Of a stretch of 64,000 nucleotides of DNA, positions 1 to 64,000 are shown piece after piece; position 1 is the first letter of the stretch; each line of letters starts with the position of its first letter. Made by a program: the position numbers and the translations under genes. This DNA comes from Candidatus Latescibacterota bacterium (GTDB taxonomy: Bacteria; Latescibacterota; UBA2968; UBA8231): the NCBI GenBank assembly GCA_965248355.1, contig OZ252098.1, positions 544,001-608,000 on the forward strand. The letters run 5' to 3'. A model generated the notes under the pieces. The model searched no databases. It was given only the letters and a program-made list of their open reading frames with translations, and was not told where the DNA came from.

Positions 1-782
1 CGCTCGATGGCCCAGGCGGCGGGGATGTCGCCGGACAGCGTGCACCGGATCTGGAAGGCCAACGACATCAAGCCCCATTTGACCAAGACCTTCAAGGTCT
101 CCACGGACCCGCACTTCGAGGAAAAATTCTGGGACGTGATCGGGCTCTACCTGGATCCCCCCGAGCGCGCGCTGGTGCTGTGCTGTGACGAGAAGAGCCA
201 GTGCCAGGCGCTGGAACGGACCCAGCCGGGCTTGCCGCTGGGGATCGGCGACATCCGCACCCGGACCCACGATTACAAGCGCCACGGTACGATCACCTTG
301 TTCGCCGCGCTCAACTACCTCGACGGCAAGCTCATCGCGCGTCTGGAGGCGCGTCATACCCACGTCGAATGGCTCCGCTTTCTCAAGCAGATCGACCGCG
401 AGACGCCCAAGAACCTGTCGCTGCACCTGATCGTGGACAACGCCGGCCCCCACAAGGAGGAGAGCGTGCAGCATTGGTTGTCTCGGCATCGGCGCTTCCA
501 TGTCCATTTCACCCCCACCAGTTCCTCCTGGATGAACTTGGTCGAACGGTTCTTCGGCGAGCTGACGCAGGATGTGATTCGGGACGGCAGCTTTGCCAGC
601 GTCGGGGAGTTGGTGCGCGACATCGAAGCCTACTTGGCGCAGCGGAACTTGGCCCCCAAACCCTACCGCTGGAAGGCCGACGGCGAGACCATCCTGCGCA
701 AGATCCAGCGCGCTCGGGAGACGGTGGCGGCGACATCGGACAGCCCTTGTTGATTCTTCTTAATTCTCGGACGGGACACTAG
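1..782 (+). mobile_element. IS630-family insertion sequence, right part (left end lies outside the window)
   Basis: Transposase ORF followed by an AT-richer terminus TTAATTCTCGGACGGGACACTAG ending in CTAG (779-782), typical of IS630 ends and TA targets. Confidence 0.85.
7..753 (+). CDS. IS630-family DDE transposase (5' partial; true start upstream of window)
   Basis: Motifs [45 protein letters not shown] match the IS630 DDE core. Confidence 0.93.
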
Positions 783-906
783 CCGCGGGGCCTCGCCTCC
801 CCCGAGGGGGATCCTGGAATCGCTACGGGACACGGAGGCCGTTGATGAGCGGGGCCCGCCGCCGTACCATGCCGGCCCCGCAACCGATTCCGGAGATGGG
901 CGAGCC

Positions 907-2250
907 ATGAAACGACGCGACCTCCTGAAAGGGCTGATCCTCGCACCCGCAGCCGATCTCGCCCCGGTCCTGGAGGCGGAGGCCGCCGCGGACAGCCCCG
1001 CCGGGGCCGCGGCGGAACCGACGGTGGGCGGCGCCGGCCCGGCGATCCGCTCGCAGATCGCGGGCCTGAGCCTCGAGGCCCTCCGCGAGCGCTACCGCAG
1101 CGACCTCTTCGACGACTACGTGCCGTTCTGGGAGAGGAGCGGCTTCGACTTCGAGCTCGGCGGCTTCATGTGCGCCGTCGATCACGACGGCACGCAGGTG
1201 AACACCGACAAGCACATGTGGTACCAGGGGCGGGGGATGTGGACCCACGCCTTCCTCTACAACCACTTCGGCGGTGAGATCCACCTCGAGATGGCGAGGA
1301 AGACGCGGGACTTCATCCTGCGCCACGGCATGGACGAGGAGGGCAACTGGGTCCGGGCCCTGGACCGGGAGGGCCGCCACCTGGCCGGTGCCGACCGCAT
1401 GGGATACACCGCCCTCTTCGTCGCCGAGGGGCTCCAGGAGTACGCCCGCGCCGCCGGCGACAAGGAGTCCATGGAGCTCGCCGTCGAGAGCTTCTGGAAG
1501 GGAGCCAGGCTGTACGACGATCCGGAGCGGGACGTGGGGCAGGGCTACCTGCCGGTCAGCTATTCCGGGATGCGCATCCAGGGCTTCGAGATGGTCACCA
1601 TCGTGCTGCTGACCCAGCTGTTGCAGAAACATCCGGACGCCAGGCTGGAGGCGCGCCTCGCCCACGCGGTGGACGCCGTCATGGACCGGTTCTGGAACCC
1701 CGAGTACCGGCTCAACAACGAAGCCCTGAACCACGACTACGAGCGCCCGGACGACGACAACGAGGACTACATCTATCTCGGCCACGCCATCGAGACCTTC
1801 TGGATGATCCTCCACGAGGCGCTGCGCAGGGGGGACCGGGCCCTCTTCGACCTGGCCGCCGAGCGCCTCGAGCGGCACCTGGAGGTCGCCTGGGACGACG
1901 TCTACGGCGGCTTCTTCCGGGCCATGGAGGTCAACGGATCCTTCACCTTCGACAAGGTGCTGTGGCTCCAGGAGGAGGTGCTCATCGGCGCCATGGTCCT
2001 CCTCGAGCACACCCGTCTCGAGTGGCCCGAGCGGTGGTTCGGCCGCACCTTCCGCTACGTGCAGGAGAGGTTTCCGCTGAAGCCCCACGGCTATCCCATG
2101 TGGATCATGGGAGGCGACCGCAAGGTCACCTTCCGCCCCCACACGTCGCGCAAGGGCAACTACCACCACCCCCGCCACCTGATGCTCAACCTCCTCGCCA
2201 TCGACCGCATGATGGCGCGGGGCGGCCGGGTGAGCGCCGTCTGGCAGTAG
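907..2250 (+). CDS. AGE-family epimerase/isomerase (N-acylglucosamine 2-epimerase-like) with possible Tat signal
   Basis: D.ELGGFMC, KHMWYQGRG.W, catalytic GHAIE and YHHPR, KVLWLQEE; N-terminus MKRRDLLKG. Confidence 0.85.
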   Translation: MKRRDLLKGLILAPAADLAPVLEAEAAADSPAGAAAEPTVGGAGPAIRSQIAGLSLEALRERYRSDLFDDYVPFWERSGFDFELGGFMCAVDHDGTQVNTDKHMWYQGRGMWTHAFLYNHFGGEIHLEMARKTRDFILRHGMDEEGNWVRALDREGRHLAGADRMGYTALFVAEGLQEYARAAGDKESMELAVESFWKGARLYDDPERDVGQGYLPVSYSGMRIQGFEMVTIVLLTQLLQKHPDARLEARLAHAVDAVMDRFWNPEYRLNNEALNHDYERPDDDNEDYIYLGHAIETFWMILHEALRRGDRALFDLAAERLERHLEVAWDDVYGGFFRAMEVNGSFTFDKVLWLQEEVLIGAMVLLEHTRLEWPERWFGRTFRYVQERFPLKPHGYPMWIMGGDRKVTFRPHTSRKGNYHHPRHLMLNLLAIDRMMARGGRVSAVWQ

Positions 2251-2298
2251 AGGGGCGTCCGCCCCGAGAGGTGAGCCGGTCCCGCCCCGGGGCCGGGC

Positions 2299-4275
2299 TC
2301 AGATCACGAAGATCATGTTGTCGGTCATGCCCGTGAAGGCGTCGATCAGCGTCCACGCGCCGACCGAGACGAACTGACCCAGCACCAGGCCCAGGAAGAA
2401 GGGCCGCAGGGCGCGGAACATCCTGGGCCCGCCGTAGTGCAGGACGGCGATCTTCACCAGCCAGGCCAGGAAGATGCTGAACCAGGTCCAGTCCATCACC
2501 CGGCTGCCGGCGACGGTCAGCCCCAGGGGATGCAGGGGCCACCAGAGGTACTTGTACCGCAGGAAGGTGAGCAGCCCCATGGCCGAGGCCCCGAAGCCCA
2601 TGTTCATCCACATCCCCCAGGTCAGCTCGATGGGGCGGCTGACCACCGTGGAGACCAGGTTGAAGGGCAGCAGGTTCGCCCCCAGGCAGAACCAGCCGTG
2701 GATGTTCACGCCCCCCACGTCGTAGGCCAGCCGGAGCATGAGGCCGAAGGAGACCACCATCGACACCGCGAGGGAGGCGAAGACGCAGCCGAAGACGCGC
2801 CGCTTGCGGCCCCGGAAGCGCTCGTCGTCGAGCAGCTTCAGGCCGTTGGCGATCGACGCCATCAGGAAGGTCCGGATGTCCGAGGACCAGCCGTAGGTAT
2901 AGCCCAGGGCGGTCACGCCCTGCGCTCCCAGGGCGGGGGTGCCCACCGCGTAGAGCATGAAGTTCGGGGCGATGAGGGGCGCCCGGCAGGCCGCCATTCC
3001 ACCTTCGACGACGATGCGGGAAATGGCGATGAAGATGACGAAGGAGATGAACAGGAACAGGGCGCCGGCCCACAGGGGCAGGCCGGCGGCGTTCAGCCAG
3101 ACCAGCATGACCGCCGCCGAGACCAGCAGGCCGAGAAGGGCGTTCCGGTAGGAGAGGATCTCGTGGGAGTCGTCCACCTCCGGGGCCCGCGAGAAAGCCT
3201 TCCTCGCCACATCCTTCAGGTGGGCTCTGGCGACCCAGGCTCCGTAGAGGACGAGGGTCAGCATCGCTCCGATGGCGGTGGAGGAGAAGATCCCCGAGCT
3301 GCCGCCGTAGTGGTTGACCCGCAGCCGCAGGTAGACCCCCACGGTGTTGAAGACCCCGTTCAGGCACTTGGCGAGGACGTCCAGGAACCAGAGCCCGAAG
3401 GCCACGTCCTGGTTGATCAGGTAAGCGAAGCCCAGCACCGGGAAGCTGATCATGAAGCGCAGCTGGATCGACTCCCGCAGCATGGGCAGGGTGACGCCGG
3501 GATAGAGCACGTTGAGGGAGGGGATGAAGTCGTGGTAGGCGTGGAGGCCGATGGAGGAGGTGATGATCGAGGCGATGGCGAAGCCCAGCCACATGAGGGG
3601 GTTCTTGAAGAAGCCCGACAGCAGGCCGCCGCGGCGGTCCTCGCCGATCATGTCCAGGGGGGCCCGGATGATCGGGTAGATGAGCCTCTCGTTCTCGATC
3701 CACTGCCTGCGCAGGATGACCATGAGGGCCACCATGGCGAAGTAGAAGGCGGCGAAGAACACGCTCCAGAAGGCGAGGGGCCGCAACCACTGGCCCCAGG
3801 GAATGGAGGCGCCTTCCGGCAGCCCCTCGAAGAAGTACTTGCAGGCCAGCGGATCCTCGACCACCATCCAGTCCCGGACGAAGGGGGCCACCAGGTTGGC
3901 CCAGTCGTTCTCGGGGGTGGCGAAATAGGGGAGCGTCGCCATCAGCGGAATCTGGTAGTGCGTCAACCCCATCCCCGTGACCGCGCACGACGTCATCATC
4001 ATCACGTAGACGAGGATCAGCTCCGCCGGCGTGAAGGCCACGCGGGGGCCGAGAAGCTTGAGCACCACGTTGATCCCGGCCACCAGGAAGAAGAACACGA
4101 ACAGGGCGCCCCCGGTGCTGAAGTCGTCGGACATGCGGGAGCTGCGGAGGAAGATCTCCCCGTACTGCGTGCCTCCGGCCACCAGGGCCGAGCAGACCAG
4201 GCCGGTGAGGAAGGCGCGGAGGGTGACGCCGGAGGAGCCCTTTCCGCCGCTTCCGGCCGGTACCGGTTGCGTCAT
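2299..4275 (-). CDS. Polytopic membrane protein, DUF6785/DUF6784-like (putative transporter)
   Basis: Many hydrophobic segments; LRRQWIENERLIYP and WWPLHPLG motifs; paralog at 50572-52542. Confidence 0.7.
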   Translation of the reverse strand: MTQPVPAGSGGKGSSGVTLRAFLTGLVCSALVAGGTQYGEIFLRSSRMSDDFSTGGALFVFFFLVAGINVVLKLLGPRVAFTPAELILVYVMMMTSCAVTGMGLTHYQIPLMATLPYFATPENDWANLVAPFVRDWMVVEDPLACKYFFEGLPEGASIPWGQWLRPLAFWSVFFAAFYFAMVALMVILRRQWIENERLIYPIIRAPLDMIGEDRRGGLLSGFFKNPLMWLGFAIASIITSSIGLHAYHDFIPSLNVLYPGVTLPMLRESIQLRFMISFPVLGFAYLINQDVAFGLWFLDVLAKCLNGVFNTVGVYLRLRVNHYGGSSGIFSSTAIGAMLTLVLYGAWVARAHLKDVARKAFSRAPEVDDSHEILSYRNALLGLLVSAAVMLVWLNAAGLPLWAGALFLFISFVIFIAISRIVVEGGMAACRAPLIAPNFMLYAVGTPALGAQGVTALGYTYGWSSDIRTFLMASIANGLKLLDDERFRGRKRRVFGCVFASLAVSMVVSFGLMLRLAYDVGGVNIHGWFCLGANLLPFNLVSTVVSRPIELTWGMWMNMGFGASAMGLLTFLRYKYLWWPLHPLGLTVAGSRVMDWTWFSIFLAWLVKIAVLHYGGPRMFRALRPFFLGLVLGQFVSVGAWTLIDAFTGMTDNMIFVI

Positions 4276-4312
4276 GCGGCAAGGGTCTCGGGCGTGCGAA
4301 GGGAGAGGCGCT

Positions 4313-5539
4313 TCACTGCGCCCAGAAGCCGGAGACTTGGCCGCCGCGCTCGGTCATGCGCTCGAAGGCGAGGAGGTTGCGCATCAGGTGGCGGGGGTGG
4401 TGGTAGATGTCGGCGCGGGATGAACGGGGCGAGATGGTCACCTTGCGGTCGCTGCCCCTCGTGAACGTCCGGTAGCCGAGCGGCCCCAGGTAGAACCGGC
4501 TCTGCACGTACTCGTACGTCCGCCCGAACCACTCCCGGGGCCATTCCAGCGTCGTGTGTTCCATCAGGATGGAGGCGCCGATGAGCACCTCCTCCTGGAG
4601 CCACAGCACCTTGTCGAAGGTGTAGCTGCCGTGGATCTCCACGGCGCGGAAGAAACCCTCGTAGACGTCGTCCCAGGCCACCTCGAGGTGCCGCCGGAAG
4701 CGCTCGGCGGCCAGGTCGAAGAGCGCCTTGTCACGGCGCCGCATGGCCTCCGGCATCACCATCCACAGCGTCTCGATGGCGTGGCCGAGGTAGATGAAGT
4801 CCTCGTTGTCGTCGTCGGGGCGCTCGTAGTCGTGGTTCAGGGCCTCGTTGGTGAGGCGGTACTCCGGGTTCCAGAAGCGGTTGACGATGCCGTCGACGAT
4901 GCGGTCCGCCAGGGCCTCGAGCTTCGGGTCGGAGACCTGGCTCAGGATCTGCGTCAGGATGAGGATGGCCACCATGTGGCTGCCGAGGGTGCGCATCCCC
5001 GGGTACGAGAGGGGGATGTAGCCCTGCACCGTGTTGCACTGCGGATCGTCCCACCGCGCCATGGCCCGCCACAGGCTGTCGATGGCCAGGTCCATCGACT
5101 CCTGGTCGCCGCTGGCCCTGGCGTACTCCTGCAACCCCTCGGCGACGAACATGGCGGTGTAACCCCGGGCCTCGGCCGGTCCGGTCACGTTGCCCTCGCG
5201 GTCCAGCCCGCTCACCCAGTTGCCCTCGCCGTCCCTTCCGTGGCGGAGGAGGAAGTCGCGCGCCTTCCGAGCCGCTTCGAGGTGCTCCTCCCCGCCGAAG
5301 TGGTTGTAGAGATAGGAGTAGGTCCACAGGCCCCGGCCCTGGTACCACATGTACTTGGAGTCGTCCAGCAGGTTGCCGTCGAGGTCCCGGCTGCACAGGA
5401 ATCCTCCCAGCTCGTGGTCGATGCCGTGGCGGTCCCACAGGGGCAGGAACTCCTCGAAGAGCTGGCGGTGGTAGCGGTCCCGCAGGTCCGCCAGGTTCCT
5501 GCCTGCGATCAGCGTCCTGCGGTCGGCGTCGTTTCCCAT
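4313..5539 (-). CDS. AGE-family epimerase/isomerase, cytoplasmic paralog
   Basis: Same motifs as 907-2250 (KYMWYQGRG, GHAIE, KVLWLQEE, YHHPR) and no signal peptide; overlaps nothing but leads directly into the membrane-protein gene. Confidence 0.85.
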   Translation of the reverse strand: MGNDADRRTLIAGRNLADLRDRYHRQLFEEFLPLWDRHGIDHELGGFLCSRDLDGNLLDDSKYMWYQGRGLWTYSYLYNHFGGEEHLEAARKARDFLLRHGRDGEGNWVSGLDREGNVTGPAEARGYTAMFVAEGLQEYARASGDQESMDLAIDSLWRAMARWDDPQCNTVQGYIPLSYPGMRTLGSHMVAILILTQILSQVSDPKLEALADRIVDGIVNRFWNPEYRLTNEALNHDYERPDDDNEDFIYLGHAIETLWMVMPEAMRRRDKALFDLAAERFRRHLEVAWDDVYEGFFRAVEIHGSYTFDKVLWLQEEVLIGASILMEHTTLEWPREWFGRTYEYVQSRFYLGPLGYRTFTRGSDRKVTISPRSSRADIYHHPRHLMRNLLAFERMTERGGQVSGFWAQ

Positions 5540-5825
5540 GTCGATGCGCTCCTGTGCTCAGCCGGTCCCCCCCGGAAGGGGGAAATAATAGGCCGTCCCG
5601 GCCGAGGCCGCTCCACGTGGAAGATCTTCACCGCCTCGGTCGGCCTCTTCTCCGCCCGCTCTCTCGGGGGGCGGAGGGCCCGCCTGGTGTCGTGGAGAGG
5701 TTGCCGGCCGCACCCCTGGCAGCGATCCGAACCGCAAGTCAGAGAAGCAGTTATGGAGGATGGTCCGGGCCACGGGCCGACGCCTCGGGGGGCCCGGGGG
5801 GGCGCCGAATCCCCGCAAAAACCGC

Positions 5826-5854
5826 TTGGAGACCTCTCTTGACGGCCCTATATT
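5826..5854 (+). promoter_or_regulatory. Candidate sigma70-type promoter
   Basis: TTGGAG-17 nt-TATATT in the divergent intergenic region about 80 nt upstream of ATG 5934. Confidence 0.4.
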
Positions 5855-5933
5855 GCGCGGGTCCCTCCGGATCGAGCCGGTGAGGAGAATTCGTCATCAA
5901 CCATTTTACTCAACACAGCTCAGGAGCAAGCGC

Positions 5934-7829
5934 ATGAGAGTAGCACGATTCCTTTTCGTCGCAGGAGCCTTGGTGGCGCTCACCGCCGGCATGGCGGCCG
6001 CCCAGGGAGCCATCGGCGGCGAAGAGAACCAGATCACCGAGAGCCGCATGCCCACGGTGCTCACGGTCGACCTCGAGGACATGGCCGTCAGCAGCTTCCC
6101 CGTGGACATCCCTTTCACCACCAGCGGTTCGGCGGCCACGGTCTACCTGGCCGTGTACACCAATCTCTCCGACGCCGACCTGCCGGGGCTGACCACCGAG
6201 GGCGAGCTCAACTGGCATTCCTACCAGGAGGTCAACTACGCCCTGCACGTCTCCCCCGGCTCTCGGTTCGAGCCCGGTTCGCACTCGATCACCTGGGACG
6301 GCGCCGACATGGGCGGCAACGCCGTCGATCCGTCCGGCAGCTACCGGTTCTTCATCATCGCCCTCGATGATCAGGCGCCGATCAACATGGTGGGCTACAC
6401 CAACGCCCGGCATACGTCCGAGTCCTGCCTCGCCCGCGACCAGAACGGCGACCTCTTCATCCTCAGCGGCGGCAGCGCGGTGGCGCTCACCGACGGCGGC
6501 CCCCGCCACCTGATCCTCACCAGGGTCGGCACCAACTGGATCGAGACGCCGGGCGCCTGGCAGGCGATCGACGTGAATGACATGGTGGCTGCCGTGAGCC
6601 ACACGGACGACATCGTGCCCGCCGAGTGGGCCGGCGGCGGCAACGGCAAGCAGTACGGCTCGCTGCCCGGCGACTTCTACGGCGACTCCTGGGACGGCAC
6701 CATCTACGGGTCCATCAAGTTCAACGTCGACCCGGCCAACGGTCAGGTCACGCTCGACACCAACTACGGCACCGAGGGCGACGGCCGCATGAAGTTCGAG
6801 CCCTTCAGCGACGGCAACCTCGCCGTCGGCTCCACGGGCATCGACACCTGGGACGGCCTCATCTACTACCCGATCTATGATCGGGGTGGAGACCAACCCG
6901 CCCACTCCACCGTGGGCATCCAGGACCCGGCCACCGGCGAGGTCGTCGACGTGCTCGACCTGTCCGAGTGGAACGTGGTCGACGTGGGCGCCGGCAACCA
7001 GGCCTTCAGTCCCCACGACATCTGGGTCGACGGCACCGGCGTCTACGTGGTCGGCTACGCCGCTCCCCTTCACCTCAAGGTCAGCCTGGACGGCGAGTTG
7101 AAGTGGATCAACAACAACGGCGACGGCTTTGCCGACAGCATCGACCCCGACACGGGCGACTTCGACTACGGTTCCTTCGCCCTCACGCCCTGGAACACGG
7201 CGGGCTCCGGGAGCAAGGACGGCTGGGGCTTCGCCTACATCCCGCTGCTGGGCAGCACGACCAGCACGGTGGACATCCTCGGTCCGGACGGCACGGGGAT
7301 CCTGCACATGGTCGCCACCCACGCTCCCGCCCACTGGCCGCAGTGGGTCGAGTCGATCGAGGAGGACGGTCCCTACGACGGCCTCTACTGGGACATCGGC
7401 TCGCGCCGCGGCGGCGGCAGCGATCCCTGGGACGCGCCCGACTTCACCGGATACCCGGCGCGTCAGGCCATCCACTTCCCCTTCGACCTCAAGACGGCCG
7501 TCATCAACAGCGACACGGCGGTGGAGGAGGTCGCGGCAGCCGGTACGCCCGGCGCCTACGCTTTGCAGGACGCCTATCCCAACCCCTTCAACCCTGAGTC
7601 GACGATCCGCTTCAGCCTCCCCAAGGAGGAGCACGTGACCCTTCAGGTCTTCAGCCTGTCGGGCCAGCGGGTCAAGACCCTGCACGAGGGGTATGTCGCG
7701 GCCGGCGTCTATGAGAGCGTCTGGGACGGGATGAACGAGGCCGGGGAGAGCGTGGCCAGCGGCGTGTACCTGTACAGCCTGCAGGCCGGCTCCTTCCAGG
7801 AGACCAAGAAGCTGACCCTGCTCAAGTAG
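5934..7829 (+). CDS. Secreted protein with internal FlgD-like Ig domain, acidic beta-rich core and C-terminal FlgD/T9SS type A-like sorting domain
   Basis: AGGAG RBS before ATG 5934; signal peptide MRVARFLFVAGALVALTAGMAAA; ITWDGADMGGN..GSYRF near N-terminus; TAVEE linker then YPNPFNP...WDG.NE.G..VASGVYLY.L....KKLTLLK. Confidence 0.8.
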   Translation: MRVARFLFVAGALVALTAGMAAAQGAIGGEENQITESRMPTVLTVDLEDMAVSSFPVDIPFTTSGSAATVYLAVYTNLSDADLPGLTTEGELNWHSYQEVNYALHVSPGSRFEPGSHSITWDGADMGGNAVDPSGSYRFFIIALDDQAPINMVGYTNARHTSESCLARDQNGDLFILSGGSAVALTDGGPRHLILTRVGTNWIETPGAWQAIDVNDMVAAVSHTDDIVPAEWAGGGNGKQYGSLPGDFYGDSWDGTIYGSIKFNVDPANGQVTLDTNYGTEGDGRMKFEPFSDGNLAVGSTGIDTWDGLIYYPIYDRGGDQPAHSTVGIQDPATGEVVDVLDLSEWNVVDVGAGNQAFSPHDIWVDGTGVYVVGYAAPLHLKVSLDGELKWINNNGDGFADSIDPDTGDFDYGSFALTPWNTAGSGSKDGWGFAYIPLLGSTTSTVDILGPDGTGILHMVATHAPAHWPQWVESIEEDGPYDGLYWDIGSRRGGGSDPWDAPDFTGYPARQAIHFPFDLKTAVINSDTAVEEVAAAGTPGAYALQDAYPNPFNPESTIRFSLPKEEHVTLQVFSLSGQRVKTLHEGYVAAGVYESVWDGMNEAGESVASGVYLYSLQAGSFQETKKLTLLK

Positions 7830-7849
7830 CGGCCAGCGGCAGTTTCGGC

Positions 7850-7901
7850 AGATGGACAAGGTGAGCGATCTCTTCGAGGGTCGCTCACCTTGTCTGTTTT
7901 A
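7850..7901 (+). terminator. Rho-independent terminator
   Basis: Perfect 14-bp stem GACAAGGTGAGCGA/TCGCTCACCTTGTC (7855-7894) followed by TGTTTT, about 25 nt after stop 7829. Confidence 0.8.
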
Positions 7902-8046
7902 TCCCCCTCTCCGGTCCCGGGGGACACGGCCTGATCCGGGGTTCGGCGCAGGCCGTCGCGGAGCCACTCGCCGGCCTCCACGATCCGTGGGCCGCGGGGC
8001 CGACAAGGGGCGGGATCCTCCGCTGGAAAAGGGAAGAAGGCTCTCA

Positions 8047-10194
8047 TTGGCAACAAGACTTCCTTCGCTCGTGTCGGGTCTGCTGCTTCTCGGCGTCCTC
8101 GCCGGGCCGGTCGGGGGCGATGTGCTCCGCATCGGCCACTGGGAGCAGACCACCTACTACCGCCACACCTTCAACGCCGATGAGGCGAGGGACGCCCTCC
8201 TGCGGATCACCGCCGTGGGGGAGTACGTCCTCTATCTCAACGGCGGCGAGGTCGCTTCGGACGGCGACTGGCTGACCGCCGAGGCGGTCCCCGTCTCCCT
8301 GCAACAGGGAGACAACCACATCGCCGTGGCGGTGACCAACGCCCCGGGAGAGGCCGGGGCCGGGCTCCTCCTCAGCCTTCAGGGCGGCCCGCTGGTCGCC
8401 CGCAGCACCTTCTCCGACGAGATCTCCCCGTGGTACTGGACGGGGGAGGGCCAGGAGGGCACGGGCTGGACGACGGCTGACGTGCAGAGCACGTGGAGCC
8501 GCGTGGGCGCCGGGTCGATCGACAGGGTGCGGGTGAGCGAGGCGATCTTCCATCCGGAGGCGGAGGTCGTCGCCGGCTATCCGAACGCGGTGAATCTCGC
8601 CAGCTCGCCGGAGGGCCGCATCGTCCTGGCCGACCAGCGCGGGCAGAACATCGCCCTCGGGGTCAACGCCAGCGAGGTGGGCGTCACCGACGGGAATATG
8701 GGCCTCCCGGTCTGGTCCCTGCCCCAGGGGCTGGGAGCGCTGAACCGCATCGTCGACATCGCCCTGCCGGACCTGACCCGGATCAACCGGGTCCGCGTGA
8801 TCACCAAGCCCCCCGAGGGCAACGAGACCTACAAGGGCAACTCCCTCCTCGGGTACTCGGTGCAGGTCAGCGAGGACCAGTCCCGCTGGATCGAGATGGG
8901 GGGCATCAACGACATCGAGGACCACGTCTTCACGGAGGTCCGCTTCAATCCCGTCCTGGCGCGCCACGTCCGCGTCCAGGTGACCCAGGCCGAGGTCGGA
9001 GCCGACCCCGCCAAGGTGGCGGAGGTCCAGATCTACGGGGTCGACTTTGTCCCCTCCGGGGCCTACGTCTCCCCGCCGCTGGACCTGGGGACCCCCGACG
9101 CGGTGAAGAACTTCGGCCGCGCCCGCTGGTGGGGGGAGGTGCTCCCCGCGACGTCCCTGAGCCTGCAGTTCAGCACCGGCGACAGCCCGGACACGACCGA
9201 CGGGAGCTGGAGCGCCTGGAGCGAGGAATCCGTGGACTCGGAGGTGCTCATCTCCTCACCCGAGCCCCGCCGCTACCTGCGCTACCGGGTGAATCTGCGC
9301 ACCGAGGATTTCGAGTTCACGCCCGCCCTCGACAGTCTCGAGATCGACTATGACCCTGAGGCGATCGCGGCGCGGAGCGCCACCGCTTCGGTGGTTCCCA
9401 ACGAGGCCCCCATGGGAGAGGACGTGGACTACCTCTTCAGCGTCGGCATGGCCCTGGAAGAGGGAGATGCCCTGGAACGGATCCGCATCCGCCTTCCCAG
9501 CCTCCCCACCGCCGTGAACTCGATCCAGTTCCTGGGGCAGGAGATCGCCGTGCCGGAGTTCCCCACGGGCGAGGGGGGCCTGGACGCGGGCGGGCGGATC
9601 CTGCGGCTGGCGCCCGCCGACGTGCGGGACGTGGACGTCGCCTTCGATCCCCCCCTGACCTCCGCGGACGGCGGCGAGATCTCCTTTGCCATCTCCGTGC
9701 AGTGCGCCCTCTACACCGACACCCACGATTTCCGCGCCTTCCTCTTCAGCCCGGGGTCCGACAATCCCCTGAACGTGCTGGAAGAGACCGCTGACGGCGC
9801 CTCCTGGACCGTCGTGGTGAGCGACGTCGTGGCCGGAGACCTGCTGGAGGTCAGAGCGCAGCCCCCGGCCTTCTCCCCCAATGGAGACGGGGTCAACGAC
9901 TTCACGATCATCGAGTTCGCCCTCACCAAGGTGACCGAGCCCCGCCGGGTGGACGTGGAGCTGTACGACCTGAGAGGGCGCCGGGTCCGCAGGCTGGAGA
10001 CGCCGCGGCTCATCGGCGGCCGGTACCTCCATCCCGGCCTGAGCGCGGCGGCGTCGACCTTCTCTCCCGGCTTCTGGGACGGAACGGACGATGCGGGCGA
10101 TCTCGTGCCGCCGGGGATCTACCTGTTCTCGGTGCGGGCGAACCTGGACGACGGCGACGAGGCCGTCTCCGGGGTGGTCCATGTGGTCTACTGA
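8047..10194 (+). CDS. Secreted multi-domain beta-sandwich protein (discoidin/F5-8-like) with C-terminal FSPNGDG (type B CTD/CHU_C-like) FlgD-type domain
   Basis: TTG start after GGGAAGAAGG with hydrophobic signal (start uncertain); YSVQVSEDQSRW, FNPVLARHVRV, AEVQIYG; C-terminal FSPNGDGVND...YDLRGRRVRRL...WDGTDDAG.LVPPGIY. Confidence 0.72.
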   Translation: MATRLPSLVSGLLLLGVLAGPVGGDVLRIGHWEQTTYYRHTFNADEARDALLRITAVGEYVLYLNGGEVASDGDWLTAEAVPVSLQQGDNHIAVAVTNAPGEAGAGLLLSLQGGPLVARSTFSDEISPWYWTGEGQEGTGWTTADVQSTWSRVGAGSIDRVRVSEAIFHPEAEVVAGYPNAVNLASSPEGRIVLADQRGQNIALGVNASEVGVTDGNMGLPVWSLPQGLGALNRIVDIALPDLTRINRVRVITKPPEGNETYKGNSLLGYSVQVSEDQSRWIEMGGINDIEDHVFTEVRFNPVLARHVRVQVTQAEVGADPAKVAEVQIYGVDFVPSGAYVSPPLDLGTPDAVKNFGRARWWGEVLPATSLSLQFSTGDSPDTTDGSWSAWSEESVDSEVLISSPEPRRYLRYRVNLRTEDFEFTPALDSLEIDYDPEAIAARSATASVVPNEAPMGEDVDYLFSVGMALEEGDALERIRIRLPSLPTAVNSIQFLGQEIAVPEFPTGEGGLDAGGRILRLAPADVRDVDVAFDPPLTSADGGEISFAISVQCALYTDTHDFRAFLFSPGSDNPLNVLEETADGASWTVVVSDVVAGDLLEVRAQPPAFSPNGDGVNDFTIIEFALTKVTEPRRVDVELYDLRGRRVRRLETPRLIGGRYLHPGLSAAASTFSPGFWDGTDDAGDLVPPGIYLFSVRANLDDGDEAVSGVVHVVY

Positions 10195-10224
10195 GAGATC
10201 CTCCTTCGGAGGCGCCGAGGGGTC

Positions 10225-12930
10225 GTGAAGGCCGGAATCCTCACAGGATCCGCTGTCGCGGTGCTGGCGGCGCCCCTGCTGCTGTGCGGGTTCGCCGGGG
10301 CCCAGATGCTCTCCCGCGACGACTACCCCCTGTGGGAGAAGGAGGACTACGAGAACATCGGCCGCTTCGGGTACCGCGACTTCGACGAGCGCGACGTGGA
10401 GAGGCGGGTCTACGACCCCTTCGGCGTCTACCTGATCGACGGCGTCCCCGTCTTCGCCCTCGAGGAGACCCGCACCCAGGGACCCGAGCGGGGCAGCGGC
10501 ATCTTCAAGAGCCCCCTCTATCCGAGCATTTTCCGCAACCTGATGATCGGCATGGATTCCTACCGGGGCTGGGCGGCCTCGATCATGGTGGGCGACGCCG
10601 TGCCGACGCGGTTCTCCTCCCTCACCCTGAACCTGAGCCGGCTCAACGGCATCCGCTTCGACGCCTCCTCCCGCAAGTCGAGCTTCAGCCTGGTGGGATC
10701 GCGCATCTCCGACCCGGTGCTGCTGGCCACGGGTCTGAGCCAGAGCGGCGTGCAGGTCAACCCCGAAGGCGTCTTCGGAAGGCCGACCTTCGGCAGCTAC
10801 CTCGTGGGCGGCCACTGGGAGACGACCCTGGGCAACGTCCTCACCCTGGGATCCACCTACGTCAACGTCCACAACTTCGACAGCGTCGCGGGCCGCAACG
10901 AGGGGTCCCTCAAGGGGGTCGTCCCGTTCTCCGGCCTGGAAGAGGCGAAGTCGGTCTTCGTCATCGTGAGCGACGATTCCCACTGGGACGGCAACGGCCC
11001 CAAGGTCTTCCGCATCGAGATGTATGTCGACGGCGAGCTCCGGACCGATATCGAGCCCATGGTCCGGCTGCTGCCGTCGGTGCCCGCCCTCGTGGGCGCG
11101 GCCAACCGGGAGATCGGCCTGGGGACGAGCGAGATCAACCTGCAGCGGGCGGACAGGCCGTCGTGGCTCATCCAGAGCTACCAGATGGAGGAGATCGTCC
11201 GCGAGGGATATGCGCGCAGCGGCGCCCTCAGCCCCTTCACCAGCGGCGGCCTGTTCTTCAATGAGGGCCTGCCCGTAGGCCACGAGGGCGTTCCCTTCCT
11301 GCAGGCGGGGGGGACCGACGTCCTCGTGTACCGGTTCGAGGTGCCCCCGGGGACGAGGGAGGTCCGCTTCCGGGCTCTCGCCGCCGGGGACTACGTGATC
11401 GACGTGGCCAGCGGCCTCGGCTGGATCGGGACGGACGTGCAGTGGCGGGACTGGCACACGGTCAAGCGCGCCCCGAACAATGTCCGGGATGACGGCAACA
11501 TGGGGTGGGTCACCTTCCGGTACGGCTTTCCCACCGGCATGATCCTCTTCGGCGTGGACTTCGAGGCCAACCTTCTCGGGATCCAGGCCTGGGGGGAGTT
11601 CGCCCGGAACCGGTCCTACTTCAAGTTTCCCTCAGGCGAGGGGGAGCGCCTGGCCACCACCGAGGACGCCTGGTTCATCAACCTCTTCCGGGACATGGGG
11701 GCTTGGGACCTGGGCTTCGAGTACATGAACATGCCCTCGGCCTTCGGCACGAGCTTCCCGGCCCTCATGCAGAATCCCCGGCAGAACGTGATAGCCCCCT
11801 TCGAGCTGGTGGATGACAACGACGACCGGGACGAGTGGCCCGACCGCTGGGAGCAGGAGCGTGACTTCGCCTCCCTCAACCTCACGCCCGCCCCGGGATC
11901 GGGCCTGGGCTTCGGCGTCTTCCCCGGACTCGACGTGGACAACGACGGCCAGCGGGACAACGTCTGGTACCGCGGCGGCGACCGGGTCCTGACCTACTAC
12001 GATCAGCCCTTCGTCTTCGGCGACGACTTCAACAACAACGGGCTGGTGGACGGGTGGGAGAACGACAACCGGCCGGACTACCCCTACGACCAGGACCGCA
12101 GAGGAGGGCACGGCTTCCTCACCTGGAGGCCCTTCTCCGACCGGAAGAGCACCTGGGTGCGCCTCGGCCGCTACGACGTGCGTCAGCCCGACGGCGGCGG
12201 CCGGGACCGGGCCACCTACCTGAAGGCCAACTACCTGCGGCGCTGGGAGGGGCTGGGGCGGGTGCAGCTCAGCTACTACGGCAAGAGGGTCCGGGACGAC
12301 GTGCCCGACGATCTCTACCAGCTCAGCACCAGCTACCGCATCCTGCCCGACCGGCTGCTGCTGCGCAACAGCCTGGTGAACACCGTCCTGGCAGGAGCCC
12401 ACCTGAACACCAGCGCCCTGCCGAATCTCAACGTCTACAACGACATCCGGCTCTCCTTCAACGACCAGCGGGAGCTGATGGAGGAGAACTTCCAGCAGCC
12501 CGAGGCCCGGGTCACGACCGTGGGCTACGTGGCCCGGGCGGACTACAGCTGGCACCTCGGGCCAAACCTGAGCTTCGGTCCCATGTTCAAGGCCACCGTC
12601 AACCGCACCCTGGCGCGCCTGCCCAGCCTGAGGAGCCATACCTACACCCTGACACCGCTCTTCCGGGGTGACTACCGCCTCGCGCCGAGCACCGTGCTGC
12701 GAGGGGGGCTCCTGGGGCTGCCCTTCCGGGCGCAATACCGGAACCTGCTGTGGCCGTTCCTCGACAACGACTCCTGGTACTACATCCTGATCCTGGAGAA
12801 CCTCGCCAACTACCGCGGCATCGACGTGAGCACGAGCATCGGCTTCCAGAAGAACTTCGTCCGCTACATCTCCTCGCACCGGGTTCCCGCCGGATCCGAG
12901 CGCTACTTCATCCGGCTGCGGATCGGCTAG
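10225..12930 (+). CDS. Large exported hypothetical protein, predicted outer-membrane beta-barrel with acidic Ca-binding-type repeats (paralog 1 of 3)
   Basis: GGAGG RBS, signal peptide, DDNDDRDEWPD / FPGLDVDNDG / DFNNNGLVD motifs, alternating beta-strand pattern in the C-terminal third ending ERYFIRLRIG. Confidence 0.65.
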   Translation: MKAGILTGSAVAVLAAPLLLCGFAGAQMLSRDDYPLWEKEDYENIGRFGYRDFDERDVERRVYDPFGVYLIDGVPVFALEETRTQGPERGSGIFKSPLYPSIFRNLMIGMDSYRGWAASIMVGDAVPTRFSSLTLNLSRLNGIRFDASSRKSSFSLVGSRISDPVLLATGLSQSGVQVNPEGVFGRPTFGSYLVGGHWETTLGNVLTLGSTYVNVHNFDSVAGRNEGSLKGVVPFSGLEEAKSVFVIVSDDSHWDGNGPKVFRIEMYVDGELRTDIEPMVRLLPSVPALVGAANREIGLGTSEINLQRADRPSWLIQSYQMEEIVREGYARSGALSPFTSGGLFFNEGLPVGHEGVPFLQAGGTDVLVYRFEVPPGTREVRFRALAAGDYVIDVASGLGWIGTDVQWRDWHTVKRAPNNVRDDGNMGWVTFRYGFPTGMILFGVDFEANLLGIQAWGEFARNRSYFKFPSGEGERLATTEDAWFINLFRDMGAWDLGFEYMNMPSAFGTSFPALMQNPRQNVIAPFELVDDNDDRDEWPDRWEQERDFASLNLTPAPGSGLGFGVFPGLDVDNDGQRDNVWYRGGDRVLTYYDQPFVFGDDFNNNGLVDGWENDNRPDYPYDQDRRGGHGFLTWRPFSDRKSTWVRLGRYDVRQPDGGGRDRATYLKANYLRRWEGLGRVQLSYYGKRVRDDVPDDLYQLSTSYRILPDRLLLRNSLVNTVLAGAHLNTSALPNLNVYNDIRLSFNDQRELMEENFQQPEARVTTVGYVARADYSWHLGPNLSFGPMFKATVNRTLARLPSLRSHTYTLTPLFRGDYRLAPSTVLRGGLLGLPFRAQYRNLLWPFLDNDSWYYILILENLANYRGIDVSTSIGFQKNFVRYISSHRVPAGSERYFIRLRIG

Positions 12931-12935
12931 GCGCC

Positions 12936-15767
12936 ATGGGCAAGTCCGGCATCCTGCCTCGCCTCGTCGCCGCCGCCCTGGTCCTGCAGGGGGGGATGGG
13001 AGCGGACGCCCACGTGCGGGGTCCCGGCCTCTTCCTCTACCGGCCGGGCGAGGGCTACACGACCCATGCCAGGGAGGCCTACAAGCACTGGCCGCGCTCC
13101 TACCTCGTGCGGCCCGAGGATCTCGTCTTCGACGAGCTGGGGAACTTCGTCGTCGAGGGGATCGAGGTCTTCCGGCTGCGGGAGTCGCGGACCGTCGATC
13201 CCGAGCCGGGCAGCGTCATCGACAAGAGCCGCTACTTCAAGGACTACCTCAGCCGGCTGTCCGTCGCTTCCGATTCCTACGGGGACTTCCATACCACCCT
13301 CGCCGTGGGCGACCAGATCCGCACGAAGTTCACCTCGCTGACGCTGGACCTGGCGGCCATGAACGGCATCCGCTGGGACATGAGCACGGCCCGGGCGGAC
13401 TTCACCCTCATCAACTCGCGCCTGGACTATCCGATCTTCGACGTCGCCGCCAACGACGACAACAAGCAGCACAACTACAGCGTCTTCGGCACCAAGCCGC
13501 CGTTCTTCGCCACCTACCTGCTGGGCTCCCACCTGCGGACCAACATCGGGGCCCTGAACCTCGGGGCGGTGTGGGTCAACCAGTACCGCATCAACAGCCT
13601 GCTCGGGCGCGGAGAGTGGGACCTGCGCGGGGCGATTCCCGGGAACACGGCCTCCATCGACTACCTGGTGGTCCGGTTCGCCGACGGATCGATCGAGGAC
13701 GGCGGCGGACCCCGCGTGTACGATCTGGAGGTGCACATCAACGGCGAGCTGCGCCCGGACCTCAGGGTCCACCCGGACGCCGCCTCGGCGGCGGGCATCG
13801 ACGACACGGGGCGCATCGTCGTGACCCGCCACCACGTGGAGGACATCGATCCGGCCTTCCCCAACGGCGACAAGCAGTACCCGCGGGAGCTGGGCCGCGG
13901 GATCCCGCCGTACGTGGAGTTCATCAGCGGCCTCCTGCCCGAGGAGTTCCCGGGTGAGAGGGGGTACCTGGAGGCCCACGGCAAGGAGTACCTCCTCTAC
14001 TGGGTGCCCCTGGGCGAGGAGGACGTGAACGACGTGACCTTCAGGGCCAAGGTCGCCAACGACTACCGCATCAGCATGTCCGAGGTCTATGCCAACGTCC
14101 CCTCCCGGGCCCGCAGGGACCGGACCCCGCGCGATCGAAACCGGGCCCTCTACTTCCAGGATGTCTCCCACGCCCGGGGCAGGGTGCAGGACCTGTCCAA
14201 CCTGAAGGTCGTCGAGTTCCGCTACGGCCGGCAGACGGGAAGGATGCTCGCCGGCGTGCACGCCGACCTGGAGGTGGAGGACTTCTCCTTCCGGGCCGAG
14301 TACGACGTGAGCACCGACTTCCGGCGCTACCCCGTGGCCGGCGGCCGGCGCAGCCGCACCCGGGGAGACGCGTTCTTCGCCAACGCCGCCCTGCGGCGGG
14401 GCAAGTGGGAGTTCGGCGGGGAGGTGTTCTCCATGGACCCGGACTACGGCACCTCCCTGCACGTGCAGGACCCGTCGTACCAGAGCTTCGTCACCCTGCC
14501 CTTCCACCCCCTGGACAGCGAGATCGACGGCGGCCTCAAGGGCATCGACGGGTTCAACCAGAGCGCGCTCAATGGTACCCTGGTCTTCGACACGGTGGAG
14601 GACAACGACGACAAGGACCGCTTCGCCGACGCCCACTACATCGAATCGCGGCGCGATCTCGACGGCGTCTTCCCGGGCCTCGATCTCGACCAGGACGGCA
14701 GGCCCGAGACCAACCGGAACAACAACGGCATTCCGGACTACCTCGAGCCCTTCCTGCTCTTCGACGTCAACCCCGAGGAGTACGACTACGGGGACGACCT
14801 GAACAACAACGGGATCATCGACATCCGCGAGGACGACCCCACGGTCGACTATCCGTACGACCCCGACCTCGAGGGCTTCCACCTCTTCGCCGGCCTCAGT
14901 CCATTGCGAGGCGCCTCGCTCACCGTCGGCCGCTACCAGACCCGGCAGATCGCCGCCGGGGGGAGGAATCACGTCCTCTACGGCAAGGCGGTGTACGAAC
15001 GCCGCCTCCCCTTCTGGGGGAAGTTCACCCTCATCGACTTCGCCAAGAGGGTGGAGGACGACATCCGCAACGATGTCTTCCTCTTTCCCCGCAACGCCAC
15101 CTTCGAGCTGCAGGAGGACGTGAGCGGACGCATTACCGGAACGGGTCTCGGCGTGAACCTGATCGAGGATCCCCTGCGCATGCAGGACAGCTTCGTCAAC
15201 ACGGCGTTCGCCGCCCTGGACTTCACCGGGCTCGAGCCGATCGAGATCCACCTCGACTTCAAGCACGACTTGAACCACCAGCTCGGCCGGGACGAAGGGC
15301 GGTCCAACCGCATCATCCGGTCGACCTCCGTGGTCAAGGGGGAGTACGCCCGGCACCTCTCCGGCCGGTTCCGGGGCATCACCATCACCCCCAGGATCAA
15401 GGCGATGTCCCAGAAGCTGACCGACGAGCGCTTCCCGGTCCCGGTGCTCCACGAGTTCTTCCTCTATCCCATCCTGCGGCTCGACTGGAAGCTGACCCCC
15501 CTCACCAGCGTGCGCATGGGCGCCCAGGGATTCCCCTTCCTCCGCAGCCGCTCCCTCGACCTGGTCAATCCGGCGCGGGACTTCGACGGTGAGGACTACG
15601 TGGCCATCCTGGCCAACACCTTCACCTACCAGGGCTACGAGGTGAACTTCAACGTGGGATACCAGGTGCAGAAGAGGAGCTTCGACTCCCCGCTCCGGGC
15701 CCAGTCCAACGTGAACACCTCCATCTTCTTCTTCCGGGCCCTGGTGGGGCTTCGTCCGGTGATCTAG
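12936..15767 (+). CDS. Large exported hypothetical protein, predicted outer-membrane beta-barrel (paralog 2 of 3)
   Basis: ATG 12936 starts signal peptide MGKSGILPRLVAAALVLQGGMGADA; collinear shared motifs with paralogs 1 and 3 (FTSLTL, NGIRWD, VANDY, GVFPGLDLDQDG, DYPYD). Confidence 0.65.
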   Translation: MGKSGILPRLVAAALVLQGGMGADAHVRGPGLFLYRPGEGYTTHAREAYKHWPRSYLVRPEDLVFDELGNFVVEGIEVFRLRESRTVDPEPGSVIDKSRYFKDYLSRLSVASDSYGDFHTTLAVGDQIRTKFTSLTLDLAAMNGIRWDMSTARADFTLINSRLDYPIFDVAANDDNKQHNYSVFGTKPPFFATYLLGSHLRTNIGALNLGAVWVNQYRINSLLGRGEWDLRGAIPGNTASIDYLVVRFADGSIEDGGGPRVYDLEVHINGELRPDLRVHPDAASAAGIDDTGRIVVTRHHVEDIDPAFPNGDKQYPRELGRGIPPYVEFISGLLPEEFPGERGYLEAHGKEYLLYWVPLGEEDVNDVTFRAKVANDYRISMSEVYANVPSRARRDRTPRDRNRALYFQDVSHARGRVQDLSNLKVVEFRYGRQTGRMLAGVHADLEVEDFSFRAEYDVSTDFRRYPVAGGRRSRTRGDAFFANAALRRGKWEFGGEVFSMDPDYGTSLHVQDPSYQSFVTLPFHPLDSEIDGGLKGIDGFNQSALNGTLVFDTVEDNDDKDRFADAHYIESRRDLDGVFPGLDLDQDGRPETNRNNNGIPDYLEPFLLFDVNPEEYDYGDDLNNNGIIDIREDDPTVDYPYDPDLEGFHLFAGLSPLRGASLTVGRYQTRQIAAGGRNHVLYGKAVYERRLPFWGKFTLIDFAKRVEDDIRNDVFLFPRNATFELQEDVSGRITGTGLGVNLIEDPLRMQDSFVNTAFAALDFTGLEPIEIHLDFKHDLNHQLGRDEGRSNRIIRSTSVVKGEYARHLSGRFRGITITPRIKAMSQKLTDERFPVPVLHEFFLYPILRLDWKLTPLTSVRMGAQGFPFLRSRSLDLVNPARDFDGEDYVAILANTFTYQGYEVNFNVGYQVQKRSFDSPLRAQSNVNTSIFFFRALVGLRPVI

Positions 15768-18700
15768 TGGCGCTCGTCACCATCAGCTGCCTGGCGGCCC
15801 TGGCCGCCCTCGGCTCCCTCGGCCCCGCGCCCGCCGGCGCCCAGGAGACGGAGAGCTGGGGTCCGCGCACGGGCATCGAGATCCCCGAGGTGCCGCGCAT
15901 CCAGGCCGACCGGATGTTCCTCAGGCGGCCGTCGGAGCCCTACAGGAACTACGCCCACCGGGAGAGGATGTACACCAACTACCCCACGATCCTCTCGCCG
16001 TACCGGGATCCCAAGCGGTTCTTCTACGGCCCCCTGGGCAACCGTCTGGCCTACGGGATCCCCGGCTACGACTGGGTGGAGACCAGGGGCCTGGGCCCTC
16101 AGAGCCGGGGCGGCTCCTCCCTGGCGATCACCGGGAACCTCTACCACTATCCCGGCCGCGAGCAGACCACCTACCGGCGCTACTTCGAGGACGTGCTGAC
16201 CGTCTCGGAGCAGACCGACTCCTGGTCGGGGAGCCTGACCATCGCCCAGGAGATGAGGGGTCGCTTCACGCCCCTGACCCTGAAGGTCAACGCCTTCCCG
16301 GGGTTCCGCCTCGACTGGGGCACCGAGCACAGCGACCTGTCGGCCCTGTTCATGACCTGGAGCACGGTGCGCATGGGCGCCCTGCACATGCAGCGCCGGG
16401 TGGGCCTGCTGGACTTCGGGCTGACCTACGTCAACGCCCACGAGAGCTACAGCGACAGCTACGGGCACGCCTTCTCCCGCAAGGGCGTGCTGCGCCACAA
16501 CCAGCCCTACCCGGAGATCATCGCCGTCAAGTTCTCCGACGATTCGCCGGAGGACGACCGGGGCGGACCCCACATCGTGGAGCTGAACATCTACGTGAAC
16601 GGGGTCCTCCGGAAGGACATCGTCCCCGACGTGATCGAGCAGATCGACGGCGTCAGGCGGTCCTCGGTGGGCAAGCTCAGCACCCAGGGGCTGGTGCGCA
16701 ACGCCTACGCCGAGCTGTCGGCGGCCTTCACCTCCTCCGTGCCCACCGGGACCACCTACATGCGCTATCGCCACGACGAGGCGCCCCTGTACATGGACTA
16801 CCTGTTCTTCCGGGACCTCAGGCTGCACGATCCCGTCGACCCCGAGCGCGAGTTCACGACCTATGTCTGGCGCGGGGTGGAGTTCCCCGTGGAGGAGCCC
16901 TGGCAGCTGGCCGTCAACCTGCAGCCGGATGCGTCCACGGACCGCAGCTACTACAAGGACAACGCCGACGAGATCCTGGCCGAGCGGTTCACCGAGGAAG
17001 AGGTCCTCGGCATCCTCATCCGCAACAATTCCCTGAACAACATCTTCAGGCCTCTGGACCAGTCGTTCCGGTGGCGCAGTGACGAGACGGGCCCGATCGA
17101 GGTCTCCGGAGACGACTTCGTCGTCTACTACTTCAACCTGGCGGGGCAGGGCTTCGTCCAGTCCGTCTCCTTCGACGCCCTCGTGGCCAACGACTACAAG
17201 GTCGAGGTGGGCACCGTGGCCCGGAAGAGAAAGTTCGATCTCGACGATCCGAGGGCGCCCATCGACGTCCCCTACACGGGGCGCTACGGCCAGCCCACGC
17301 TCTATCGCACCGTCAGGCGCGCCCCGGGCAACGTCCAGGACATGTCCAACCTCAAGCGCATCACCTTTCACATCGGCTCGGAGACGGGGATGGAGATCTT
17401 CGGCGCCGACTTCAGCACCAACATCCTCGGCCTGAAGATCGACGGGGAGTACGCCCGGAGCCTGCACCACTTCCAGTACCCCGACGGCGTCGTCGGCCCC
17501 GATCCAACCACCCCCGTGCGCGCCGGCAAGCGCTTCGGCACGAAGGGCGAGGCGTACTACCTCGTGGTGCGCAGGGAACACGAGCGCTTCGACTGGGGCG
17601 CCGAGTACTTCCACATGGGGCCGAACTACAACACGGAGCTGCTCATGCTGGGCACGCCGGCCGTGCCCCACTTCAACAGCACCCTGCGGCTGATGATGGT
17701 GGACGACAACGACGACGACGACCGCTTCCCCGACTCCTGGTTCCAGCAGTACATCTCCGGCTTCGTCAACGAGGGGGTGGACGCCGACGGCGTCTTCCCC
17801 GGCAAGGATCTCGACGGCGACGGCCGGCCGGACACCAACAGGAACGGCAACCGCCTGCCCGACTATCTCGAGCCTTTCCTGATGTACGACGTGGAATCGG
17901 ACGACTACGTCTACGATCTCGACATGAACAACAACGACCGTCCCGACAGCCGCGAGGACGACCCCGAGCCCGACTACCCCTACGCCGAGGACCTGGAGGG
18001 CTACCACGCCATCGGCACCTACCGGCTGACGAAGAACCTGGCCCTTTCCCTGGGGCGCCTCGACGCCCGGCAGGTGCACGGCGGCGGCGAGAATCTGATG
18101 AACTACGGGCGCCTGAGCTGGACCGCGAGGCAGCCGCGGCTCGGACAGCTCCACGTGGAGAACACCCTCAAGCGCGTCTGGGACTCGGTTCCCGACCGCG
18201 TGCTCGTCTCCTCCGACTTCTCCAGGGGGCCCTTCGGCAAGGTGCACCTCGCCGGCTTCGGGTACCAGCAGCAGTGGGACCTGAACCTGATCGAGGACGA
18301 TCTGAGGTACCGCAACAGTTGGGCGAACCGGTTCTTCGTCCGTGCGGACCTGAGCCCGCTCCGGGGCCTGAGGATGCACCACAACCTCCGCTACGAGCTC
18401 AACCGCCAGCAGCGGGGGTTCCTGGACGACGGCACCCATCAGAGGAGCAACGAGATCCGCGCCCTGAGCTCGGTCCACCGCGTGGACTACACCTGGCGCC
18501 GGTTCAGGAACAGGCTGGAGATCGGGCCGGCCATGAAGCTGCTCTTCCTCAAGCGCACCCAGGAGACGGTCGACGTGCCCCTGGCGGACGAGACCACGGT
18601 CATCCCCATCTTCAAGGCCAGCTACCACGCGACGCCCAGGACCACCTTCCGGGCCGGCGTCCAGGGACTGCCCTTCTGGCAGTACCGCCTGAAGGACAAC

Positions 18701-18901
18701 GGCAACGACTGGAACAGCTTCGAGCAGAACGTCTACGTTCTGATGATGACCAACCGCTCCGACTACTTCGGCTACGAGATCGTGACCAACGCCGGCATGA
18801 CCTTCGACCGGCGGACCTACGACGACCCCTTCCGCGGGGCGGACAACACCGACATCATGGCCACCTTCGTGCAGATCGTGGCAGGAGCACCCCAGCTTTG
18901 A
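15767..18901 (+). CDS. Large exported hypothetical protein, predicted outer-membrane beta-barrel (paralog 3 of 3)
   Basis: Start overlaps previous stop; signal peptide; FTPLTL, FSDDSPEDD.GGP, VANDY, DDNDDDDRFPD, GVFPGKDLDGDG, DYPYAED. Confidence 0.65.
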   Translation: MALVTISCLAALAALGSLGPAPAGAQETESWGPRTGIEIPEVPRIQADRMFLRRPSEPYRNYAHRERMYTNYPTILSPYRDPKRFFYGPLGNRLAYGIPGYDWVETRGLGPQSRGGSSLAITGNLYHYPGREQTTYRRYFEDVLTVSEQTDSWSGSLTIAQEMRGRFTPLTLKVNAFPGFRLDWGTEHSDLSALFMTWSTVRMGALHMQRRVGLLDFGLTYVNAHESYSDSYGHAFSRKGVLRHNQPYPEIIAVKFSDDSPEDDRGGPHIVELNIYVNGVLRKDIVPDVIEQIDGVRRSSVGKLSTQGLVRNAYAELSAAFTSSVPTGTTYMRYRHDEAPLYMDYLFFRDLRLHDPVDPEREFTTYVWRGVEFPVEEPWQLAVNLQPDASTDRSYYKDNADEILAERFTEEEVLGILIRNNSLNNIFRPLDQSFRWRSDETGPIEVSGDDFVVYYFNLAGQGFVQSVSFDALVANDYKVEVGTVARKRKFDLDDPRAPIDVPYTGRYGQPTLYRTVRRAPGNVQDMSNLKRITFHIGSETGMEIFGADFSTNILGLKIDGEYARSLHHFQYPDGVVGPDPTTPVRAGKRFGTKGEAYYLVVRREHERFDWGAEYFHMGPNYNTELLMLGTPAVPHFNSTLRLMMVDDNDDDDRFPDSWFQQYISGFVNEGVDADGVFPGKDLDGDGRPDTNRNGNRLPDYLEPFLMYDVESDDYVYDLDMNNNDRPDSREDDPEPDYPYAEDLEGYHAIGTYRLTKNLALSLGRLDARQVHGGGENLMNYGRLSWTARQPRLGQLHVENTLKRVWDSVPDRVLVSSDFSRGPFGKVHLAGFGYQQQWDLNLIEDDLRYRNSWANRFFVRADLSPLRGLRMHHNLRYELNRQQRGFLDDGTHQRSNEIRALSSVHRVDYTWRRFRNRLEIGPAMKLLFLKRTQETVDVPLADETTVIPIFKASYHATPRTTFRAGVQGLPFWQYRLKDNGNDWNSFEQNVYVLMMTNRSDYFGYEIVTNAGMTFDRRTYDDPFRGADNTDIMATFVQIVAGAPQL

Positions 18902-18947
18902 GCTTGCCTCACCCCCGCAACCCGATTCACCACGAGGTCGGACCGCA

Positions 18948-19490
18948 ATGAGGAACCTCATCCTGACGCTCGCCCTCTCCGGGATCCTCCTGCCGTGCCG
19001 CGCCCACGGCGAGGAGGACATCTTCGCCGCCCGGAAGACCGCCACCCGGAAGGAAGCCCTGATCCTGTCGGCCCTCTTCCCGGGGCTGGGGCAGCTCTCC
19101 ACCGGGCGCAAGGTGACGGGAACGATCCTGCTGGTCGCCGAGATCGGCTCCCTGGCCACGGCCCTGACGGCCAACGAGAACTACAACACCCGTCTCGACA
19201 ACTTCGAGCGGTTGAAGTCGGAGTACGAGCAGATGGCGGCGGGCAACAGCCGGCACGACCTGGCCGAGCAGCGCTGGCAGGAGCTGAGCGCCGAGGCCGA
19301 CGACCTGGACGGCCTGCACAACATCCGCCGCGCCTACACGGCCGCCGCCGTGGGCATCTATGTCTACAACCTGGTCGACATCCTTCTCCTCAACCCGCCC
19401 GAGGCCGGATCGGCCCAGGCCTGGAGCCTGCGCGCCGTGCCGGGTCTGGGGGAGGGTCCCGCCCGGTTGATGGTGACGGGAAGCTTCTGA
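18948..19490 (+). CDS. DUF5683-like membrane/secreted protein
   Basis: Signal peptide; ALILSALFPGLGQL..GRK..G motif; helical middle; IYVYNLVDI near C-terminus. Confidence 0.6.
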   Translation: MRNLILTLALSGILLPCRAHGEEDIFAARKTATRKEALILSALFPGLGQLSTGRKVTGTILLVAEIGSLATALTANENYNTRLDNFERLKSEYEQMAAGNSRHDLAEQRWQELSAEADDLDGLHNIRRAYTAAAVGIYVYNLVDILLLNPPEAGSAQAWSLRAVPGLGEGPARLMVTGSF

Positions 19491-19509
19491 AACCTCTCGG
19501 AGGTAGAGC

Positions 19510-19887
19510 ATGAGCAAGGCTCTCTGGCCGTTGCCGGCCATCCTGATCCTCTACATCTCGGCGTGCAGCGAGGAGCACAGCCTGCCCTCCAAGTTCCACG
19601 AGGGCCGGGTGGAGACGCCCTCGGAGCTGGAGGCGAGGTTCGAAGGGGACCAGGTCGTCCTGGAGTGGAGCGTCGCGGCGCCCGAGGAGGTCCTCTACTA
19701 CATCGTCACCCTCTCGGAGGGCACCACCGGGGCCGAGCGGCAGTACACCGCTCCCGGAGACAGCACGACCTGGGCGCTGGTGGAGTTCGCCTGGACCGAC
19801 TCCTTCTACATCTTCCAGGTGCAGGCGGTGGATCATACCGATTTCGTGGGCGAGGGCTCCAACGTGGACACGCTCTTCGTCCCATGA
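19510..19887 (+). CDS. Lipoprotein with fibronectin type III-like domain
   Basis: Lipobox ISAC; TPSELEARFEGDQVVLEW...YIFQVQAVD...EG.SN. Confidence 0.65.
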   Translation: MSKALWPLPAILILYISACSEEHSLPSKFHEGRVETPSELEARFEGDQVVLEWSVAAPEEVLYYIVTLSEGTTGAERQYTAPGDSTTWALVEFAWTDSFYIFQVQAVDHTDFVGEGSNVDTLFVP

Positions 19888-19911
19888 TGCCGAGGCTGGA
19901 GGGTATTGCAG

Positions 19912-21162
19912 ATGCCTGATCCGACTCGCGGCCGCTTCGGAGCCCCCTCCGACGCCCTGAACATCCGGCGGCTCCACCGGGAGAACCGCAAGGTCGCCTG
20001 GGTGGCCTACGCCGTGGCCGCCACCATGGCCGCCTCGGTCTTCGGCTATTTCGCCGCCGCCAAGCGGGAGAAGCCGGCGCCCAAGCCGCTGGCCATGGAG
20101 TTCATCATCCGCAAGCCGCTGGCCAGGAAGTCCTTCCGCATGAGGAAGGCCCAGATCGAGAAGCGCGTCATGACCAGGCGGCTGGTCACCTCCAAGCCGA
20201 AGCTCGCCCACACCCCTCCGAGGGAGATCCGCCGCGCCGACGCCCTGGGCAACGTGGCCGTCTTCGCGCACCAGATCGACGCGGGGACGAGCGTGGGCAC
20301 CGGCACCGTCACCCCCGAGATCGCCTCGGTCGAGATCCGCAGCTCGAAGGATCCCGAGAAGCGCATCAGCATGCAGGAGGAGTTCCTGGATCTCAACGCC
20401 CTCGACACGGGCAAGTACCGGGGCATGGTGATCCAGGACCCCACGGACCGCAGGAACATCCGCGGCTTCGTCTACCTCGCCCTGGCCTGGGGCAACGACC
20501 TGCAACCCGACGCGCCGCGCTCGGTCTCCCGGCTCGCCGACGGCATCAACGCCTACACGGGCATCCAGGCCAAGGTGGCCGACCACATGTTCCTCGACTC
20601 CCCCGAGCTGTTCAAGACCCCCTTCGTCTACATCACCGACAAGGACGGCTTCGAGCTGACCGGCAAGGAGGTGGAGAGCCTCGGGCGGTACATGCGCAGC
20701 GGCGGCTTCGTCTTCGCCGACAACGACCGCCCCGATCTCAACTTCGGCCCGGCGGAAGCCTCGCTGCGGGCCATGTTCGGCCAGGCTCTCGGCCGGCACG
20801 GCAAGCTCGAGAGGATCCCCAACAGCCATCCCATCTACAACAGCTTCTTCGACCTCGACGGCCCGCCGGTGGGGGGCGAGTACCTCAGCGTCAGGGGCAA
20901 TCCCGACATCTTCTACCTCAACTCGGCCGAGGCGACCGACGTCTACTACCAGCCGGACGAGGTGCAGTTCCTCGAGGGGGTCTTCATCGAGGGGCGCCTC
21001 GTGGCGGTCTACTCCGACATGGGGTACGGGAGCATCTGGCAGGACGAGTTCGAGAACGAGCCCCAGCTGAGGATGGGCGTGAACCTCGTGGTCTTCGCCC
21101 TCACCCAGGAAGGCTCCATCGCGCAGCAGCAGATCGACTTCTACACGCAGCTCACGGATTAG
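19912..21162 (+). CDS. Membrane-anchored DUF4159-domain protein with TonB-like basic/Pro-rich stalk
   Basis: Single TM, KPAPKP and K/R-rich linker, then ELFKTPFVYIT, LGRYMRSGGFVFADN, IPNSHPIYNSFFD, GRLVAVYS, LRMGVNLVVFALT; directly upstream of exbB. Confidence 0.7.
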   Translation: MPDPTRGRFGAPSDALNIRRLHRENRKVAWVAYAVAATMAASVFGYFAAAKREKPAPKPLAMEFIIRKPLARKSFRMRKAQIEKRVMTRRLVTSKPKLAHTPPREIRRADALGNVAVFAHQIDAGTSVGTGTVTPEIASVEIRSSKDPEKRISMQEEFLDLNALDTGKYRGMVIQDPTDRRNIRGFVYLALAWGNDLQPDAPRSVSRLADGINAYTGIQAKVADHMFLDSPELFKTPFVYITDKDGFELTGKEVESLGRYMRSGGFVFADNDRPDLNFGPAEASLRAMFGQALGRHGKLERIPNSHPIYNSFFDLDGPPVGGEYLSVRGNPDIFYLNSAEATDVYYQPDEVQFLEGVFIEGRLVAVYSDMGYGSIWQDEFENEPQLRMGVNLVVFALTQEGSIAQQQIDFYTQLTD

Positions 21163-21189
21163 GCGGGAGCAAGGCAAGGAGCAGTCGAG

Positions 21190-21918
21190 ATGTGGGAGAT
21201 CGTAAAGAGCGGCGGCCCCTTGATGGTGCCCCTGACCATCTGCGCCATCCTGGCCGTCGCCTACACCATCGAGAGGCTCTGGATCCTCAACCACATCCCG
21301 GTTCCCGACCGCGCCAAGGAGGAGCTGGACCGGCTCGAGGCCTCCCTCCTCAACGGCGGCCGGGAGGCGGTGGTGGAGGAGTGCAACCAGGGCAAGGGCG
21401 TGCTCAACTTCATCTTCTCCTCCCTGCTGAAGCGCCACGACACCCTGCTCATCGAGCAGCGGGAGTTCCAGGAGACGAACCAGGAGATCGTGCGTCTGGC
21501 CGACTCGGCGGGGGGAGGAGAGGTGGGCCGCTTCATGGTCATGCAGAGAGAGCAGACCGACATGAAGGGGGAACTCGTGATCGAGACGGAGGGGGCGGCG
21601 CGCACCTACCTGGCCAGGAACCTCCCCACCCTGTACACCATCGGCAACATCAGCCCCCTCCTGGGCCTGCTCGGCACGATCATGGGCATGATCATCGCCT
21701 TCGAGTCGATCGCCGTGGCCGGCGCCGGAGACCCCAGGGTGGTGGCCGGCGGCATCTCCCAGGCCCTGGTGACGACGGCCACGGGGCTGATCATCGCCAT
21801 CCCGACGATCGTCGCCTACCGCTACCTGTCGCGCCGCGCCGACCGGGCCCTGGAGCGGGTCGAGGTCTACGGCCACGCCTTCGCCAACACCCTCCTCCTC
21901 TCCCGGCTGCCGGCCTAG
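21190..21918 (+). CDS. exbB: MotA/TolQ/ExbB proton channel family protein
   Basis: GGPLM.PL..C.I, SPLLGLLGTIMGMIIAF, GGISQALVTTATGLIIAIP. Confidence 0.92.
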   Translation: MWEIVKSGGPLMVPLTICAILAVAYTIERLWILNHIPVPDRAKEELDRLEASLLNGGREAVVEECNQGKGVLNFIFSSLLKRHDTLLIEQREFQETNQEIVRLADSAGGGEVGRFMVMQREQTDMKGELVIETEGAARTYLARNLPTLYTIGNISPLLGLLGTIMGMIIAFESIAVAGAGDPRVVAGGISQALVTTATGLIIAIPTIVAYRYLSRRADRALERVEVYGHAFANTLLLSRLPA

Positions 21919-21935
21919 GCCTCCAGGAGCACGGC

Positions 21936-22352
21936 ATGGCCAGACACCGAGTTGAGCACATCCGCAGCGTCGCCGAGGAGGGGGAGCCCGATCTGACGCC
22001 GATGATCGACTGCGTCTTCCTGCTGTTGATCTTCTTCATGGTCACCACCGTCTTCCTGCACACCAAGGGGCTGGACGTGGACCTGCCGGCGCCGAGCGAG
22101 GCGGAGGAGGAGCAGAAGAAGGATATCAACGTGGTGCTGAGCGAAGAGGGGGAGATCGAGATCGGGGGGGAGCCCGTGGCGGCCTCCGACCTCGGCACCG
22201 GCCTGACCACCGCCATGGAAGAGGCCAACAACGAGAACATCATCGTCCAGGCCCACGAGGAGTGCGCCCAGAAGCACGTGGTCTACGTGGTGGACACGGC
22301 CAAGGGGGTAGGGGTGAAGGGGATCGCCCTCGTGCGGGTCCAGGAGGAGTAG
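21936..22352 (+). CDS. exbD: ExbD/TolR biopolymer transport protein
   Basis: DLTPMIDCVFLLLIFFMVTT with conserved Asp; AGGAG RBS. Confidence 0.92.
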   Translation: MARHRVEHIRSVAEEGEPDLTPMIDCVFLLLIFFMVTTVFLHTKGLDVDLPAPSEAEEEQKKDINVVLSEEGEIEIGGEPVAASDLGTGLTTAMEEANNENIIVQAHEECAQKHVVYVVDTAKGVGVKGIALVRVQEE

Positions 22353-22354
22353 GT

Positions 22355-22765
22355 ATGGCCAGGCAGCAGAGTACCGAGCGGGAGCCGGACTTCAACCTGA
22401 CGCCGATGATCGACTGCGTCTTCCTGCTGTTGATCTTCTTCATGGTCACCACCGTCTTCAAGCAGCCTTACAGCCTGCAGCTGGAGCTGCCCGAGGCCCA
22501 GCAGGCGCACCGGGTGCAGGAGAAGAAGCTGGTGAGCTCGATCACCGCCGACGGGCGCATGGAGATCAACCGCGAGCTGGTCAGCGCCGCCGACCTGGAG
22601 CAGGTGCTTCTCCGGCACAAGCAGGGGACGAGGAGCCTGACCCTGATCGTGCGCACCGACAAGGAGACCAAGCACAAGTTCCTCCTCGATCTGATCGAGG
22701 TGGCCAAGCGCCTGCGGATCGAGAAGGTGGTGCTGGCCACCGAAGACGAGAAGGTCGAGCTCTGA
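22355..22765 (+). CDS. exbD: ExbD/TolR biopolymer transport protein, second copy
   Basis: NLTPMIDCVFLLLIFFMVTT; LIVRTDKET. Confidence 0.92.
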   Translation: MARQQSTEREPDFNLTPMIDCVFLLLIFFMVTTVFKQPYSLQLELPEAQQAHRVQEKKLVSSITADGRMEINRELVSAADLEQVLLRHKQGTRSLTLIVRTDKETKHKFLLDLIEVAKRLRIEKVVLATEDEKVEL

Positions 22766-22769
22766 TTCC

Positions 22770-24113
22770 ATGAACCTGAAGACCGCTCTCCTCGTCAGCC
22801 TGGTCTTCGTCCTCGTCCTCGGCGCCCTGCTCTACTCCAACCGGAGGGAGCAGGAGAAGGAGGAGGCCGACGTCCTCTCCCGGGAGCTGTTGATCTTCGA
22901 CAAGAGCGAGGCGGACGAGCTCACCGTCGACGGCCCGCAGGGGAGGGTGGTCTGCCGCAAGGCCGGGGACCAGTGGAGGATCGTCGAGCCCGTGGAGGTG
23001 GACGCCAGCCGCGGCGCCGTGGAGACGGTGCTGGTCAACCTGGAGCGCGCCCGTCTGCAGAAATACCTGCTCCTGGAGGAGGCCGGCGACCGCGATGTCC
23101 TCGAGGAGTACGGCCTGGATCCGCCCCACATCATGGTGACCCTTCGCGTCCGGGGGAGCGTCCTCGACACCGTCCTCTACGGGGACAGCCCCATGGGCGT
23201 GTACGCCTATGTCAAGAAGACCTCCGAGAATCGCGTCGGCATGGTCGAGTTCTACCGGCGCACCGGTGTCAACCGCGGGCTGGCCCAGCTGCGGGAGAAG
23301 CGGGCCCTGAAGTTCGAACGGGGCAAGGCGAGGGACCTGCGCGTCGAGAGCCCGGGGGACACCATCGAGGTGGCCAGGCTGGAGGACGGCTGGCGGATGA
23401 GGCTTCCCCTGGAGGCGAGAGGCGACGAGGAGGAGATCCAGGAGATCCTCAAGGGCCTGACCGCGCCGGTGAAGGAGTTCGTCGACGACACGCCGGCCAG
23501 CCTCCGCGAGTACGGCCTCGATCCGCCGCGCCTCCGCATCGAGGTGACGGCGGCCGACGGCGGCTCCCATGCCCTGTGGGTCGGCGCCGGCGCCGCGAGC
23601 GGCTATTACGCGAAGAATCTCTACCAGCCCTCGGTCTTCACCGTCGATTCGGCCCTGGTGGACCGCCTCGACGAAGCCGCCCTCGGCCTGAGGTTCAAGC
23701 GTCTCCTCGCCTTCGAGAGGCAGAAGGTGGACCGCATCGAGTTCGCCTACCCGGGCCGGACCGTCCTCTGCGTGCGGGAGGGCCAGGCGTGGCTGGCCCT
23801 CCCCCGGAAACAACCTGTGAACGGCCTGGAACTCGATGCCATCATGCACAACATGAAAGAGCTCAAGGCCGAGGGCTTCGTCTTCGGGGAACAGGACAGC
23901 GGCTCGTACGGGCTCGATCCTCCCCGGGCGAGGATCCGGCTCTGGGCGGAAGAGCGGCTCGTGGGCGATCTGGCCCTTGGCGAGGCCCAGGGAGACAGGG
24001 TCTACGCCAAGGGAAGCGAGAACGAGCTCGTCTGCCTGGTCGACAGGGGGGTGGCCGAGCGGCTGGGCGTGGACAGGATCTTCAAGGAAGGGGACCCGAG
24101 CGGTGGCGGATGA
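22770..24113 (+). CDS. DUF4340-domain periplasmic protein (three repeats), N-terminal anchor
   Basis: Three repeats carrying W.I/M..P and L.EYGLDPP motifs. Confidence 0.75.
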   Translation: MNLKTALLVSLVFVLVLGALLYSNRREQEKEEADVLSRELLIFDKSEADELTVDGPQGRVVCRKAGDQWRIVEPVEVDASRGAVETVLVNLERARLQKYLLLEEAGDRDVLEEYGLDPPHIMVTLRVRGSVLDTVLYGDSPMGVYAYVKKTSENRVGMVEFYRRTGVNRGLAQLREKRALKFERGKARDLRVESPGDTIEVARLEDGWRMRLPLEARGDEEEIQEILKGLTAPVKEFVDDTPASLREYGLDPPRLRIEVTAADGGSHALWVGAGAASGYYAKNLYQPSVFTVDSALVDRLDEAALGLRFKRLLAFERQKVDRIEFAYPGRTVLCVREGQAWLALPRKQPVNGLELDAIMHNMKELKAEGFVFGEQDSGSYGLDPPRARIRLWAEERLVGDLALGEAQGDRVYAKGSENELVCLVDRGVAERLGVDRIFKEGDPSGGG

Positions 24114-25357
24114 AGCGCGTCCTCTGGCTCACGTGGGGCGGCGCCGCGATCGTGGCGGCCGGCCTCGGAGGGGGCCTGTACTACCACCTCGGCGTCCTCG
24201 AGCCGAGGCGGAACCGCGCCGGGGCCGAGGCCCTCTTCGCGCAGGGCAACGCCAGGCTGAACTCGGGGGAGACGGCCGCCGCCATCGAGGACTACCAGCG
24301 GGCCGTCGACCGCGATCCCGGCTTCGTGCCCGCCTACAACGGGCTGGGCATGGCCTACCGGTCCTCGGGAGACCGGCCGCGGGCCGAAGCGCTCCTGCAG
24401 GAGGCCCTCACCATCGACCCCACCGTTCCGGAGACCTACAACAACCTGGCCATCCTCTACTCCGAGAGCGGCCGCGTCGATCAGGCGGAGGCGGTCTACA
24501 GGAAGGCCCTCACCATCGACCCGAACGCCGCCGTGACCTACTACAACCTGGGCGCCTTCTACTCCCAGGTCGGCCGTTACGCCCAGGCGGTGGAGGAGTA
24601 CGGCAAGGCGGTGCAGCTCCGGCGCGGCCTCTACCAGGCCCACAACAACATGGCCCTGGCCTACATCGCCCTCGGCAAGCCTTCCCAGGCGGTGGGGGAG
24701 CTGAAGAGATCGATCCAGCTCAACCCCCGCCAGGGCCGGGCCTGGTACAATCTCGGTCTGGCCCACGAGGAGGATGGCCGCTACGAGGAGGCGGCCGACT
24801 GCTTCCGGACGGCCCTGGAGAACGCCCCCGGCGTGGCCGACGTCCACTATCACCTCGGCGTCGTCCACGAGGGGCTGCAACGCGAGACGGAGGCCATGGA
24901 GGGGTACCAGAGGGCCCTCGCCCTCGACCCGTCGCACAGGGAGGCCCACTACCGCACCGGCCGGCTGCTGGCGGCGCAGGGCCGGCACGAGGAGGCGGAA
25001 ACCCGGTACCTGAGCGCCATCGAGATCGATCCGGAGTACGCCGACGCCCGCTACAACCTGGGCCGCCTCTACATGAAGCAGGGCCGGACCGCCGAGGCGC
25101 AGCGGGAGATGGAGCGGTTCCGCCAGATGAGCGAATACGACAAGGAGAGGGAGAACGTCAGCCGGATCCTGCTCTACATGCCCCGCGACGCCACCTCCCG
25201 CTGGAAGCTGGGCCAGGTGCACGAGAAATACGGTAAGTACGACAGGGCCATCGAGGAGTACCGGAAGGCCCTGGCCATCCGTCCCGGCTTCCAGGAACCC
25301 CGGCAGGCGCTCGAATCGGTGCTCGAGGCGCGTTCCCGGGAGGAGGACCGCAGATGA
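24110..25357 (+). CDS. Membrane-anchored tetratricopeptide repeat protein
   Basis: N-terminal TM then many canonical TPRs (AYNGLG.AY, YYNLG, A...Y.KAL.IDP); ATGA overlap with previous gene. Confidence 0.9.
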   Translation: MKRVLWLTWGGAAIVAAGLGGGLYYHLGVLEPRRNRAGAEALFAQGNARLNSGETAAAIEDYQRAVDRDPGFVPAYNGLGMAYRSSGDRPRAEALLQEALTIDPTVPETYNNLAILYSESGRVDQAEAVYRKALTIDPNAAVTYYNLGAFYSQVGRYAQAVEEYGKAVQLRRGLYQAHNNMALAYIALGKPSQAVGELKRSIQLNPRQGRAWYNLGLAHEEDGRYEEAADCFRTALENAPGVADVHYHLGVVHEGLQRETEAMEGYQRALALDPSHREAHYRTGRLLAAQGRHEEAETRYLSAIEIDPEYADARYNLGRLYMKQGRTAEAQREMERFRQMSEYDKERENVSRILLYMPRDATSRWKLGQVHEKYGKYDRAIEEYRKALAIRPGFQEPRQALESVLEARSREEDRR

Positions 25358-28300
25358 GCTTGATCGGAATCTCGATCGTCGGTTTCACCCTGGGCATCGC
25401 CCTCCTCGCCCGGGACGTGCCCACCGAGGACTACATGCTCTCCACCTTCCAGGCGGGCCAGAGCTTCTACTCCGAGGGCGCCTACGACCAGGCCATCGAG
25501 AAGTACAGCGACGTGGGAGGGGTCCGCAGCCTGCTGCTCGACGACGCCGCGATCGTCGTCGTCGTCGGCGAGGTGGAGACCACGGTCAAGGACGCGGCGA
25601 TCTATCAGGTGGGCAACTCCTACTTCAAGATGTTCGAGGAGGAGTTCCAGGCGGCCTCGGGCCCGGGCAACGAACGGCAGCGGGAGCAGCGGCTGGAGAG
25701 GGCCCACAAGTACCTGGAGGAGGCGGTGAGCCACTTCTCCAGGGTCGAGGAGCGGGCCGACTCGGAGGAGCTGCGTATCCTCGCCCTGAGCCGGATCATG
25801 ACCAGCTGGTACAGCGCCAGGCGCTACCAGGAGGTGATCCGCGTGGGCCGGGAGTTCGTCGACAAGCATCCCGGCAGCGCCTACCTCGTGGAGGCCCTGT
25901 ACAACATCGGCTGGTCCTACTACGAGCTCGGGGAATACGCCCGCAGCATCGAGGCCTTCACCGAGTTGACGGGGCGCTTCGAGTCCGGCTTCCACGTGAG
26001 CCGGGCCCTGTTCCAGATCGGGGAGTGCTACTACGACCAGGGGCGCTACGCCGAGGCGGTCCCCTGGTACCAGCGGCTGGTGGACCGGGCCAACATCCTC
26101 GAGCTGACCGAGCAGGAGATCCAGCGGATGCAGTTCGAGAAGGTGGCCGGCCTGGTGGACGAGACCGAGTACGAGCTGACCGCCAAGGCCCAGATCCGCA
26201 TCGGAGACAGCTACAGCCGGCTGGGGGACTTCGAGCGGGCGGAGGAGTCCTACCGCGTGGTGGTCTCGGTCTTCGCCCAGGAACGGCGCCTCGTGGAGAG
26301 GGCCTACCAGAGCCTGGCGGACATGCACTTCGAGAACCGGCGGCTGGCGCAGTGCGTCGCCGCCTACCGCGAGGCCATCGACAACATACCGAACCGCATC
26401 TTCAAGGCCCGCATGCAGTTCCAGCTGGCCAAGCGCTACGCCGAGGCGAGCCGGGAGTGGGGAGAGGACCTCTTCGAGGACGCCGTCCGCGAGTACAACG
26501 TCTACCTGAAGGGCTACGCCGAGGTGGCGCCGCAGGCCGGGTACACCGCGGCCAATGTCTGGTTCGAGATCGGCCAGGTCCACTACGCCGCGGCCGAGGA
26601 GCAGGCGCAGGGAGGGGAGGACGGCCGCGAGGCCTACGGCCGGGCCCTGCAGGCGTACACCGAGATTCTCGAGCAGCATGCCGACCCGAGCTTCCTCACC
26701 GCGGCCCGATTCAACGCCGCCCTCTGCAAGCAGAGGATGGGCGGCGAAGGGGCCCTGGGCGAGGCGATCGAGGCCTATGGCCGGATCATCGAGGAGGATC
26801 CCGACGGCACCTACGCCCGGAGTTCCAGGTTCCAGTTGGCCCGCATGTACTTCGGCCGGGAGGAGTTCGACCGGTCCGCGGATACCTACGCCGAGATCAT
26901 CGCCGGGGCCCATGACTCCACCCACCTCGACATCGCCCGTTTCGAGCTGGGCCTCGTCCTGCAGAAGAAGGGCGACCTGGAGGGGGCCGTGGAGGAGTTC
27001 CTCTCCGTGCGCCCGGCGGCGCCCCAGTTCTCCCTCTCCCGCCTCGAGGCCGGCCGCGCCTGCGTGAGCCTGGAGAGCTTCGACCGGGCCCTCGAGGTCC
27101 TGTCCAGCGGCGTGAAGGCCTCCGCCGCGGACGGCGAGCGCGCCCAGTACCACTACCTGATGGGCAAGGCCTGGGCCGGCAAGCAGGAGTACGAGCGCTC
27201 CGTCGAGTCCTTCACGCAGACCATCGCCCTCACCGCGGACCCGGCCCTCGTGGAGATCGCGCGCTACGACAGGGGGACGGGCTATTCCCGGCTCGAGCGC
27301 TACGCCGAGGCGGAGAAGGACCTGCGGGTGCTGGTGGAGTCCGGCAACGAGCGCATCCGCGGACCGGCGCAGAAGATGCTCGGGCTGGCCTACCTCCGGC
27401 TCGACCGGCAGCAGGAGGCCCTGGCCAGCTACGGGCGGCTGGCCGAGACCTCCGCCGATCCCACGGAGCGGGCGGAGTACATGGTGCTCATGCTCGAGCT
27501 GTTCTTCGAGCTGGAGCAGTACGACATGGCCGTCGCCACGGGGCGCCGGATCCTGGCCATGGAGTTCGAGGACAGCCTCGAGCACAAGGACTACTGGATC
27601 GAGGAGCTGGTCTACTACCTCATCGGCGAAAGCCAGCAGCGAAGCGGCCGGAGCGAGGCGGCCCTCGCCACCTACGGCGAGGGCCTGAGGCGCTACCCCG
27701 CCTCCTACTACTCGCCGGACATGGCCTATGCCCTGGGCACCCTCCACTTCGAGAGCAACCGCCTCGACGACGCCGCCCGAAGCCTGGCCGACTTCGTGGG
27801 CCGCTTCCCCCGCTCCCCCAACGCCCTGTACGGCCGCTACTACCTCGGGTACGCCCACTTCAACCTGAGGGAGTTCGACCAGTCCCTGGAGGTCTTCCAG
27901 GCTCTCGTGGGGAGGTTCCCGGGATCGGAGGTGGCCGCCGAGGCCCTGATGCGCGCCGCCGAGAGCGCCTTCAACCTGGGCCGCTTCGACGAGGTCGCCG
28001 CCCTCTACGGCCGGCTTCTGGAGAGCTATCCCGACTCGCCCTTCAGCGACGACGCCATGTACAACCTGGCCTGGGCCTTCTACGAGTCCAAGGACGAGGA
28101 GGCCTTCATCTCCGGCCTGCAGCGGCTGCTGACCACCTTCCCGCGGAGCGAATTCGCCCCTGACGCCCGGTTCACCCTCGGCGACTACTACTTCAACAGG
28201 GAGGAGTACGAGAGGGCCCAGGCCGAGTACGAGATCGTGCTCTCCGAGTACGGCGGCTCCACCATCGCCCGGGAGGTCCCCCAGGTCCTGCGCAAGGTCC

Positions 28301-28635
28301 GTGAGATCATCGCCTACGGCGAGTACGAGCGGGCCATGGCGATCTTCACCGAGGGCCTGAGCCTGGACAAGCAGGCCAAGGGGGATGAGGCGGTGCGGAA
28401 GTTCGAGGAGGCCGTCCCCCTCTTCGTGGCCCTCATGGAGAAGTACCCCGGCACCGAGGTCGAGGTCGGCGCCCTGAGCAACCTCGGCATCTGCTACGAG
28501 TTCCTGCGCAGGTGGAAGGATGCGGTGCAGACCTACGACAGGGTGATCGCCCTGTACGAGGAGGAGAAGGCGAGTCAGGAGGCCTTCCAGTTCGCCAAGG
28601 GCCACCGCGACTGGATCGTGACCTCCCGGCTCTGA
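25354..28635 (+). CDS. Large periplasmic TPR protein (BamD/CpoB-like repeats), 1093 aa
   Basis: Hydrophobic N-terminus; repeated F/YP.S...A.....G..Y motifs; ATGA overlap. Confidence 0.85.
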   Translation: MSLIGISIVGFTLGIALLARDVPTEDYMLSTFQAGQSFYSEGAYDQAIEKYSDVGGVRSLLLDDAAIVVVVGEVETTVKDAAIYQVGNSYFKMFEEEFQAASGPGNERQREQRLERAHKYLEEAVSHFSRVEERADSEELRILALSRIMTSWYSARRYQEVIRVGREFVDKHPGSAYLVEALYNIGWSYYELGEYARSIEAFTELTGRFESGFHVSRALFQIGECYYDQGRYAEAVPWYQRLVDRANILELTEQEIQRMQFEKVAGLVDETEYELTAKAQIRIGDSYSRLGDFERAEESYRVVVSVFAQERRLVERAYQSLADMHFENRRLAQCVAAYREAIDNIPNRIFKARMQFQLAKRYAEASREWGEDLFEDAVREYNVYLKGYAEVAPQAGYTAANVWFEIGQVHYAAAEEQAQGGEDGREAYGRALQAYTEILEQHADPSFLTAARFNAALCKQRMGGEGALGEAIEAYGRIIEEDPDGTYARSSRFQLARMYFGREEFDRSADTYAEIIAGAHDSTHLDIARFELGLVLQKKGDLEGAVEEFLSVRPAAPQFSLSRLEAGRACVSLESFDRALEVLSSGVKASAADGERAQYHYLMGKAWAGKQEYERSVESFTQTIALTADPALVEIARYDRGTGYSRLERYAEAEKDLRVLVESGNERIRGPAQKMLGLAYLRLDRQQEALASYGRLAETSADPTERAEYMVLMLELFFELEQYDMAVATGRRILAMEFEDSLEHKDYWIEELVYYLIGESQQRSGRSEAALATYGEGLRRYPASYYSPDMAYALGTLHFESNRLDDAARSLADFVGRFPRSPNALYGRYYLGYAHFNLREFDQSLEVFQALVGRFPGSEVAAEALMRAAESAFNLGRFDEVAALYGRLLESYPDSPFSDDAMYNLAWAFYESKDEEAFISGLQRLLTTFPRSEFAPDARFTLGDYYFNREEYERAQAEYEIVLSEYGGSTIAREVPQVLRKVREIIAYGEYERAMAIFTEGLSLDKQAKGDEAVRKFEEAVPLFVALMEKYPGTEVEVGALSNLGICYEFLRRWKDAVQTYDRVIALYEEEKASQEAFQFAKGHRDWIVTSRL

Positions 28636-28658
28636 TGACGGAGAGAAAGGGTGAGGCA

Positions 28659-29453
28659 ATGAGCTCCTGGCGAAAGGCGATCGGCTGGACACTGGTCTGC
28701 TGCGCGGCCCTGGCCGCGCAGGGGTGCATCATCTTCCCGCCGAGAATCCACTACAACTCCTACATGGTGCCCGCCGAGGGCGCCCAGGCGGGCGAGTTCC
28801 ACCGCACCGAGGAGGACGGCTCCATCTCCTACGTCATGGAGGGGCTCCGGCTCAACGTCCGGTTTCTCACCGACGCCGAGCTGAACGCCCTGCTGCCGGA
28901 GGACTCCTTCAAGGGGAAGTACTCGACGAATCCCTACACCTACGGCGACCACGTGGACGGCGACATGGGCTACACCCCCGACCGCTTCACCACCTTCCGG
29001 GTCAGCGTCTTCAACCAGACCTTCGCCAAGGTCCAGCTCAATCCCATCGAGGCCGTCCTGCTCACCGATCAGGGCGACGAGCTGACCTCCTACGGGATCC
29101 CCTCCACCTCGCCCTACAACAGCTTCGAGCGCTACTACCGGGGCCTGAGAGGGCAGAGCGGCAACGAGTTCTACCGCTTCGAGGTGCGCATGGGCCACGT
29201 GCGCAGCCTCAACTACGCCGAGAGCCAGCCCATCTTCAAGGGCGAGAACTACAGCGGCCTCATCGCCTTCGACGCCCTCGACCCGGAGGTACGGCGCGTG
29301 CGGCTCGTGCTCGGGGAGTTCACCCTCAAGTTCGACGAGTTCGGCGTGCCCCTGGAGACGATCGACTGCCGGTTCGACTTCCGCCGGGAGATCGAGATGT
29401 GGGAGGAGGGGGGAGAGGAGACGCTGGTGAGCGACCGCGGCCGGCAGCCCTAG
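28659..29453 (+). CDS. Hypothetical lipoprotein
   Basis: GTGAGG RBS; signal with lipobox AAQGC. Confidence 0.65.
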   Translation: MSSWRKAIGWTLVCCAALAAQGCIIFPPRIHYNSYMVPAEGAQAGEFHRTEEDGSISYVMEGLRLNVRFLTDAELNALLPEDSFKGKYSTNPYTYGDHVDGDMGYTPDRFTTFRVSVFNQTFAKVQLNPIEAVLLTDQGDELTSYGIPSTSPYNSFERYYRGLRGQSGNEFYRFEVRMGHVRSLNYAESQPIFKGENYSGLIAFDALDPEVRRVRLVLGEFTLKFDEFGVPLETIDCRFDFRREIEMWEEGGEETLVSDRGRQP

Positions 29454-29461
29454 CCCCGCCC

Positions 29462-30367
29462 GTGCCGAAGGGTCCGCGCCGGCCGCCCCCGGGGTGGCCG
29501 GCGAAGCTGTTTCTTCTGGTTCTGCTCCTGCCCCCGATCCCCTCCCCGGCCGCCCGGCCGGGGGAGAGGATCCTGGTGGTCCCCTTCGAGGACCACAGCG
29601 ACTTCCGGGGGACCTGGGATCTCCGGCAGGAGATCCCGCAACTGCTGGGCGAGCTGCTGCGCCAGGGCCGGGCCTTCGAGATCCTGCCCTTCGACACCCT
29701 GGCCTCCCCTCCCGCCGAGGCCGGGGAGGGGGGCATCTCGAGGCCGGACCGGGAGCTCCTGGCCGGCCGCGAGGCCGGGGCCGACCTGGTCCTCGGCGGC
29801 GACATCCGGCGCTTCGCCATCAAGCGCTTCAACGTGGGCAGCCCCCTCGTGGGGGGGTACACCTCCTATAGCGTCGTCGTCGAGGTGGAGGCCCGCCTGA
29901 CGCGGGTCCTGACCGGACGCCGGGACGGGGAGGCGATCCGGGGCCGCGCGGAGGTGACCGACCAGGACCTGGGCCTGACTCTGCTGGGCAAGCCCACGGA
30001 GACGGAGGCCGCCCTCTCCCGCCTCAACGAGGTCTCCTTCGGGGCGCAGGAGTTCCGCGACACGATCGTGGGCGCCGCCACCCTCGACGCCCTCGGGAAG
30101 ATCGCCGGCGAGTTGTCCGTCCGGGACTCGGTCTCCGCCGTGCCGGATGGGAAGGTCCTCAGTCTCGAGGGTGACGGGGGATTCGCGAGCCTCGGCCGGG
30201 CCGACCACGTCGAGGCCGGCCACCGGCTCGCGGTGCATTCCCGGCGGGACACGCAGAGGGTGGGGAGCGTGCAGATCGTGGAGGTCCTGACAGCGCACCT
30301 GTCGCGATTCCGCGCCCTGGAGGGCGGGGAGGCCATCCGGGAGGGGGATCTGCTTCGCTCGCGGTAG
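29462..30367 (+). CDS. CsgG/HfaB/FlgT-like exported protein
   Basis: Signal-like N-terminus (start uncertain); RILVVPFED, GADLVLGG.I..F, VEVEARL.RVLTG; C-terminal GKVL...G....LG...VE.G..L.V...G.V.I.EV...S beta domain. Confidence 0.55.
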   Translation: MPKGPRRPPPGWPAKLFLLVLLLPPIPSPAARPGERILVVPFEDHSDFRGTWDLRQEIPQLLGELLRQGRAFEILPFDTLASPPAEAGEGGISRPDRELLAGREAGADLVLGGDIRRFAIKRFNVGSPLVGGYTSYSVVVEVEARLTRVLTGRRDGEAIRGRAEVTDQDLGLTLLGKPTETEAALSRLNEVSFGAQEFRDTIVGAATLDALGKIAGELSVRDSVSAVPDGKVLSLEGDGGFASLGRADHVEAGHRLAVHSRRDTQRVGSVQIVEVLTAHLSRFRALEGGEAIREGDLLRSR

Positions 30368-30521
30368 CCCCTTCCACCTGTCTGACGACGATGGGCGCAT
30401 CCTTTTCTGCTGGAGCGAATTACACTGGCAGGCAAGCACCCCCCCGGCGTCTGGACCGGGGTCACCTGGGAGAGTATATTGGAGATTCGCTGCCCCGCCC
30501 CCGCAACCACGGTCGATTCCC

Positions 30522-30872
30522 GTGTCCGGAGATCTCCTCCGCCGACTCTTCCACCTCACCCGCGCCCACGTCGGACCCCGGTCGCCCTCGCCCTCGCCGT
30601 CCACCGGCGATGATCCGAGCCCCAGCCGATCGGGTGATGCCTCGCAGGCACCTGGGGAGCTGGCCCGGTACTACGCCAATCTCGAGATTCCCTGCGGTTC
30701 GGATCTGGAGACCGTGCGGGCGGCCTGGAAGGGCATGATGCGGAAGTACCACCCCGACCTCCACGGCGCGGACCCGGAGAAGCGGCGGCTGGCCGGCGAA
30801 CTCACCGCCAACTTGACGCGCGCTTACCAGGAGCTGGCCGCGGCGTTGGAGCAGGGGAGCCGAAGAGGGTAG
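30522..30872 (+). CDS. Small DnaJ (J-domain) protein
   Basis: YYANLEI...VRAAWK.MMRKYHPD...L..AY..L. Confidence 0.85.
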   Translation: MSGDLLRRLFHLTRAHVGPRSPSPSPSTGDDPSPSRSGDASQAPGELARYYANLEIPCGSDLETVRAAWKGMMRKYHPDLHGADPEKRRLAGELTANLTRAYQELAAALEQGSRRG

Positions 30873-30939
30873 CGCCGCGCCAACCACGTCAGAGCCGGCG
30901 GTCTGTGGCCGCCGCAACCGAGCAGGTTCACGAGGGCCC

Positions 30940-31335
30940 ATGGCAGATCATTTCGAGCGCGTCAAGGAGTACATACTCGAGTTGGGTTTCTCCATCGACG
31001 AGGAGATTCCCGAGGAAGAGATCGTCGTCATCAACGACGAGGAGCGCGGTATCCACGAGCTCGTCATCGACTGCGAAGACGACCTGCTCGTGCTGGAGCA
31101 GCTCATCCTCAAGTTCGAAGGCGAGGTGCCCGCGGCCGTCTTCCGCCGCATCCTGCAGATGAACCGCAGCCTCGTCTTCGGCGCCTTCATCCTCAACGAG
31201 GAAGGCAACCTCCTCCTCTACCGCAACACCCTCGCCCTCGGCAATCTCGACCTGAACGAACTGGAGACGACCATCAACGCCCTCAGCCTGGGCCTGGCGG
31301 AAAACGGCGACGAGCTCCTCGGCTTCGTCGCCTGA
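30940..31335 (+). CDS. YbjN/CesT-like chaperone-fold protein
   Basis: Small acidic protein; FRRILQMNRSLVFGAF.L, LD..EL..TINALS. Confidence 0.7.
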   Translation: MADHFERVKEYILELGFSIDEEIPEEEIVVINDEERGIHELVIDCEDDLLVLEQLILKFEGEVPAAVFRRILQMNRSLVFGAFILNEEGNLLLYRNTLALGNLDLNELETTINALSLGLAENGDELLGFVA

Positions 31336-31379
31336 GCCCGGCCCGCTGCGGGTGTCACACGACAACAAGGAAGGCGGAT

Positions 31380-32087
31380 ATGGCTGGCATCTTCAATCGC
31401 CTCTTCAAAGCCGGCGAGGCCGAGGCCCACTCCCTCGTCGACAAGCTCGAGGATCCCATCAAGATGAGCGAGCAGGCGGTTCGCGACCTGCGCAAGGATC
31501 TGCAGGAGAGCCTGAGGAGCCTCGGTGAGGTCAAGTCCCTCGCCATTCGCATGGCCAAGGAGGCAGAGGACGCCAAGCGCCTGGCCGGGGACTACGAGCG
31601 CAAGGCCATGCTGTTGCTGCAGCGGGGGCAGGCCGGCGAGGTGGAGGCCAGCGAGGCGGAGCGGCTCGCCCTGGAGGCCCTGAGCCGCAAGGAGGAGGCG
31701 GCCGCCCGGGCGCTGCAGGCCACCCAGCAGGCCCAGTCGCAGCAGAAGATGGTGGAAACCCTCCAGAACAACGTCAATCAGCTCAAGTCGAAGGTCGCTT
31801 CCTACGACAACGACCTGGTCATGCTCAAGGCGCGGGCGCGGACGGCCAATGCCACCCGCAAGATCAACCAGCGCCTGTCCAACGTGGACACCAACGGCAC
31901 CGTGGCCCTCCTCGAACGCATGAAGGAAAAGGTCTCCGAAGAGGAGGCCCTGTCCGAGGCCTACGGCGAGATGGCCGACGCGAGCAGCTCCGTCGACCAG
32001 GAGATCGACAAGGCCCTGGCCAGCGGCAGCACGAGCAAGTCGGAGGATTCGCTGGCCCAGCTCAAGTCGAAGATGGGCATCAGCTGA
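31380..32087 (+). CDS. pspA: PspA/IM30 family protein
   Basis: MAGIFNRL...LVDKLEDP.KM.EQ.VRDL, long coiled coil, LERMKEKV..EEA..EA, C-terminal LAQLKSKMG. Confidence 0.9.
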   Translation: MAGIFNRLFKAGEAEAHSLVDKLEDPIKMSEQAVRDLRKDLQESLRSLGEVKSLAIRMAKEAEDAKRLAGDYERKAMLLLQRGQAGEVEASEAERLALEALSRKEEAAARALQATQQAQSQQKMVETLQNNVNQLKSKVASYDNDLVMLKARARTANATRKINQRLSNVDTNGTVALLERMKEKVSEEEALSEAYGEMADASSSVDQEIDKALASGSTSKSEDSLAQLKSKMGIS

Positions 32088-32154
32088 CGGCGGCCCTACT
32101 CCGCTCCGCAGCAGACCGTCGCCCGCAGTTCCCTGTCATACAGAGTACCCGCCG

Positions 32155-33834
32155 ATGACGCAGGTGCCGCGCAGGAGCTTCCTCAAGAGGCTCCTGGCCG
32201 GCTCCGTGTGCCTGCCCTGGGCCTGTACCGAGGGCCGGCCATCGCGCCATGACGTCGATGTCGAGGCGCGCTTCGTCGATGCCGTGTCGCCGGAGCGTGG
32301 CCACCTGCTGCGGCGCCCCGTCGAGCCCACGGAGTTTGCCGCGGCGGCCGGCCCCCCCGTCGATGTGCTCGTCGTCGGCGGCGGCGTGTCGGGGCTGGCG
32401 GCCTGCTGGAAGCTCCGGCAGGCCGGGGTGGAGCGCCTGCTCCTGGTGGAGCTCGCCGACCGCCTCGGCGGCAATGCCATGGCCGGGCAGGCAGGAGACC
32501 TGGTCTTTCCCTGGGGGGCCCACTACATCAACGTGCCGCCATCGGAGGCCGACTGCGTACACGAGGTGTTGTCCGATCTCGACGTGATCTCCGGGTACGA
32601 CGCGGCCGGGCGCCCCATGGTGAACCCCGACCACCTGTTGCGCTGGCCCGCCGAGAGGTTGTGGGTGGACGGAGACTGGGTCGAGGGACTCGACCCCTTC
32701 GCCGACGCCGGAGACGGGGAGAGGGAGGACCTGTGGGCCTTCGAGGACGACATGTTGCGCTGGACTCTGCACCACGGGCAGGATGGACGCCGGGCCTTCG
32801 CCATGCCCCTGGCCTACAGCACGGCCGATGCCCGGGTGCGCCAGTTGGACGGCCAGACCATGGCGGAGTACGTGGAGAGCCGCGGTTGGCGCGGAGGCCG
32901 CCTTGCATGGCTCATCGACCAGGCCTGCAAGGACGACTACGGCAGCCTCGCTGCCGACGTCTCGGCCTGGGCGGGCATCCACTACTTCGCCTGCCGCTAC
33001 TACGACCGCCGCTTGCGGGAAGACTACCCCTCCGACACGCTCACCTGGCCCCAGGGCAACCAGTTCCTCGTCGACGGCCTGGGGCGCGGGCTGACGGCCG
33101 GAGAGCAATGGCTGGCGACGGGGGTCGTCGGCCTGCGCGGAGAGGGAACGACGGCCGAGGCCCTGTGCATCCACGCCCCCACGGGAGAGCGGCGGCGGGT
33201 CCGGGCCCGGTCCGTCGTCTACGCCGGCAAGCTGCACACGGCCGCGCGCGTGGTCGCGGATCTGCCCGGTGCCCAACGGCGCGCCATCGAGCGGCTGAGC
33301 TACGTCCCCTGGGTCGTGGCCGCGGTGAGGCTGTCCGCAGAGCTGGGCGACGCGGGTCTGGCCTGGGACAACGTGGTGATGGACAGCCCTTCCGTCGGGT
33401 ATGTCTCCGCCCGTCACCAGACCTCACCGGCCCCGGAGCGGGCGGGTGAGGTGCTCGTCTACTACCTGCCCCTGGTCGAGGATCCGGCCGCGGCCCGACA
33501 GGAGCTGCTGGGGGAGGATCCGCAGCCGTGGGCCCGAAGGGTGATGGCCGACCTGTCGCGCGTCCATCCCCAGTTGCCCGGTCTGGTGGAAGGAATCGAC
33601 ATCTGCCGCTGGGGCCACGGCATGGTCCGTCCGGCCCCGGGCGTCATCTGGGGGCCCGAGAGCCATCTGCGGCGCCAGCCGTGCGGGGCCGTGGCCTTCG
33701 CCTCGTGCGACGCCACCGGGCTGCCCCTCTTCGAAGAGTCCCTGTTCGCCGGCATCGCCGCGGCCGAGCGCTGTCTCGACGTGCTCGACGCTCCCTACAC
33801 GACCTCTCTCCACGGCATGCCGGCCCATGGATGA
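32155..33834 (+). CDS. FAD-dependent amine-oxidase-family oxidoreductase with Tat (lipo)signal
   Basis: RRSFLK...LPWAC; DVLVVGGGVSGLAA, LVEL.DRLGG, WGAHY, DDYG, SAWAGIHYFA, RWGHGM. Confidence 0.85.
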   Translation: MTQVPRRSFLKRLLAGSVCLPWACTEGRPSRHDVDVEARFVDAVSPERGHLLRRPVEPTEFAAAAGPPVDVLVVGGGVSGLAACWKLRQAGVERLLLVELADRLGGNAMAGQAGDLVFPWGAHYINVPPSEADCVHEVLSDLDVISGYDAAGRPMVNPDHLLRWPAERLWVDGDWVEGLDPFADAGDGEREDLWAFEDDMLRWTLHHGQDGRRAFAMPLAYSTADARVRQLDGQTMAEYVESRGWRGGRLAWLIDQACKDDYGSLAADVSAWAGIHYFACRYYDRRLREDYPSDTLTWPQGNQFLVDGLGRGLTAGEQWLATGVVGLRGEGTTAEALCIHAPTGERRRVRARSVVYAGKLHTAARVVADLPGAQRRAIERLSYVPWVVAAVRLSAELGDAGLAWDNVVMDSPSVGYVSARHQTSPAPERAGEVLVYYLPLVEDPAAARQELLGEDPQPWARRVMADLSRVHPQLPGLVEGIDICRWGHGMVRPAPGVIWGPESHLRRQPCGAVAFASCDATGLPLFEESLFAGIAAAERCLDVLDAPYTTSLHGMPAHG

Positions 33835-35368
33835 GCCGGCGGTGGACCGCGGCCCCTGGGGGACGGCGCTGCTCCTGGCCGCCATCTTCTCGGCGGCGGC
33901 CTGCGCCATCGTCTACGAGCTCCTCATCGGCAGCACCTCGGCCTACTTCCTCGGTGACAGCGTCGAGCAGTTCTCCGTCACCATCGGCCTCTTCCTCGCC
34001 TCCATGGGCCTGGGCTCCTGGGTGTCGCGGGCCATCACGGACCGGCTGCTGGAGCGCTTCATCGCCTTCGAGCTGTGGCTGGCGGCCGTGGGAGGATGCT
34101 CCGTGCCGGTCCTCTACCTCGCGTACCTCCACAGCGGCCAATTCCGCTACGTCATGGTCCTCCTCATCGTCGCCGTGGGCGCCCTCGTCGGCCTGGAGCT
34201 GCCGCTGCTGACCCGCATGCTGCAGCGCTACGGCGAGCTGCGCACGGTGCTGTCCAACGTCCTGTTCCTCGACTACCTGGGCTCTCTGCTGGCGGCCCTG
34301 CTCTTTCCCTATCTGCTGCTGCCCCTGCTGGGCGCCTTCGACACCGCCCTGGCGGCCGGACTGCTCAACGCCGGCGTCGGGCTCGTGCTGCTGGCCGGGT
34401 TCTGGTCCAGGCTGTCGCCCGGACCGCGGCGGAGGCTCCTGGCATTGGGGGTCGTCGTCGCCGGCGGGCTGGGCCTGACCCTGGCGGCGGCCAACCCCCT
34501 CCGCGAGCGGCTGGAGAGCGATCTCTACACCGACCAGATCGTCTACAGCGAGCGCTCGCCGTACCAGCAGATCGTCCTCACCCAGTGGCGGGACGACGTC
34601 CGACTCTACCTGGACCGGCACCTGCAGTTCTCCTCCGTCGACGAGTACCGCTATCACGAGGCCCTCGTCCACCCGGCCATGGCCATGGCCCGCCACCGGC
34701 AGCGGGTGCTCGTCATCGGCGGCGGCGACGGGCTCTCGGTGAGGGAGGTGCTGCGCCACGGCGACGTGGAGCAGGTCGACCTGGTGGATCTGGATCCCGC
34801 CGTCACGGACCTCGCCCGCCGTGACCTGCGCCTGACGCGCCTCAACGACAACGCTCTCAGCCGGCCGGGAGTCCGTATCTTCTCCGAGGACGGTTTCGCC
34901 TTCCTCCAGCGCGCGCACGAGGCCTACGGGGTCATCATCATCGACCTGCCGGATCCCCGGGACGAGGCCCTGTCCAAGCTCTACTCGGTCGAGGTCTACC
35001 GCCTGTGCTCCCGCCATCTCTCTCCTGACGGGGTGGTGGTCACGCAGGCCTCGAGTCCCTACTATGCGAGGACCACGTTCTGGAGCATAGCCGCCACCAT
35101 GGCCGAGGCCGGGTTGCGCGTCGTGCCCTACCACACACTCGTGCCGTCCTTCGGCGAGTGGGGGTTCGTGGCCGGCTTCAGCGGTGGCCGTGGAGAGCCG
35201 GCGGATGTGACCTTCCATGTGGCCGGCCTTCGTTTCATGACACCGGGGATGTTCCGGCAGATGCTGATCTTCCCCAGCGACATGAGCCGGCCCGCCGACG
35301 TCGTCGTCAACCGCCTCGACCGGCCTGTGCTGGCGCGGCAGTACCGGGAAGACTGGAGCCGCTGGTAG
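33827..35368 (+). CDS. speE: Polyamine aminopropyltransferase (spermidine synthase) with N-terminal multi-TM domain
   Basis: About 7 TMs then SPYQQI, LQFSSVDEYRYHEALVHP, VLVIGGGDGL..REVL, VDLDP, IIDLPDP, PSFGEWGF. Confidence 0.9.
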   Translation: MDEPAVDRGPWGTALLLAAIFSAAACAIVYELLIGSTSAYFLGDSVEQFSVTIGLFLASMGLGSWVSRAITDRLLERFIAFELWLAAVGGCSVPVLYLAYLHSGQFRYVMVLLIVAVGALVGLELPLLTRMLQRYGELRTVLSNVLFLDYLGSLLAALLFPYLLLPLLGAFDTALAAGLLNAGVGLVLLAGFWSRLSPGPRRRLLALGVVVAGGLGLTLAAANPLRERLESDLYTDQIVYSERSPYQQIVLTQWRDDVRLYLDRHLQFSSVDEYRYHEALVHPAMAMARHRQRVLVIGGGDGLSVREVLRHGDVEQVDLVDLDPAVTDLARRDLRLTRLNDNALSRPGVRIFSEDGFAFLQRAHEAYGVIIIDLPDPRDEALSKLYSVEVYRLCSRHLSPDGVVVTQASSPYYARTTFWSIAATMAEAGLRVVPYHTLVPSFGEWGFVAGFSGGRGEPADVTFHVAGLRFMTPGMFRQMLIFPSDMSRPADVVVNRLDRPVLARQYREDWSRW

Positions 35369-35386
35369 CGGGGGGAGGGAGATCCG

Positions 35387-35959
35387 ATGATCAGCCTGGG
35401 CCGAAAGTGGTTCGGGGGCAAGGACCCCGAGGATGAAAACGCCGGTCTCGCCGACCTGCGGCTCGATTCCATGCGCAACGGCGATCTGGTCGACTACGAC
35501 CTGAAGACCTGGGAGGTCACCGGCCGGAGCGTCTACGACTACGACGGCGTCCCGGGCCGGGAGTGGCAGCTGACCTGCGGCGACGAGGTGCGTTTCCTCG
35601 AGCGCTCCGAGGAGGACGGGCGGGTCGAGTGGACGTTGACGCGGAGCATCTCCATCGGTGACATTCAGGAGGACGTGACCGCCGCCATCGCCGCTGACGA
35701 GGACCCGCCCGGGTCGATCCACTTCGAGGGCCGGCGGTACGAGGCGTCGGAGTCGACCGCCGGGGTGCAGTGGGACATGGCAGACGACGGTTCGAAGGAC
35801 GAGGGAGCCGGACGCGAGTTCGTCAACTGGAGCTACGAGGCCGGGGACGGGCGCGTCCTGTTTCTCGTGCAATGGGGTGAACAGCGGTTCTCCGCCTACG
35901 AAGGGGAGAACGTCGAGGAGTACTCCTTCACCGACATCCTGCCTGGAGGCGAGCGGTGA
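35387..35959 (+). CDS. DUF4178-domain protein
   Basis: GD.VDYDLKTWEV.G...YD, EWQL, FLE...E, PP.SI.FEG..Y, W.YE; typical spermidine-synthase neighbour. Confidence 0.7.
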   Translation: MISLGRKWFGGKDPEDENAGLADLRLDSMRNGDLVDYDLKTWEVTGRSVYDYDGVPGREWQLTCGDEVRFLERSEEDGRVEWTLTRSISIGDIQEDVTAAIAADEDPPGSIHFEGRRYEASESTAGVQWDMADDGSKDEGAGREFVNWSYEAGDGRVLFLVQWGEQRFSAYEGENVEEYSFTDILPGGER

Positions 35960-36702
35960 GCCAAGAGAGGGATCCCCGAAGGGCCGAGACCCGTACGGCT
36001 CCGATCTGCCGGGCGGCGGTCGTGGGGGCCGCCCTGACCGCCATGGCCGTCATCACCGGGTGCGGCCGCACCCCGGATCCGGTGGAGCAGGCGAGCCGCG
36101 ACCTGGAACGCTACCCGGAATATGCCGTCATGATCGAGGATCTGAAGGTGGAGGACGGATTCTTCCCCGACTACTTCCTCCGCCTGCGGATCATGACGGC
36201 CAGCGGCCAGCGAGTCGCCGGGAAGGACACGCTGGTCTACGAGGACCGGGTCACGAAGTGGCAGGAGGTGGAGGAGGAGGTCATGGCCCGCTACCAGCAC
36301 TACCTGGGCATGGTGGTGGCCAGCAAGACCCTCGACGGCCAGCGCACCACGGCCCGGCAGGCCCACCCGCCGGGGTATCAGTACGTCGGCAACAGCCAGT
36401 ACGGGTCCTGGGGCGGCGGCGGGTTCTGGCAGTTCTACGGCCAGTACGCCTTCATGAGTCACATGCTCGGCGGCTTCGGGGTAGGCCGCCGCGACTACGA
36501 CGGCTACCGTCGCAACCGCGAGGTCGGCCGCCCCCACTTCGGCCCCACCCGCCAGGGGCGGCAGACCTTCGGCACCGCCGGGACCCAGACCCAGAAGACC
36601 CGTCCCAGCTTCTACAAGCGCTACCGGCAGCGCTCCGCGGGGGGTGGGCGCGGCTTCACCTCGCGGGCCGTCAGCCGCGGCGGAAGCCGCTTCGGCAAGT
36701 GA
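35956..36702 (+). CDS. Lipoprotein with Gly/Arg-rich C-terminal tail
   Basis: Lipobox VITGC; PPGYQYVGN.QYG.W, FWQFYGQYA; ends SRGGSRFGK. Confidence 0.65.
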   Translation: MSQERDPRRAETRTAPICRAAVVGAALTAMAVITGCGRTPDPVEQASRDLERYPEYAVMIEDLKVEDGFFPDYFLRLRIMTASGQRVAGKDTLVYEDRVTKWQEVEEEVMARYQHYLGMVVASKTLDGQRTTARQAHPPGYQYVGNSQYGSWGGGGFWQFYGQYAFMSHMLGGFGVGRRDYDGYRRNREVGRPHFGPTRQGRQTFGTAGTQTQKTRPSFYKRYRQRSAGGGRGFTSRAVSRGGSRFGK

Positions 36703-36733
36703 AGCCCCGAGAATGTTGAGAGGGAGGTAGCCA

Positions 36734-37582
36734 GTGGAATACGACATGCTGATTCCCATGGGCAGGTCCGCCGTGTACCTGATCGAGGCCTTCGTTCTGC
36801 TCGTCATCGCCAAGTGGGCGTACACCCGTCTCTACCGACGGGTGCATCTGAAGGAGGAGCTCTTCGACAAGGGCAACGCCGCCCTCGCGGTGTCGACGGC
36901 CGGCTACCTCTTCGGCATCGTCATCGCCCTGGGAGGCGTACTTGCAGGGCCCTCCGCGGGATGGCAGGCGGATCTGACGGCCACCGCCCTCTACGGCCTC
37001 ATGACCATCGCCATGATGCTGGCCGCCAGCTGGCTGTGCGAGAAGGTCCTGCTCTCCCGCTTCGACAATACCAAGGAAGTCGTGGAGGACCAGAACCTGG
37101 GCACGGCCTTCGTCGAAGCCGGGGTCCACATCGCCAACGGTCTCATCCTGCTGGCCATTCAGCAGGGCGCCGGTCCCTGGTGGGCGGGCCTCGTGTTCTG
37201 GGCCCTGGCCCAAGCCGTGCTGGTGCTCCTCGGGCGGCTCTACGAGATGGCCACGCCCCACAGCATCCACGACGAGCTCGAGCGCGACAACGCCGCCGTG
37301 GGACTCGCCCTTGCGGGCGCGCTGGTGGGGATGGGCAACATCATCAGCATCGCCGTGGCCGGTGACTTCGCCGGCTGGCGGGAGGGTTTGATCACCTTTG
37401 CCGCCGATGCCGCCTTCGGTCTGGTCATCCTCCTCATCATCAGGCGACTGAGCGACGTCCTGCTGGCTCCCGGCGTCAGCCTGGCCGCTCAGCAGACGCA
37501 CGAGACGCCCCGCATCGGGGCCGGTCTGCTGGAGGCCTTCGGTTACGTGGGCGGCAGCATGCTGGTCGTCTGGGTACTCTGA
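36734..37582 (+). CDS. DUF350-domain membrane protein (tandem repeats)
   Basis: Repeated EL...N.A.G/A motifs between hydrophobic helices. Confidence 0.75.
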   Translation: MEYDMLIPMGRSAVYLIEAFVLLVIAKWAYTRLYRRVHLKEELFDKGNAALAVSTAGYLFGIVIALGGVLAGPSAGWQADLTATALYGLMTIAMMLAASWLCEKVLLSRFDNTKEVVEDQNLGTAFVEAGVHIANGLILLAIQQGAGPWWAGLVFWALAQAVLVLLGRLYEMATPHSIHDELERDNAAVGLALAGALVGMGNIISIAVAGDFAGWREGLITFAADAAFGLVILLIIRRLSDVLLAPGVSLAAQQTHETPRIGAGLLEAFGYVGGSMLVVWVL

Positions 37583-37648
37583 CACCCGAGCCCGGGCCCC
37601 CTCCGAGAGATCCCGCTCCGGAAGAGGCGCGCCCGACCCGAGATCTCC

Positions 37649-38689
37649 GTGCCCCTCTGGCTGCCCCTTGTGCGCGCCTGGCGCCGGGTCGTCCATCGCC
37701 ATTCGCTGGCGTGGATCTCCCTGCTGTCGGCCTCGCTCATCGTCGTCGGTGGTGTGCTGTTCTCGGTTCTCGAGGACCAGCCGCTCGGCGTCGGGCTATG
37801 GTGGGCGGTCGTAACGACGACGACCGTCGGCTACGGGGACTACTCTCCGGTGACCGCCCTGGGCCGGGCGGTGGGCGCCGTTCTGATGGTGCTCGGTATC
37901 GGCGTTCTCGGCGGTTTCACGGCGGAGCTGGCCACCTTCATCATCGAGCACCGGAGCAAGAAAGACAGGGGGATCAAGCCCGTGAAGACGAGTGGACACG
38001 TCCTGGTCTGCGGCTGGAACGAGACCGGCGAGGACCTGGTCCGCAACATCCTCGCCGACAGTCTCCGGGTGGAAGTCGTGGTTCTCGCCGAGCTTCCCTC
38101 TCACCCCATGCCCGCCAAGGGCGAGGCCGGCCGTGTGAATTTCGTCCGCGGGAGGGTGGACGCGGAGGCCCTGGACCACGCTAGCGCCCGGAACTGCTCG
38201 GGGGCGGTGATCCTGGGAGATCAGGAGATCGAGGACACGGCCGGCCGCGATGCCAAGACGCTGATCGGGGCCCTGACGGTCAAGGAGTACGAGCCGGGCC
38301 TCCACGTCTGCATTCAGCTCTTCGATGCCGGCTCCACACGGCACGCCGGCATCTCCGGGGCCGACGAGGTCGTGGTCGTGGGCGCCCTCTCCAGCGGGCT
38401 GCTGAGCCGCGCCGTCCTCGACCCGGGCAGCTCGCGGGCGATCTCGAGTCTGGTGCGCGCCGAGGAGCAGTGCGAGATCTACCTTGTCGACGTGCCCTCC
38501 GACTGGCCGGGAAGGCGCTTCGATGAGATGCTGCAGGTCGCCAAGGAGACGCACGATGTGCTGCTGGTCGGCGTCGAACCGGCGGCAGGGGGCCTGGTGG
38601 TGAATCCCCCTGGCGACTACGCCTTCTCCACCGGGGACCGGCTGGCCGTCATCGCCGAGGACCGCCCCGACATCCGGACCCGGCACTGA
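37649..38689 (+). CDS. Potassium channel protein (2TM pore plus RCK/TrkA domain)
   Basis: Selectivity filter WWAVVTTTTVGYGDYSP; HVLVCGWN RCK domain; GADEVV. Confidence 0.9.
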   Translation: MPLWLPLVRAWRRVVHRHSLAWISLLSASLIVVGGVLFSVLEDQPLGVGLWWAVVTTTTVGYGDYSPVTALGRAVGAVLMVLGIGVLGGFTAELATFIIEHRSKKDRGIKPVKTSGHVLVCGWNETGEDLVRNILADSLRVEVVVLAELPSHPMPAKGEAGRVNFVRGRVDAEALDHASARNCSGAVILGDQEIEDTAGRDAKTLIGALTVKEYEPGLHVCIQLFDAGSTRHAGISGADEVVVVGALSSGLLSRAVLDPGSSRAISSLVRAEEQCEIYLVDVPSDWPGRRFDEMLQVAKETHDVLLVGVEPAAGGLVVNPPGDYAFSTGDRLAVIAEDRPDIRTRH

Positions 38690-39060
38690 TGAGCCCCCCG
38701 CCGAGCTCCGCCCTGGGCCGCCATCTCCTGGTCGATCTCTACGGTTGTGCCCGGGGGCGGCTGGACGACGTGGACTACGTCCGCCAGGGCCTGCTGGCCG
38801 CGGCCGGGCAGGTCGGCGCCACCGTCGTGGACGCCCACTTCCACAGCTTCTCGCCATGCGGCGTCACCGGGACCGTGTCGATTCAGGAGAGCCATCTCTC
38901 CATCCACACCTGGCCCGAGCACCTGTACGCCGCCGTCGACATCTTCACCTGCGGCGACTCCATCGATCCGTGGCGCGCCTACGAGTCTCTCAAGACTGCG
39001 CTCGAGGCCGACAGGGGCTCCGCCATGGAGATCCACCGCGGCAGACCCGACCTGTTGTAG
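38689..39060 (+). CDS. speD: S-adenosylmethionine decarboxylase proenzyme (short pyruvoyl type)
   Basis: LGRHLLVDLYGC, FHSFSP.GVT, autocleavage site ESHLSIHTWPE, AAVDIFTCG. Confidence 0.92.
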   Translation: MSPPPSSALGRHLLVDLYGCARGRLDDVDYVRQGLLAAAGQVGATVVDAHFHSFSPCGVTGTVSIQESHLSIHTWPEHLYAAVDIFTCGDSIDPWRAYESLKTALEADRGSAMEIHRGRPDLL

Positions 39061-39084
39061 CGGTCCTGTCGAAGCGGTCGCGCC

Positions 39085-39161
39085 AGATCCGGGCGTTCTT
39101 CCCAAGGGCGCCGGTGAAGAGCGGCTTTCCGGGTCACGGTTTCCGCCCTTGGCCCGGATCT
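39085..39161. other. Long intergenic stem-loop
   Basis: AGATCCGGG(39085-93)/CCCGGATCT(39153-61) and CCAAGGGCG(39102-10)/CGCCCTTGG(39144-52) nested perfect stems. Confidence 0.6.
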
Positions 39162-39180
39162 ACTCTCATATGTGCTCCCC

Positions 39181-39369
39181 ATGAGTCTGCCGGAGAGACC
39201 TCCGAAACCAGGTGAGCTGGTCCTCGTCCGCTCGCGCCGCTGGTTGGTCGAGGAAGTAGCCAAACTCGCTTCGATGAGCTGGTCACAGACAACCGGAGGG
39301 GAGAGTCGCCGTGACTGGGGCCATACGTCTTCAGGGTGGGATACGGCCTCGGTCGAAGAGGCGGAGTGA
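39181..39369 (+). pseudogene. drmD: 5' remnant of a DISARM DrmD-like SNF2 helicase
   Basis: MSLPERPPKPGELVLVRSRRWLVEEV resembles the DrmD N-terminus as I recall it; similarity stops after about 28 codons. Confidence 0.55.
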
Positions 39370-39462
39370 GGACCGTTCGGTGAATCCGTGACCGACAGCC
39401 CCCAGAACCGCAAGCCCGCCGCCTCCGCCGACGTGCGCGGGCGCCTCATCGAGGCGCTGAAT
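39365..39462 (+). repeat. Direct repeat copy 1 (5' end of drmA-like gene)
   Basis: Aligns with 40218-40320; identical core GTGACCGACAGCCCCCAGAACCGCAA. Confidence 0.9.
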
Positions 39463-39479
39463 TGTCAGAACCCTTGGGA

Positions 39480-39522
39480 TTGACGCTCGACGCAAACATA
39501 CCTAGGCTGATAGCTAGTCAGT
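39480..39522 (+). promoter_or_regulatory. Sigma70-type promoter and palindromic operator of the TA operon
   Basis: TTGACG-17 nt-TAGGCT, overlapped by imperfect palindrome CTGATAGCTAGTCAG. Confidence 0.6.
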
Positions 39523-39545
39523 CAGGATGCCAGAGGAGGTCGGAC

Positions 39546-39806
39546 ATGAGCAGGAAATGGCCAGTCCAGGACGCCAAGATGCGGTTCAGCGAACTCTTGG
39601 ATACAGCTCTCGCCGAGGGGCCCCAGATCGTCACCAAACGAGGTGTCGAGACCGCTGTGCTCCTTCCCATTGAGCAGTGGCGCAGGATGGAGCGCATGAC
39701 CAGACCCAACCTGAAGGAACTCCTTCTTGTATCCGGAGCGCGCACCGACAACCTCACTCCACCGCGCCAGCAGCGCCGCCGTCGCGGACCCTTGGCGATG
39801 GAGTAA
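39546..39806 (+). CDS. Phd/YefM family antitoxin
   Basis: GAGGAGG RBS; WPVQDAKMRFSELL..A..EGPQIVTKRG...AVL. Confidence 0.9.
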   Translation: MSRKWPVQDAKMRFSELLDTALAEGPQIVTKRGVETAVLLPIEQWRRMERMTRPNLKELLLVSGARTDNLTPPRQQRRRRGPLAME

Positions 39807-39811
39807 GTTGC

Positions 39812-40219
39812 ATGTATCTCCTCGACACCAACGTGGTGTCCGAGCTGCGCCGTCCCCGTCCGCACGGAGCCGTAATGGAATGGCTCGCAGACGTGCCCGC
39901 GGAGCAGCTCTTCGTGTCCGCCGTCACGATAGGTGAGATTCAGGCGGGTATCGAGATTACCCGTGAGCAGGATGCAGTCAAGGCGGGGGAGCTGGAAGCG
40001 TGGCTGGACATGGTCCTGGGCTCCTACGGCGTATTGCCGATGGACGCAGCCGCCTTTCGTGAATGGGCGCGGCTCATGCACGGGACGTCGGACTCCTTGA
40101 GCGAGGACGCCATGATTGCGGCGACGGCTACGGTTCACAGGCTGAGGATGGTCACCCGCAATGTCGGTGATTTCGCGCAGTTCGGCGTGGACTTGCTGAA
40201 CCCCTTCGAAACGGAATAG
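39812..40219 (+). CDS. vapC: VapC-family PIN-domain toxin
   Basis: MYLLDTNVVSEL, S.VTIGEI..G, DAMIAATA..H.L..VTRN..DF. Confidence 0.92.
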   Translation: MYLLDTNVVSELRRPRPHGAVMEWLADVPAEQLFVSAVTIGEIQAGIEITREQDAVKAGELEAWLDMVLGSYGVLPMDAAAFREWARLMHGTSDSLSEDAMIAATATVHRLRMVTRNVGDFAQFGVDLLNPFETE

Positions 40220-40320
40220 TGAGGATCCCATTCGGTGGTGAATCGGTGACCGACAGCCCCCAGAACCGCAAACCCGCCGCCTCCGCCGAGGTGCGCCAGC
40301 GCCTGATCGAGGCGCTCAAT
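40218..40320 (+). repeat. Direct repeat copy 2
   Basis: See copy 1; here it continues into the drmA-like remnant. Confidence 0.9.
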
Positions 40321-40650
40321 CTCGACCTCGTCGGACCCTGGGCCGCCACTCCTTGGCCGGCGAGCGCCTGCCGGGGTGGATCCGGCCCTCGAACTGGTAC
40401 CTGACCGGTTTCATGATTCCCTCCGGGGCCGCGGCCGGGCAGAGCGCCGACAAGGAAGAAGACGCACTCGAAGTCACCGTCTCCTGGGGTGACTACGAGC
40501 CGGTGAAGCTCGAAGATGACGGGGGCAGGATCGTGTCGGTCTGGCAGCGGATCCCCCGCCTGGAGAAGCTCCGCCGGAAGCTCGGGGATGAAGACCCTGG
40601 TGTCAGCAATGTCCCGGAGTCCGGCGGTCTCGTGCTTCATCTTGAAGGCC
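40246..40650 (+). pseudogene. drmA: Frameshifted, truncated 5' remnant of a DISARM DrmA-like helicase
   Basis: VRQRLIEALNLDLVGPWA / frameshift near 40345 / HSLAGERLPGWIRPSNWYLTGFMIP...LEVTVSWGDY...VWQRIPR...VPESGGL; no helicase core follows. Confidence 0.6.
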
Positions 40651-40833
40651 CTGTTGCGGTTGCCGGCCCACGTGCGCCGCGGCCTGGCGAGCGCACTCGA
40701 GGCGGGCATGCTGCCGGAACATCGAGATGGGCCTGGTGCTGCGGGACCGCGCCTTGGCCGCGAGCGTGACCAGACATTTCCGCGGGCTGATCGAACGGGG
40801 ATTGTTGCGGGCGCTCCCAATGGATTGATCGAC

Positions 40834-42528
40834 GTGCACCGCCCCCCCGCCTCCCTCCCCCTGGCCCTCCTCCTGGCCATCACCGCCCCGCCCGCCGATG
40901 GCCAGGTGACCTTCGTCGACGCGACCGACCAGGCCGGCATCGGCTTCCACTACACCCACGGCGGCACCGGCCGCAAGCACTTCATCGAGACCATGGGTCC
41001 GGGCTGCGCCTTCCTCGACTACGACGGCGACGGCCGCCTCGACATCTACGCCGTCAACGGGCACGCCCTCGACGGCTCCGAGCCGGCCGAGACCAACGAG
41101 CTCTACCGCAACCTGGGGGACGGCACCTTCCGCGAGGTCGGCCGCGAGACCGGCGCCGCCGACCGGGGCTACGGCGTGGGGGTGACCGCCGCCGACTACG
41201 ACAACGACGGCGACGCCGACCTCTACCTCACCAACTACGGGCCCAACGTCCTCCTGCGCGGCAAGGGCGACGGGACCTTCCGCGACCACACCGCCCGGGC
41301 CGGGGTGGGGGACGCGTCGTGGGGCACGGGCTGCGCCTTCCTCGACTACGACAACGACGGTCTCCTCGACCTCTACGTGGCCAACTACGTGGGGTACTCC
41401 CTCGACGCCGAAGGCCAGGACCTCACGCCGTACTTCCTCGCCGCTCCGGGCCAGGACCCGTCGGCCGACCTGCGGGCCTATCCCAGCCCGGAGAATTTCC
41501 CCGGCTCTCCCGACGTCCTCTACCGCAACGCCGGCGACGGCACCTTCGCCGACGTCACCGCCGCGGCCGGGGTCCTCGATCCCTCGGGCAAGGGGATGGG
41601 CCTGGCCACCTCCGACTACGACCGCGACGGCGACATGGACGTCTTCGTGGCCAACGACCAGACCGCCAACTTCCTCTACCGCAATGACGGCGACGGCACC
41701 TTCACCGACGTGGCCCTGCTGGCGGGGGTGGGCTACAGCGGGGACGGCCGGCCGGAAGCCAGCATGGGCGCCGACTTCGGCGACTACGACAACGACGGCT
41801 TCCTCGACCTCGTGGTCCCCAACTTCCACCGCGAGCCCACCAGCCTCTACCGCAACGAGGGGGACGGCCTGTTCTCCTGGGAGTCGATGCGGTCGGGCCT
41901 CGGACGCCCGTCGCTGGCCTACGTCGGCTGGGGGACCGCCTTCCTCGACTACGACAACGACGGGTTCCTGGATGTCTTCGTCGCCAACGGCCATACCCTG
42001 GACAATGTGCGGCTCTTCGATGCCGCCGCGTCGTACCCGCAGCCCGACCAGCTCTTCCGCAACACCGGGGCTGGCCGCTTCGAGGATGTCTCGCTCTCCT
42101 CGGGGGAAGCCCTCGCCGCGGCCAAGGTCAGCCGGGGAGCGGCCTTCGGTGATTATGACGACGACGGCGATACGGATATCTTCGTGGTCCATTCCACGGG
42201 CCGCGCCGATCTGCTGAGGAACGAGGGAGGCAACGCGGGCCACTGGCTCCAGGTCCGGACGGTGGGCGTGCGCGCCAACCGCGACGGCGTGGGGGCCCGG
42301 ATCGAGGTCCTCGCCGGCGGTCTGCGCCAGGTTCGGGAAATTCGCACCGGCTCCGGCCTCTACAGCCAGAACGACCCGCGGGCCTGCTTCGGCTTGGGGG
42401 CGCGCGAGTCGGTGGACCTGCTCGAGGTGCGGTGGCCGGGCGGCGGGGTGGACCGCGTGCAGGGCCTGGCCGCCAACCAGAGGGTTGTGATGGGGGAGGG
42501 AGTCGGGCTGGTGGAGGGACCGGAGTAA
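40834..42528 (+). CDS. CRTAC1-family protein (FG-GAP repeats plus ASPIC/UnbV domain)
   Basis: Signal peptide from GTG 40834 (start uncertain); many DYDNDG.LDLYV.N repeats; NRDGVGARI.V, FGLG, LEVRWPGG. Confidence 0.9.
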   Translation: MHRPPASLPLALLLAITAPPADGQVTFVDATDQAGIGFHYTHGGTGRKHFIETMGPGCAFLDYDGDGRLDIYAVNGHALDGSEPAETNELYRNLGDGTFREVGRETGAADRGYGVGVTAADYDNDGDADLYLTNYGPNVLLRGKGDGTFRDHTARAGVGDASWGTGCAFLDYDNDGLLDLYVANYVGYSLDAEGQDLTPYFLAAPGQDPSADLRAYPSPENFPGSPDVLYRNAGDGTFADVTAAAGVLDPSGKGMGLATSDYDRDGDMDVFVANDQTANFLYRNDGDGTFTDVALLAGVGYSGDGRPEASMGADFGDYDNDGFLDLVVPNFHREPTSLYRNEGDGLFSWESMRSGLGRPSLAYVGWGTAFLDYDNDGFLDVFVANGHTLDNVRLFDAAASYPQPDQLFRNTGAGRFEDVSLSSGEALAAAKVSRGAAFGDYDDDGDTDIFVVHSTGRADLLRNEGGNAGHWLQVRTVGVRANRDGVGARIEVLAGGLRQVREIRTGSGLYSQNDPRACFGLGARESVDLLEVRWPGGGVDRVQGLAANQRVVMGEGVGLVEGPE

Positions 42529-42565
42529 AGGCATCGGTCACCATGCAACAAGGAGTCCATCGAGC

Positions 42566-43843
42566 ATGAGCAGGGGTGGTGTGCTGGTCTGGCTGGTCCT
42601 TCTGTCGGCGGGGCCGAGCCTCGGCGAGGTGACGCTCTCCCTGGGCGAGCGCGACGGCCAGCCGATCTACGTCTTCGAGAACGAGTACCTGCGCAGCGAG
42701 ATCGCCCATACGCGCGGCCGCTCTCCCCTCAGCTACTTCGACAAGATCTCGGGGGTGGAGCAACTGCGGCAGCTCGAGCCCCTGGACCGCAACCACGGCC
42801 GGCACTACTCCCACGGCGGCGTCGCCGAGTGCGTCCCCTGGACCGGGGGATCGCCCTACATGGGCTACCTGTGGACCCAGCCCTGGGAGATGACGGCGCG
42901 CACCCACGACCGCCGCGCGGAACTCGTGGGGGAGGTGACCTTCCCCTATGCCGACCCGGTCACCGGCCGGCTCTGCGAGCTGAGGTTCGAGAAGCGCATG
43001 ACCGCGTACGAGGGCTCCACGCGCCTGAAGATGGACTACCGCATCGAGAACGTGGGACAGCGCCGGGCCCGCTTCCAGCACTGCGTCCACGGCAGCCCCT
43101 GCGTCGGGGGGGAATGCGACGAGGGCGACTACTTCTACGCCCCCGGGACCCGCTGCTGGGTCGCCTGGAGCGGCCTCCTGCCCCAGTACGAGATCCCGGA
43201 CGAGTCCTGGCACGACTGGCCCATCCCCGAGGCCATCGACTTCCGCCCGGGAGGGGAGGGCGGCCTGCAGCTCTTCGTGCCGGCCTCGTGGGGCGTCGTG
43301 GGCGACGACAAGACCCGGGAGGTGATGGCCATGGTCAGCTCCCCCGTGCTCGCCGGCGGCGAGGAGATCCCCGTGTACATGGGCTACACCCGGGGCGAGG
43401 AGACCTACTACCTCGAGCCCTCCATCACGAAGCACATCTCCAACCAGGCCGAGCGCTGGGAGCGGGAGGGATACTCCGTCGACCTCGAGCGGGGCGAGGC
43501 CTGCGTCTACACCGTGGACATGGCCATGTTCCACGGAATCACCAAAAAGCAGATCCGTTCCGTGCACGCCCTCACCGGGGACTACGTGCTGCTGGAGGAG
43601 CCCCGCCTGGGGTCGAGGGAGGGCGCCGCGGCCGTGGAGATCGCCCTCGGCGTCTCCGGCGATGCGCGGGTCGTCCTCCGGCCGGCGGCGGGCGGGCCGG
43701 CCCTGCTCGAGCGGGACCTCCGCCCGGGCGAGGTGGCCCGCATCTCGGAGAAGGTCCCCCTGCCCGAAGGCGCGGGAGAGCTGGTCCTGCTGCTGCAGAA
43801 CGCGGCCGGGGAGCAGGTCCTGGCCCGGGGAGGTGGGGAGTGA
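42566..43843 (+). CDS. Secreted hypothetical protein, galactose-mutarotase-like beta-sandwich
   Basis: Signal peptide; FENEYLR.EI...G, GGVAEC.P, FEKRMT, MDYRIEN. Confidence 0.5.
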   Translation: MSRGGVLVWLVLLSAGPSLGEVTLSLGERDGQPIYVFENEYLRSEIAHTRGRSPLSYFDKISGVEQLRQLEPLDRNHGRHYSHGGVAECVPWTGGSPYMGYLWTQPWEMTARTHDRRAELVGEVTFPYADPVTGRLCELRFEKRMTAYEGSTRLKMDYRIENVGQRRARFQHCVHGSPCVGGECDEGDYFYAPGTRCWVAWSGLLPQYEIPDESWHDWPIPEAIDFRPGGEGGLQLFVPASWGVVGDDKTREVMAMVSSPVLAGGEEIPVYMGYTRGEETYYLEPSITKHISNQAERWEREGYSVDLERGEACVYTVDMAMFHGITKKQIRSVHALTGDYVLLEEPRLGSREGAAAVEIALGVSGDARVVLRPAAGGPALLERDLRPGEVARISEKVPLPEGAGELVLLLQNAAGEQVLARGGGE

Positions 43844-44853
43844 CCGCTCCGAAGCTGAGATCGCGGAACTACCCTCCCGAGCACGGGATCGTCGTGCCCG
43901 TGGAGCACCAGGGGCGCGTGATCCGGGACCTCCTCGCCACCACGGCCATGCGCCCCTCGGACGCGGACTACCTGGCCGAGCGCCTCCTGACCAACGACGC
44001 CCGCTGCCTCTTCAGCCACGGCAGCCGGCAGCTTCGCCACTACCTGGAGAGCCTGAAGGACGGCCGCGTCAACCCCGAGCCGGAGGTCCGGGTGATCTCC
44101 AGCGACGGCGCCACCACCGTGGTCGACGGCGACGGCGGCCTGGGATACATGGCCTGCCGTGTGGGCATGGAGCAGGTCCTGGAGCGCGCCCGGTCCCTGG
44201 GCGTGGGCGCCTGCTCCACGGGCCATCACTTCCACATCGGCTCGGCCGGGATCTGGTCGCGCATGGCCGTGGAGCGGGGCTACATCGGCATGGCCATGTC
44301 CGCGCACCGGAACCCCCTCGACCCAGGGAAGACGGTCGTGGGAGTGATGAACTCCTCCCCCCTGAGCATCGGCTTCCCCTCGGGGGGCCAGCCGCCCTTC
44401 ATCCTCGACATGGGGAGCGCCATCCTCCCGGGCCGGCAGGACCTGATGGAGGAGATCCCCCACAGCTTCTTCAAGGCCATGGGGGTCTCCACGGCGGTCC
44501 AGGTCTTCTCCGGCATCCTCGCCGGCATCTACCGGACGAGCGTGGCTCCCCCCGAGTCGAGGTGGACGGCCAACCAGGGCGCCTTCCTCTGCGCCTGGGA
44601 CGTGGGGCGCTTCATGGACCTCGGCGAGTTCACGGCGGAGATGGACCGCTTCATCGGCGAGGCGCGCGCCATGCGGCCCCTGCCCGGCCTCGAGCGGGCC
44701 GAGTTGCCGGGGGGCATGGAGTGGCAGTGGGAGAGGGAGAACCGGGAGCGGGGCATCCCCCTCGGGGACCCGCACCGCCGGGAACTGGAGGAGCTGGCCC
44801 GGGAGGCCGGCGTCGACTGCGGTTACGACAAATACGAGGAGACGAGGTTCTGA
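43840..44853 (+). CDS. Ldh_2 (malate/L-lactate/ureidoglycolate dehydrogenase) family oxidoreductase
   Basis: SHG...L..Y, VVDGDGGLG, HFHIGSAG, PFILDMG, LPGG.E; GTGA overlap. Confidence 0.85.
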   Translation: MTAPKLRSRNYPPEHGIVVPVEHQGRVIRDLLATTAMRPSDADYLAERLLTNDARCLFSHGSRQLRHYLESLKDGRVNPEPEVRVISSDGATTVVDGDGGLGYMACRVGMEQVLERARSLGVGACSTGHHFHIGSAGIWSRMAVERGYIGMAMSAHRNPLDPGKTVVGVMNSSPLSIGFPSGGQPPFILDMGSAILPGRQDLMEEIPHSFFKAMGVSTAVQVFSGILAGIYRTSVAPPESRWTANQGAFLCAWDVGRFMDLGEFTAEMDRFIGEARAMRPLPGLERAELPGGMEWQWERENRERGIPLGDPHRRELEELAREAGVDCGYDKYEETRF

Positions 44854-46139
44854 TGGCGGACACGTGGCGCACCGGGCTCTACCTGACCCCCGATGTCATC
44901 GAGAAGCACCCCGACTACCTGAGGCGGCTGCGCGACGAGATCGGCCTCGACACGGTGGTCATCCCCTTCACCGGGGAGCTGCCGCCGGAGGTGGAGGCCC
45001 TGAGCCCCTACGCCAGCCGCACCCCTGACGACGCCGAGCTCGACCGCCTGGTGCTGCGCCACTTCGACGGCCGTCCCGTGGACCCGCGGGAGTACCCCCA
45101 GGCCCGCGGCTACGGTCCCGCCGTCTCCGCCCCCGGCGACGACGGGGCCTTCCGCGCGACGGTGGGGCGGCTCAAGGAGATCGGCCTCGAGGTCTGGACC
45201 TACGGCGGCGCCTGGACGATCCGGCGCCTCATGTACTGCCCTTCCCAGGAGGGGACGCGGCGCTGGTTCGAGGCCGTGTACGTGCACTGGGCGACGCAGT
45301 ACGGCCTCGACGCCCTCGACAACACCCACTCGCGCTACCCCATGGGCAGCTTCCCCCTCGGCCTCTTCGGCTGCACCTGCGCCTCCTGCGCCGCCGCCGC
45401 GGGCGAGCTGGGCTACGACATGGACCGCATGGTGGCCGATCTCAAGGGCGCCCGCCAGGGGCTCAACCAGCTCGACGGCGCCCGTCTCGGCGAGGTGACC
45501 CGCCTCGGCTTCGGGTTCTTCGACGTGGTCCACGCCCTGGGCATGAAGTCGGGCGTCCTGGATTGGGTCCGCTTCCGCTGCGACCTGCTCACCCGCAACC
45601 TCGCCCACTTCCGGTCGGTGGTGCAGGCGGCGGCGCCGGAGGTGGCCTTCGGCACCGACACCTATCCCAGCTCCATGGCCCTCACCGCCGGCCACGACCA
45701 CCGCCGCTGGGGGGAGATGGCCGACTTCGCCAGCCCTCTCGTGTCGCACATCTCCGCCTTCGTCTGCAACACCTTCATCGAGTGGGCGCGCTTCCTCCAG
45801 GAGGAGGTGCCCGGCCTGACGGAGGAGGACGCCCTGCAGGTCGTCTACCGCTTCAACGGCTACGACGGCATGGGCCTGCCCGAGACGATCGCGGCCTTCC
45901 GCGCCGAGGAGGCGGGGACCCTGGCCTACCGCATTCCCACGGCCGACCTCGTGCTGCGGGACCTGACCAAGGCGAAGCTCTACCTGCCGCCCGAGATGCC
46001 CTCCTATCCGATCATCCACGGCGAGGGCTGGCCGCGCCAGGCGATCGACCGCATCGTCGGCGAGGCCCGCCGCCTGGGGCACGACGGCATCATGTGGCAG
46101 GGCACGAAGGAGTTGATGGAGTACGACTTCAACGGTTGA
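44853..46139 (+). CDS. Hypothetical protein, probable TIM-barrel (glycoside-hydrolase-like) fold
   Basis: Coding-like codon usage; translational coupling; CPS, YGLDALD..H.RYP, GCTCASC, W.RFR, ends GHDGIMW. Confidence 0.5.
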   Translation: MADTWRTGLYLTPDVIEKHPDYLRRLRDEIGLDTVVIPFTGELPPEVEALSPYASRTPDDAELDRLVLRHFDGRPVDPREYPQARGYGPAVSAPGDDGAFRATVGRLKEIGLEVWTYGGAWTIRRLMYCPSQEGTRRWFEAVYVHWATQYGLDALDNTHSRYPMGSFPLGLFGCTCASCAAAAGELGYDMDRMVADLKGARQGLNQLDGARLGEVTRLGFGFFDVVHALGMKSGVLDWVRFRCDLLTRNLAHFRSVVQAAAPEVAFGTDTYPSSMALTAGHDHRRWGEMADFASPLVSHISAFVCNTFIEWARFLQEEVPGLTEEDALQVVYRFNGYDGMGLPETIAAFRAEEAGTLAYRIPTADLVLRDLTKAKLYLPPEMPSYPIIHGEGWPRQAIDRIVGEARRLGHDGIMWQGTKELMEYDFNG

Positions 46140-46153
46140 GAGGAGAGGACGCC

Positions 46154-47364
<1,211 letters not shown>

Positions 47365-47373
47365 TGATTGCCC

Positions 47374-47511
47374 ATGCGAGTCAAGTTGGACGAGAATCTG
47401 CCGATTCAGCTGAAGCGTCTGTTCACGAATTCCGGCCATGACGCGGTCACGGTCCTCGAGGCCCCGGCGGCAACCCTTACCGGGGAGACGCGAGATGATG
47501 CCGGAGCTTGA
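47374..47511 (+). pseudogene. Truncated DUF5615 PIN-like toxin
   Basis: MRVKLDENLP..L...F...GHDAVTV then loses similarity; stop after 45 codons (not in the supplied ORF track). Confidence 0.75.
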
Positions 47512-47824
47512 GGAGAGGGGCGACGAGTTGAGACGTCTCTGTCTCCAATACGGCGTCCAGCGGCTCGCCCTGTTCGGTTCTTCGGCAGGCGGTCGGTTCG
47601 ATGAGGACAAGAGCGACCTTGACTTTGTAGTCGAGTTCCAGCCGGCGGCCCTCGACGCCTATGCGGACGCCTACTTCGGCCTGCTGGAGGCTCTCGGGCG
47701 GCTTTTTGGACGCCCGGTGGACCTGGTGGTGGAGTCGGCCATCAAGAACCCCTACTTCCTCCAGTCCGTGCAGCAGACGAGGACTCCCGTCTATGACCTC
47801 AGGGCGCCGCGCCGCCTGCCTTGA
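47495..47824 (+). CDS. Minimal nucleotidyltransferase (MNT antitoxin type), no HEPN partner
   Basis: LC..YGV.RL.LFGS...G.F....SDLDFVVEF, L..LFGRPVDLV, IKNPYF. Confidence 0.85.
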   Translation: MMPELEERGDELRRLCLQYGVQRLALFGSSAGGRFDEDKSDLDFVVEFQPAALDAYADAYFGLLEALGRLFGRPVDLVVESAIKNPYFLQSVQQTRTPVYDLRAPRRLP

Positions 47825-48389
47825 CCCGGCCCCAGCTCGACAGCTCCACCGCCGTGGCCCCGCCGTCGCGCACCCGCACCTCCACCTCATGGAAGACGAT
47901 CGTGCCCAGGGCCAGCAGTTCGATGTTGTCGGCCCGGGTGCCGGGGGGGAAGGAGACCTCCGTCCACCCGCCCGTCACCCTCGAGTGGTTCGCCACCGAA
48001 GCGGTCCTCGTGCCTTCGGGCTCGCGGAGGGTGCCGTTCTCGTCGAGACGGCCTCCCAGGTAGGCGCGGACCTCGTAGTCGTTGCCGATGGCGCCGATGT
48101 AGGCGCGCACCGACTCCAGGACGAGAGGCTCCTCCCACTCGAAGACCAGGACGCCCCCGCCATGCCAGAGGAAGGCCCGGGCTTCCGGATCGTCGGCGGG
48201 GGTCTCGCCGTCCACGAGCGAGGCGAGATCGCCGTCGTAGGTGTTCCAGGTCGTGGCCCGGGTCACGGCATCGGGGGCGACGTTGAGGCTGTCCCCGGTC
48301 AGCGCGGGAGAGGCGGCCACCAGCCAGACCAACGCGGCGGCCAGCGCCAGCGCGCTGGTTTTGCTTTCCAGGAGTGAAGAGGATGTCAC
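47799..48389 (-). CDS. Small secreted discoidin-like protein with C-terminal TAVE..SWG.VK motif
   Basis: Hydrophobic signal-like segment (start uncertain, overlaps the divergent gene); LVDG, W.EVSFP, EVEV; ends ATAVELSSWGRVKAGGAAP. Confidence 0.55.
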   Translation of the reverse strand: MTSSSLLESKTSALALAAALVWLVAASPALTGDSLNVAPDAVTRATTWNTYDGDLASLVDGETPADDPEARAFLWHGGGVLVFEWEEPLVLESVRAYIGAIGNDYEVRAYLGGRLDENGTLREPEGTRTASVANHSRVTGGWTEVSFPPGTRADNIELLALGTIVFHEVEVRVRDGGATAVELSSWGRVKAGGAAP

Positions 48390-50575
48390 GACGAAAGAAG
48401 AGGACGCTCGCCGCGGTCGCCCTGCTGATCGCCGCCCTGGCGGGCTGGGACATCCATGCCCATCGCGCCACCATCTGGTTCGTCGGACCGGCCGCGGCCG
48501 CCCTGGGCGAGGACCAGCCGGTCCGGGTAGAGGGCCTGCCCATCATCCGGCCCAACACCCTCACCCTGGGCGAGGGCCATCCCACCGTGGCCATCGCCGC
48601 CTCCATCGACACCGAGCTGCCCGAGCCCGCGCCGCTCGACGCGGCCCTGAGCTACGAGCAGGTCGACGCCGTGGTCCGCCGCGCCCTGGACCTGGACCGG
48701 TCGGGCCGCTCCCTGCGCGACGTCATCGGGGCCGGCGACGAGGTGCTGATCAAGGTGAACAACATCACCAACCGGGGCAATCCCAACTCCTCGTACCACG
48801 CCCGGGGCTTCGAGCATCCGGGCCAGATCACCGATCTGCGCGTGGTGAAGAGCGTCATCGCCTACCTCGTGCGGCACGTGGGGCCCGAGAGGATCACCGT
48901 CGTCGAGGGCGGCTCCCAGTCGCCCCGCAAGGGGGCCCCCGGGTTCCCCACCAACGCCACGGAGGACAGCTGGTCGGTCACCTACCCGGAGTTCGACGAT
49001 CTCTCCTATGTGAAGATCCTGGAGGAGTTCGCCGCCATGGAGGTGGCCACCGTCGTCGATACGGCCGATCTCAACTACGCCCCCTTCAGCCGCAAGTACG
49101 TGCCCGGCGGCGCCTTCCAGCGGCTGGGCGTGACCCGCCTGACCTACCCCAACGCCCAGCAGGGCTTTCACGTGGCCGGCACCGGCAGGTTCCGCGACGC
49201 CCCCCTGACGGTGCCCACGATCCTGCTCGAAGCGGACAAGGTCATCTCCCTGCCGGCCATGAAGACCCACGTATACGGCCCGACCCTGGGCATCAAGAAC
49301 TTCGTGGGCGCCCTCTCGCCCCGGGGCCGCGGCACCAGCAGCCTCTCCAAGGGCGAGCTCTTCCAGTTCAACCCGGAGCACGGCCAGGTCGACATCTACA
49401 CCTTCCACCCGGCGGACTACACGATCATCGAGGGGTTCTGGGGCACCGAGGGCGACGGGCCGCAGGACGGCCTCAACATCCAGCACAACATCGTCGTCGC
49501 CGGCAGCGACCCGCTGGCCACCGAGGCGTTGGCCAGCGTGACCATGGGATACAACCCCCTCGATCTGGAGCTGCTCTACCTGGCCGCGATCAAGGGCTTC
49601 GGCACCTTCGACCTCGACAGGGTTCAGGTGGCGGGCAGGCCCGCGGAGAGCGTGCAGCGCAACTTCGCCAAGTCGCGGATCCACACCCTCGGCGCCCGCC
49701 ATCCCCCCTTTTACGGCCGCGGTATCCGCCGCTGGCTGGTGGCCGGGCCTTTCCCGGGGGCCGACCTCGACGCCGTGCACCTGCCCGACGAGGCCGGACT
49801 GCGGCCCGTGGAGGGGCAGGCGGCCCTCGACCGCACCTGGACCCGCGTGGAGCATCTGGGCTACTCGGCCGAGGTCCTCGACCTGGGCCAGGTCAACGGC
49901 GAGGACGAGGACGCCGCCCACTACGCCTTCACCCTCGTGCACGCGGAGCGGGCCATGGAGGGGTTCCTCGCCCTGGGCTACGGGGACCTGGTGCCCCTCG
50001 GACAGGGCGGCGGCGACGTGGCGCGGGTCTGGCTGAACGGGGAGGTGGTCCACGACGGCACCGAACGGCGCGGCTTCCGGCTCGCGGACAAGACCTTCCC
50101 GCCGGTCCCCGTTCACCTGCGGCCCGGCGAGAACCGGCTGCTCTTCAAGGTCGGCAACTTCGAGCGCGACGCGTGGCTGGCGGCCCACCTGGTGGACGAG
50201 GACGGCGACCGGCTCTTCGGCATCGAATACTCTCTGACCGGCGGGGTCCCCACGGCCGTGGAAGAGGAGTCGACGATGTCGGAAGCCCTTTCGGCCCAAC
50301 CGGTTCTGCTGCCCAACCACCCCAATCCCTTTAACCCGGTCACCCGCATCCGGTTCGTGATGCCTCACGCCGCCAGCGTTCGCCTGGAGATCTACGATCT
50401 GGCCGGACAGCGGCTGCGCAGGCTGATGGAAGGGACGGTGGGGCCGGGGCGCTACGAGGTCACCTGGGACGGGCGGGACGGGTCCGGCTTCAACGCCGCC
50501 AGCGGCGTCTACCACGCCGTGCTGCGGGACGACGGGGGCCGGCGCTGGTCCAGGGCGATGACCCTGATCCGATGA
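48383..50575 (+). CDS. Secreted DUF362-domain protein with C-terminal FlgD/T9SS-like sorting domain
   Basis: Signal peptide; VLIKVN, ITD..VV, EADKVISLPAMKTH, TLGIKNFVG, EG.GP, DPLA.E; PTAVEE...PNHPNPFNP...WDGRD..G...ASGVY. Confidence 0.8.
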   Translation: MSRRKKRTLAAVALLIAALAGWDIHAHRATIWFVGPAAAALGEDQPVRVEGLPIIRPNTLTLGEGHPTVAIAASIDTELPEPAPLDAALSYEQVDAVVRRALDLDRSGRSLRDVIGAGDEVLIKVNNITNRGNPNSSYHARGFEHPGQITDLRVVKSVIAYLVRHVGPERITVVEGGSQSPRKGAPGFPTNATEDSWSVTYPEFDDLSYVKILEEFAAMEVATVVDTADLNYAPFSRKYVPGGAFQRLGVTRLTYPNAQQGFHVAGTGRFRDAPLTVPTILLEADKVISLPAMKTHVYGPTLGIKNFVGALSPRGRGTSSLSKGELFQFNPEHGQVDIYTFHPADYTIIEGFWGTEGDGPQDGLNIQHNIVVAGSDPLATEALASVTMGYNPLDLELLYLAAIKGFGTFDLDRVQVAGRPAESVQRNFAKSRIHTLGARHPPFYGRGIRRWLVAGPFPGADLDAVHLPDEAGLRPVEGQAALDRTWTRVEHLGYSAEVLDLGQVNGEDEDAAHYAFTLVHAERAMEGFLALGYGDLVPLGQGGGDVARVWLNGEVVHDGTERRGFRLADKTFPPVPVHLRPGENRLLFKVGNFERDAWLAAHLVDEDGDRLFGIEYSLTGGVPTAVEEESTMSEALSAQPVLLPNHPNPFNPVTRIRFVMPHAASVRLEIYDLAGQRLRRLMEGTVGPGRYEVTWDGRDGSGFNAASGVYHAVLRDDGGRRWSRAMTLIR

Positions 50576-52542
50576 AGCGGGGAGCCGGGCCGGCTCAGAG
50601 CGTCACACCGCCCCGCCGCCTGAGGACCCTGGCCTTCGGCCTCACCGGCTGCCTGTGCATCGGTCTCGGCACCCAGTTCGGCGAGATGATCACCGGTGGG
50701 TCGCGCATGGCCAGCGGCTTCACCACCGGGGCGGCCCTGGTCCTGTTCTTCCTGATCGCCGGCGGGCTCAACCCGGCCCTGAAGCTGCTGCGTCCGGCCT
50801 GGGCCCTGGGGCGGGGCGAGCTGATGGTGGCCCACGGCATGATGATGGTCGCCTGCGCGCTGCCCACCACCGGGCTGGTGGCCTATCACCTGCCGATCCT
50901 GATCCTCGGCTTCTACTACGCCACCCCCGAAAACGAGTGGGCCGAGGTGATCCACCCCCACATCCCGGAGTGGATGGCGCCCCGGGACCCGGGGGCGATC
51001 CGCTACTTCTTCGAGGGGCTGCCCGAGGGGGAGAGCATCCCCTGGGACGCCTGGGCCCTGCCCCTGGCCTGCTGGGCCGCCTTCTTCGCCGCCCTCTACC
51101 TGGTGATGATCTCGGTGGCGGTCATCCTGCGCCGCCAGTGGATGGAGCGGGAGCACCTCATCTACCCGGTGGCCCAGGTGCCCCTGGCCATGGCCCGCGA
51201 GGAGCCGGGCGCGGCGGTGAACCCCTTCTTCAAGAGCGGGCTCATGTGGCTGGGCTTCTCCCTGCCCGTGCTGCTGACGACGTCGGAGGCCCTGCACCAG
51301 TACGACCCCATCTTCCCCTCGGCCCGGAGTCTCCTGTACCCGGGCACGAGCCTGCCCATCCTGAGGAACACCACGGCCATCGGCTTCCTCCTCAGCTTCC
51401 CCATCCTGGGGTTCTCCTACCTGATCCGGCTCGACATCGCCTTCGGCCTGTGGTTCTTCAACCTCCTGGCCAAGCTCCTGCTGGGGGTCTTCCGGGTCAC
51501 GGGGATCCACAGCACCGAGCACCTGGACTTCGCCGCCAACTCGCCCATTCTGGCGCACCAGGGGATTGGGGCCATGATCGTCCTCTGCTTGGGCGGGTTG
51601 TGGATGGCCCGCGGCCACCTGAGGGGGGTGCTGCGGTCGGCCCTCGGCCGCCGGGAGGGACGGATCGACGACAGCGGCGAGATCATGTCCTGCCGCGCCG
51701 CCGTGCTGTCCACCCTGGGTGGCTCCGCCGCCATGCTCCTCTTCCTGCGCGCCGGCGGCCTGCCCCTGTGGGCGGGGGCGACGATGCTGTTCATCGCCTT
51801 CGTGCTCTTCATCGGCATCACCCGGATCGTCGTCGAAGGGGGGATGGCCTCGTGCCGGGCGCCGCTGATCGCCCCGAACTTCGTCGTCTCGGGGATGGGG
51901 ACCGGCGCCGTGGGGGCGCGGGGCCTGACGACCCTGGTCTACACCTACTCCTGGACCGGCGACATCCGCACCTTCGTCATGGCTTCCGCGGCCCACGCCC
52001 TCAAGCTGCTGGAGGAGGTGCGGGTGGCCGGCGGCCGCCGGTGGGTCTTCGGGAGCCTGGCCGCGGCCGTGGCGGTGACCACGACCGCCTCGTGCTGGAT
52101 GATGATGACCCTGGCCTACGAGTACGGGGGCATCAACCTCAACGCCGGCTACTTCCAGCTCATCACCATGATCCCCATCCGCTACCTCGACTTCCACCTC
52201 AAGAACCCGGCGCTCCCCAACTGGGACGGGTGGATGCACACCGGCCTCGGGGCCGGGCTCATGGCCCTGCTCATGTTCGTTCGCCAGCGCTTCCTGTGGT
52301 GGCCTCTGCACCCCCTGGGGCTGCCCATCAGCGCCACCCGGATCATGGACCTGGTCTGGTTCAGCGTCTTCCTGGCGTGGCTCGCCAAGCTCTCGATCAT
52401 CAAGTACGGCGGCCCCCGGCTGTTCCTGCGGCTGCGGCCGTTCTTTCTGGGCATGATTCTCGGGCAGTTCGTGGTGGCCGGCGTGTGGATCGTCATCGAC
52501 TACCTTACCGGCATGAGAGACAACATGGTCTTCGTCATCTGA
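50572..52542 (+). CDS. Polytopic membrane protein, DUF6785/DUF6784-like (paralog of 2299-4275)
   Basis: Collinear: YYATPENEW, FFEGLPEG, LRRQW, CRAPLIAPNF, DIRTF, WWPLHPLG, TGM.DNM.FVI. Confidence 0.7.
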   Translation: MKRGAGPAQSVTPPRRLRTLAFGLTGCLCIGLGTQFGEMITGGSRMASGFTTGAALVLFFLIAGGLNPALKLLRPAWALGRGELMVAHGMMMVACALPTTGLVAYHLPILILGFYYATPENEWAEVIHPHIPEWMAPRDPGAIRYFFEGLPEGESIPWDAWALPLACWAAFFAALYLVMISVAVILRRQWMEREHLIYPVAQVPLAMAREEPGAAVNPFFKSGLMWLGFSLPVLLTTSEALHQYDPIFPSARSLLYPGTSLPILRNTTAIGFLLSFPILGFSYLIRLDIAFGLWFFNLLAKLLLGVFRVTGIHSTEHLDFAANSPILAHQGIGAMIVLCLGGLWMARGHLRGVLRSALGRREGRIDDSGEIMSCRAAVLSTLGGSAAMLLFLRAGGLPLWAGATMLFIAFVLFIGITRIVVEGGMASCRAPLIAPNFVVSGMGTGAVGARGLTTLVYTYSWTGDIRTFVMASAAHALKLLEEVRVAGGRRWVFGSLAAAVAVTTTASCWMMMTLAYEYGGINLNAGYFQLITMIPIRYLDFHLKNPALPNWDGWMHTGLGAGLMALLMFVRQRFLWWPLHPLGLPISATRIMDLVWFSVFLAWLAKLSIIKYGGPRLFLRLRPFFLGMILGQFVVAGVWIVIDYLTGMRDNMVFVI

Positions 52543-52555
52543 CGCGGAGAGGCGG

Positions 52556-53323
52556 ATGGAGCGAATCGATTTCCAGACCTGGATGCCCGGCGCCTTCGAC
52601 GGGAAGCCCTTCGGACCGGGGGACCTGGAGGCCCTGGAAGAGGAGGCCGGCGTCGGGCGCTGCGTGGTCATGCCCGAGGCGCGGCACCGGCCCGACAACG
52701 CGGGCCTGGCCGCCCGCATACAGGACCGGTCCCGCATGATCGGCTGCGCCGCCGTGAACCCGCTCGGGGGGGAGGCGGTGGAGGAGCTGGAGCGGGCCGT
52801 CCTCGAGCTGGGCTTCCGGGGGCTGCGCCTGTTCCCGGCGGACCACGGTTTCCCCATGGACGGGGCGGCCGTCGATCCCGTGCTGGACAAGGCCCGGGAG
52901 CTGGGGGTGCCCGTCACCGTGGACGGATGCCGCCAGGGCAGCGAGCCCGCCCGGATCGCCGCCGCGGCCACGAGGTTCCCCGAGGTGCCCTTCATCGTCG
53001 ACGTGGGCTTCCGCCCGAGCGCGCCCCCGGCGTCGATGCAGGTGCCCCTGCCCCCGGAGGGGCGCATCGCCGAGACCGCCCGGGAGATCCCCAACGTCTA
53101 CCTGGGGCTCACCGCCATGGCGGCGGTGGAGCTCTACTGCATCAAGCGGCTCATGGGGGTCTGCGGACCGGAGAAGCTCATCTTCGGCTCCAACGCCCCC
53201 TGCGGCCTGCCTCGGCTCGCCGTGAGCGGGTTCCGGCTGGTCCGCCTGCCGCGCCACCAGGAGGAGGCGGTCCTGGGCGGCACCCTGGCCGCCCTCTACC
53301 GGATCTCCGGAGGTGAAGCGTGA
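52556..53323 (+). CDS. Amidohydrolase_2-fold protein with degenerate metal site
   Basis: A.VNP, ELERAV.ELGFRGLRL.P..HG, KLIFGSNAP; no HxH. Confidence 0.75.
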   Translation: MERIDFQTWMPGAFDGKPFGPGDLEALEEEAGVGRCVVMPEARHRPDNAGLAARIQDRSRMIGCAAVNPLGGEAVEELERAVLELGFRGLRLFPADHGFPMDGAAVDPVLDKARELGVPVTVDGCRQGSEPARIAAAATRFPEVPFIVDVGFRPSAPPASMQVPLPPEGRIAETAREIPNVYLGLTAMAAVELYCIKRLMGVCGPEKLIFGSNAPCGLPRLAVSGFRLVRLPRHQEEAVLGGTLAALYRISGGEA

Positions 53324-54066
53324 GGATCTTCGACTGCGAGGCCTACCTGCCCAACAGCGGCAACCCCTACCTGTGCGGTGACTCCTTCGAGCCGGCGGAC
53401 CTGATCCGCCTGGTGGACGAGGTCGACACCGAGGCCGTGCTGACCATCCCCGCGCCCGAGGCGCCGCTGGAGGGCTCGGGGTGGGAGCAGACGAACAACC
53501 GCACCCTGAAGCGGGCCATGGACGAGTACCCCGGCCGGCTCCTGGGCTGCTGCGTCGTCAGTGCCGCCGCGGGGCCGGCGGCCGTCGACGAGTTCGAGAT
53601 GACCGTGAAGGAGTGGGGGTTCTCGGGCCTGAAGTACGCCCCGGGCCTCGAGGGCACGGCGGCCGATCTGGCCAAGGCGGCCGAGGAGATGGAGGTTCCC
53701 GTCACCATCCACACCAACGGATCTGCCGAGACCTACGAGCGCATCGCGGCCCTGGCCCGGCGCCATCCCCGCCTGGTCATGGTTCTGGAGCACATGGGGT
53801 ACCGTTTCAACGTGGACCTGGCCGTCGACCTGGCCCGGCGCTTCGAGTACGTCCATCTCGCGCCCACGGTGACTGCGGCGGCGGAGCCGGGCGCCGTGCG
53901 GAAGGCGATCGAGGATGTGGGAGCGGAACGGGTCGTCTTCGGGTCCAACGCGCCCTGGGTGTCGCCCGTCCTCGGCGTCGAGGGGGTCCGGAGCCTCGGC
54001 CTGGGCGCAGCGGTGGAGGAGCTGATCTTCCGCGAGAACTTCCGCCGGATCTACAGATTGCCGTGA
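53320..54066 (+). CDS. Amidohydrolase_2-fold protein with partly degenerate metal site
   Basis: EWGFSGLK, VTIHT, LEHMG, VGAERVVFGSNAP, IFRENFRRIY; N-terminal DCEAY instead of DxHxH. Confidence 0.78.
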   Translation: MRIFDCEAYLPNSGNPYLCGDSFEPADLIRLVDEVDTEAVLTIPAPEAPLEGSGWEQTNNRTLKRAMDEYPGRLLGCCVVSAAAGPAAVDEFEMTVKEWGFSGLKYAPGLEGTAADLAKAAEEMEVPVTIHTNGSAETYERIAALARRHPRLVMVLEHMGYRFNVDLAVDLARRFEYVHLAPTVTAAAEPGAVRKAIEDVGAERVVFGSNAPWVSPVLGVEGVRSLGLGAAVEELIFRENFRRIYRLP

Positions 54067-54129
54067 GAGCCAAGCCGGGGCGCATCGATCCGCCCGGAAC
54101 CGCGCTGAAGAAGCGGTCCACCTCCGGCG

Positions 54130-55128
54130 CTACTCGCACCCCAGCAGCCGCGCGGCGTTGTTGTGGAACACGTCCTCCACCTGCGAGTCGGTGAGGCCCA
54201 CCGCCTGGCACGCCCACTTGAGGGAGCGCAGGTGCTCCAGCACGATGAGCACCGGCCGGATGGTCGTGTGCTTCTCCTGCCACACCGGGGCGTCGTCGTA
54301 GAGCCACAGGAAGGTGTCGGCCACGGGCACGCTGCGGCCGTGCTGGTGGCTGGCGGGCCCGAAGTCGGTGCCCATCATGAAACGCTCGTGGCCCATGATC
54401 TTGAGGATGGCCACGTGGGCCATGGCGTCGCAGTTGGCGCTGGAGTCGAAGTAGAGGTTGTCCAGGCCCCGCAGCGCCGGCAGGCCGTCGAAGTTGTGGG
54501 CCGGCTGGAATCCCCGGGCCGAGTGCGCCAGGACCAGCTTCATGTCGGGATAGGTCTCGCAGTAGTGGCGGATCCAGTGCTGGTTGCCCGGGTCGGCGGC
54601 GGCGCGGCTCTTGACCATGTGCAGGGTGACGATCCAGCCCTCCTCGTGGGCCACCCGCACCAGCTCCTCCGGCAGGTAGTCGGGGATGTCCGCCTCCCAG
54701 GTGGGCTTCGTGCGCGAGAAGGTGTGGTAGCACTTGAGCCCCCGCAGGCCGAGCCGCTTCCCCTGCTCCCGCACCCACTCCGGGTCGTCGCCGGGCCGGA
54801 TCAGGAAGGCCCCGGCGAACCGGGGCCGGCCGGCGATCGTGTCGGACACCCACTCGCACTGCACCAGCGACGTGGCCGGGTCCCGGAGGGCCACCGTCGG
54901 CAGGATTCAGGCGCCCACCTCCCGCCCCGGGAAGACCGGCTCGATGAGCTTCAGGTACTCGTCGCAGCCCACGTCCTCCGGGAACCCCGGGGGCGTCATG
55001 GCCCGGTTGGACTCGCGGCTCCACAGGTGGCAGTGCATGTCGATGACGCGCTCCGGGAGGAAGGCGGCCAGCTCGCGCTCGAAGAACTCCTGGTCGTGTT
55101 CCTGGAAGGAGGCTGCGGGATCCAGCAT
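54130..55128 (-). pseudogene. Amidohydrolase-family gene interrupted by one in-frame TGA (54907-54909): nonsense mutation or recoded codon
   Basis: ORFs 54907-55167 and 54130-54894 are in one frame (EVGA*ILPTVALRD); intact IDMHCH, GLKCYH, LHMVK, LAHSARGF, GTDF. Confidence 0.75.
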
Positions 55129-55199
55129 GGGGGGCGCTCCGGGGATGGGAGTGGCCGGGGCTCCCAAGCCTAAGGCGCCCTTGGACCGCTAGCAAAGCC

Positions 55200-55960
55200 G
55201 GTCCCCACCGGTCTCACCAGGATGAGGGCGAGCTTGCCGACCCGCACCTCGCCGCCGCGACCGACGGCAGAGGTAGATGCCGGAGCCGACTGGCCGCCCG
55301 TCGAGGTCGGTCCCGTTCCAGTCCATGGCGTAGGTCCCCGGCTGGAAGGGATCGCCGGCCAGCCGGACCCGGAAGGTATAGGCCAGGCTGTTGCTGATCC
55401 CGGTCTTTGCGTAGCTGGTGCTGGTGCCCACCGAGGTCCAGCCCAGCCAGGTGTCTCCTCCAGCTCGTCCACTTCATACGCTCGATCGCGGACCCCGTTG
55501 GCTGGGGCCGCACTCCAACTCACCGTGATCGAGTTGCCCCTTCGAGCCGTGGCCACGCCGGCAGGCCAACCGGGGTGGCCGAGGCGCTGGACGCCGGGGC
55601 CGCGCCGCCGACGTTGCGGGCCCGGATCTGGAAGTGATGGAGCTTGCCGTTGGTCAGGGTATCCGGACGGTCCGCTCCGCTCCGATACAAGCCCCATCCT
55701 CCGAGCTTGAGCGTCGGACGGAAGGAGTCACCATCTGCGTCGATCCGCGAGCGATACCGCTCATTTGTCAGCCAGTAGTCGTAGTCTGCACGGAGTAGAT
55801 CCGACTCGTCAAGGGTCACAGCGACAGTCCGTCACCACGCGGTTCACACTTGGTATTGACCCCAATGATGTAGCGGAACCATCCGTATGCGTGAACAAGC
55901 CGACAGAAGAGCCATCCGGGCTTCTGCCCCAGAGCATATCGTCAGAGGTCAACTCCAAAC
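55200..55960 (-). pseudogene. Degraded FnIII plus FlgD/CTD secreted-protein gene
   Basis: Fragments in different frames: LTNGKLHHFQIRARNVGG...SATP; ITVSWSAAP; TGISNSLAYTFRVR; PGTYAMDWNGTDLDGRPVGSGIYL; VGKLAL. Boundaries approximate. Confidence 0.65.
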
Positions 55961-56042
55961 AGGGTCGCCGGAGGGCCCGGCGGGCACACGGGGATCGAGT
56001 GCTTGATCGCACGGTCTCTTGTCCTATATTGATGCATACAGT

Positions 56043-56089
56043 GGGTTACAGCAAAGGGTTACAGCAAATTTTGGGTTACAGCAAATTTT
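56043..56089 (+). repeat. Three direct copies of GGGTTACAGCAAA (last two followed by TTTT)
   Basis: Copies at 56043, 56056 and 56073 in an AT-rich intergenic patch. Confidence 0.95.
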
Positions 56090-56420
56090 GTGTCCTTCGA
56101 CGACGGTCGTTTCGTCGGGCGGGTGCTACGCCCCGGGGTGCGTCGCAGACCCCCCTTCCCCGTGCCACGCTATACCCGACCTCCAACACCAAGGGGCGGG
56201 CGAATCTGGATGTCTCTTGCCGGCACCCGGCGGTGACCGGCTCGAGCAAGGCGTTGAGATCCGACAACAGCTTCACGTCCGTATCGGCTCGCCGCTTGCA
56301 GGCGGCGAGGAGGACAGCTTGACTGTCGGCGAGACGACCATGACCGAAAGCTCCAATACCCCGGAGCTGTGTCGAACAGGCGCAGATCAGAAGACGGTTT
56401 CGTCCCGGAAGGAGATTCCA

Positions 56421-59400
56421 ATGAGAACCTTCCCATGGCCGATGTTCATCGGCGCATGCTTCGCCGCCGCCGCCCTGCTGCCCGGCTTCACGGCGCCGGC
56501 GCACGCGCAGCAGATCGTGGAGTTCGTGAGCAACACGGGGCAAAGTACAGGTAGCGATGGCACTTTGGAATTACGTAACGACGATTCCGGTGCTCAGGCG
56601 TTTACCACGGGCAGCAATCGAACGGGCTACGAACTGGAAAGTATCGTAGTGGTCATGGACGCCTTTCCAACTCCCGCACTGTGGACCGTGGCGGTAAAGT
56701 TGTGGTCCAGCACCGCAACCGGAGAGCCGGACAGCGAGTTATGCACCTTGACCAACCCGGCCACCCTGGGGGCGGGAGAACTGACCTTCACCAACAACAA
56801 CTGTGCCACGCTGGAAAGAGATACCCTATTCGTGGTCATGAGTGCTAATCTCAGCAGTAACCAGACTGCCCAACCCCCTGAGTGGGCGTTTACGACATCC
56901 GACAGCGAAGATTCCGGCGCCGACGCCGGGTGGACCATCAGTGATGATTCCTACTACCGCACTAGCAGTACCGGCCCTTGGATAGGGTCTGGCAGTTCGC
57001 TCAAAATCAAGGTCAACGGGGCGTACGCCAATAAGGACAGAGAGGCTTTGGTCGCGCTCTACAACGCGACCAACGGGGGCAGCTGGAGAAACGATAGCAA
57101 ATGGAACAGTACCGACCCCCTCGATGATTGGCACGGCGTCACCACCAATGCCGCCGGACGGGTGGACTCTCTGCATCTCCACGACCACTTCCTGTCGGGG
57201 TCGATCCCGGCGGCGTTGGGCGATTTGACCCACCTCGAATACCTGAATCTGGGCAAGAACGACAACCTGACGGGGTCGATCCCGGCGGATTTGGGCGACT
57301 TGACCAACCTCAAAAACCTGAATCTCTCTTTAAACGCCCACACGGGGTCGATCCCGGCGGATTTGGGCGACTTGACCAGCCTCGAAGAGCTGTCTCTTGC
57401 CAACAACAAGCTGACGGGGTCGATCCCGGCGGCGTTGGGCGACTTGACCAGCCTCGAAAAGCTGAATCTCTTCACCAACCAACTGTCGGGGTCGATCCCG
57501 GCGGCGTTGGGCGACTTGACCAACCTCACGCACCTGCATCTTGCCAACAACAAGCTGACGGGGTCGATCCCGGCGGCGTTGGGCGACTTGACCAGCCTCG
57601 AAGAGCTGTTTCTCTACACCAACCAACTGTCGGGGTCGATCCCGGCGGCGTTGGGCGATTTGGACTCCCTCAAATTCCTGTACCTCTATTTTAACTCCTT
57701 GTCTGGGCGGATCCCGGCGGCGTTGGGCGACTTGACCAGCCTCGAAGGGCTGGAGCTCAACAACAACTCCCTGACGGGGTGGATCCCGGCGTTGGGCGAG
57801 TTGACGAACCTGGAGAGCCTGGCTCTCAACAACAACTCCCTGACGGGGTCGATCCCGGCGGAGTTGGGCGACTTGACCAACCTCAAGTACCTGGCTCTCA
57901 GTTACAACTCCCTGACGGGGTCGATCCCGGCGGCGTTGGGCGACTTGACCGACCTCGAAGAGCTGTATCTCCACAACAACTCCCTGACGGGGTCGATCCC
58001 GGCGGTGTTTCTCAACTTGAGAAACCTCTCGAACCTGTATGTCGACAACGATCTGTGCGTGCCGGGGGATACCGCATTCCAGGAATGGCTTGAGGATTTT
58101 GAGGATATCTATGACTTCGAAGGCGACAGCGACAACATCTGCACCCCCCCGGTGGCGACGGATGACGACGTAGTGACCAACGAGGACACTCCCATCGTCA
58201 TTCGCGTGTTGGCCAACGACTCGGACGTGAACCCGAATACTATCCTCAGCGTGACCGCGGTGGGCACACCGAGGGCCCCGAGGACCGGCACCGCCGCGAT
58301 CACGGCGGGGTCAACGACTACGGTCACCTACACGCCCAACGCCAACTTCATCGGCACCGACACGTTCAGCTACACCGTCTCGGACGGGACCGACACCGAC
58401 ACCGGCACCGGCACGGTGACCGTGACGGTGAATGCGGTGAACGACCCGCCGCTGGCGACAGATGACGCCGCCAGCGTGGTTCAAAGCGGGTCGGTGAACA
58501 TCAACGTGATCGCGAACGACACCGATGTCGAGAACGACCCTCTTAGCGTGAGCAGGGTGGGCACACCGACGGCCCCGAGGGCCGGCACCGCCGCGATCAC
58601 GGCGGGGTCAACGACTACGGTCACCTACACGCCCAACCTCAACTTCATCGGCACCGACACGTTCAGCTACACCGTCTCGGACGGGACCGGCACCGCCACC
58701 GGTACGGTGCGGATCACGGTGACGGTCCCCCCAACCACCGTGCCGACCCCACCTCGGTTCCTGAAGGCAGTCGCCGGGGACGGCGCGGTGACACTGGTCT
58801 GGACGGCCCCGGCAAGCGACGGCGGCTCGGCGCTGCGCAGCTACCAGTACCGGCAGAAGCCGCAGAGCGGGTCCTTCGACGCTTGGACCGCCATCGCCGA
58901 CACCGCCTTCAGGCAGGAGCCGGCCACTCGATATACGGTTACGGGCCTGCGCAACGGCACGGCCTACACCTTCCAGGTGCGGGCGGTCAACGACCAAGGC
59001 CCCAGTTCCGCCTCCGGTCTGGCCCGGGCCACGCCGTTGATGGCGGCGCCGAGCGAGCTGACGGCGCGCGGCGTTGACGACGGGGTCCTGCTGACTTGGA
59101 CGCCCCCGGCAACCGCCAGTGAGGTCCGCAGCTATCAGTACCGGCAGAAGCCGCAGAGCGGGTCCTTCGGCGTCTGGACCGCCATCGCCGACACCGCCTT
59201 CAGGCAGGAGCCGGCCACTCGATATACGGTTACGGGCCTGCGCAACGGCACGGCCTACACCTTCCAGGTGCGGGGGGTGAGCGCGGGCGTCCCTGGAGCC
59301 GCTTCCAAGGAGGCGCGGGCCACTGCCGCCGTCACCGCCGGCATTTGCGGGCGCACCCCCGCCGTACGGGCCGCGCTTGTGGCGGCCCTTGCCGATGTTG

Positions 59401-60926
59401 GCGATTGCGCGGCGGTGACGCCCGCACATCTGTCGGCGCCTACGGGCCGGCTTGGGATTGGGGGGGCTGGCCTCCAGAGCTTGAAGCCGGGTGATTTCGC
59501 CGGGCTCACGGGGTTGACCCATCTCGACCTGCGTGGCAACGCCCTGACCGGGCTGCCTCCCGGCCTTTTCGAAGAGGTGCGCTCGCTGAGGCAGCTGGAC
59601 CTGCGCGACAATCAGCTGACGGTCTTCCCGTTTGCGGTGTTTGCGGCGTTGCCGGCGTTGACCGAGTTGCGCTTGGCCGGCAATCCCGCCTACCTCGCTT
59701 CGGTCTGGGTGGCGCCTTCGAGGCTGACGATAACAAGGGGCGACTCGGGGGTTTACCGGATGCGGCTGAACACCGCCCCGGACACCCCCGAGGTGACGGT
59801 CTCGGTGGCCGTGGACGGCGCTTTGGCGACGATCTCGCCGGTCGCGCTGACCTTCACGGGTTCGAACTGGTTCCGCTTGCAGCCGGTGGTGGTCCACCTG
59901 GCCGAGCATGAGGACGCTGAGCCGGTGACGCTCCGTCACACGGTGAGCGGCTACGGAGCCGTGGCGACGGCCCCTCCGGTGACGGTGACCCCCTTCGAGA
60001 TCGTCCCGGCGGCAAGGCAGTGGACCACCGAGACGGCGATCATCTCCACCCCGAGCGGGGGCACTTACGCGGTGGGCGAACGCATCGTGGCGACGGTGCG
60101 CTTCGGCGCTGCGGTGATGGTCGATACCTCGCAGGGGACGCCGACGATTCGCCTGAGCGTCGGGGGCGTGTCGCGACCGGCGTCGTATCGCGGCGGCTCG
60201 GGTACCCGGACGCTGATGTTCGTCTATCGGGTGGCGGCAGGCGACACCGGAGAGGTGGGTGTCGTTGAGGGGAGCCTGGCACTGAATGGCGGACGGATCG
60301 AGGGCCAGGACGCCACAACAGTAGAGGCCAGCGTGCTGGGCGCCGCGGTCCAAGGCTTGACCGTCGAGTTTGCCCGCTCCATCTCCGGCCGCCCGACCCC
60401 CTACGTCTGGAGCGCGGTCACCGACACCGCCGGGCACGTGGAACTGACCATCACCAGCGGCGAACGGCACCGCGTCAGCGGCTATTACAAGGCGCGCGCC
60501 CGCACCGCCGAGGGCGAGGTGGTGGGCCAGTGGAACAGCATCCCCCTCAACCGCGCCCGGCGCCAGTTTCTGGAACTGACCTTGGGCGGGGGGATGCGGG
60601 TGGTGGGGGTCGAACCATTCGCCGCGGCCAAGGCGGTGGCCGCTCCGACCCTCAGCGGCCTGGCGCCCAATGTGCCCAACCCCTTCAACAGCACCACGCA
60701 GATCGCCTACCGGTTAGCCCAGTCCGGCCCGGTGAGGCTGGAGCTCTACAATGTCTTGGGCCAGCGCCTGCGCACCTTGGTGGACCGGGTCCAGGCCGCC
60801 GGCACCTACCAGGTCGCTTGGGACGCCCGCGACCAGCGCGGGGCGGCGGTGGCGGCGGGCGTCTATATGGCCCGTCTACACTATCCCGGCGGCAGGCAGA
60901 CGCGGCGGCTGCTCTACCTCAAGTAG
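56421..60926 (+). CDS. Giant secreted modular protein: N-terminal beta domain, 12 plant-type LRRs, 2 cadherin-like Ig (Big_9), 2 FnIII, short typical LRR block, Ig domains, C-terminal FlgD/T9SS-like CTD
   Basis: AAGGAG RBS; signal ending APAHA; DREALVALYNAT.G..W cap; L.GSIP..LGDL..L..L.L..N repeats; ATDD...NED, FIGTDTFSYTVSDG; GLRNGTAYTFQVR; PNVPNPFNSTT...RRLLYLK. Confidence 0.88.
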   Translation: MRTFPWPMFIGACFAAAALLPGFTAPAHAQQIVEFVSNTGQSTGSDGTLELRNDDSGAQAFTTGSNRTGYELESIVVVMDAFPTPALWTVAVKLWSSTATGEPDSELCTLTNPATLGAGELTFTNNNCATLERDTLFVVMSANLSSNQTAQPPEWAFTTSDSEDSGADAGWTISDDSYYRTSSTGPWIGSGSSLKIKVNGAYANKDREALVALYNATNGGSWRNDSKWNSTDPLDDWHGVTTNAAGRVDSLHLHDHFLSGSIPAALGDLTHLEYLNLGKNDNLTGSIPADLGDLTNLKNLNLSLNAHTGSIPADLGDLTSLEELSLANNKLTGSIPAALGDLTSLEKLNLFTNQLSGSIPAALGDLTNLTHLHLANNKLTGSIPAALGDLTSLEELFLYTNQLSGSIPAALGDLDSLKFLYLYFNSLSGRIPAALGDLTSLEGLELNNNSLTGWIPALGELTNLESLALNNNSLTGSIPAELGDLTNLKYLALSYNSLTGSIPAALGDLTDLEELYLHNNSLTGSIPAVFLNLRNLSNLYVDNDLCVPGDTAFQEWLEDFEDIYDFEGDSDNICTPPVATDDDVVTNEDTPIVIRVLANDSDVNPNTILSVTAVGTPRAPRTGTAAITAGSTTTVTYTPNANFIGTDTFSYTVSDGTDTDTGTGTVTVTVNAVNDPPLATDDAASVVQSGSVNINVIANDTDVENDPLSVSRVGTPTAPRAGTAAITAGSTTTVTYTPNLNFIGTDTFSYTVSDGTGTATGTVRITVTVPPTTVPTPPRFLKAVAGDGAVTLVWTAPASDGGSALRSYQYRQKPQSGSFDAWTAIADTAFRQEPATRYTVTGLRNGTAYTFQVRAVNDQGPSSASGLARATPLMAAPSELTARGVDDGVLLTWTPPATASEVRSYQYRQKPQSGSFGVWTAIADTAFRQEPATRYTVTGLRNGTAYTFQVRGVSAGVPGAASKEARATAAVTAGICGRTPAVRAALVAALADVGDCAAVTPAHLSAPTGRLGIGGAGLQSLKPGDFAGLTGLTHLDLRGNALTGLPPGLFEEVRSLRQLDLRDNQLTVFPFAVFAALPALTELRLAGNPAYLASVWVAPSRLTITRGDSGVYRMRLNTAPDTPEVTVSVAVDGALATISPVALTFTGSNWFRLQPVVVHLAEHEDAEPVTLRHTVSGYGAVATAPPVTVTPFEIVPAARQWTTETAIISTPSGGTYAVGERIVATVRFGAAVMVDTSQGTPTIRLSVGGVSRPASYRGGSGTRTLMFVYRVAAGDTGEVGVVEGSLALNGGRIEGQDATTVEASVLGAAVQGLTVEFARSISGRPTPYVWSAVTDTAGHVELTITSGERHRVSGYYKARARTAEGEVVGQWNSIPLNRARRQFLELTLGGGMRVVGVEPFAAAKAVAAPTLSGLAPNVPNPFNSTTQIAYRLAQSGPVRLELYNVLGQRLRTLVDRVQAAGTYQVAWDARDQRGAAVAAGVYMARLHYPGGRQTRRLLYLK
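57192..58050 (+). repeat. Intragenic ~72-bp tandem repeat encoding LRRs
   Basis: Near-invariant CTGWCGGGGTCGATCCCGGCGGMKTTGGGCGAYTTGACC alternating with variable ~33-nt segments. Confidence 0.92.
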
Positions 60927-61008
60927 CCGGGAGAGTCTGAATCAGATGCAGGCACCTCGGCGTCGGCGTGGGTCAAGTGCCGCCTTGGAGACTGAGCAGG
61001 AGATCGAA

Positions 61009-62013
61009 ATGCCATTCCAAGACATACTGAGAGCCGTCCACTATCAGGACGTAGATCCCGGAACCCAGTGGATCAAGGACGCCGACATCGCCATCGATTC
61101 CGACGGGCCTCTCGATTCGGACCGCACCCTCACGCCGAACGTGGTCAAGATGGGAGACGGATACCGGATGTACTATCACGGCCTCGGGCCGGAGCGCCCA
61201 AACCCGGCTTCAAAGGGCTACATCCTGAGTGCCTTCTCCACCGATGCCGAGCACTGGGAGAAGGAGCCGGGTGTCAGGATGGATGCGGGCGGCGACGGCG
61301 CACAGCACTACATCTGGAGCCCGGACGTCATTCCTTTGGCGGATGGCCGCTACCGCATGTATTACGAAGGAAAGACAGAGAAGGAGGACGGCGCGGTCAA
61401 GGCCGCAATTGTGAGCTCCCTTTCCGACGACGGTCTGGTCTGGGAACGAGAGCCGGGCCTGCGCCTGGCTGGAGAGAGGGTCTCCTATCTGGCGCCTCGA
61501 TGCCTTCACCTCGACCCGGCCGCAGACAAAGGCGGCCCCCGCTTTCGCCTCTACGCCAGCGCCTATCCGTATCCGGACGTTTCGCGGCCAGGCGCTTTCA
61601 ACAACAGGAACATCGTCAGCGCAGTGTCAGAAGACGGCTTGGTGTTCGAGTTGGAGCCCGGCGTTCGCATACCGCAGGACCACGCTCTCGAAACCGTCGC
61701 CGTCTATGCCCCGGAGGTCCTGCGCCTGGGCGAGGGCGGCTTCCGGATGTACTACGCAGGCTGGACATCCGCTCCGGAGGTACTTCGTGGATCAAAGTAT
61801 CACGGCAGAATCTTCAGCGCGTTTTCCGGGGACGGTCTGCAGTGGGTCAAGGATCCGGGAATCTGCATTGACAATGGGGGACGATGGGACGCAGCCAAGG
61901 CCTCAGAGCCGTGCGTGATCGACCTTGCCGACGGCCGCTTCCGCATGTTCTACGAAGCCTGTGATCTCGACGGACGTTGGCGCATTGCCAGCGCGACCTC
62001 CAGGTGTGGATAG
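61009..62013 (+). CDS. Five-bladed beta-propeller protein (GH32/GH43-like superfamily)
   Basis: AGGAG RBS; repeated P.V....G.YRMYY.G...I.SA.S.DG..W..EPG blades. Confidence 0.7.
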   Translation: MPFQDILRAVHYQDVDPGTQWIKDADIAIDSDGPLDSDRTLTPNVVKMGDGYRMYYHGLGPERPNPASKGYILSAFSTDAEHWEKEPGVRMDAGGDGAQHYIWSPDVIPLADGRYRMYYEGKTEKEDGAVKAAIVSSLSDDGLVWEREPGLRLAGERVSYLAPRCLHLDPAADKGGPRFRLYASAYPYPDVSRPGAFNNRNIVSAVSEDGLVFELEPGVRIPQDHALETVAVYAPEVLRLGEGGFRMYYAGWTSAPEVLRGSKYHGRIFSAFSGDGLQWVKDPGICIDNGGRWDAAKASEPCVIDLADGRFRMFYEACDLDGRWRIASATSRCG

Positions 62014-62074
62014 CCCCTATATGCCCTCTGCAGGACGTCAACGGCGGGGTGAACAGCGTGCGCCGCGGCGTGAG

Positions 62075-63265
62075 TCAGCCGGGGCGCGACGGGATCGTGC
62101 GCAGCAGCGCCAGGAACCCTCCGGCCATCGATACGGCCGCCGCCAGGTAGAACACGGCGTCGAGGGAGGACGCCTGCGCCAGGTACCCCGAGGCGGCGGG
62201 GCCGGCGATCATTCCGGTGGCGTAGATCGCTTGGTAGACGCCCATCCCGGTGGCCCGGTCCTCCGGAGCGATGGCCCGCAGGCTCAGGGAGATGAGCACC
62301 GTGTTGGCCACGCCGCGGGCCAATCCGCCCAGCCCCTGCAGCGCCATGAGCGTCCACACCGACGTCGAGCACGGGACCAGGAGCATGCTCAGGCTCACGA
62401 GCACCGACGCCAGGAAGAGGGCGGACCGGTTGCCCAGGCCCGCGACGATGCGCGTCGTCGCCATGGTTCCGAGGACCTGGGCGAAGAGCATGGCCGTGGT
62501 CACGTACCCGACCTCGGCGTCGCTGGCGCCGAGGCGCTCGGCGTGGAGGGGCACGAAGCCGTAGCTGCCCCCGAAGGTGACGAACTGCGCGAGGATGCCG
62601 ATGCCGCCGGCGAGCAGCAGCAACGGAGTGCGCGCAACCCGCACGAAGGTCGCTGACGAGTAGGTGCCCCGGCGCCGGGATGCCGGTTCCCGGGCGGCCA
62701 GCATCAGCGCCATGCCCGCGACGCCGATGGCGGCGGCGGCGTAGAAGGCGGTCCCGGTCCCGAGGTGCTCGGAGATCAGTCCCCCGGCGAAGGTGGCGGC
62801 GAGCAGGCCGGTGGTGTTGATCGTCATCAGGCGCGACAGGGCGTGCAGGGTGCGGTGGGTCGGGTAGTAGGAGGAGAACAGGACGCTGATCACCACCCAC
62901 CCCGCGGCCCCGATGCCGACCACGGTCCTCGCCGCGAACAGGCTCCAGGGGTCGGGGGAGAGGGCCAGCCCGACGGCCCCCGCCGCGCAGCAGGCCAGGG
63001 CGCCGGCGGCGAAGGGCTTGCGGCGCCCGAGGATGTCGGCCGCGACCCCGATGGGGATGCGCAGCAGCAACTGGGCGATGGCGTAGGAGGCGACCACGAG
63101 GCCCACCATGGACAAGCTGGCGCCCAGCTCCTCGGCGTGCAGCGGCAGCACCGGCACGTAGAGATAGAGGGACAGCCAGAAGGCGAAGGTCCCGGCCCCC
63201 ACCAGAACCACGGACGGCCGGTCGAGGGGCGGATGCCGTTCCTGGTCGGCGGTGGAGGCTTCCAT
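62075..63265 (-). CDS. MFS transporter
   Basis: About 12 TMs; G..ADILGRRK loop motif; DRATGMGVYQ. Confidence 0.9.
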   Translation of the reverse strand: MEASTADQERHPPLDRPSVVLVGAGTFAFWLSLYLYVPVLPLHAEELGASLSMVGLVVASYAIAQLLLRIPIGVAADILGRRKPFAAGALACCAAGAVGLALSPDPWSLFAARTVVGIGAAGWVVISVLFSSYYPTHRTLHALSRLMTINTTGLLAATFAGGLISEHLGTGTAFYAAAAIGVAGMALMLAAREPASRRRGTYSSATFVRVARTPLLLLAGGIGILAQFVTFGGSYGFVPLHAERLGASDAEVGYVTTAMLFAQVLGTMATTRIVAGLGNRSALFLASVLVSLSMLLVPCSTSVWTLMALQGLGGLARGVANTVLISLSLRAIAPEDRATGMGVYQAIYATGMIAGPAASGYLAQASSLDAVFYLAAAVSMAGGFLALLRTIPSRPG

Positions 63266-63337
63266 CTCTCCTGGAATCCCGGTCGGTCCGCGCGGAAGCC
63301 GCCCGTCTACCGCGGGGGGCCGCCGCCTCGGTCGGCC

Positions 63338-64000
63338 TCAGTCCGGCAGCCGGTGCTCGTCCACGACCCGCATGTCCAGCTCCACCCCCAGGCCGGGCGC
63401 CCCGCTCACGGCGAGGCGGCCTCCGGCGATCCTCTCGGGCGGCTGGATCAGCTGCGCCCGCCAGGGCGTCTCCCCCCAGGCGTACTCGAGGATCAGGAAC
63501 TCGGGATGGGCGGCCATGGCCTGCACCGCGGCGGCGATGGCCACGGGGCCGAAGGGACCGTGGGGCGCCGTGGGGATTCCACGCGAGGCGGCCATGGCGG
63601 CCACCTGGTGCAGCTCGGAGAGGCCGCCCACGATGGTGACATCCGGCATGGCCACGTCGAGGGCGCGCCGGTGCAGGACCTCCCACCAGCCGCGGCAAAG
63701 GGCGCGGCTCTCGCCGCCGGCCACCGGCATCCCGCATCCGGCCTTCACCCGCTCGTAGCCGTCGTAATCGTCCTGGGGAAGGGGCTCCTCGAACCAGAAC
63801 AGGTCGAGATCGCCCAGGGCCTCGGCCGTCTCCAGGGCTCCCCGGGCCGTGAAGCGGGAGTGACAGTCCACGAGGACATCGACACCGGGCCCGATGGTGT
63901 CGCGCACCGCCCGCAGGCACTCGATGCCGGCGCCGGCGGGACCGACGCCGTCGAGGGCGGGAGGCAGGTGGTCGAAGGGGGCCAGTTTGACGGCGTCGTG
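63338..64000 (-). CDS. Mandelate racemase/enolase-superfamily acid-sugar dehydratase (5' part outside window)
   Basis: Frame open to window edge: AVKLAPFD, LVDCHSRF, WFEEP, AGGE, MPDV..VGGL, APHGP.GP, PGLGVELD. Confidence 0.88.
   Translation of the reverse strand, partial: HDAVKLAPFDHLPPALDGVGPAGAGIECLRAVRDTIGPGVDVLVDCHSRFTARGALETAEALGDLDLFWFEEPLPQDDYDGYERVKAGCGMPVAGGESRALCRGWWEVLHRRALDVAMPDVTIVGGLSELHQVAAMAASRGIPTAPHGPFGPVAIAAAVQAMAAHPEFLILEYAWGETPWRAQLIQPPERIAGGRLAVSGAPGLGVELDMRVVDEHRLPD

Follow-up and report, generated by a model that had tools for sequence, protein, structure and literature searches.

Three tandem genes of a Latescibacterota genome, A, B and C, encode diverged paralogs that belong to three ancient orthologous clades, the order of which predates the split of the sampled Latescibacterota lineages, and they sit inside a cell-envelope gene cluster that is conserved in many uncultured Latescibacterota. 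The window, meaning the whole stretch of DNA that was analyzed, is 64,000 nucleotides long. The reading favored here, with a probability of roughly 0.4 for the whole chain, is that the proteins are SlpA/OmpM-like barrels with a Ca2+-binding cluster, which would assemble into a hetero-oligomer and serve an energized module for the uptake of glycan substrates.

The preliminary description of three tandem diverged paralogs with collinear motifs was borne out, and the three open reading frames are located as follows:

10225..12930, + strand: paralog A, 901 aa, position-1 clade; signal peptide ends in AGAQ
12936..15767, + strand: paralog B, 943 aa, position-2 clade; motifs best kept of the three
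15767..18901, + strand: paralog C, 1044 aa, position-3 clade; longest first excursion; the clade includes the single copies of catabolic loci

B starts at the ATG at 12936; the longer ORF listed from 12750 runs on upstream and overlaps A. The GC3 of A, B and C is 0.90-0.94, in keeping with the window's other genuine genes. In a three-way alignment, B and C are collinear with A over the whole length, with 33% and 32% identity, respectively. The genes are translationally coupled, with a distance of 5 nt from the stop codon of A to the ATG of B and with the GTG of C sharing one base with the TAG of B. The duplication is old because only the acidic cluster is still similar at the DNA level (B vs C, 152 nt, 77%). 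Comparison with the orthologs of a second locus (L002) gives a dN/dS of 0.09-0.10 with saturated dS (1.5-1.9), and all three genes are under purifying selection. Each protein has a signal peptide and a Cys-free mature chain. Past the signal peptide, no 19-aa window has a Kyte-Doolittle mean above 1.19, and no helical membrane segment was found. Searches of A, B and C found no adhesin-type repeats or internal duplication, no plug domain (Pfam) or TonB_dep_Rec barrel match, no SLH, OmpA_C or other peptidoglycan-binding domain, and no type IX sorting tail of the kind seen on the window's surface proteins.

The proposal of a new family is supported, since the cut-off is reached with none of the Pfam or NCBIfam families, no solved structure matches the family by sequence, and the source names that were seen are all "hypothetical" or "uncharacterized". 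The family, found mostly in Latescibacterota MAGs, comprises 872 representatives at 50% clustering (E<=1e-3), or 288 at E<=1e-30, and its relatives are encoded in 565 genome stretches. The proteins are 870-1050 aa long. The 73 retained loci carry the label Latescibacterota in 50 cases and Gemmatimonadota in 15. The A-B-C order is kept in 36 triplet loci, and A and B lie -53 to +69 nt apart in 37/37 pairs. In a FastTree phylogeny of 147 rows, position-1 genes (35/35, support 98), position-2 genes (36/37, support 100) and position-3 genes (34/35, support 99) each fall into one clade, and IQ-TREE on 75 non-redundant rows gives an SH-aLRT of 100 for each clade. The two trees and the 36 triplets thus confirm the expectation of three orthologous clades that co-occur.

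A, B and C are probably outer-membrane barrels, as the preliminary description had proposed; the signal peptides, the absence of later membrane helices and of Cys, the SlpA_C matches and a covariation pattern of β-meander type all point to this fold. A recurrent match to the SlpA barrel domain below the cut-off is the sole family signal. Pfam SlpA_C (PF21620) matches segments of 52/147 family members (best 33.3 bits, E 2.4e-8, gathering score 35), and matches below the cut-off also occur in 6/31 full-length members and 3/28 remote representatives. They always lie on profile positions ~200-313, and all three clades are matched. In the window the match is in C:

17375..17635, + strand: SlpA_C match in C, aa 537-623, profile positions 229-303, below the cut-off

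SlpA_C gives no match to A and B of the window, and SlpA was not found when the family profiles were compared with solved structures. The β-strand-rich character proposed earlier rests, at the level of sequence, on amphipathic periodicity and on covariation ladders, which have 130 cells above the threshold vs 23 in the null. The ladders join mostly successive strands, several of them overlap, and they extend across both termini. The strand-like C-terminal part was also found, with a length of about 300 aa instead of the ~250 aa first estimated. The covariation pairing 192-426 scores 7.2 vs a null maximum of 5.5, and therefore aa ~200-420 would be an excursion. The pairing 491-646, with a score of 5.3 that is just under the null maximum, puts the acidic cluster on an excursion between neighboring strands. 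Pairing of the first with the last strand was not found by covariation (best 3.9-4.1), leaving barrel closure without such a signal. A hydrophobic alternating strand is present at the C-terminal end in 123/147 members, and the terminal residue is aromatic in just 27/147. The nearest named protein-atlas cluster, with a score of 0.89, is DUF6029, a TonB-dependent-receptor-like barrel family, which serves as a lead only. A, B and C may thus be pictured as giant outer-membrane β-barrels, distant kin of the SlpA/OmpM barrel domain, in which the chain would form an antiparallel β-meander with two large excursions (approximately aa 200-420 and 495-645 of B), the second carrying the invariant acidic cluster.

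Each of the previously listed motifs is present in A, B and C, including F[ST]xLTL..[NP]G[IF]R.D, [SA]D.S..D..GP, F.A..A.DY and RA.[GN].V.D..N as well as the acidic motifs [DE]DNDDxD, GVFPGxDxDxDG and DxNNN...D..E.D...DYPY. The motif frequencies of the family are far above chance. Dx[DN]x[DN]G occurs in 140/147 full-length members (shuffled-sequence mean 15.2), [DE]DNDDxD in 128/147, and GVFPGxDxDxDG in 102/147. The acidic clusters of A, B and C have a D+E+N content of 34-40% and contain the following elements:

11812..12087, + strand: acidic cluster of A, aa 530-621 (motif scan)
11914-11949, + strand: GVFPGLDVDNDG in the acidic cluster of A
12025-12060, + strand: DFNNNGLVDGWE, EF-hand-like loop in the acidic cluster of A
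14598..14858, + strand: acidic cluster of B, aa 555-641 (motif scan, cluster profile search)
14664-14699, + strand: GVFPGLDLDQDG in the acidic cluster of B
14796-14831, + strand: DLNNNGIIDIRE, EF-hand-like loop in the acidic cluster of B
17702..17983, + strand: acidic cluster of C, aa 646-739; second loop degenerate, DMNNNDRPDSRE

The canonical 12-residue loop of EF-hand type is present in A and B. When the cluster profile was compared with the PDB, 6/7 matches were EF-hand proteins aligned on the GVFPGLDxDxDG loop, all below significance. The calcium-binding loop or plug suggested earlier is therefore plausible at the motif level. The acidic cluster (DDNDD, GVFPGxDxDxDG and the EF-hand-like DxNxNGxxDxxE loop) may bind Ca2+, which, by analogy with the Asp-based metal sites of SlpA pore inserts, would steady an insert in or over the pore.

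The nearest neighbors of the triplet are envelope genes, not catabolic genes. The cluster in the window, with its recurrence in other loci, is composed of:

5934..7829, + strand: CTD1, secreted; C-terminal type IX secretion sorting domain of type A (Por_Secre_tail/FlgD_ig); 28/36 triplet loci
7852..10194, + strand: CTD2, lectin-like F5/8 type C protein; type-B-like sorting domain (CHU_C/FlgD_ig, FSPNGDGVND); 34/36 triplet loci
18948..19490, + strand: DUF5683 protein; 14/36 triplet loci
19510..19887, + strand: small lipoprotein, lipobox YISAC, no family match; 12/36 triplet loci
19906..21162, + strand: DUF4159 protein, TonB/TolA-like topology (single N-terminal membrane helix, basic/Pro linker); 30/36 triplet loci
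21190..21918, + strand: ExbB/TolQ-type proton channel; 11/36 triplet loci, flanks <=10 kb
21915..22352, + strand: ExbD/TolR copy 1
22262..22765, + strand: ExbD/TolR copy 2, true start probably later than the listed GTG
24110..25357, + strand: ~415-aa TPR protein, membrane helix at the N-terminus; 17 loci with homologs
25354..28635, + strand: giant TPR protein, 1093 aa, with repeated YbgF/CpoB-like units; 28/36 triplet loci
28659..29453, + strand: lipoprotein (LAAQGC); 28/36 triplet loci
29462..30367, + strand: conserved secreted protein of ~300 aa, no family match; after the lipoprotein in 9 loci

The N-terminal ~500 aa of CTD1 have no family match. The LAAQGC lipoprotein has a fused C-terminal extension in 18/41 homologous ORFs, and TonB_C was matched in the one copy scanned (L011); the lipoprotein of the window has no TonB_C-like extension. 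In this setting, A, B and C would assemble as one hetero-oligomeric outer-membrane unit, which is a tentative assignment, and a heterotrimer is the obvious guess because SlpA/OmpM form homotrimers. The unit would be the outer-membrane part of an envelope module, with CTD1, the lectin-type CTD2, the giant TPR proteins, the bitopic DUF4159 protein, the lipoproteins, and ExbB with two ExbD as its putative partners. The most likely job of such a module would be the proton-motive-force-assisted capture and outer-membrane passage of glycan-derived substrates, an uptake role that is possible but doubtful.

Ten loci with single or double C-clade copies have a glycan or sugar-acid catabolic setting, with GH95, BNR/sialidase-like, GHL6, sulfatase, DUF4838, enolase-superfamily, UxuA, GFO/IDH, MFS, SBP_bac_5 and DUF6785/6784 genes. 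CTD1-like genes are present in just 4/10 of these loci, and in two loci (L044 and L052) a CTD1-like gene is directly upstream of the barrel gene. The notion of substrate-specific channels gained support from these catabolic loci, for the single C-clade copies only. The catabolic context may be partly due to chance because Latescibacterota genomes abound in catabolic genes (PMC4454575).

A somewhat unlikely alternative is that A, B and C are independent homo-oligomeric channels with their own substrates, adjacent for co-regulation only and forming no A-B-C complex. C-clade members stand alone in 13/31 C-clade rows, ancestral-type loci of other phyla have one barrel gene, excursion lengths vary by clade, and the SlpA/OmpM relatives are homotrimeric (PMC9388160). 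However, where a locus leaves room, A and B were always seen with a neighboring family gene, 36/36 position-2 genes directly follow a family gene, and A and B occur without C in a single locus (L018, with 5 kb left downstream). The fixed order in 36 loci and the tight or overlapping A/B and B/C junctions also argue against independent channels. Rather improbable is the view that the barrels export or hold the co-encoded tailed proteins as part of a platform akin to type IX secretion (anchoring, secretion or gliding-type). In it, the giant TPR protein would take the role of PorW/SprE or PorE, and ExbB/ExbD, as the motor, that of PorL/PorM. Such a platform would suit the CTD2-like gene found immediately 5' of the position-1 gene in 33/33 loci with room, and the order in Zixibacteria, KSB1 and three other loci, namely a type-B-like tailed protein, a PorP/SprF-like barrel, the family barrel, the giant TPR protein, ExbB and ExbD. 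PMC9143113 describes PorP-like barrels as anchors of type B tailed proteins, with porP-like genes often beside PorE-like TPR lipoprotein genes. The PorW/SprE model gives the giant TPR protein 82 bits, but its cut-off of 250 is a long way off, and the YbgF/CpoB model gives this protein 213 bits. Moreover, the family has no similarity to SprA/Sov, PorV or PorP, the triplet loci have no PorP/SprF-like gene, and the single C-clade copies in catabolic loci mostly have no adjoining tailed-protein gene.

Two further readings are both improbable to a high degree. The barrels could be an envelope scaffold or tether, linking the outer membrane to the inner layers together with a Tol-Pal-like set of TolQ/TolR-type ExbB/ExbD and CpoB-like TPR proteins. 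The top NCBIfam matches are indeed TolQ (86 bits), TolR (61 bits) and YbgF/CpoB (the 213 bits of the giant TPR protein), all below their cut-offs, and SlpA was interpreted as a scaffold, not a pore, in PMC9388160. Against this stand the missing peptidoglycan-binding domains of A, B and C and the lectin-type surface proteins of the cluster; a housekeeping tether also looks odd because several genomes carry two complete cluster copies (L001 and L027, which share a chromosome, are one such case). Alternatively, the proteins could be no membrane barrels but secreted or periplasmic β-rich Ca2+ binders, forming for instance a surface layer or an adhesin scaffold, in line with the 120/147 members that have no terminal aromatic residue, the absent strand-closure signal, and the SlpA_C matches that all fall below the cut-off. 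However, these matches hit the same profile positions across all clades, and the covariation ladders join mostly successive strands with both termini included. The absence of adhesin-type repeats and of the sorting tail that the window's surface proteins carry also speaks against this reading.

SlpA is a homotrimer of 30-stranded barrels, with the barrel domain at residues 254-1167 and with Asp metal sites that stabilize the pore inserts and the subunit interface (PMC9388160). SlpA/OmpM proteins (Deinococcus-Thermus and other diderm phyla; PF21620) and the present family both have a signal peptide, a similar size (SlpA barrel domain 914 aa, family here 870-1050 aa) and big inter-strand inserts, with metal sites in SlpA and the invariant acidic cluster here; SlpA is trimeric, and the genes here come in threes. 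The shared SlpA_C positions come with a best score that stays under the gathering score. In contrast to SlpA/OmpM, the family has no SLH domain, comprises three distinct paralogs instead of a homotrimer, is found in the FCB group and not in Terrabacteria, and has sorting-tail proteins, ExbB/ExbD and TPR proteins as its neighborhood. The single-copy loci of other phyla resemble the type B cargo/PorP(SprF)/PorE anchoring complexes of the type IX secretion system (PMC9143113) in their order of a type-B-like tailed protein, a PorP/SprF-like barrel and further envelope genes, a TPR gene among them, and CTD2 has the FSPNGDGxND tail. In contrast, the family here has no relation to PorP (hhalign probability 0.2) and its proteins are three times as large, no PorP-like gene occurs in the triplet loci, and the WD40, CRD and OmpA_C domains of PorE are absent.

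The Agl-Glt gliding machinery of Myxococcus consists of a TolQ/TolR-type motor, TPR proteins, paralogous outer-membrane barrels and a surface adhesin. The present cluster likewise unites one ExbB/TolQ and two ExbD/TolR proteins with giant TPR proteins, a surface protein and a set of paralogous outer-membrane proteins. The likeness is one of components, and the GltA/B barrels are small (~250-280 aa vs 870-1050 aa here). To our knowledge, motility is neither known nor implied for these uncultured bacteria. SusC/SusD of Bacteroidota is a pair of a TonB-dependent transporter and a surface glycan binder. The present family differs in having neither a plug domain nor a TonB_dep_Rec match, its partners are type IX sorting-tail proteins and not SusD-like lipoproteins, and energization is putative here. 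The likeness lies in the large outer-membrane protein gene immediately 3' of a lectin-domain surface-protein gene, in the single family copies amid glycoside hydrolase and sugar-acid genes, and in the ExbB/ExbD and TonB_C-bearing proteins that the module contains. The module may be analogous to the SusC/SusD pair with unrelated parts, in which the tailed surface proteins would be the binders.

The three tandem paralogs A, B and C lie within a gene cluster that includes the following features (window positions):

5934-7829, CTD1, secreted surface protein with a type A sorting tail for type IX secretion
7852-10194, CTD2, secreted surface protein with an F5/8 type C lectin-type domain and a CHU_C/FlgD_ig tail carrying FSPNGDGVND
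10225-18901, plus strand, the paralogs A, B and C
10225-12930, plus strand, A, ORF of 901 aa, D/E/N-rich acidic cluster at aa 530-621
from the ATG at 12936, plus strand, B, ORF of 943 aa, D/E/N-rich acidic cluster at aa 555-641
15767-18901, plus strand, C, ORF of 1044 aa, D/E/N-rich acidic cluster at aa 646-739
18948-19490, DUF5683 protein
19510-19887, small lipoprotein
19906-21162, DUF4159 protein with one N-terminal membrane helix and a basic/Pro linker
21190-22765, ExbB and two ExbD
22770-24113, DUF4340 protein
24110-25357, TPR protein
25354-28635, TPR protein of 1093 aa
28659-29453, lipoprotein
29462-30367, conserved secreted protein

The sequence around A, B and C is GC-rich (0.66-0.69), and their third-codon GC of 0.90-0.94 is similar to that of the window's other genes. 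GGAGG stands 11 nt 5' of the GTG of A, the ATG of B lies 5 nt past the stop of A, and the GTG of C overlaps the TAG of B by one base; the listed ORF start of B at 12750 is an upstream run-on overlapping A. Promoter and terminator scans gave no more than shuffled background, and the window contains no tRNA genes or Rfam matches. Aligned end to end, the three proteins are 32-33% identical, and the motifs listed in the preliminary description are all common to them. Each protein starts with a signal peptide, past which the Kyte-Doolittle mean is at most 1.19 in every 19-residue window. The mature proteins lack cysteine, and net charges range from -15 to -28. Similarity at the DNA level is left only in the acidic cluster (B versus C, 152 nt, 77%), and dN/dS against the orthologs in locus L002 is 0.087-0.099 with saturated dS; thus, A, B and C are old, functional paralogs. 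No internal duplication of the barrel is supported (probability 0.1).

Sequence comparison indicates that the family of A, B and C is not a known one. No match of the three reaches the cut-off in Pfam and NCBIfam; the sole match is between C and SlpA_C (15.3 bits against a cut-off of 35, E 0.007). Sequence searches of solved structures with whole-family profiles, a remote member and four sub-regions (the SlpA_C-like segment, the acidic cluster, the first excursion and the C-terminal 300 aa) yielded no meaningful match. The 38 relatives found by a word-indexed search with B are all called "hypothetical protein" where a name is given, and in eight clusters inspected in full the 15 named members (15/15) are "hypothetical" or "uncharacterized". 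At E<=1e-3 an exhaustive profile search detected 872 representatives, and stricter limits of 1e-10 and 1e-30 left 622 and 288; the best 150 of the 872 were examined. A family-alignment search and a single-sequence search recovered identical sets of proteins. No longer fused forms of the family turned up, which is weak evidence, and the plasmid and phage collections contain no relative of B. Literature searches found nothing on the family or its gene cluster, and no relevant link of type IX secretion with Latescibacter or of T9SS with Gemmatimonadota; the papers on Latescibacter and beta-barrels are unrelated by title and abstract. The family has no curated model, and a profile model would allow hundreds of "hypothetical proteins" to be named.

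Relatives are encoded by 565 stretches in the scan of species-representative genomes, and the best 80 of these yielded 73 loci from 46 genomes. By record label, the 73 loci include 50 from Latescibacterota, 15 from Gemmatimonadota, and one each from Zixibacteria, KSB1, Handelsmanbacteria, Myxococcota, Bacteroidota, Nitrospinota and 'Zipacnadia'. One genome may carry many family copies, up to at least nine. Extra members on the opposite strand occur a few kb from triplets in L016 (1-2418, minus), L021 (3-2255, minus) and L010 (20112-22613, minus), so four or more copies are clustered in some genomes.

When all ORFs called in this analysis on the loci were searched with the family HMM, a tandem triplet was found around nearly every B ortholog, giving 36 triplets among the loci kept, the window counted. 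In a FastTree tree of 147 full-length members, which excludes ORFs truncated by a contig end, genes of the first position fall in one clade in 35/35 cases (support 98), those of the second in 36/37 (support 100), and those of the third in 34/35 (support 99); both exceptions belong to L053, which is another kind of cluster. An IQ-TREE analysis (LG+G4) of 75 rows, thinned beforehand so that no row exceeding 62% identity to a retained one remained, gives an SH-aLRT of 100 to each of the A, B and C clades. The C clade there has 31 rows, 13 of them single or double copies, and the nine rows outside the three clades comprise a divergent group and single-copy genes of other phyla. The gap from A to B is -53 to +69 nt in 37/37 pairs. 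That from B to C is equally tight (-53 to +69 nt) in 25/36, and in the remaining 11/36 the two genes stand 0.6-5.8 kb apart with other cluster genes in between. L018 alone has A and B without C among loci with room for it (5 kb left downstream). Several genomes contain the complete cluster twice, as with L001 and L027, which share a chromosome. The preliminary description had proposed to ask whether the paralogs form orthologous clades that co-occur, and the clade trees and the 36 triplets bear this out.

The fold was approached by mean-field covariation on 275 sequences (effective number 198) over 498 well-aligned columns; an earlier whole-length analysis with a reduced alphabet had been too noisy to read. 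Antiparallel ladders number 130 cells above threshold versus 23 in the shuffled control (null maximum 5.5). They pair mostly sequence-successive strands, a pattern that supports a beta-meander, and several overlap: 107-128, 140-182, 183-194, 421-442, 436-466, 651-662, 669-681, 684-740, 741-757, 754-785 (score 10.3), 801-833, 827-849 and 845-872. The pairing 192-426 (score 7.2) joins two neighbouring strands and so turns residues ~200-420 into an excursion between them, which corresponds to the "inserted domain" recognised in the preliminary description. A match of this first excursion to a type I restriction-modification protein of solved structure was rejected as chance, being on a 'VANDY' motif. 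Residues ~495-645, which include the acidic cluster, are suggested to form a second excursion by the pairing 491-646, whose score of 5.3 falls slightly short of the null maximum. Near the C-terminus, 123/147 members have a terminal alternating-hydrophobic strand, followed by a median of 5 more residues; a C-terminal aromatic residue occurs in 27/147 only. In the protein atlas, B is grouped with unnamed Latescibacterota and Gemmatimonadota clusters (0.98-0.99), and the nearest named cluster, at 0.89 a lead only, is DUF6029, a TonB-dependent-receptor-like barrel family.

SlpA_C (Pfam PF21620, gathering score 35 bits) models the beta-barrel domain of SlpA, an outer-membrane protein of Deinococcus-Thermus. 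When the segment aligned to B 385-560 was taken from all 147 members, SlpA_C matched at E<=0.01 in 52/147, a count that may be slightly low because the segments of the non-window rows carry a small N-terminal offset, estimated at roughly 10-40 aa and measured for B only (17 aa). The same offset applies to the segments for the structure searches with the SlpA_C-like segment, the acidic cluster and the first excursion; window coordinates are exact. The SlpA_C matches always span profile positions ~200-313 of 656, each of the three clades contributes some, as do single copies, and no other family recurs in the segment scan of the 147 members. Window C scores 15.3-18.4 bits, and window A and B have no match. 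Full-length scans matched in 6/31 members and in 3/28 remote representatives. In the reverse direction, the family profile and the SlpA_C-like segment, searched against solved structures, gave no confirmation of the relation.

The acidic cluster, about 90 aa long, is conserved more strongly than any other part of the family, and its D+E+N content is 34-40% versus 17-19% in the whole proteins. Loops of the Dx[DN]xDG type bind Ca2+. Dx[DN]x[DN]G is found in 140/147 members (shuffled mean 15.2), [DE]DNDDxD in 128/147, and GVFPGxDxDxDG in 102/147. A strict 12-residue EF-hand-type loop, D-x-[DN]-x-[DN]-G-x-[ILV..]-[DSTNE]-x-x-[DE], is present in 89/147 members, as DFNNNGLVDGWE in A and DLNNNGIIDIRE in B, and is absent from C; among the clades, motif retention is best in B and least in C. 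No Pfam EF-hand family matches A, B or C, and TSP_3, the thrombospondin type 3 repeat as in OmpA-like proteins, has no match at E<=1. None of the seven PDB chains retrieved with the acidic-cluster profile reaches significance (E 0.11-1.6). Six of the seven are EF-hand chains (polycystin-2, SCaMC-1, parvalbumin and three ALG-2 entries), and these align exactly on the 'vF..lD.d.dG..D' loop. From the motif, binding of Ca2+ by the acidic cluster is a reasonable inference.

The neighbourhood of the triplet is conserved. Across the 36 triplet loci, window included and with flanks of at most 10 kb, CTD2 accompanies the triplet in 34, DUF4159 in 30, CTD1, the giant TPR protein and the lipoprotein in 28 each, DUF5683 in 14 and ExbB in 11. 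A CTD2-like gene lies immediately 5' of the position-1 gene in 33/33 loci with room. The DUF4159 protein is related to the solved, uncharacterised structure 4i66, and no literature on DUF4159 was found beyond the Pfam paper. The 1093-aa TPR protein scores 213 bits on YbgF/CpoB units and 82 bits on PorW/SprE (cut-off 250). The ExbD ORFs at 21915-22352 and 22262-22765 overlap by 91 nt as listed, and the true start of the second is probably further downstream. A TonB_C-like extension is carried by 18/41 ORFs homologous to the lipoprotein, including L011 19961-21196, where a Pfam scan, made of this copy only, places TonB_C at the C-terminus (26.6 bits, cut-off 24.6); the window's lipoprotein has no such extension. 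Testing 29462-30367 as the split-off TonB_C-like part failed. A TonB C-terminal domain on a lipoprotein, not on an inner-membrane-anchored protein, is unusual.

Sorting tails also occur elsewhere in the window, on a DUF362-domain protein with a FlgD_ig tail (48374-50575, plus) and on a protein of 1635 aa (56019-60926, plus) that combines a FlgD_ig-type tail with LRR, cadherin-like, Big_9 and fn3 domains. At least four proteins in 64 kb bear a FlgD_ig-type tail, which is thus the organism's general surface-sorting signal. The 1635-aa LRR protein lies in the window's one lower-GC stretch (0.597 at 56001-58000) and may be a recently acquired surface adhesin. Just 3' of the cluster, 30817-31335 (plus) encodes a CesT_Tir_1/YbjN-type protein (E 1e-40), whose family resembles type III secretion chaperones; no secretion system is in sight. 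A DDE_3 transposase fragment (1-753, plus) runs off the window start.

The single-copy loci of Zixibacteria (L041) and KSB1 (L061) each have an operon with, in this order, a CTD2-like gene, a PorP/SprF-like barrel, one family barrel, a giant TPR gene, ExbB, ExbD, DUF4159 and a lipoprotein. In L058, L064 and L018 a PorP/SprF-like gene is immediately 5' of the family barrel, the further neighbours being partly checked. The PorP/SprF-like barrels beside family copies (L061 8971-9945, L041 6814-7773, L064, L058, L018) share the consensus C-terminus ...SIGFxF, and their alignment consensus has no conserved Cys-bearing tail, in contrast to the twin-cysteine C-tail named for SprF in PMC12635249. The single and double copies of the C clade sit among catabolic and transport genes (10 loci, 60 neighbours inspected):

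L044, GH95, BNR/sialidase-like
L052, GHL6/GH42-like, PhyH, enolase-superfamily
L066, sulfatase, SDR, enolase-superfamily, xylose-isomerase-like/UxuA-like
L043, UxuA, GFO/IDH, aldo-keto reductase, SBP_bac_5
L070, MFS, xylose-isomerase-like
L063, DUF4838
L065, DUF6785/6784
L054, no catabolic gene among the neighbours inspected

A full-length CTD1 homolog lies immediately 5' in L044 and L052 (27% identity, 631 aa, E 6e-47) and close by in L065 and L047. In L065, DUF6785+DUF6784 genes at 4820-6793 and 14199-16130 flank two family barrels. Two such genes in the window, 2299-4353 (minus) and 50572-52542 (plus), both adjoin sugar-catabolic genes (GlcNAc 2-epimerase-like, amidohydrolase_2). The 2299-4353 protein has about 10 hydrophobic segments and is thus polytopic. 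These proteins may be inner-membrane transporters paired with the family barrels; no literature mention of DUF6785 was found.

The constant lectin-type surface proteins, ExbB/ExbD, the TonB-like bitopic protein, the TonB_C lipoprotein and the TPR scaffolds point to an energised outer-membrane function of the cluster. By analogy, we favour the capture and uptake of glycan-derived substrates in a SusC/SusD-like manner. Membership in the TonB-dependent transporters, which have a plug plus a 22-stranded barrel, is not supported, since A, B and C match neither a plug nor a TonB_dep_Rec barrel profile (Pfam/NCBIfam, E<=1). The main rival is a type IX-like platform that anchors or translocates the co-encoded tailed proteins, and it is reasonable because PorP/SprF-like genes adjoin family barrels and PorP-PorE-cargo complexes are described (PMC9143113). 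However, A, B and C match none of the SprA/Sov, PorV and PorP/SprF models of Pfam and NCBIfam. Homology of the family to its PorP/SprF-like neighbours was likewise rejected (hhalign probability 0.2). A Tol-Pal-like scaffold role is possible as well. A non-membrane fold is also possible, and covariation gives no pairing of the first with the last strand, the signal of barrel closure.

In the most economical account, a single ancestral barrel, still present in Zixibacteria and KSB1, would have undergone triplication early in the history of Latescibacterota. A, B and C would have been kept together since then, in the same order and translationally coupled, an arrangement more in keeping with a single hetero-oligomeric unit than with three independent channels. 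The C type would later have given rise to the single copies in catabolic loci. The second insert of the barrel would be held together by Ca2+, and both inserts would fold into or over the pore. In a bolder reading, Latescibacterota and allied FCB-group candidate phyla would possess an undescribed pmf-driven envelope machine, a plug-less giant-barrel heterotrimer with Ca2+-stabilised inserts, gated by ExbB/ExbD via the bitopic DUF4159 protein and the TonB_C lipoprotein, and working with type IX-displayed lectin proteins; the probability of this full scheme is put at roughly one in five. If true, the machine would correspond in function to SusC/SusD, or to a secretion translocon, while consisting of unrelated components, and the single C-type copies would be its substrate-specific offshoots.

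Latescibacterota are widespread, uncultured polymer degraders, and the passage of substrates across their outer membrane has been ascribed to unspecified porins (PMC4454575). With no curated model, at least nine copies in one genome, and lectin, ExbB/ExbD and catabolic neighbours, the family is a concrete candidate for this missing route.

Among known systems, SlpA is described as homotrimers of 30-stranded barrels, with residues 254-1167 as the barrel domain (PMC9388160). The pore holds several inserts stabilised by Asp-based metal sites, and the subunit interface bears a metal site. SlpA closely parallels the family in size, in the logic of its inserts and in its acidic metal sites. The SlpA/OmpM kind is marked by trimeric barrels of 28-30 strands. 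In contrast to the family, SlpA has a cell-wall-binding SLH domain at its N-terminus, whereas A, B and C lack an SLH match (E<=1), as do 31 family members at E<=0.1, and the SlpA_C gathering score of 35 bits is unmet by the family (best match 33.3 bits, E 2.4e-8). In the most economical account, the family would be a giant SlpA/OmpM-type outer-membrane barrel that lacks the cell-wall tether. A heteromeric giant barrel made of A, B and C would be a rarity as an obligate hetero-oligomeric outer-membrane barrel, and with it the SlpA/OmpM barrel type would reach the FCB group in a new role.
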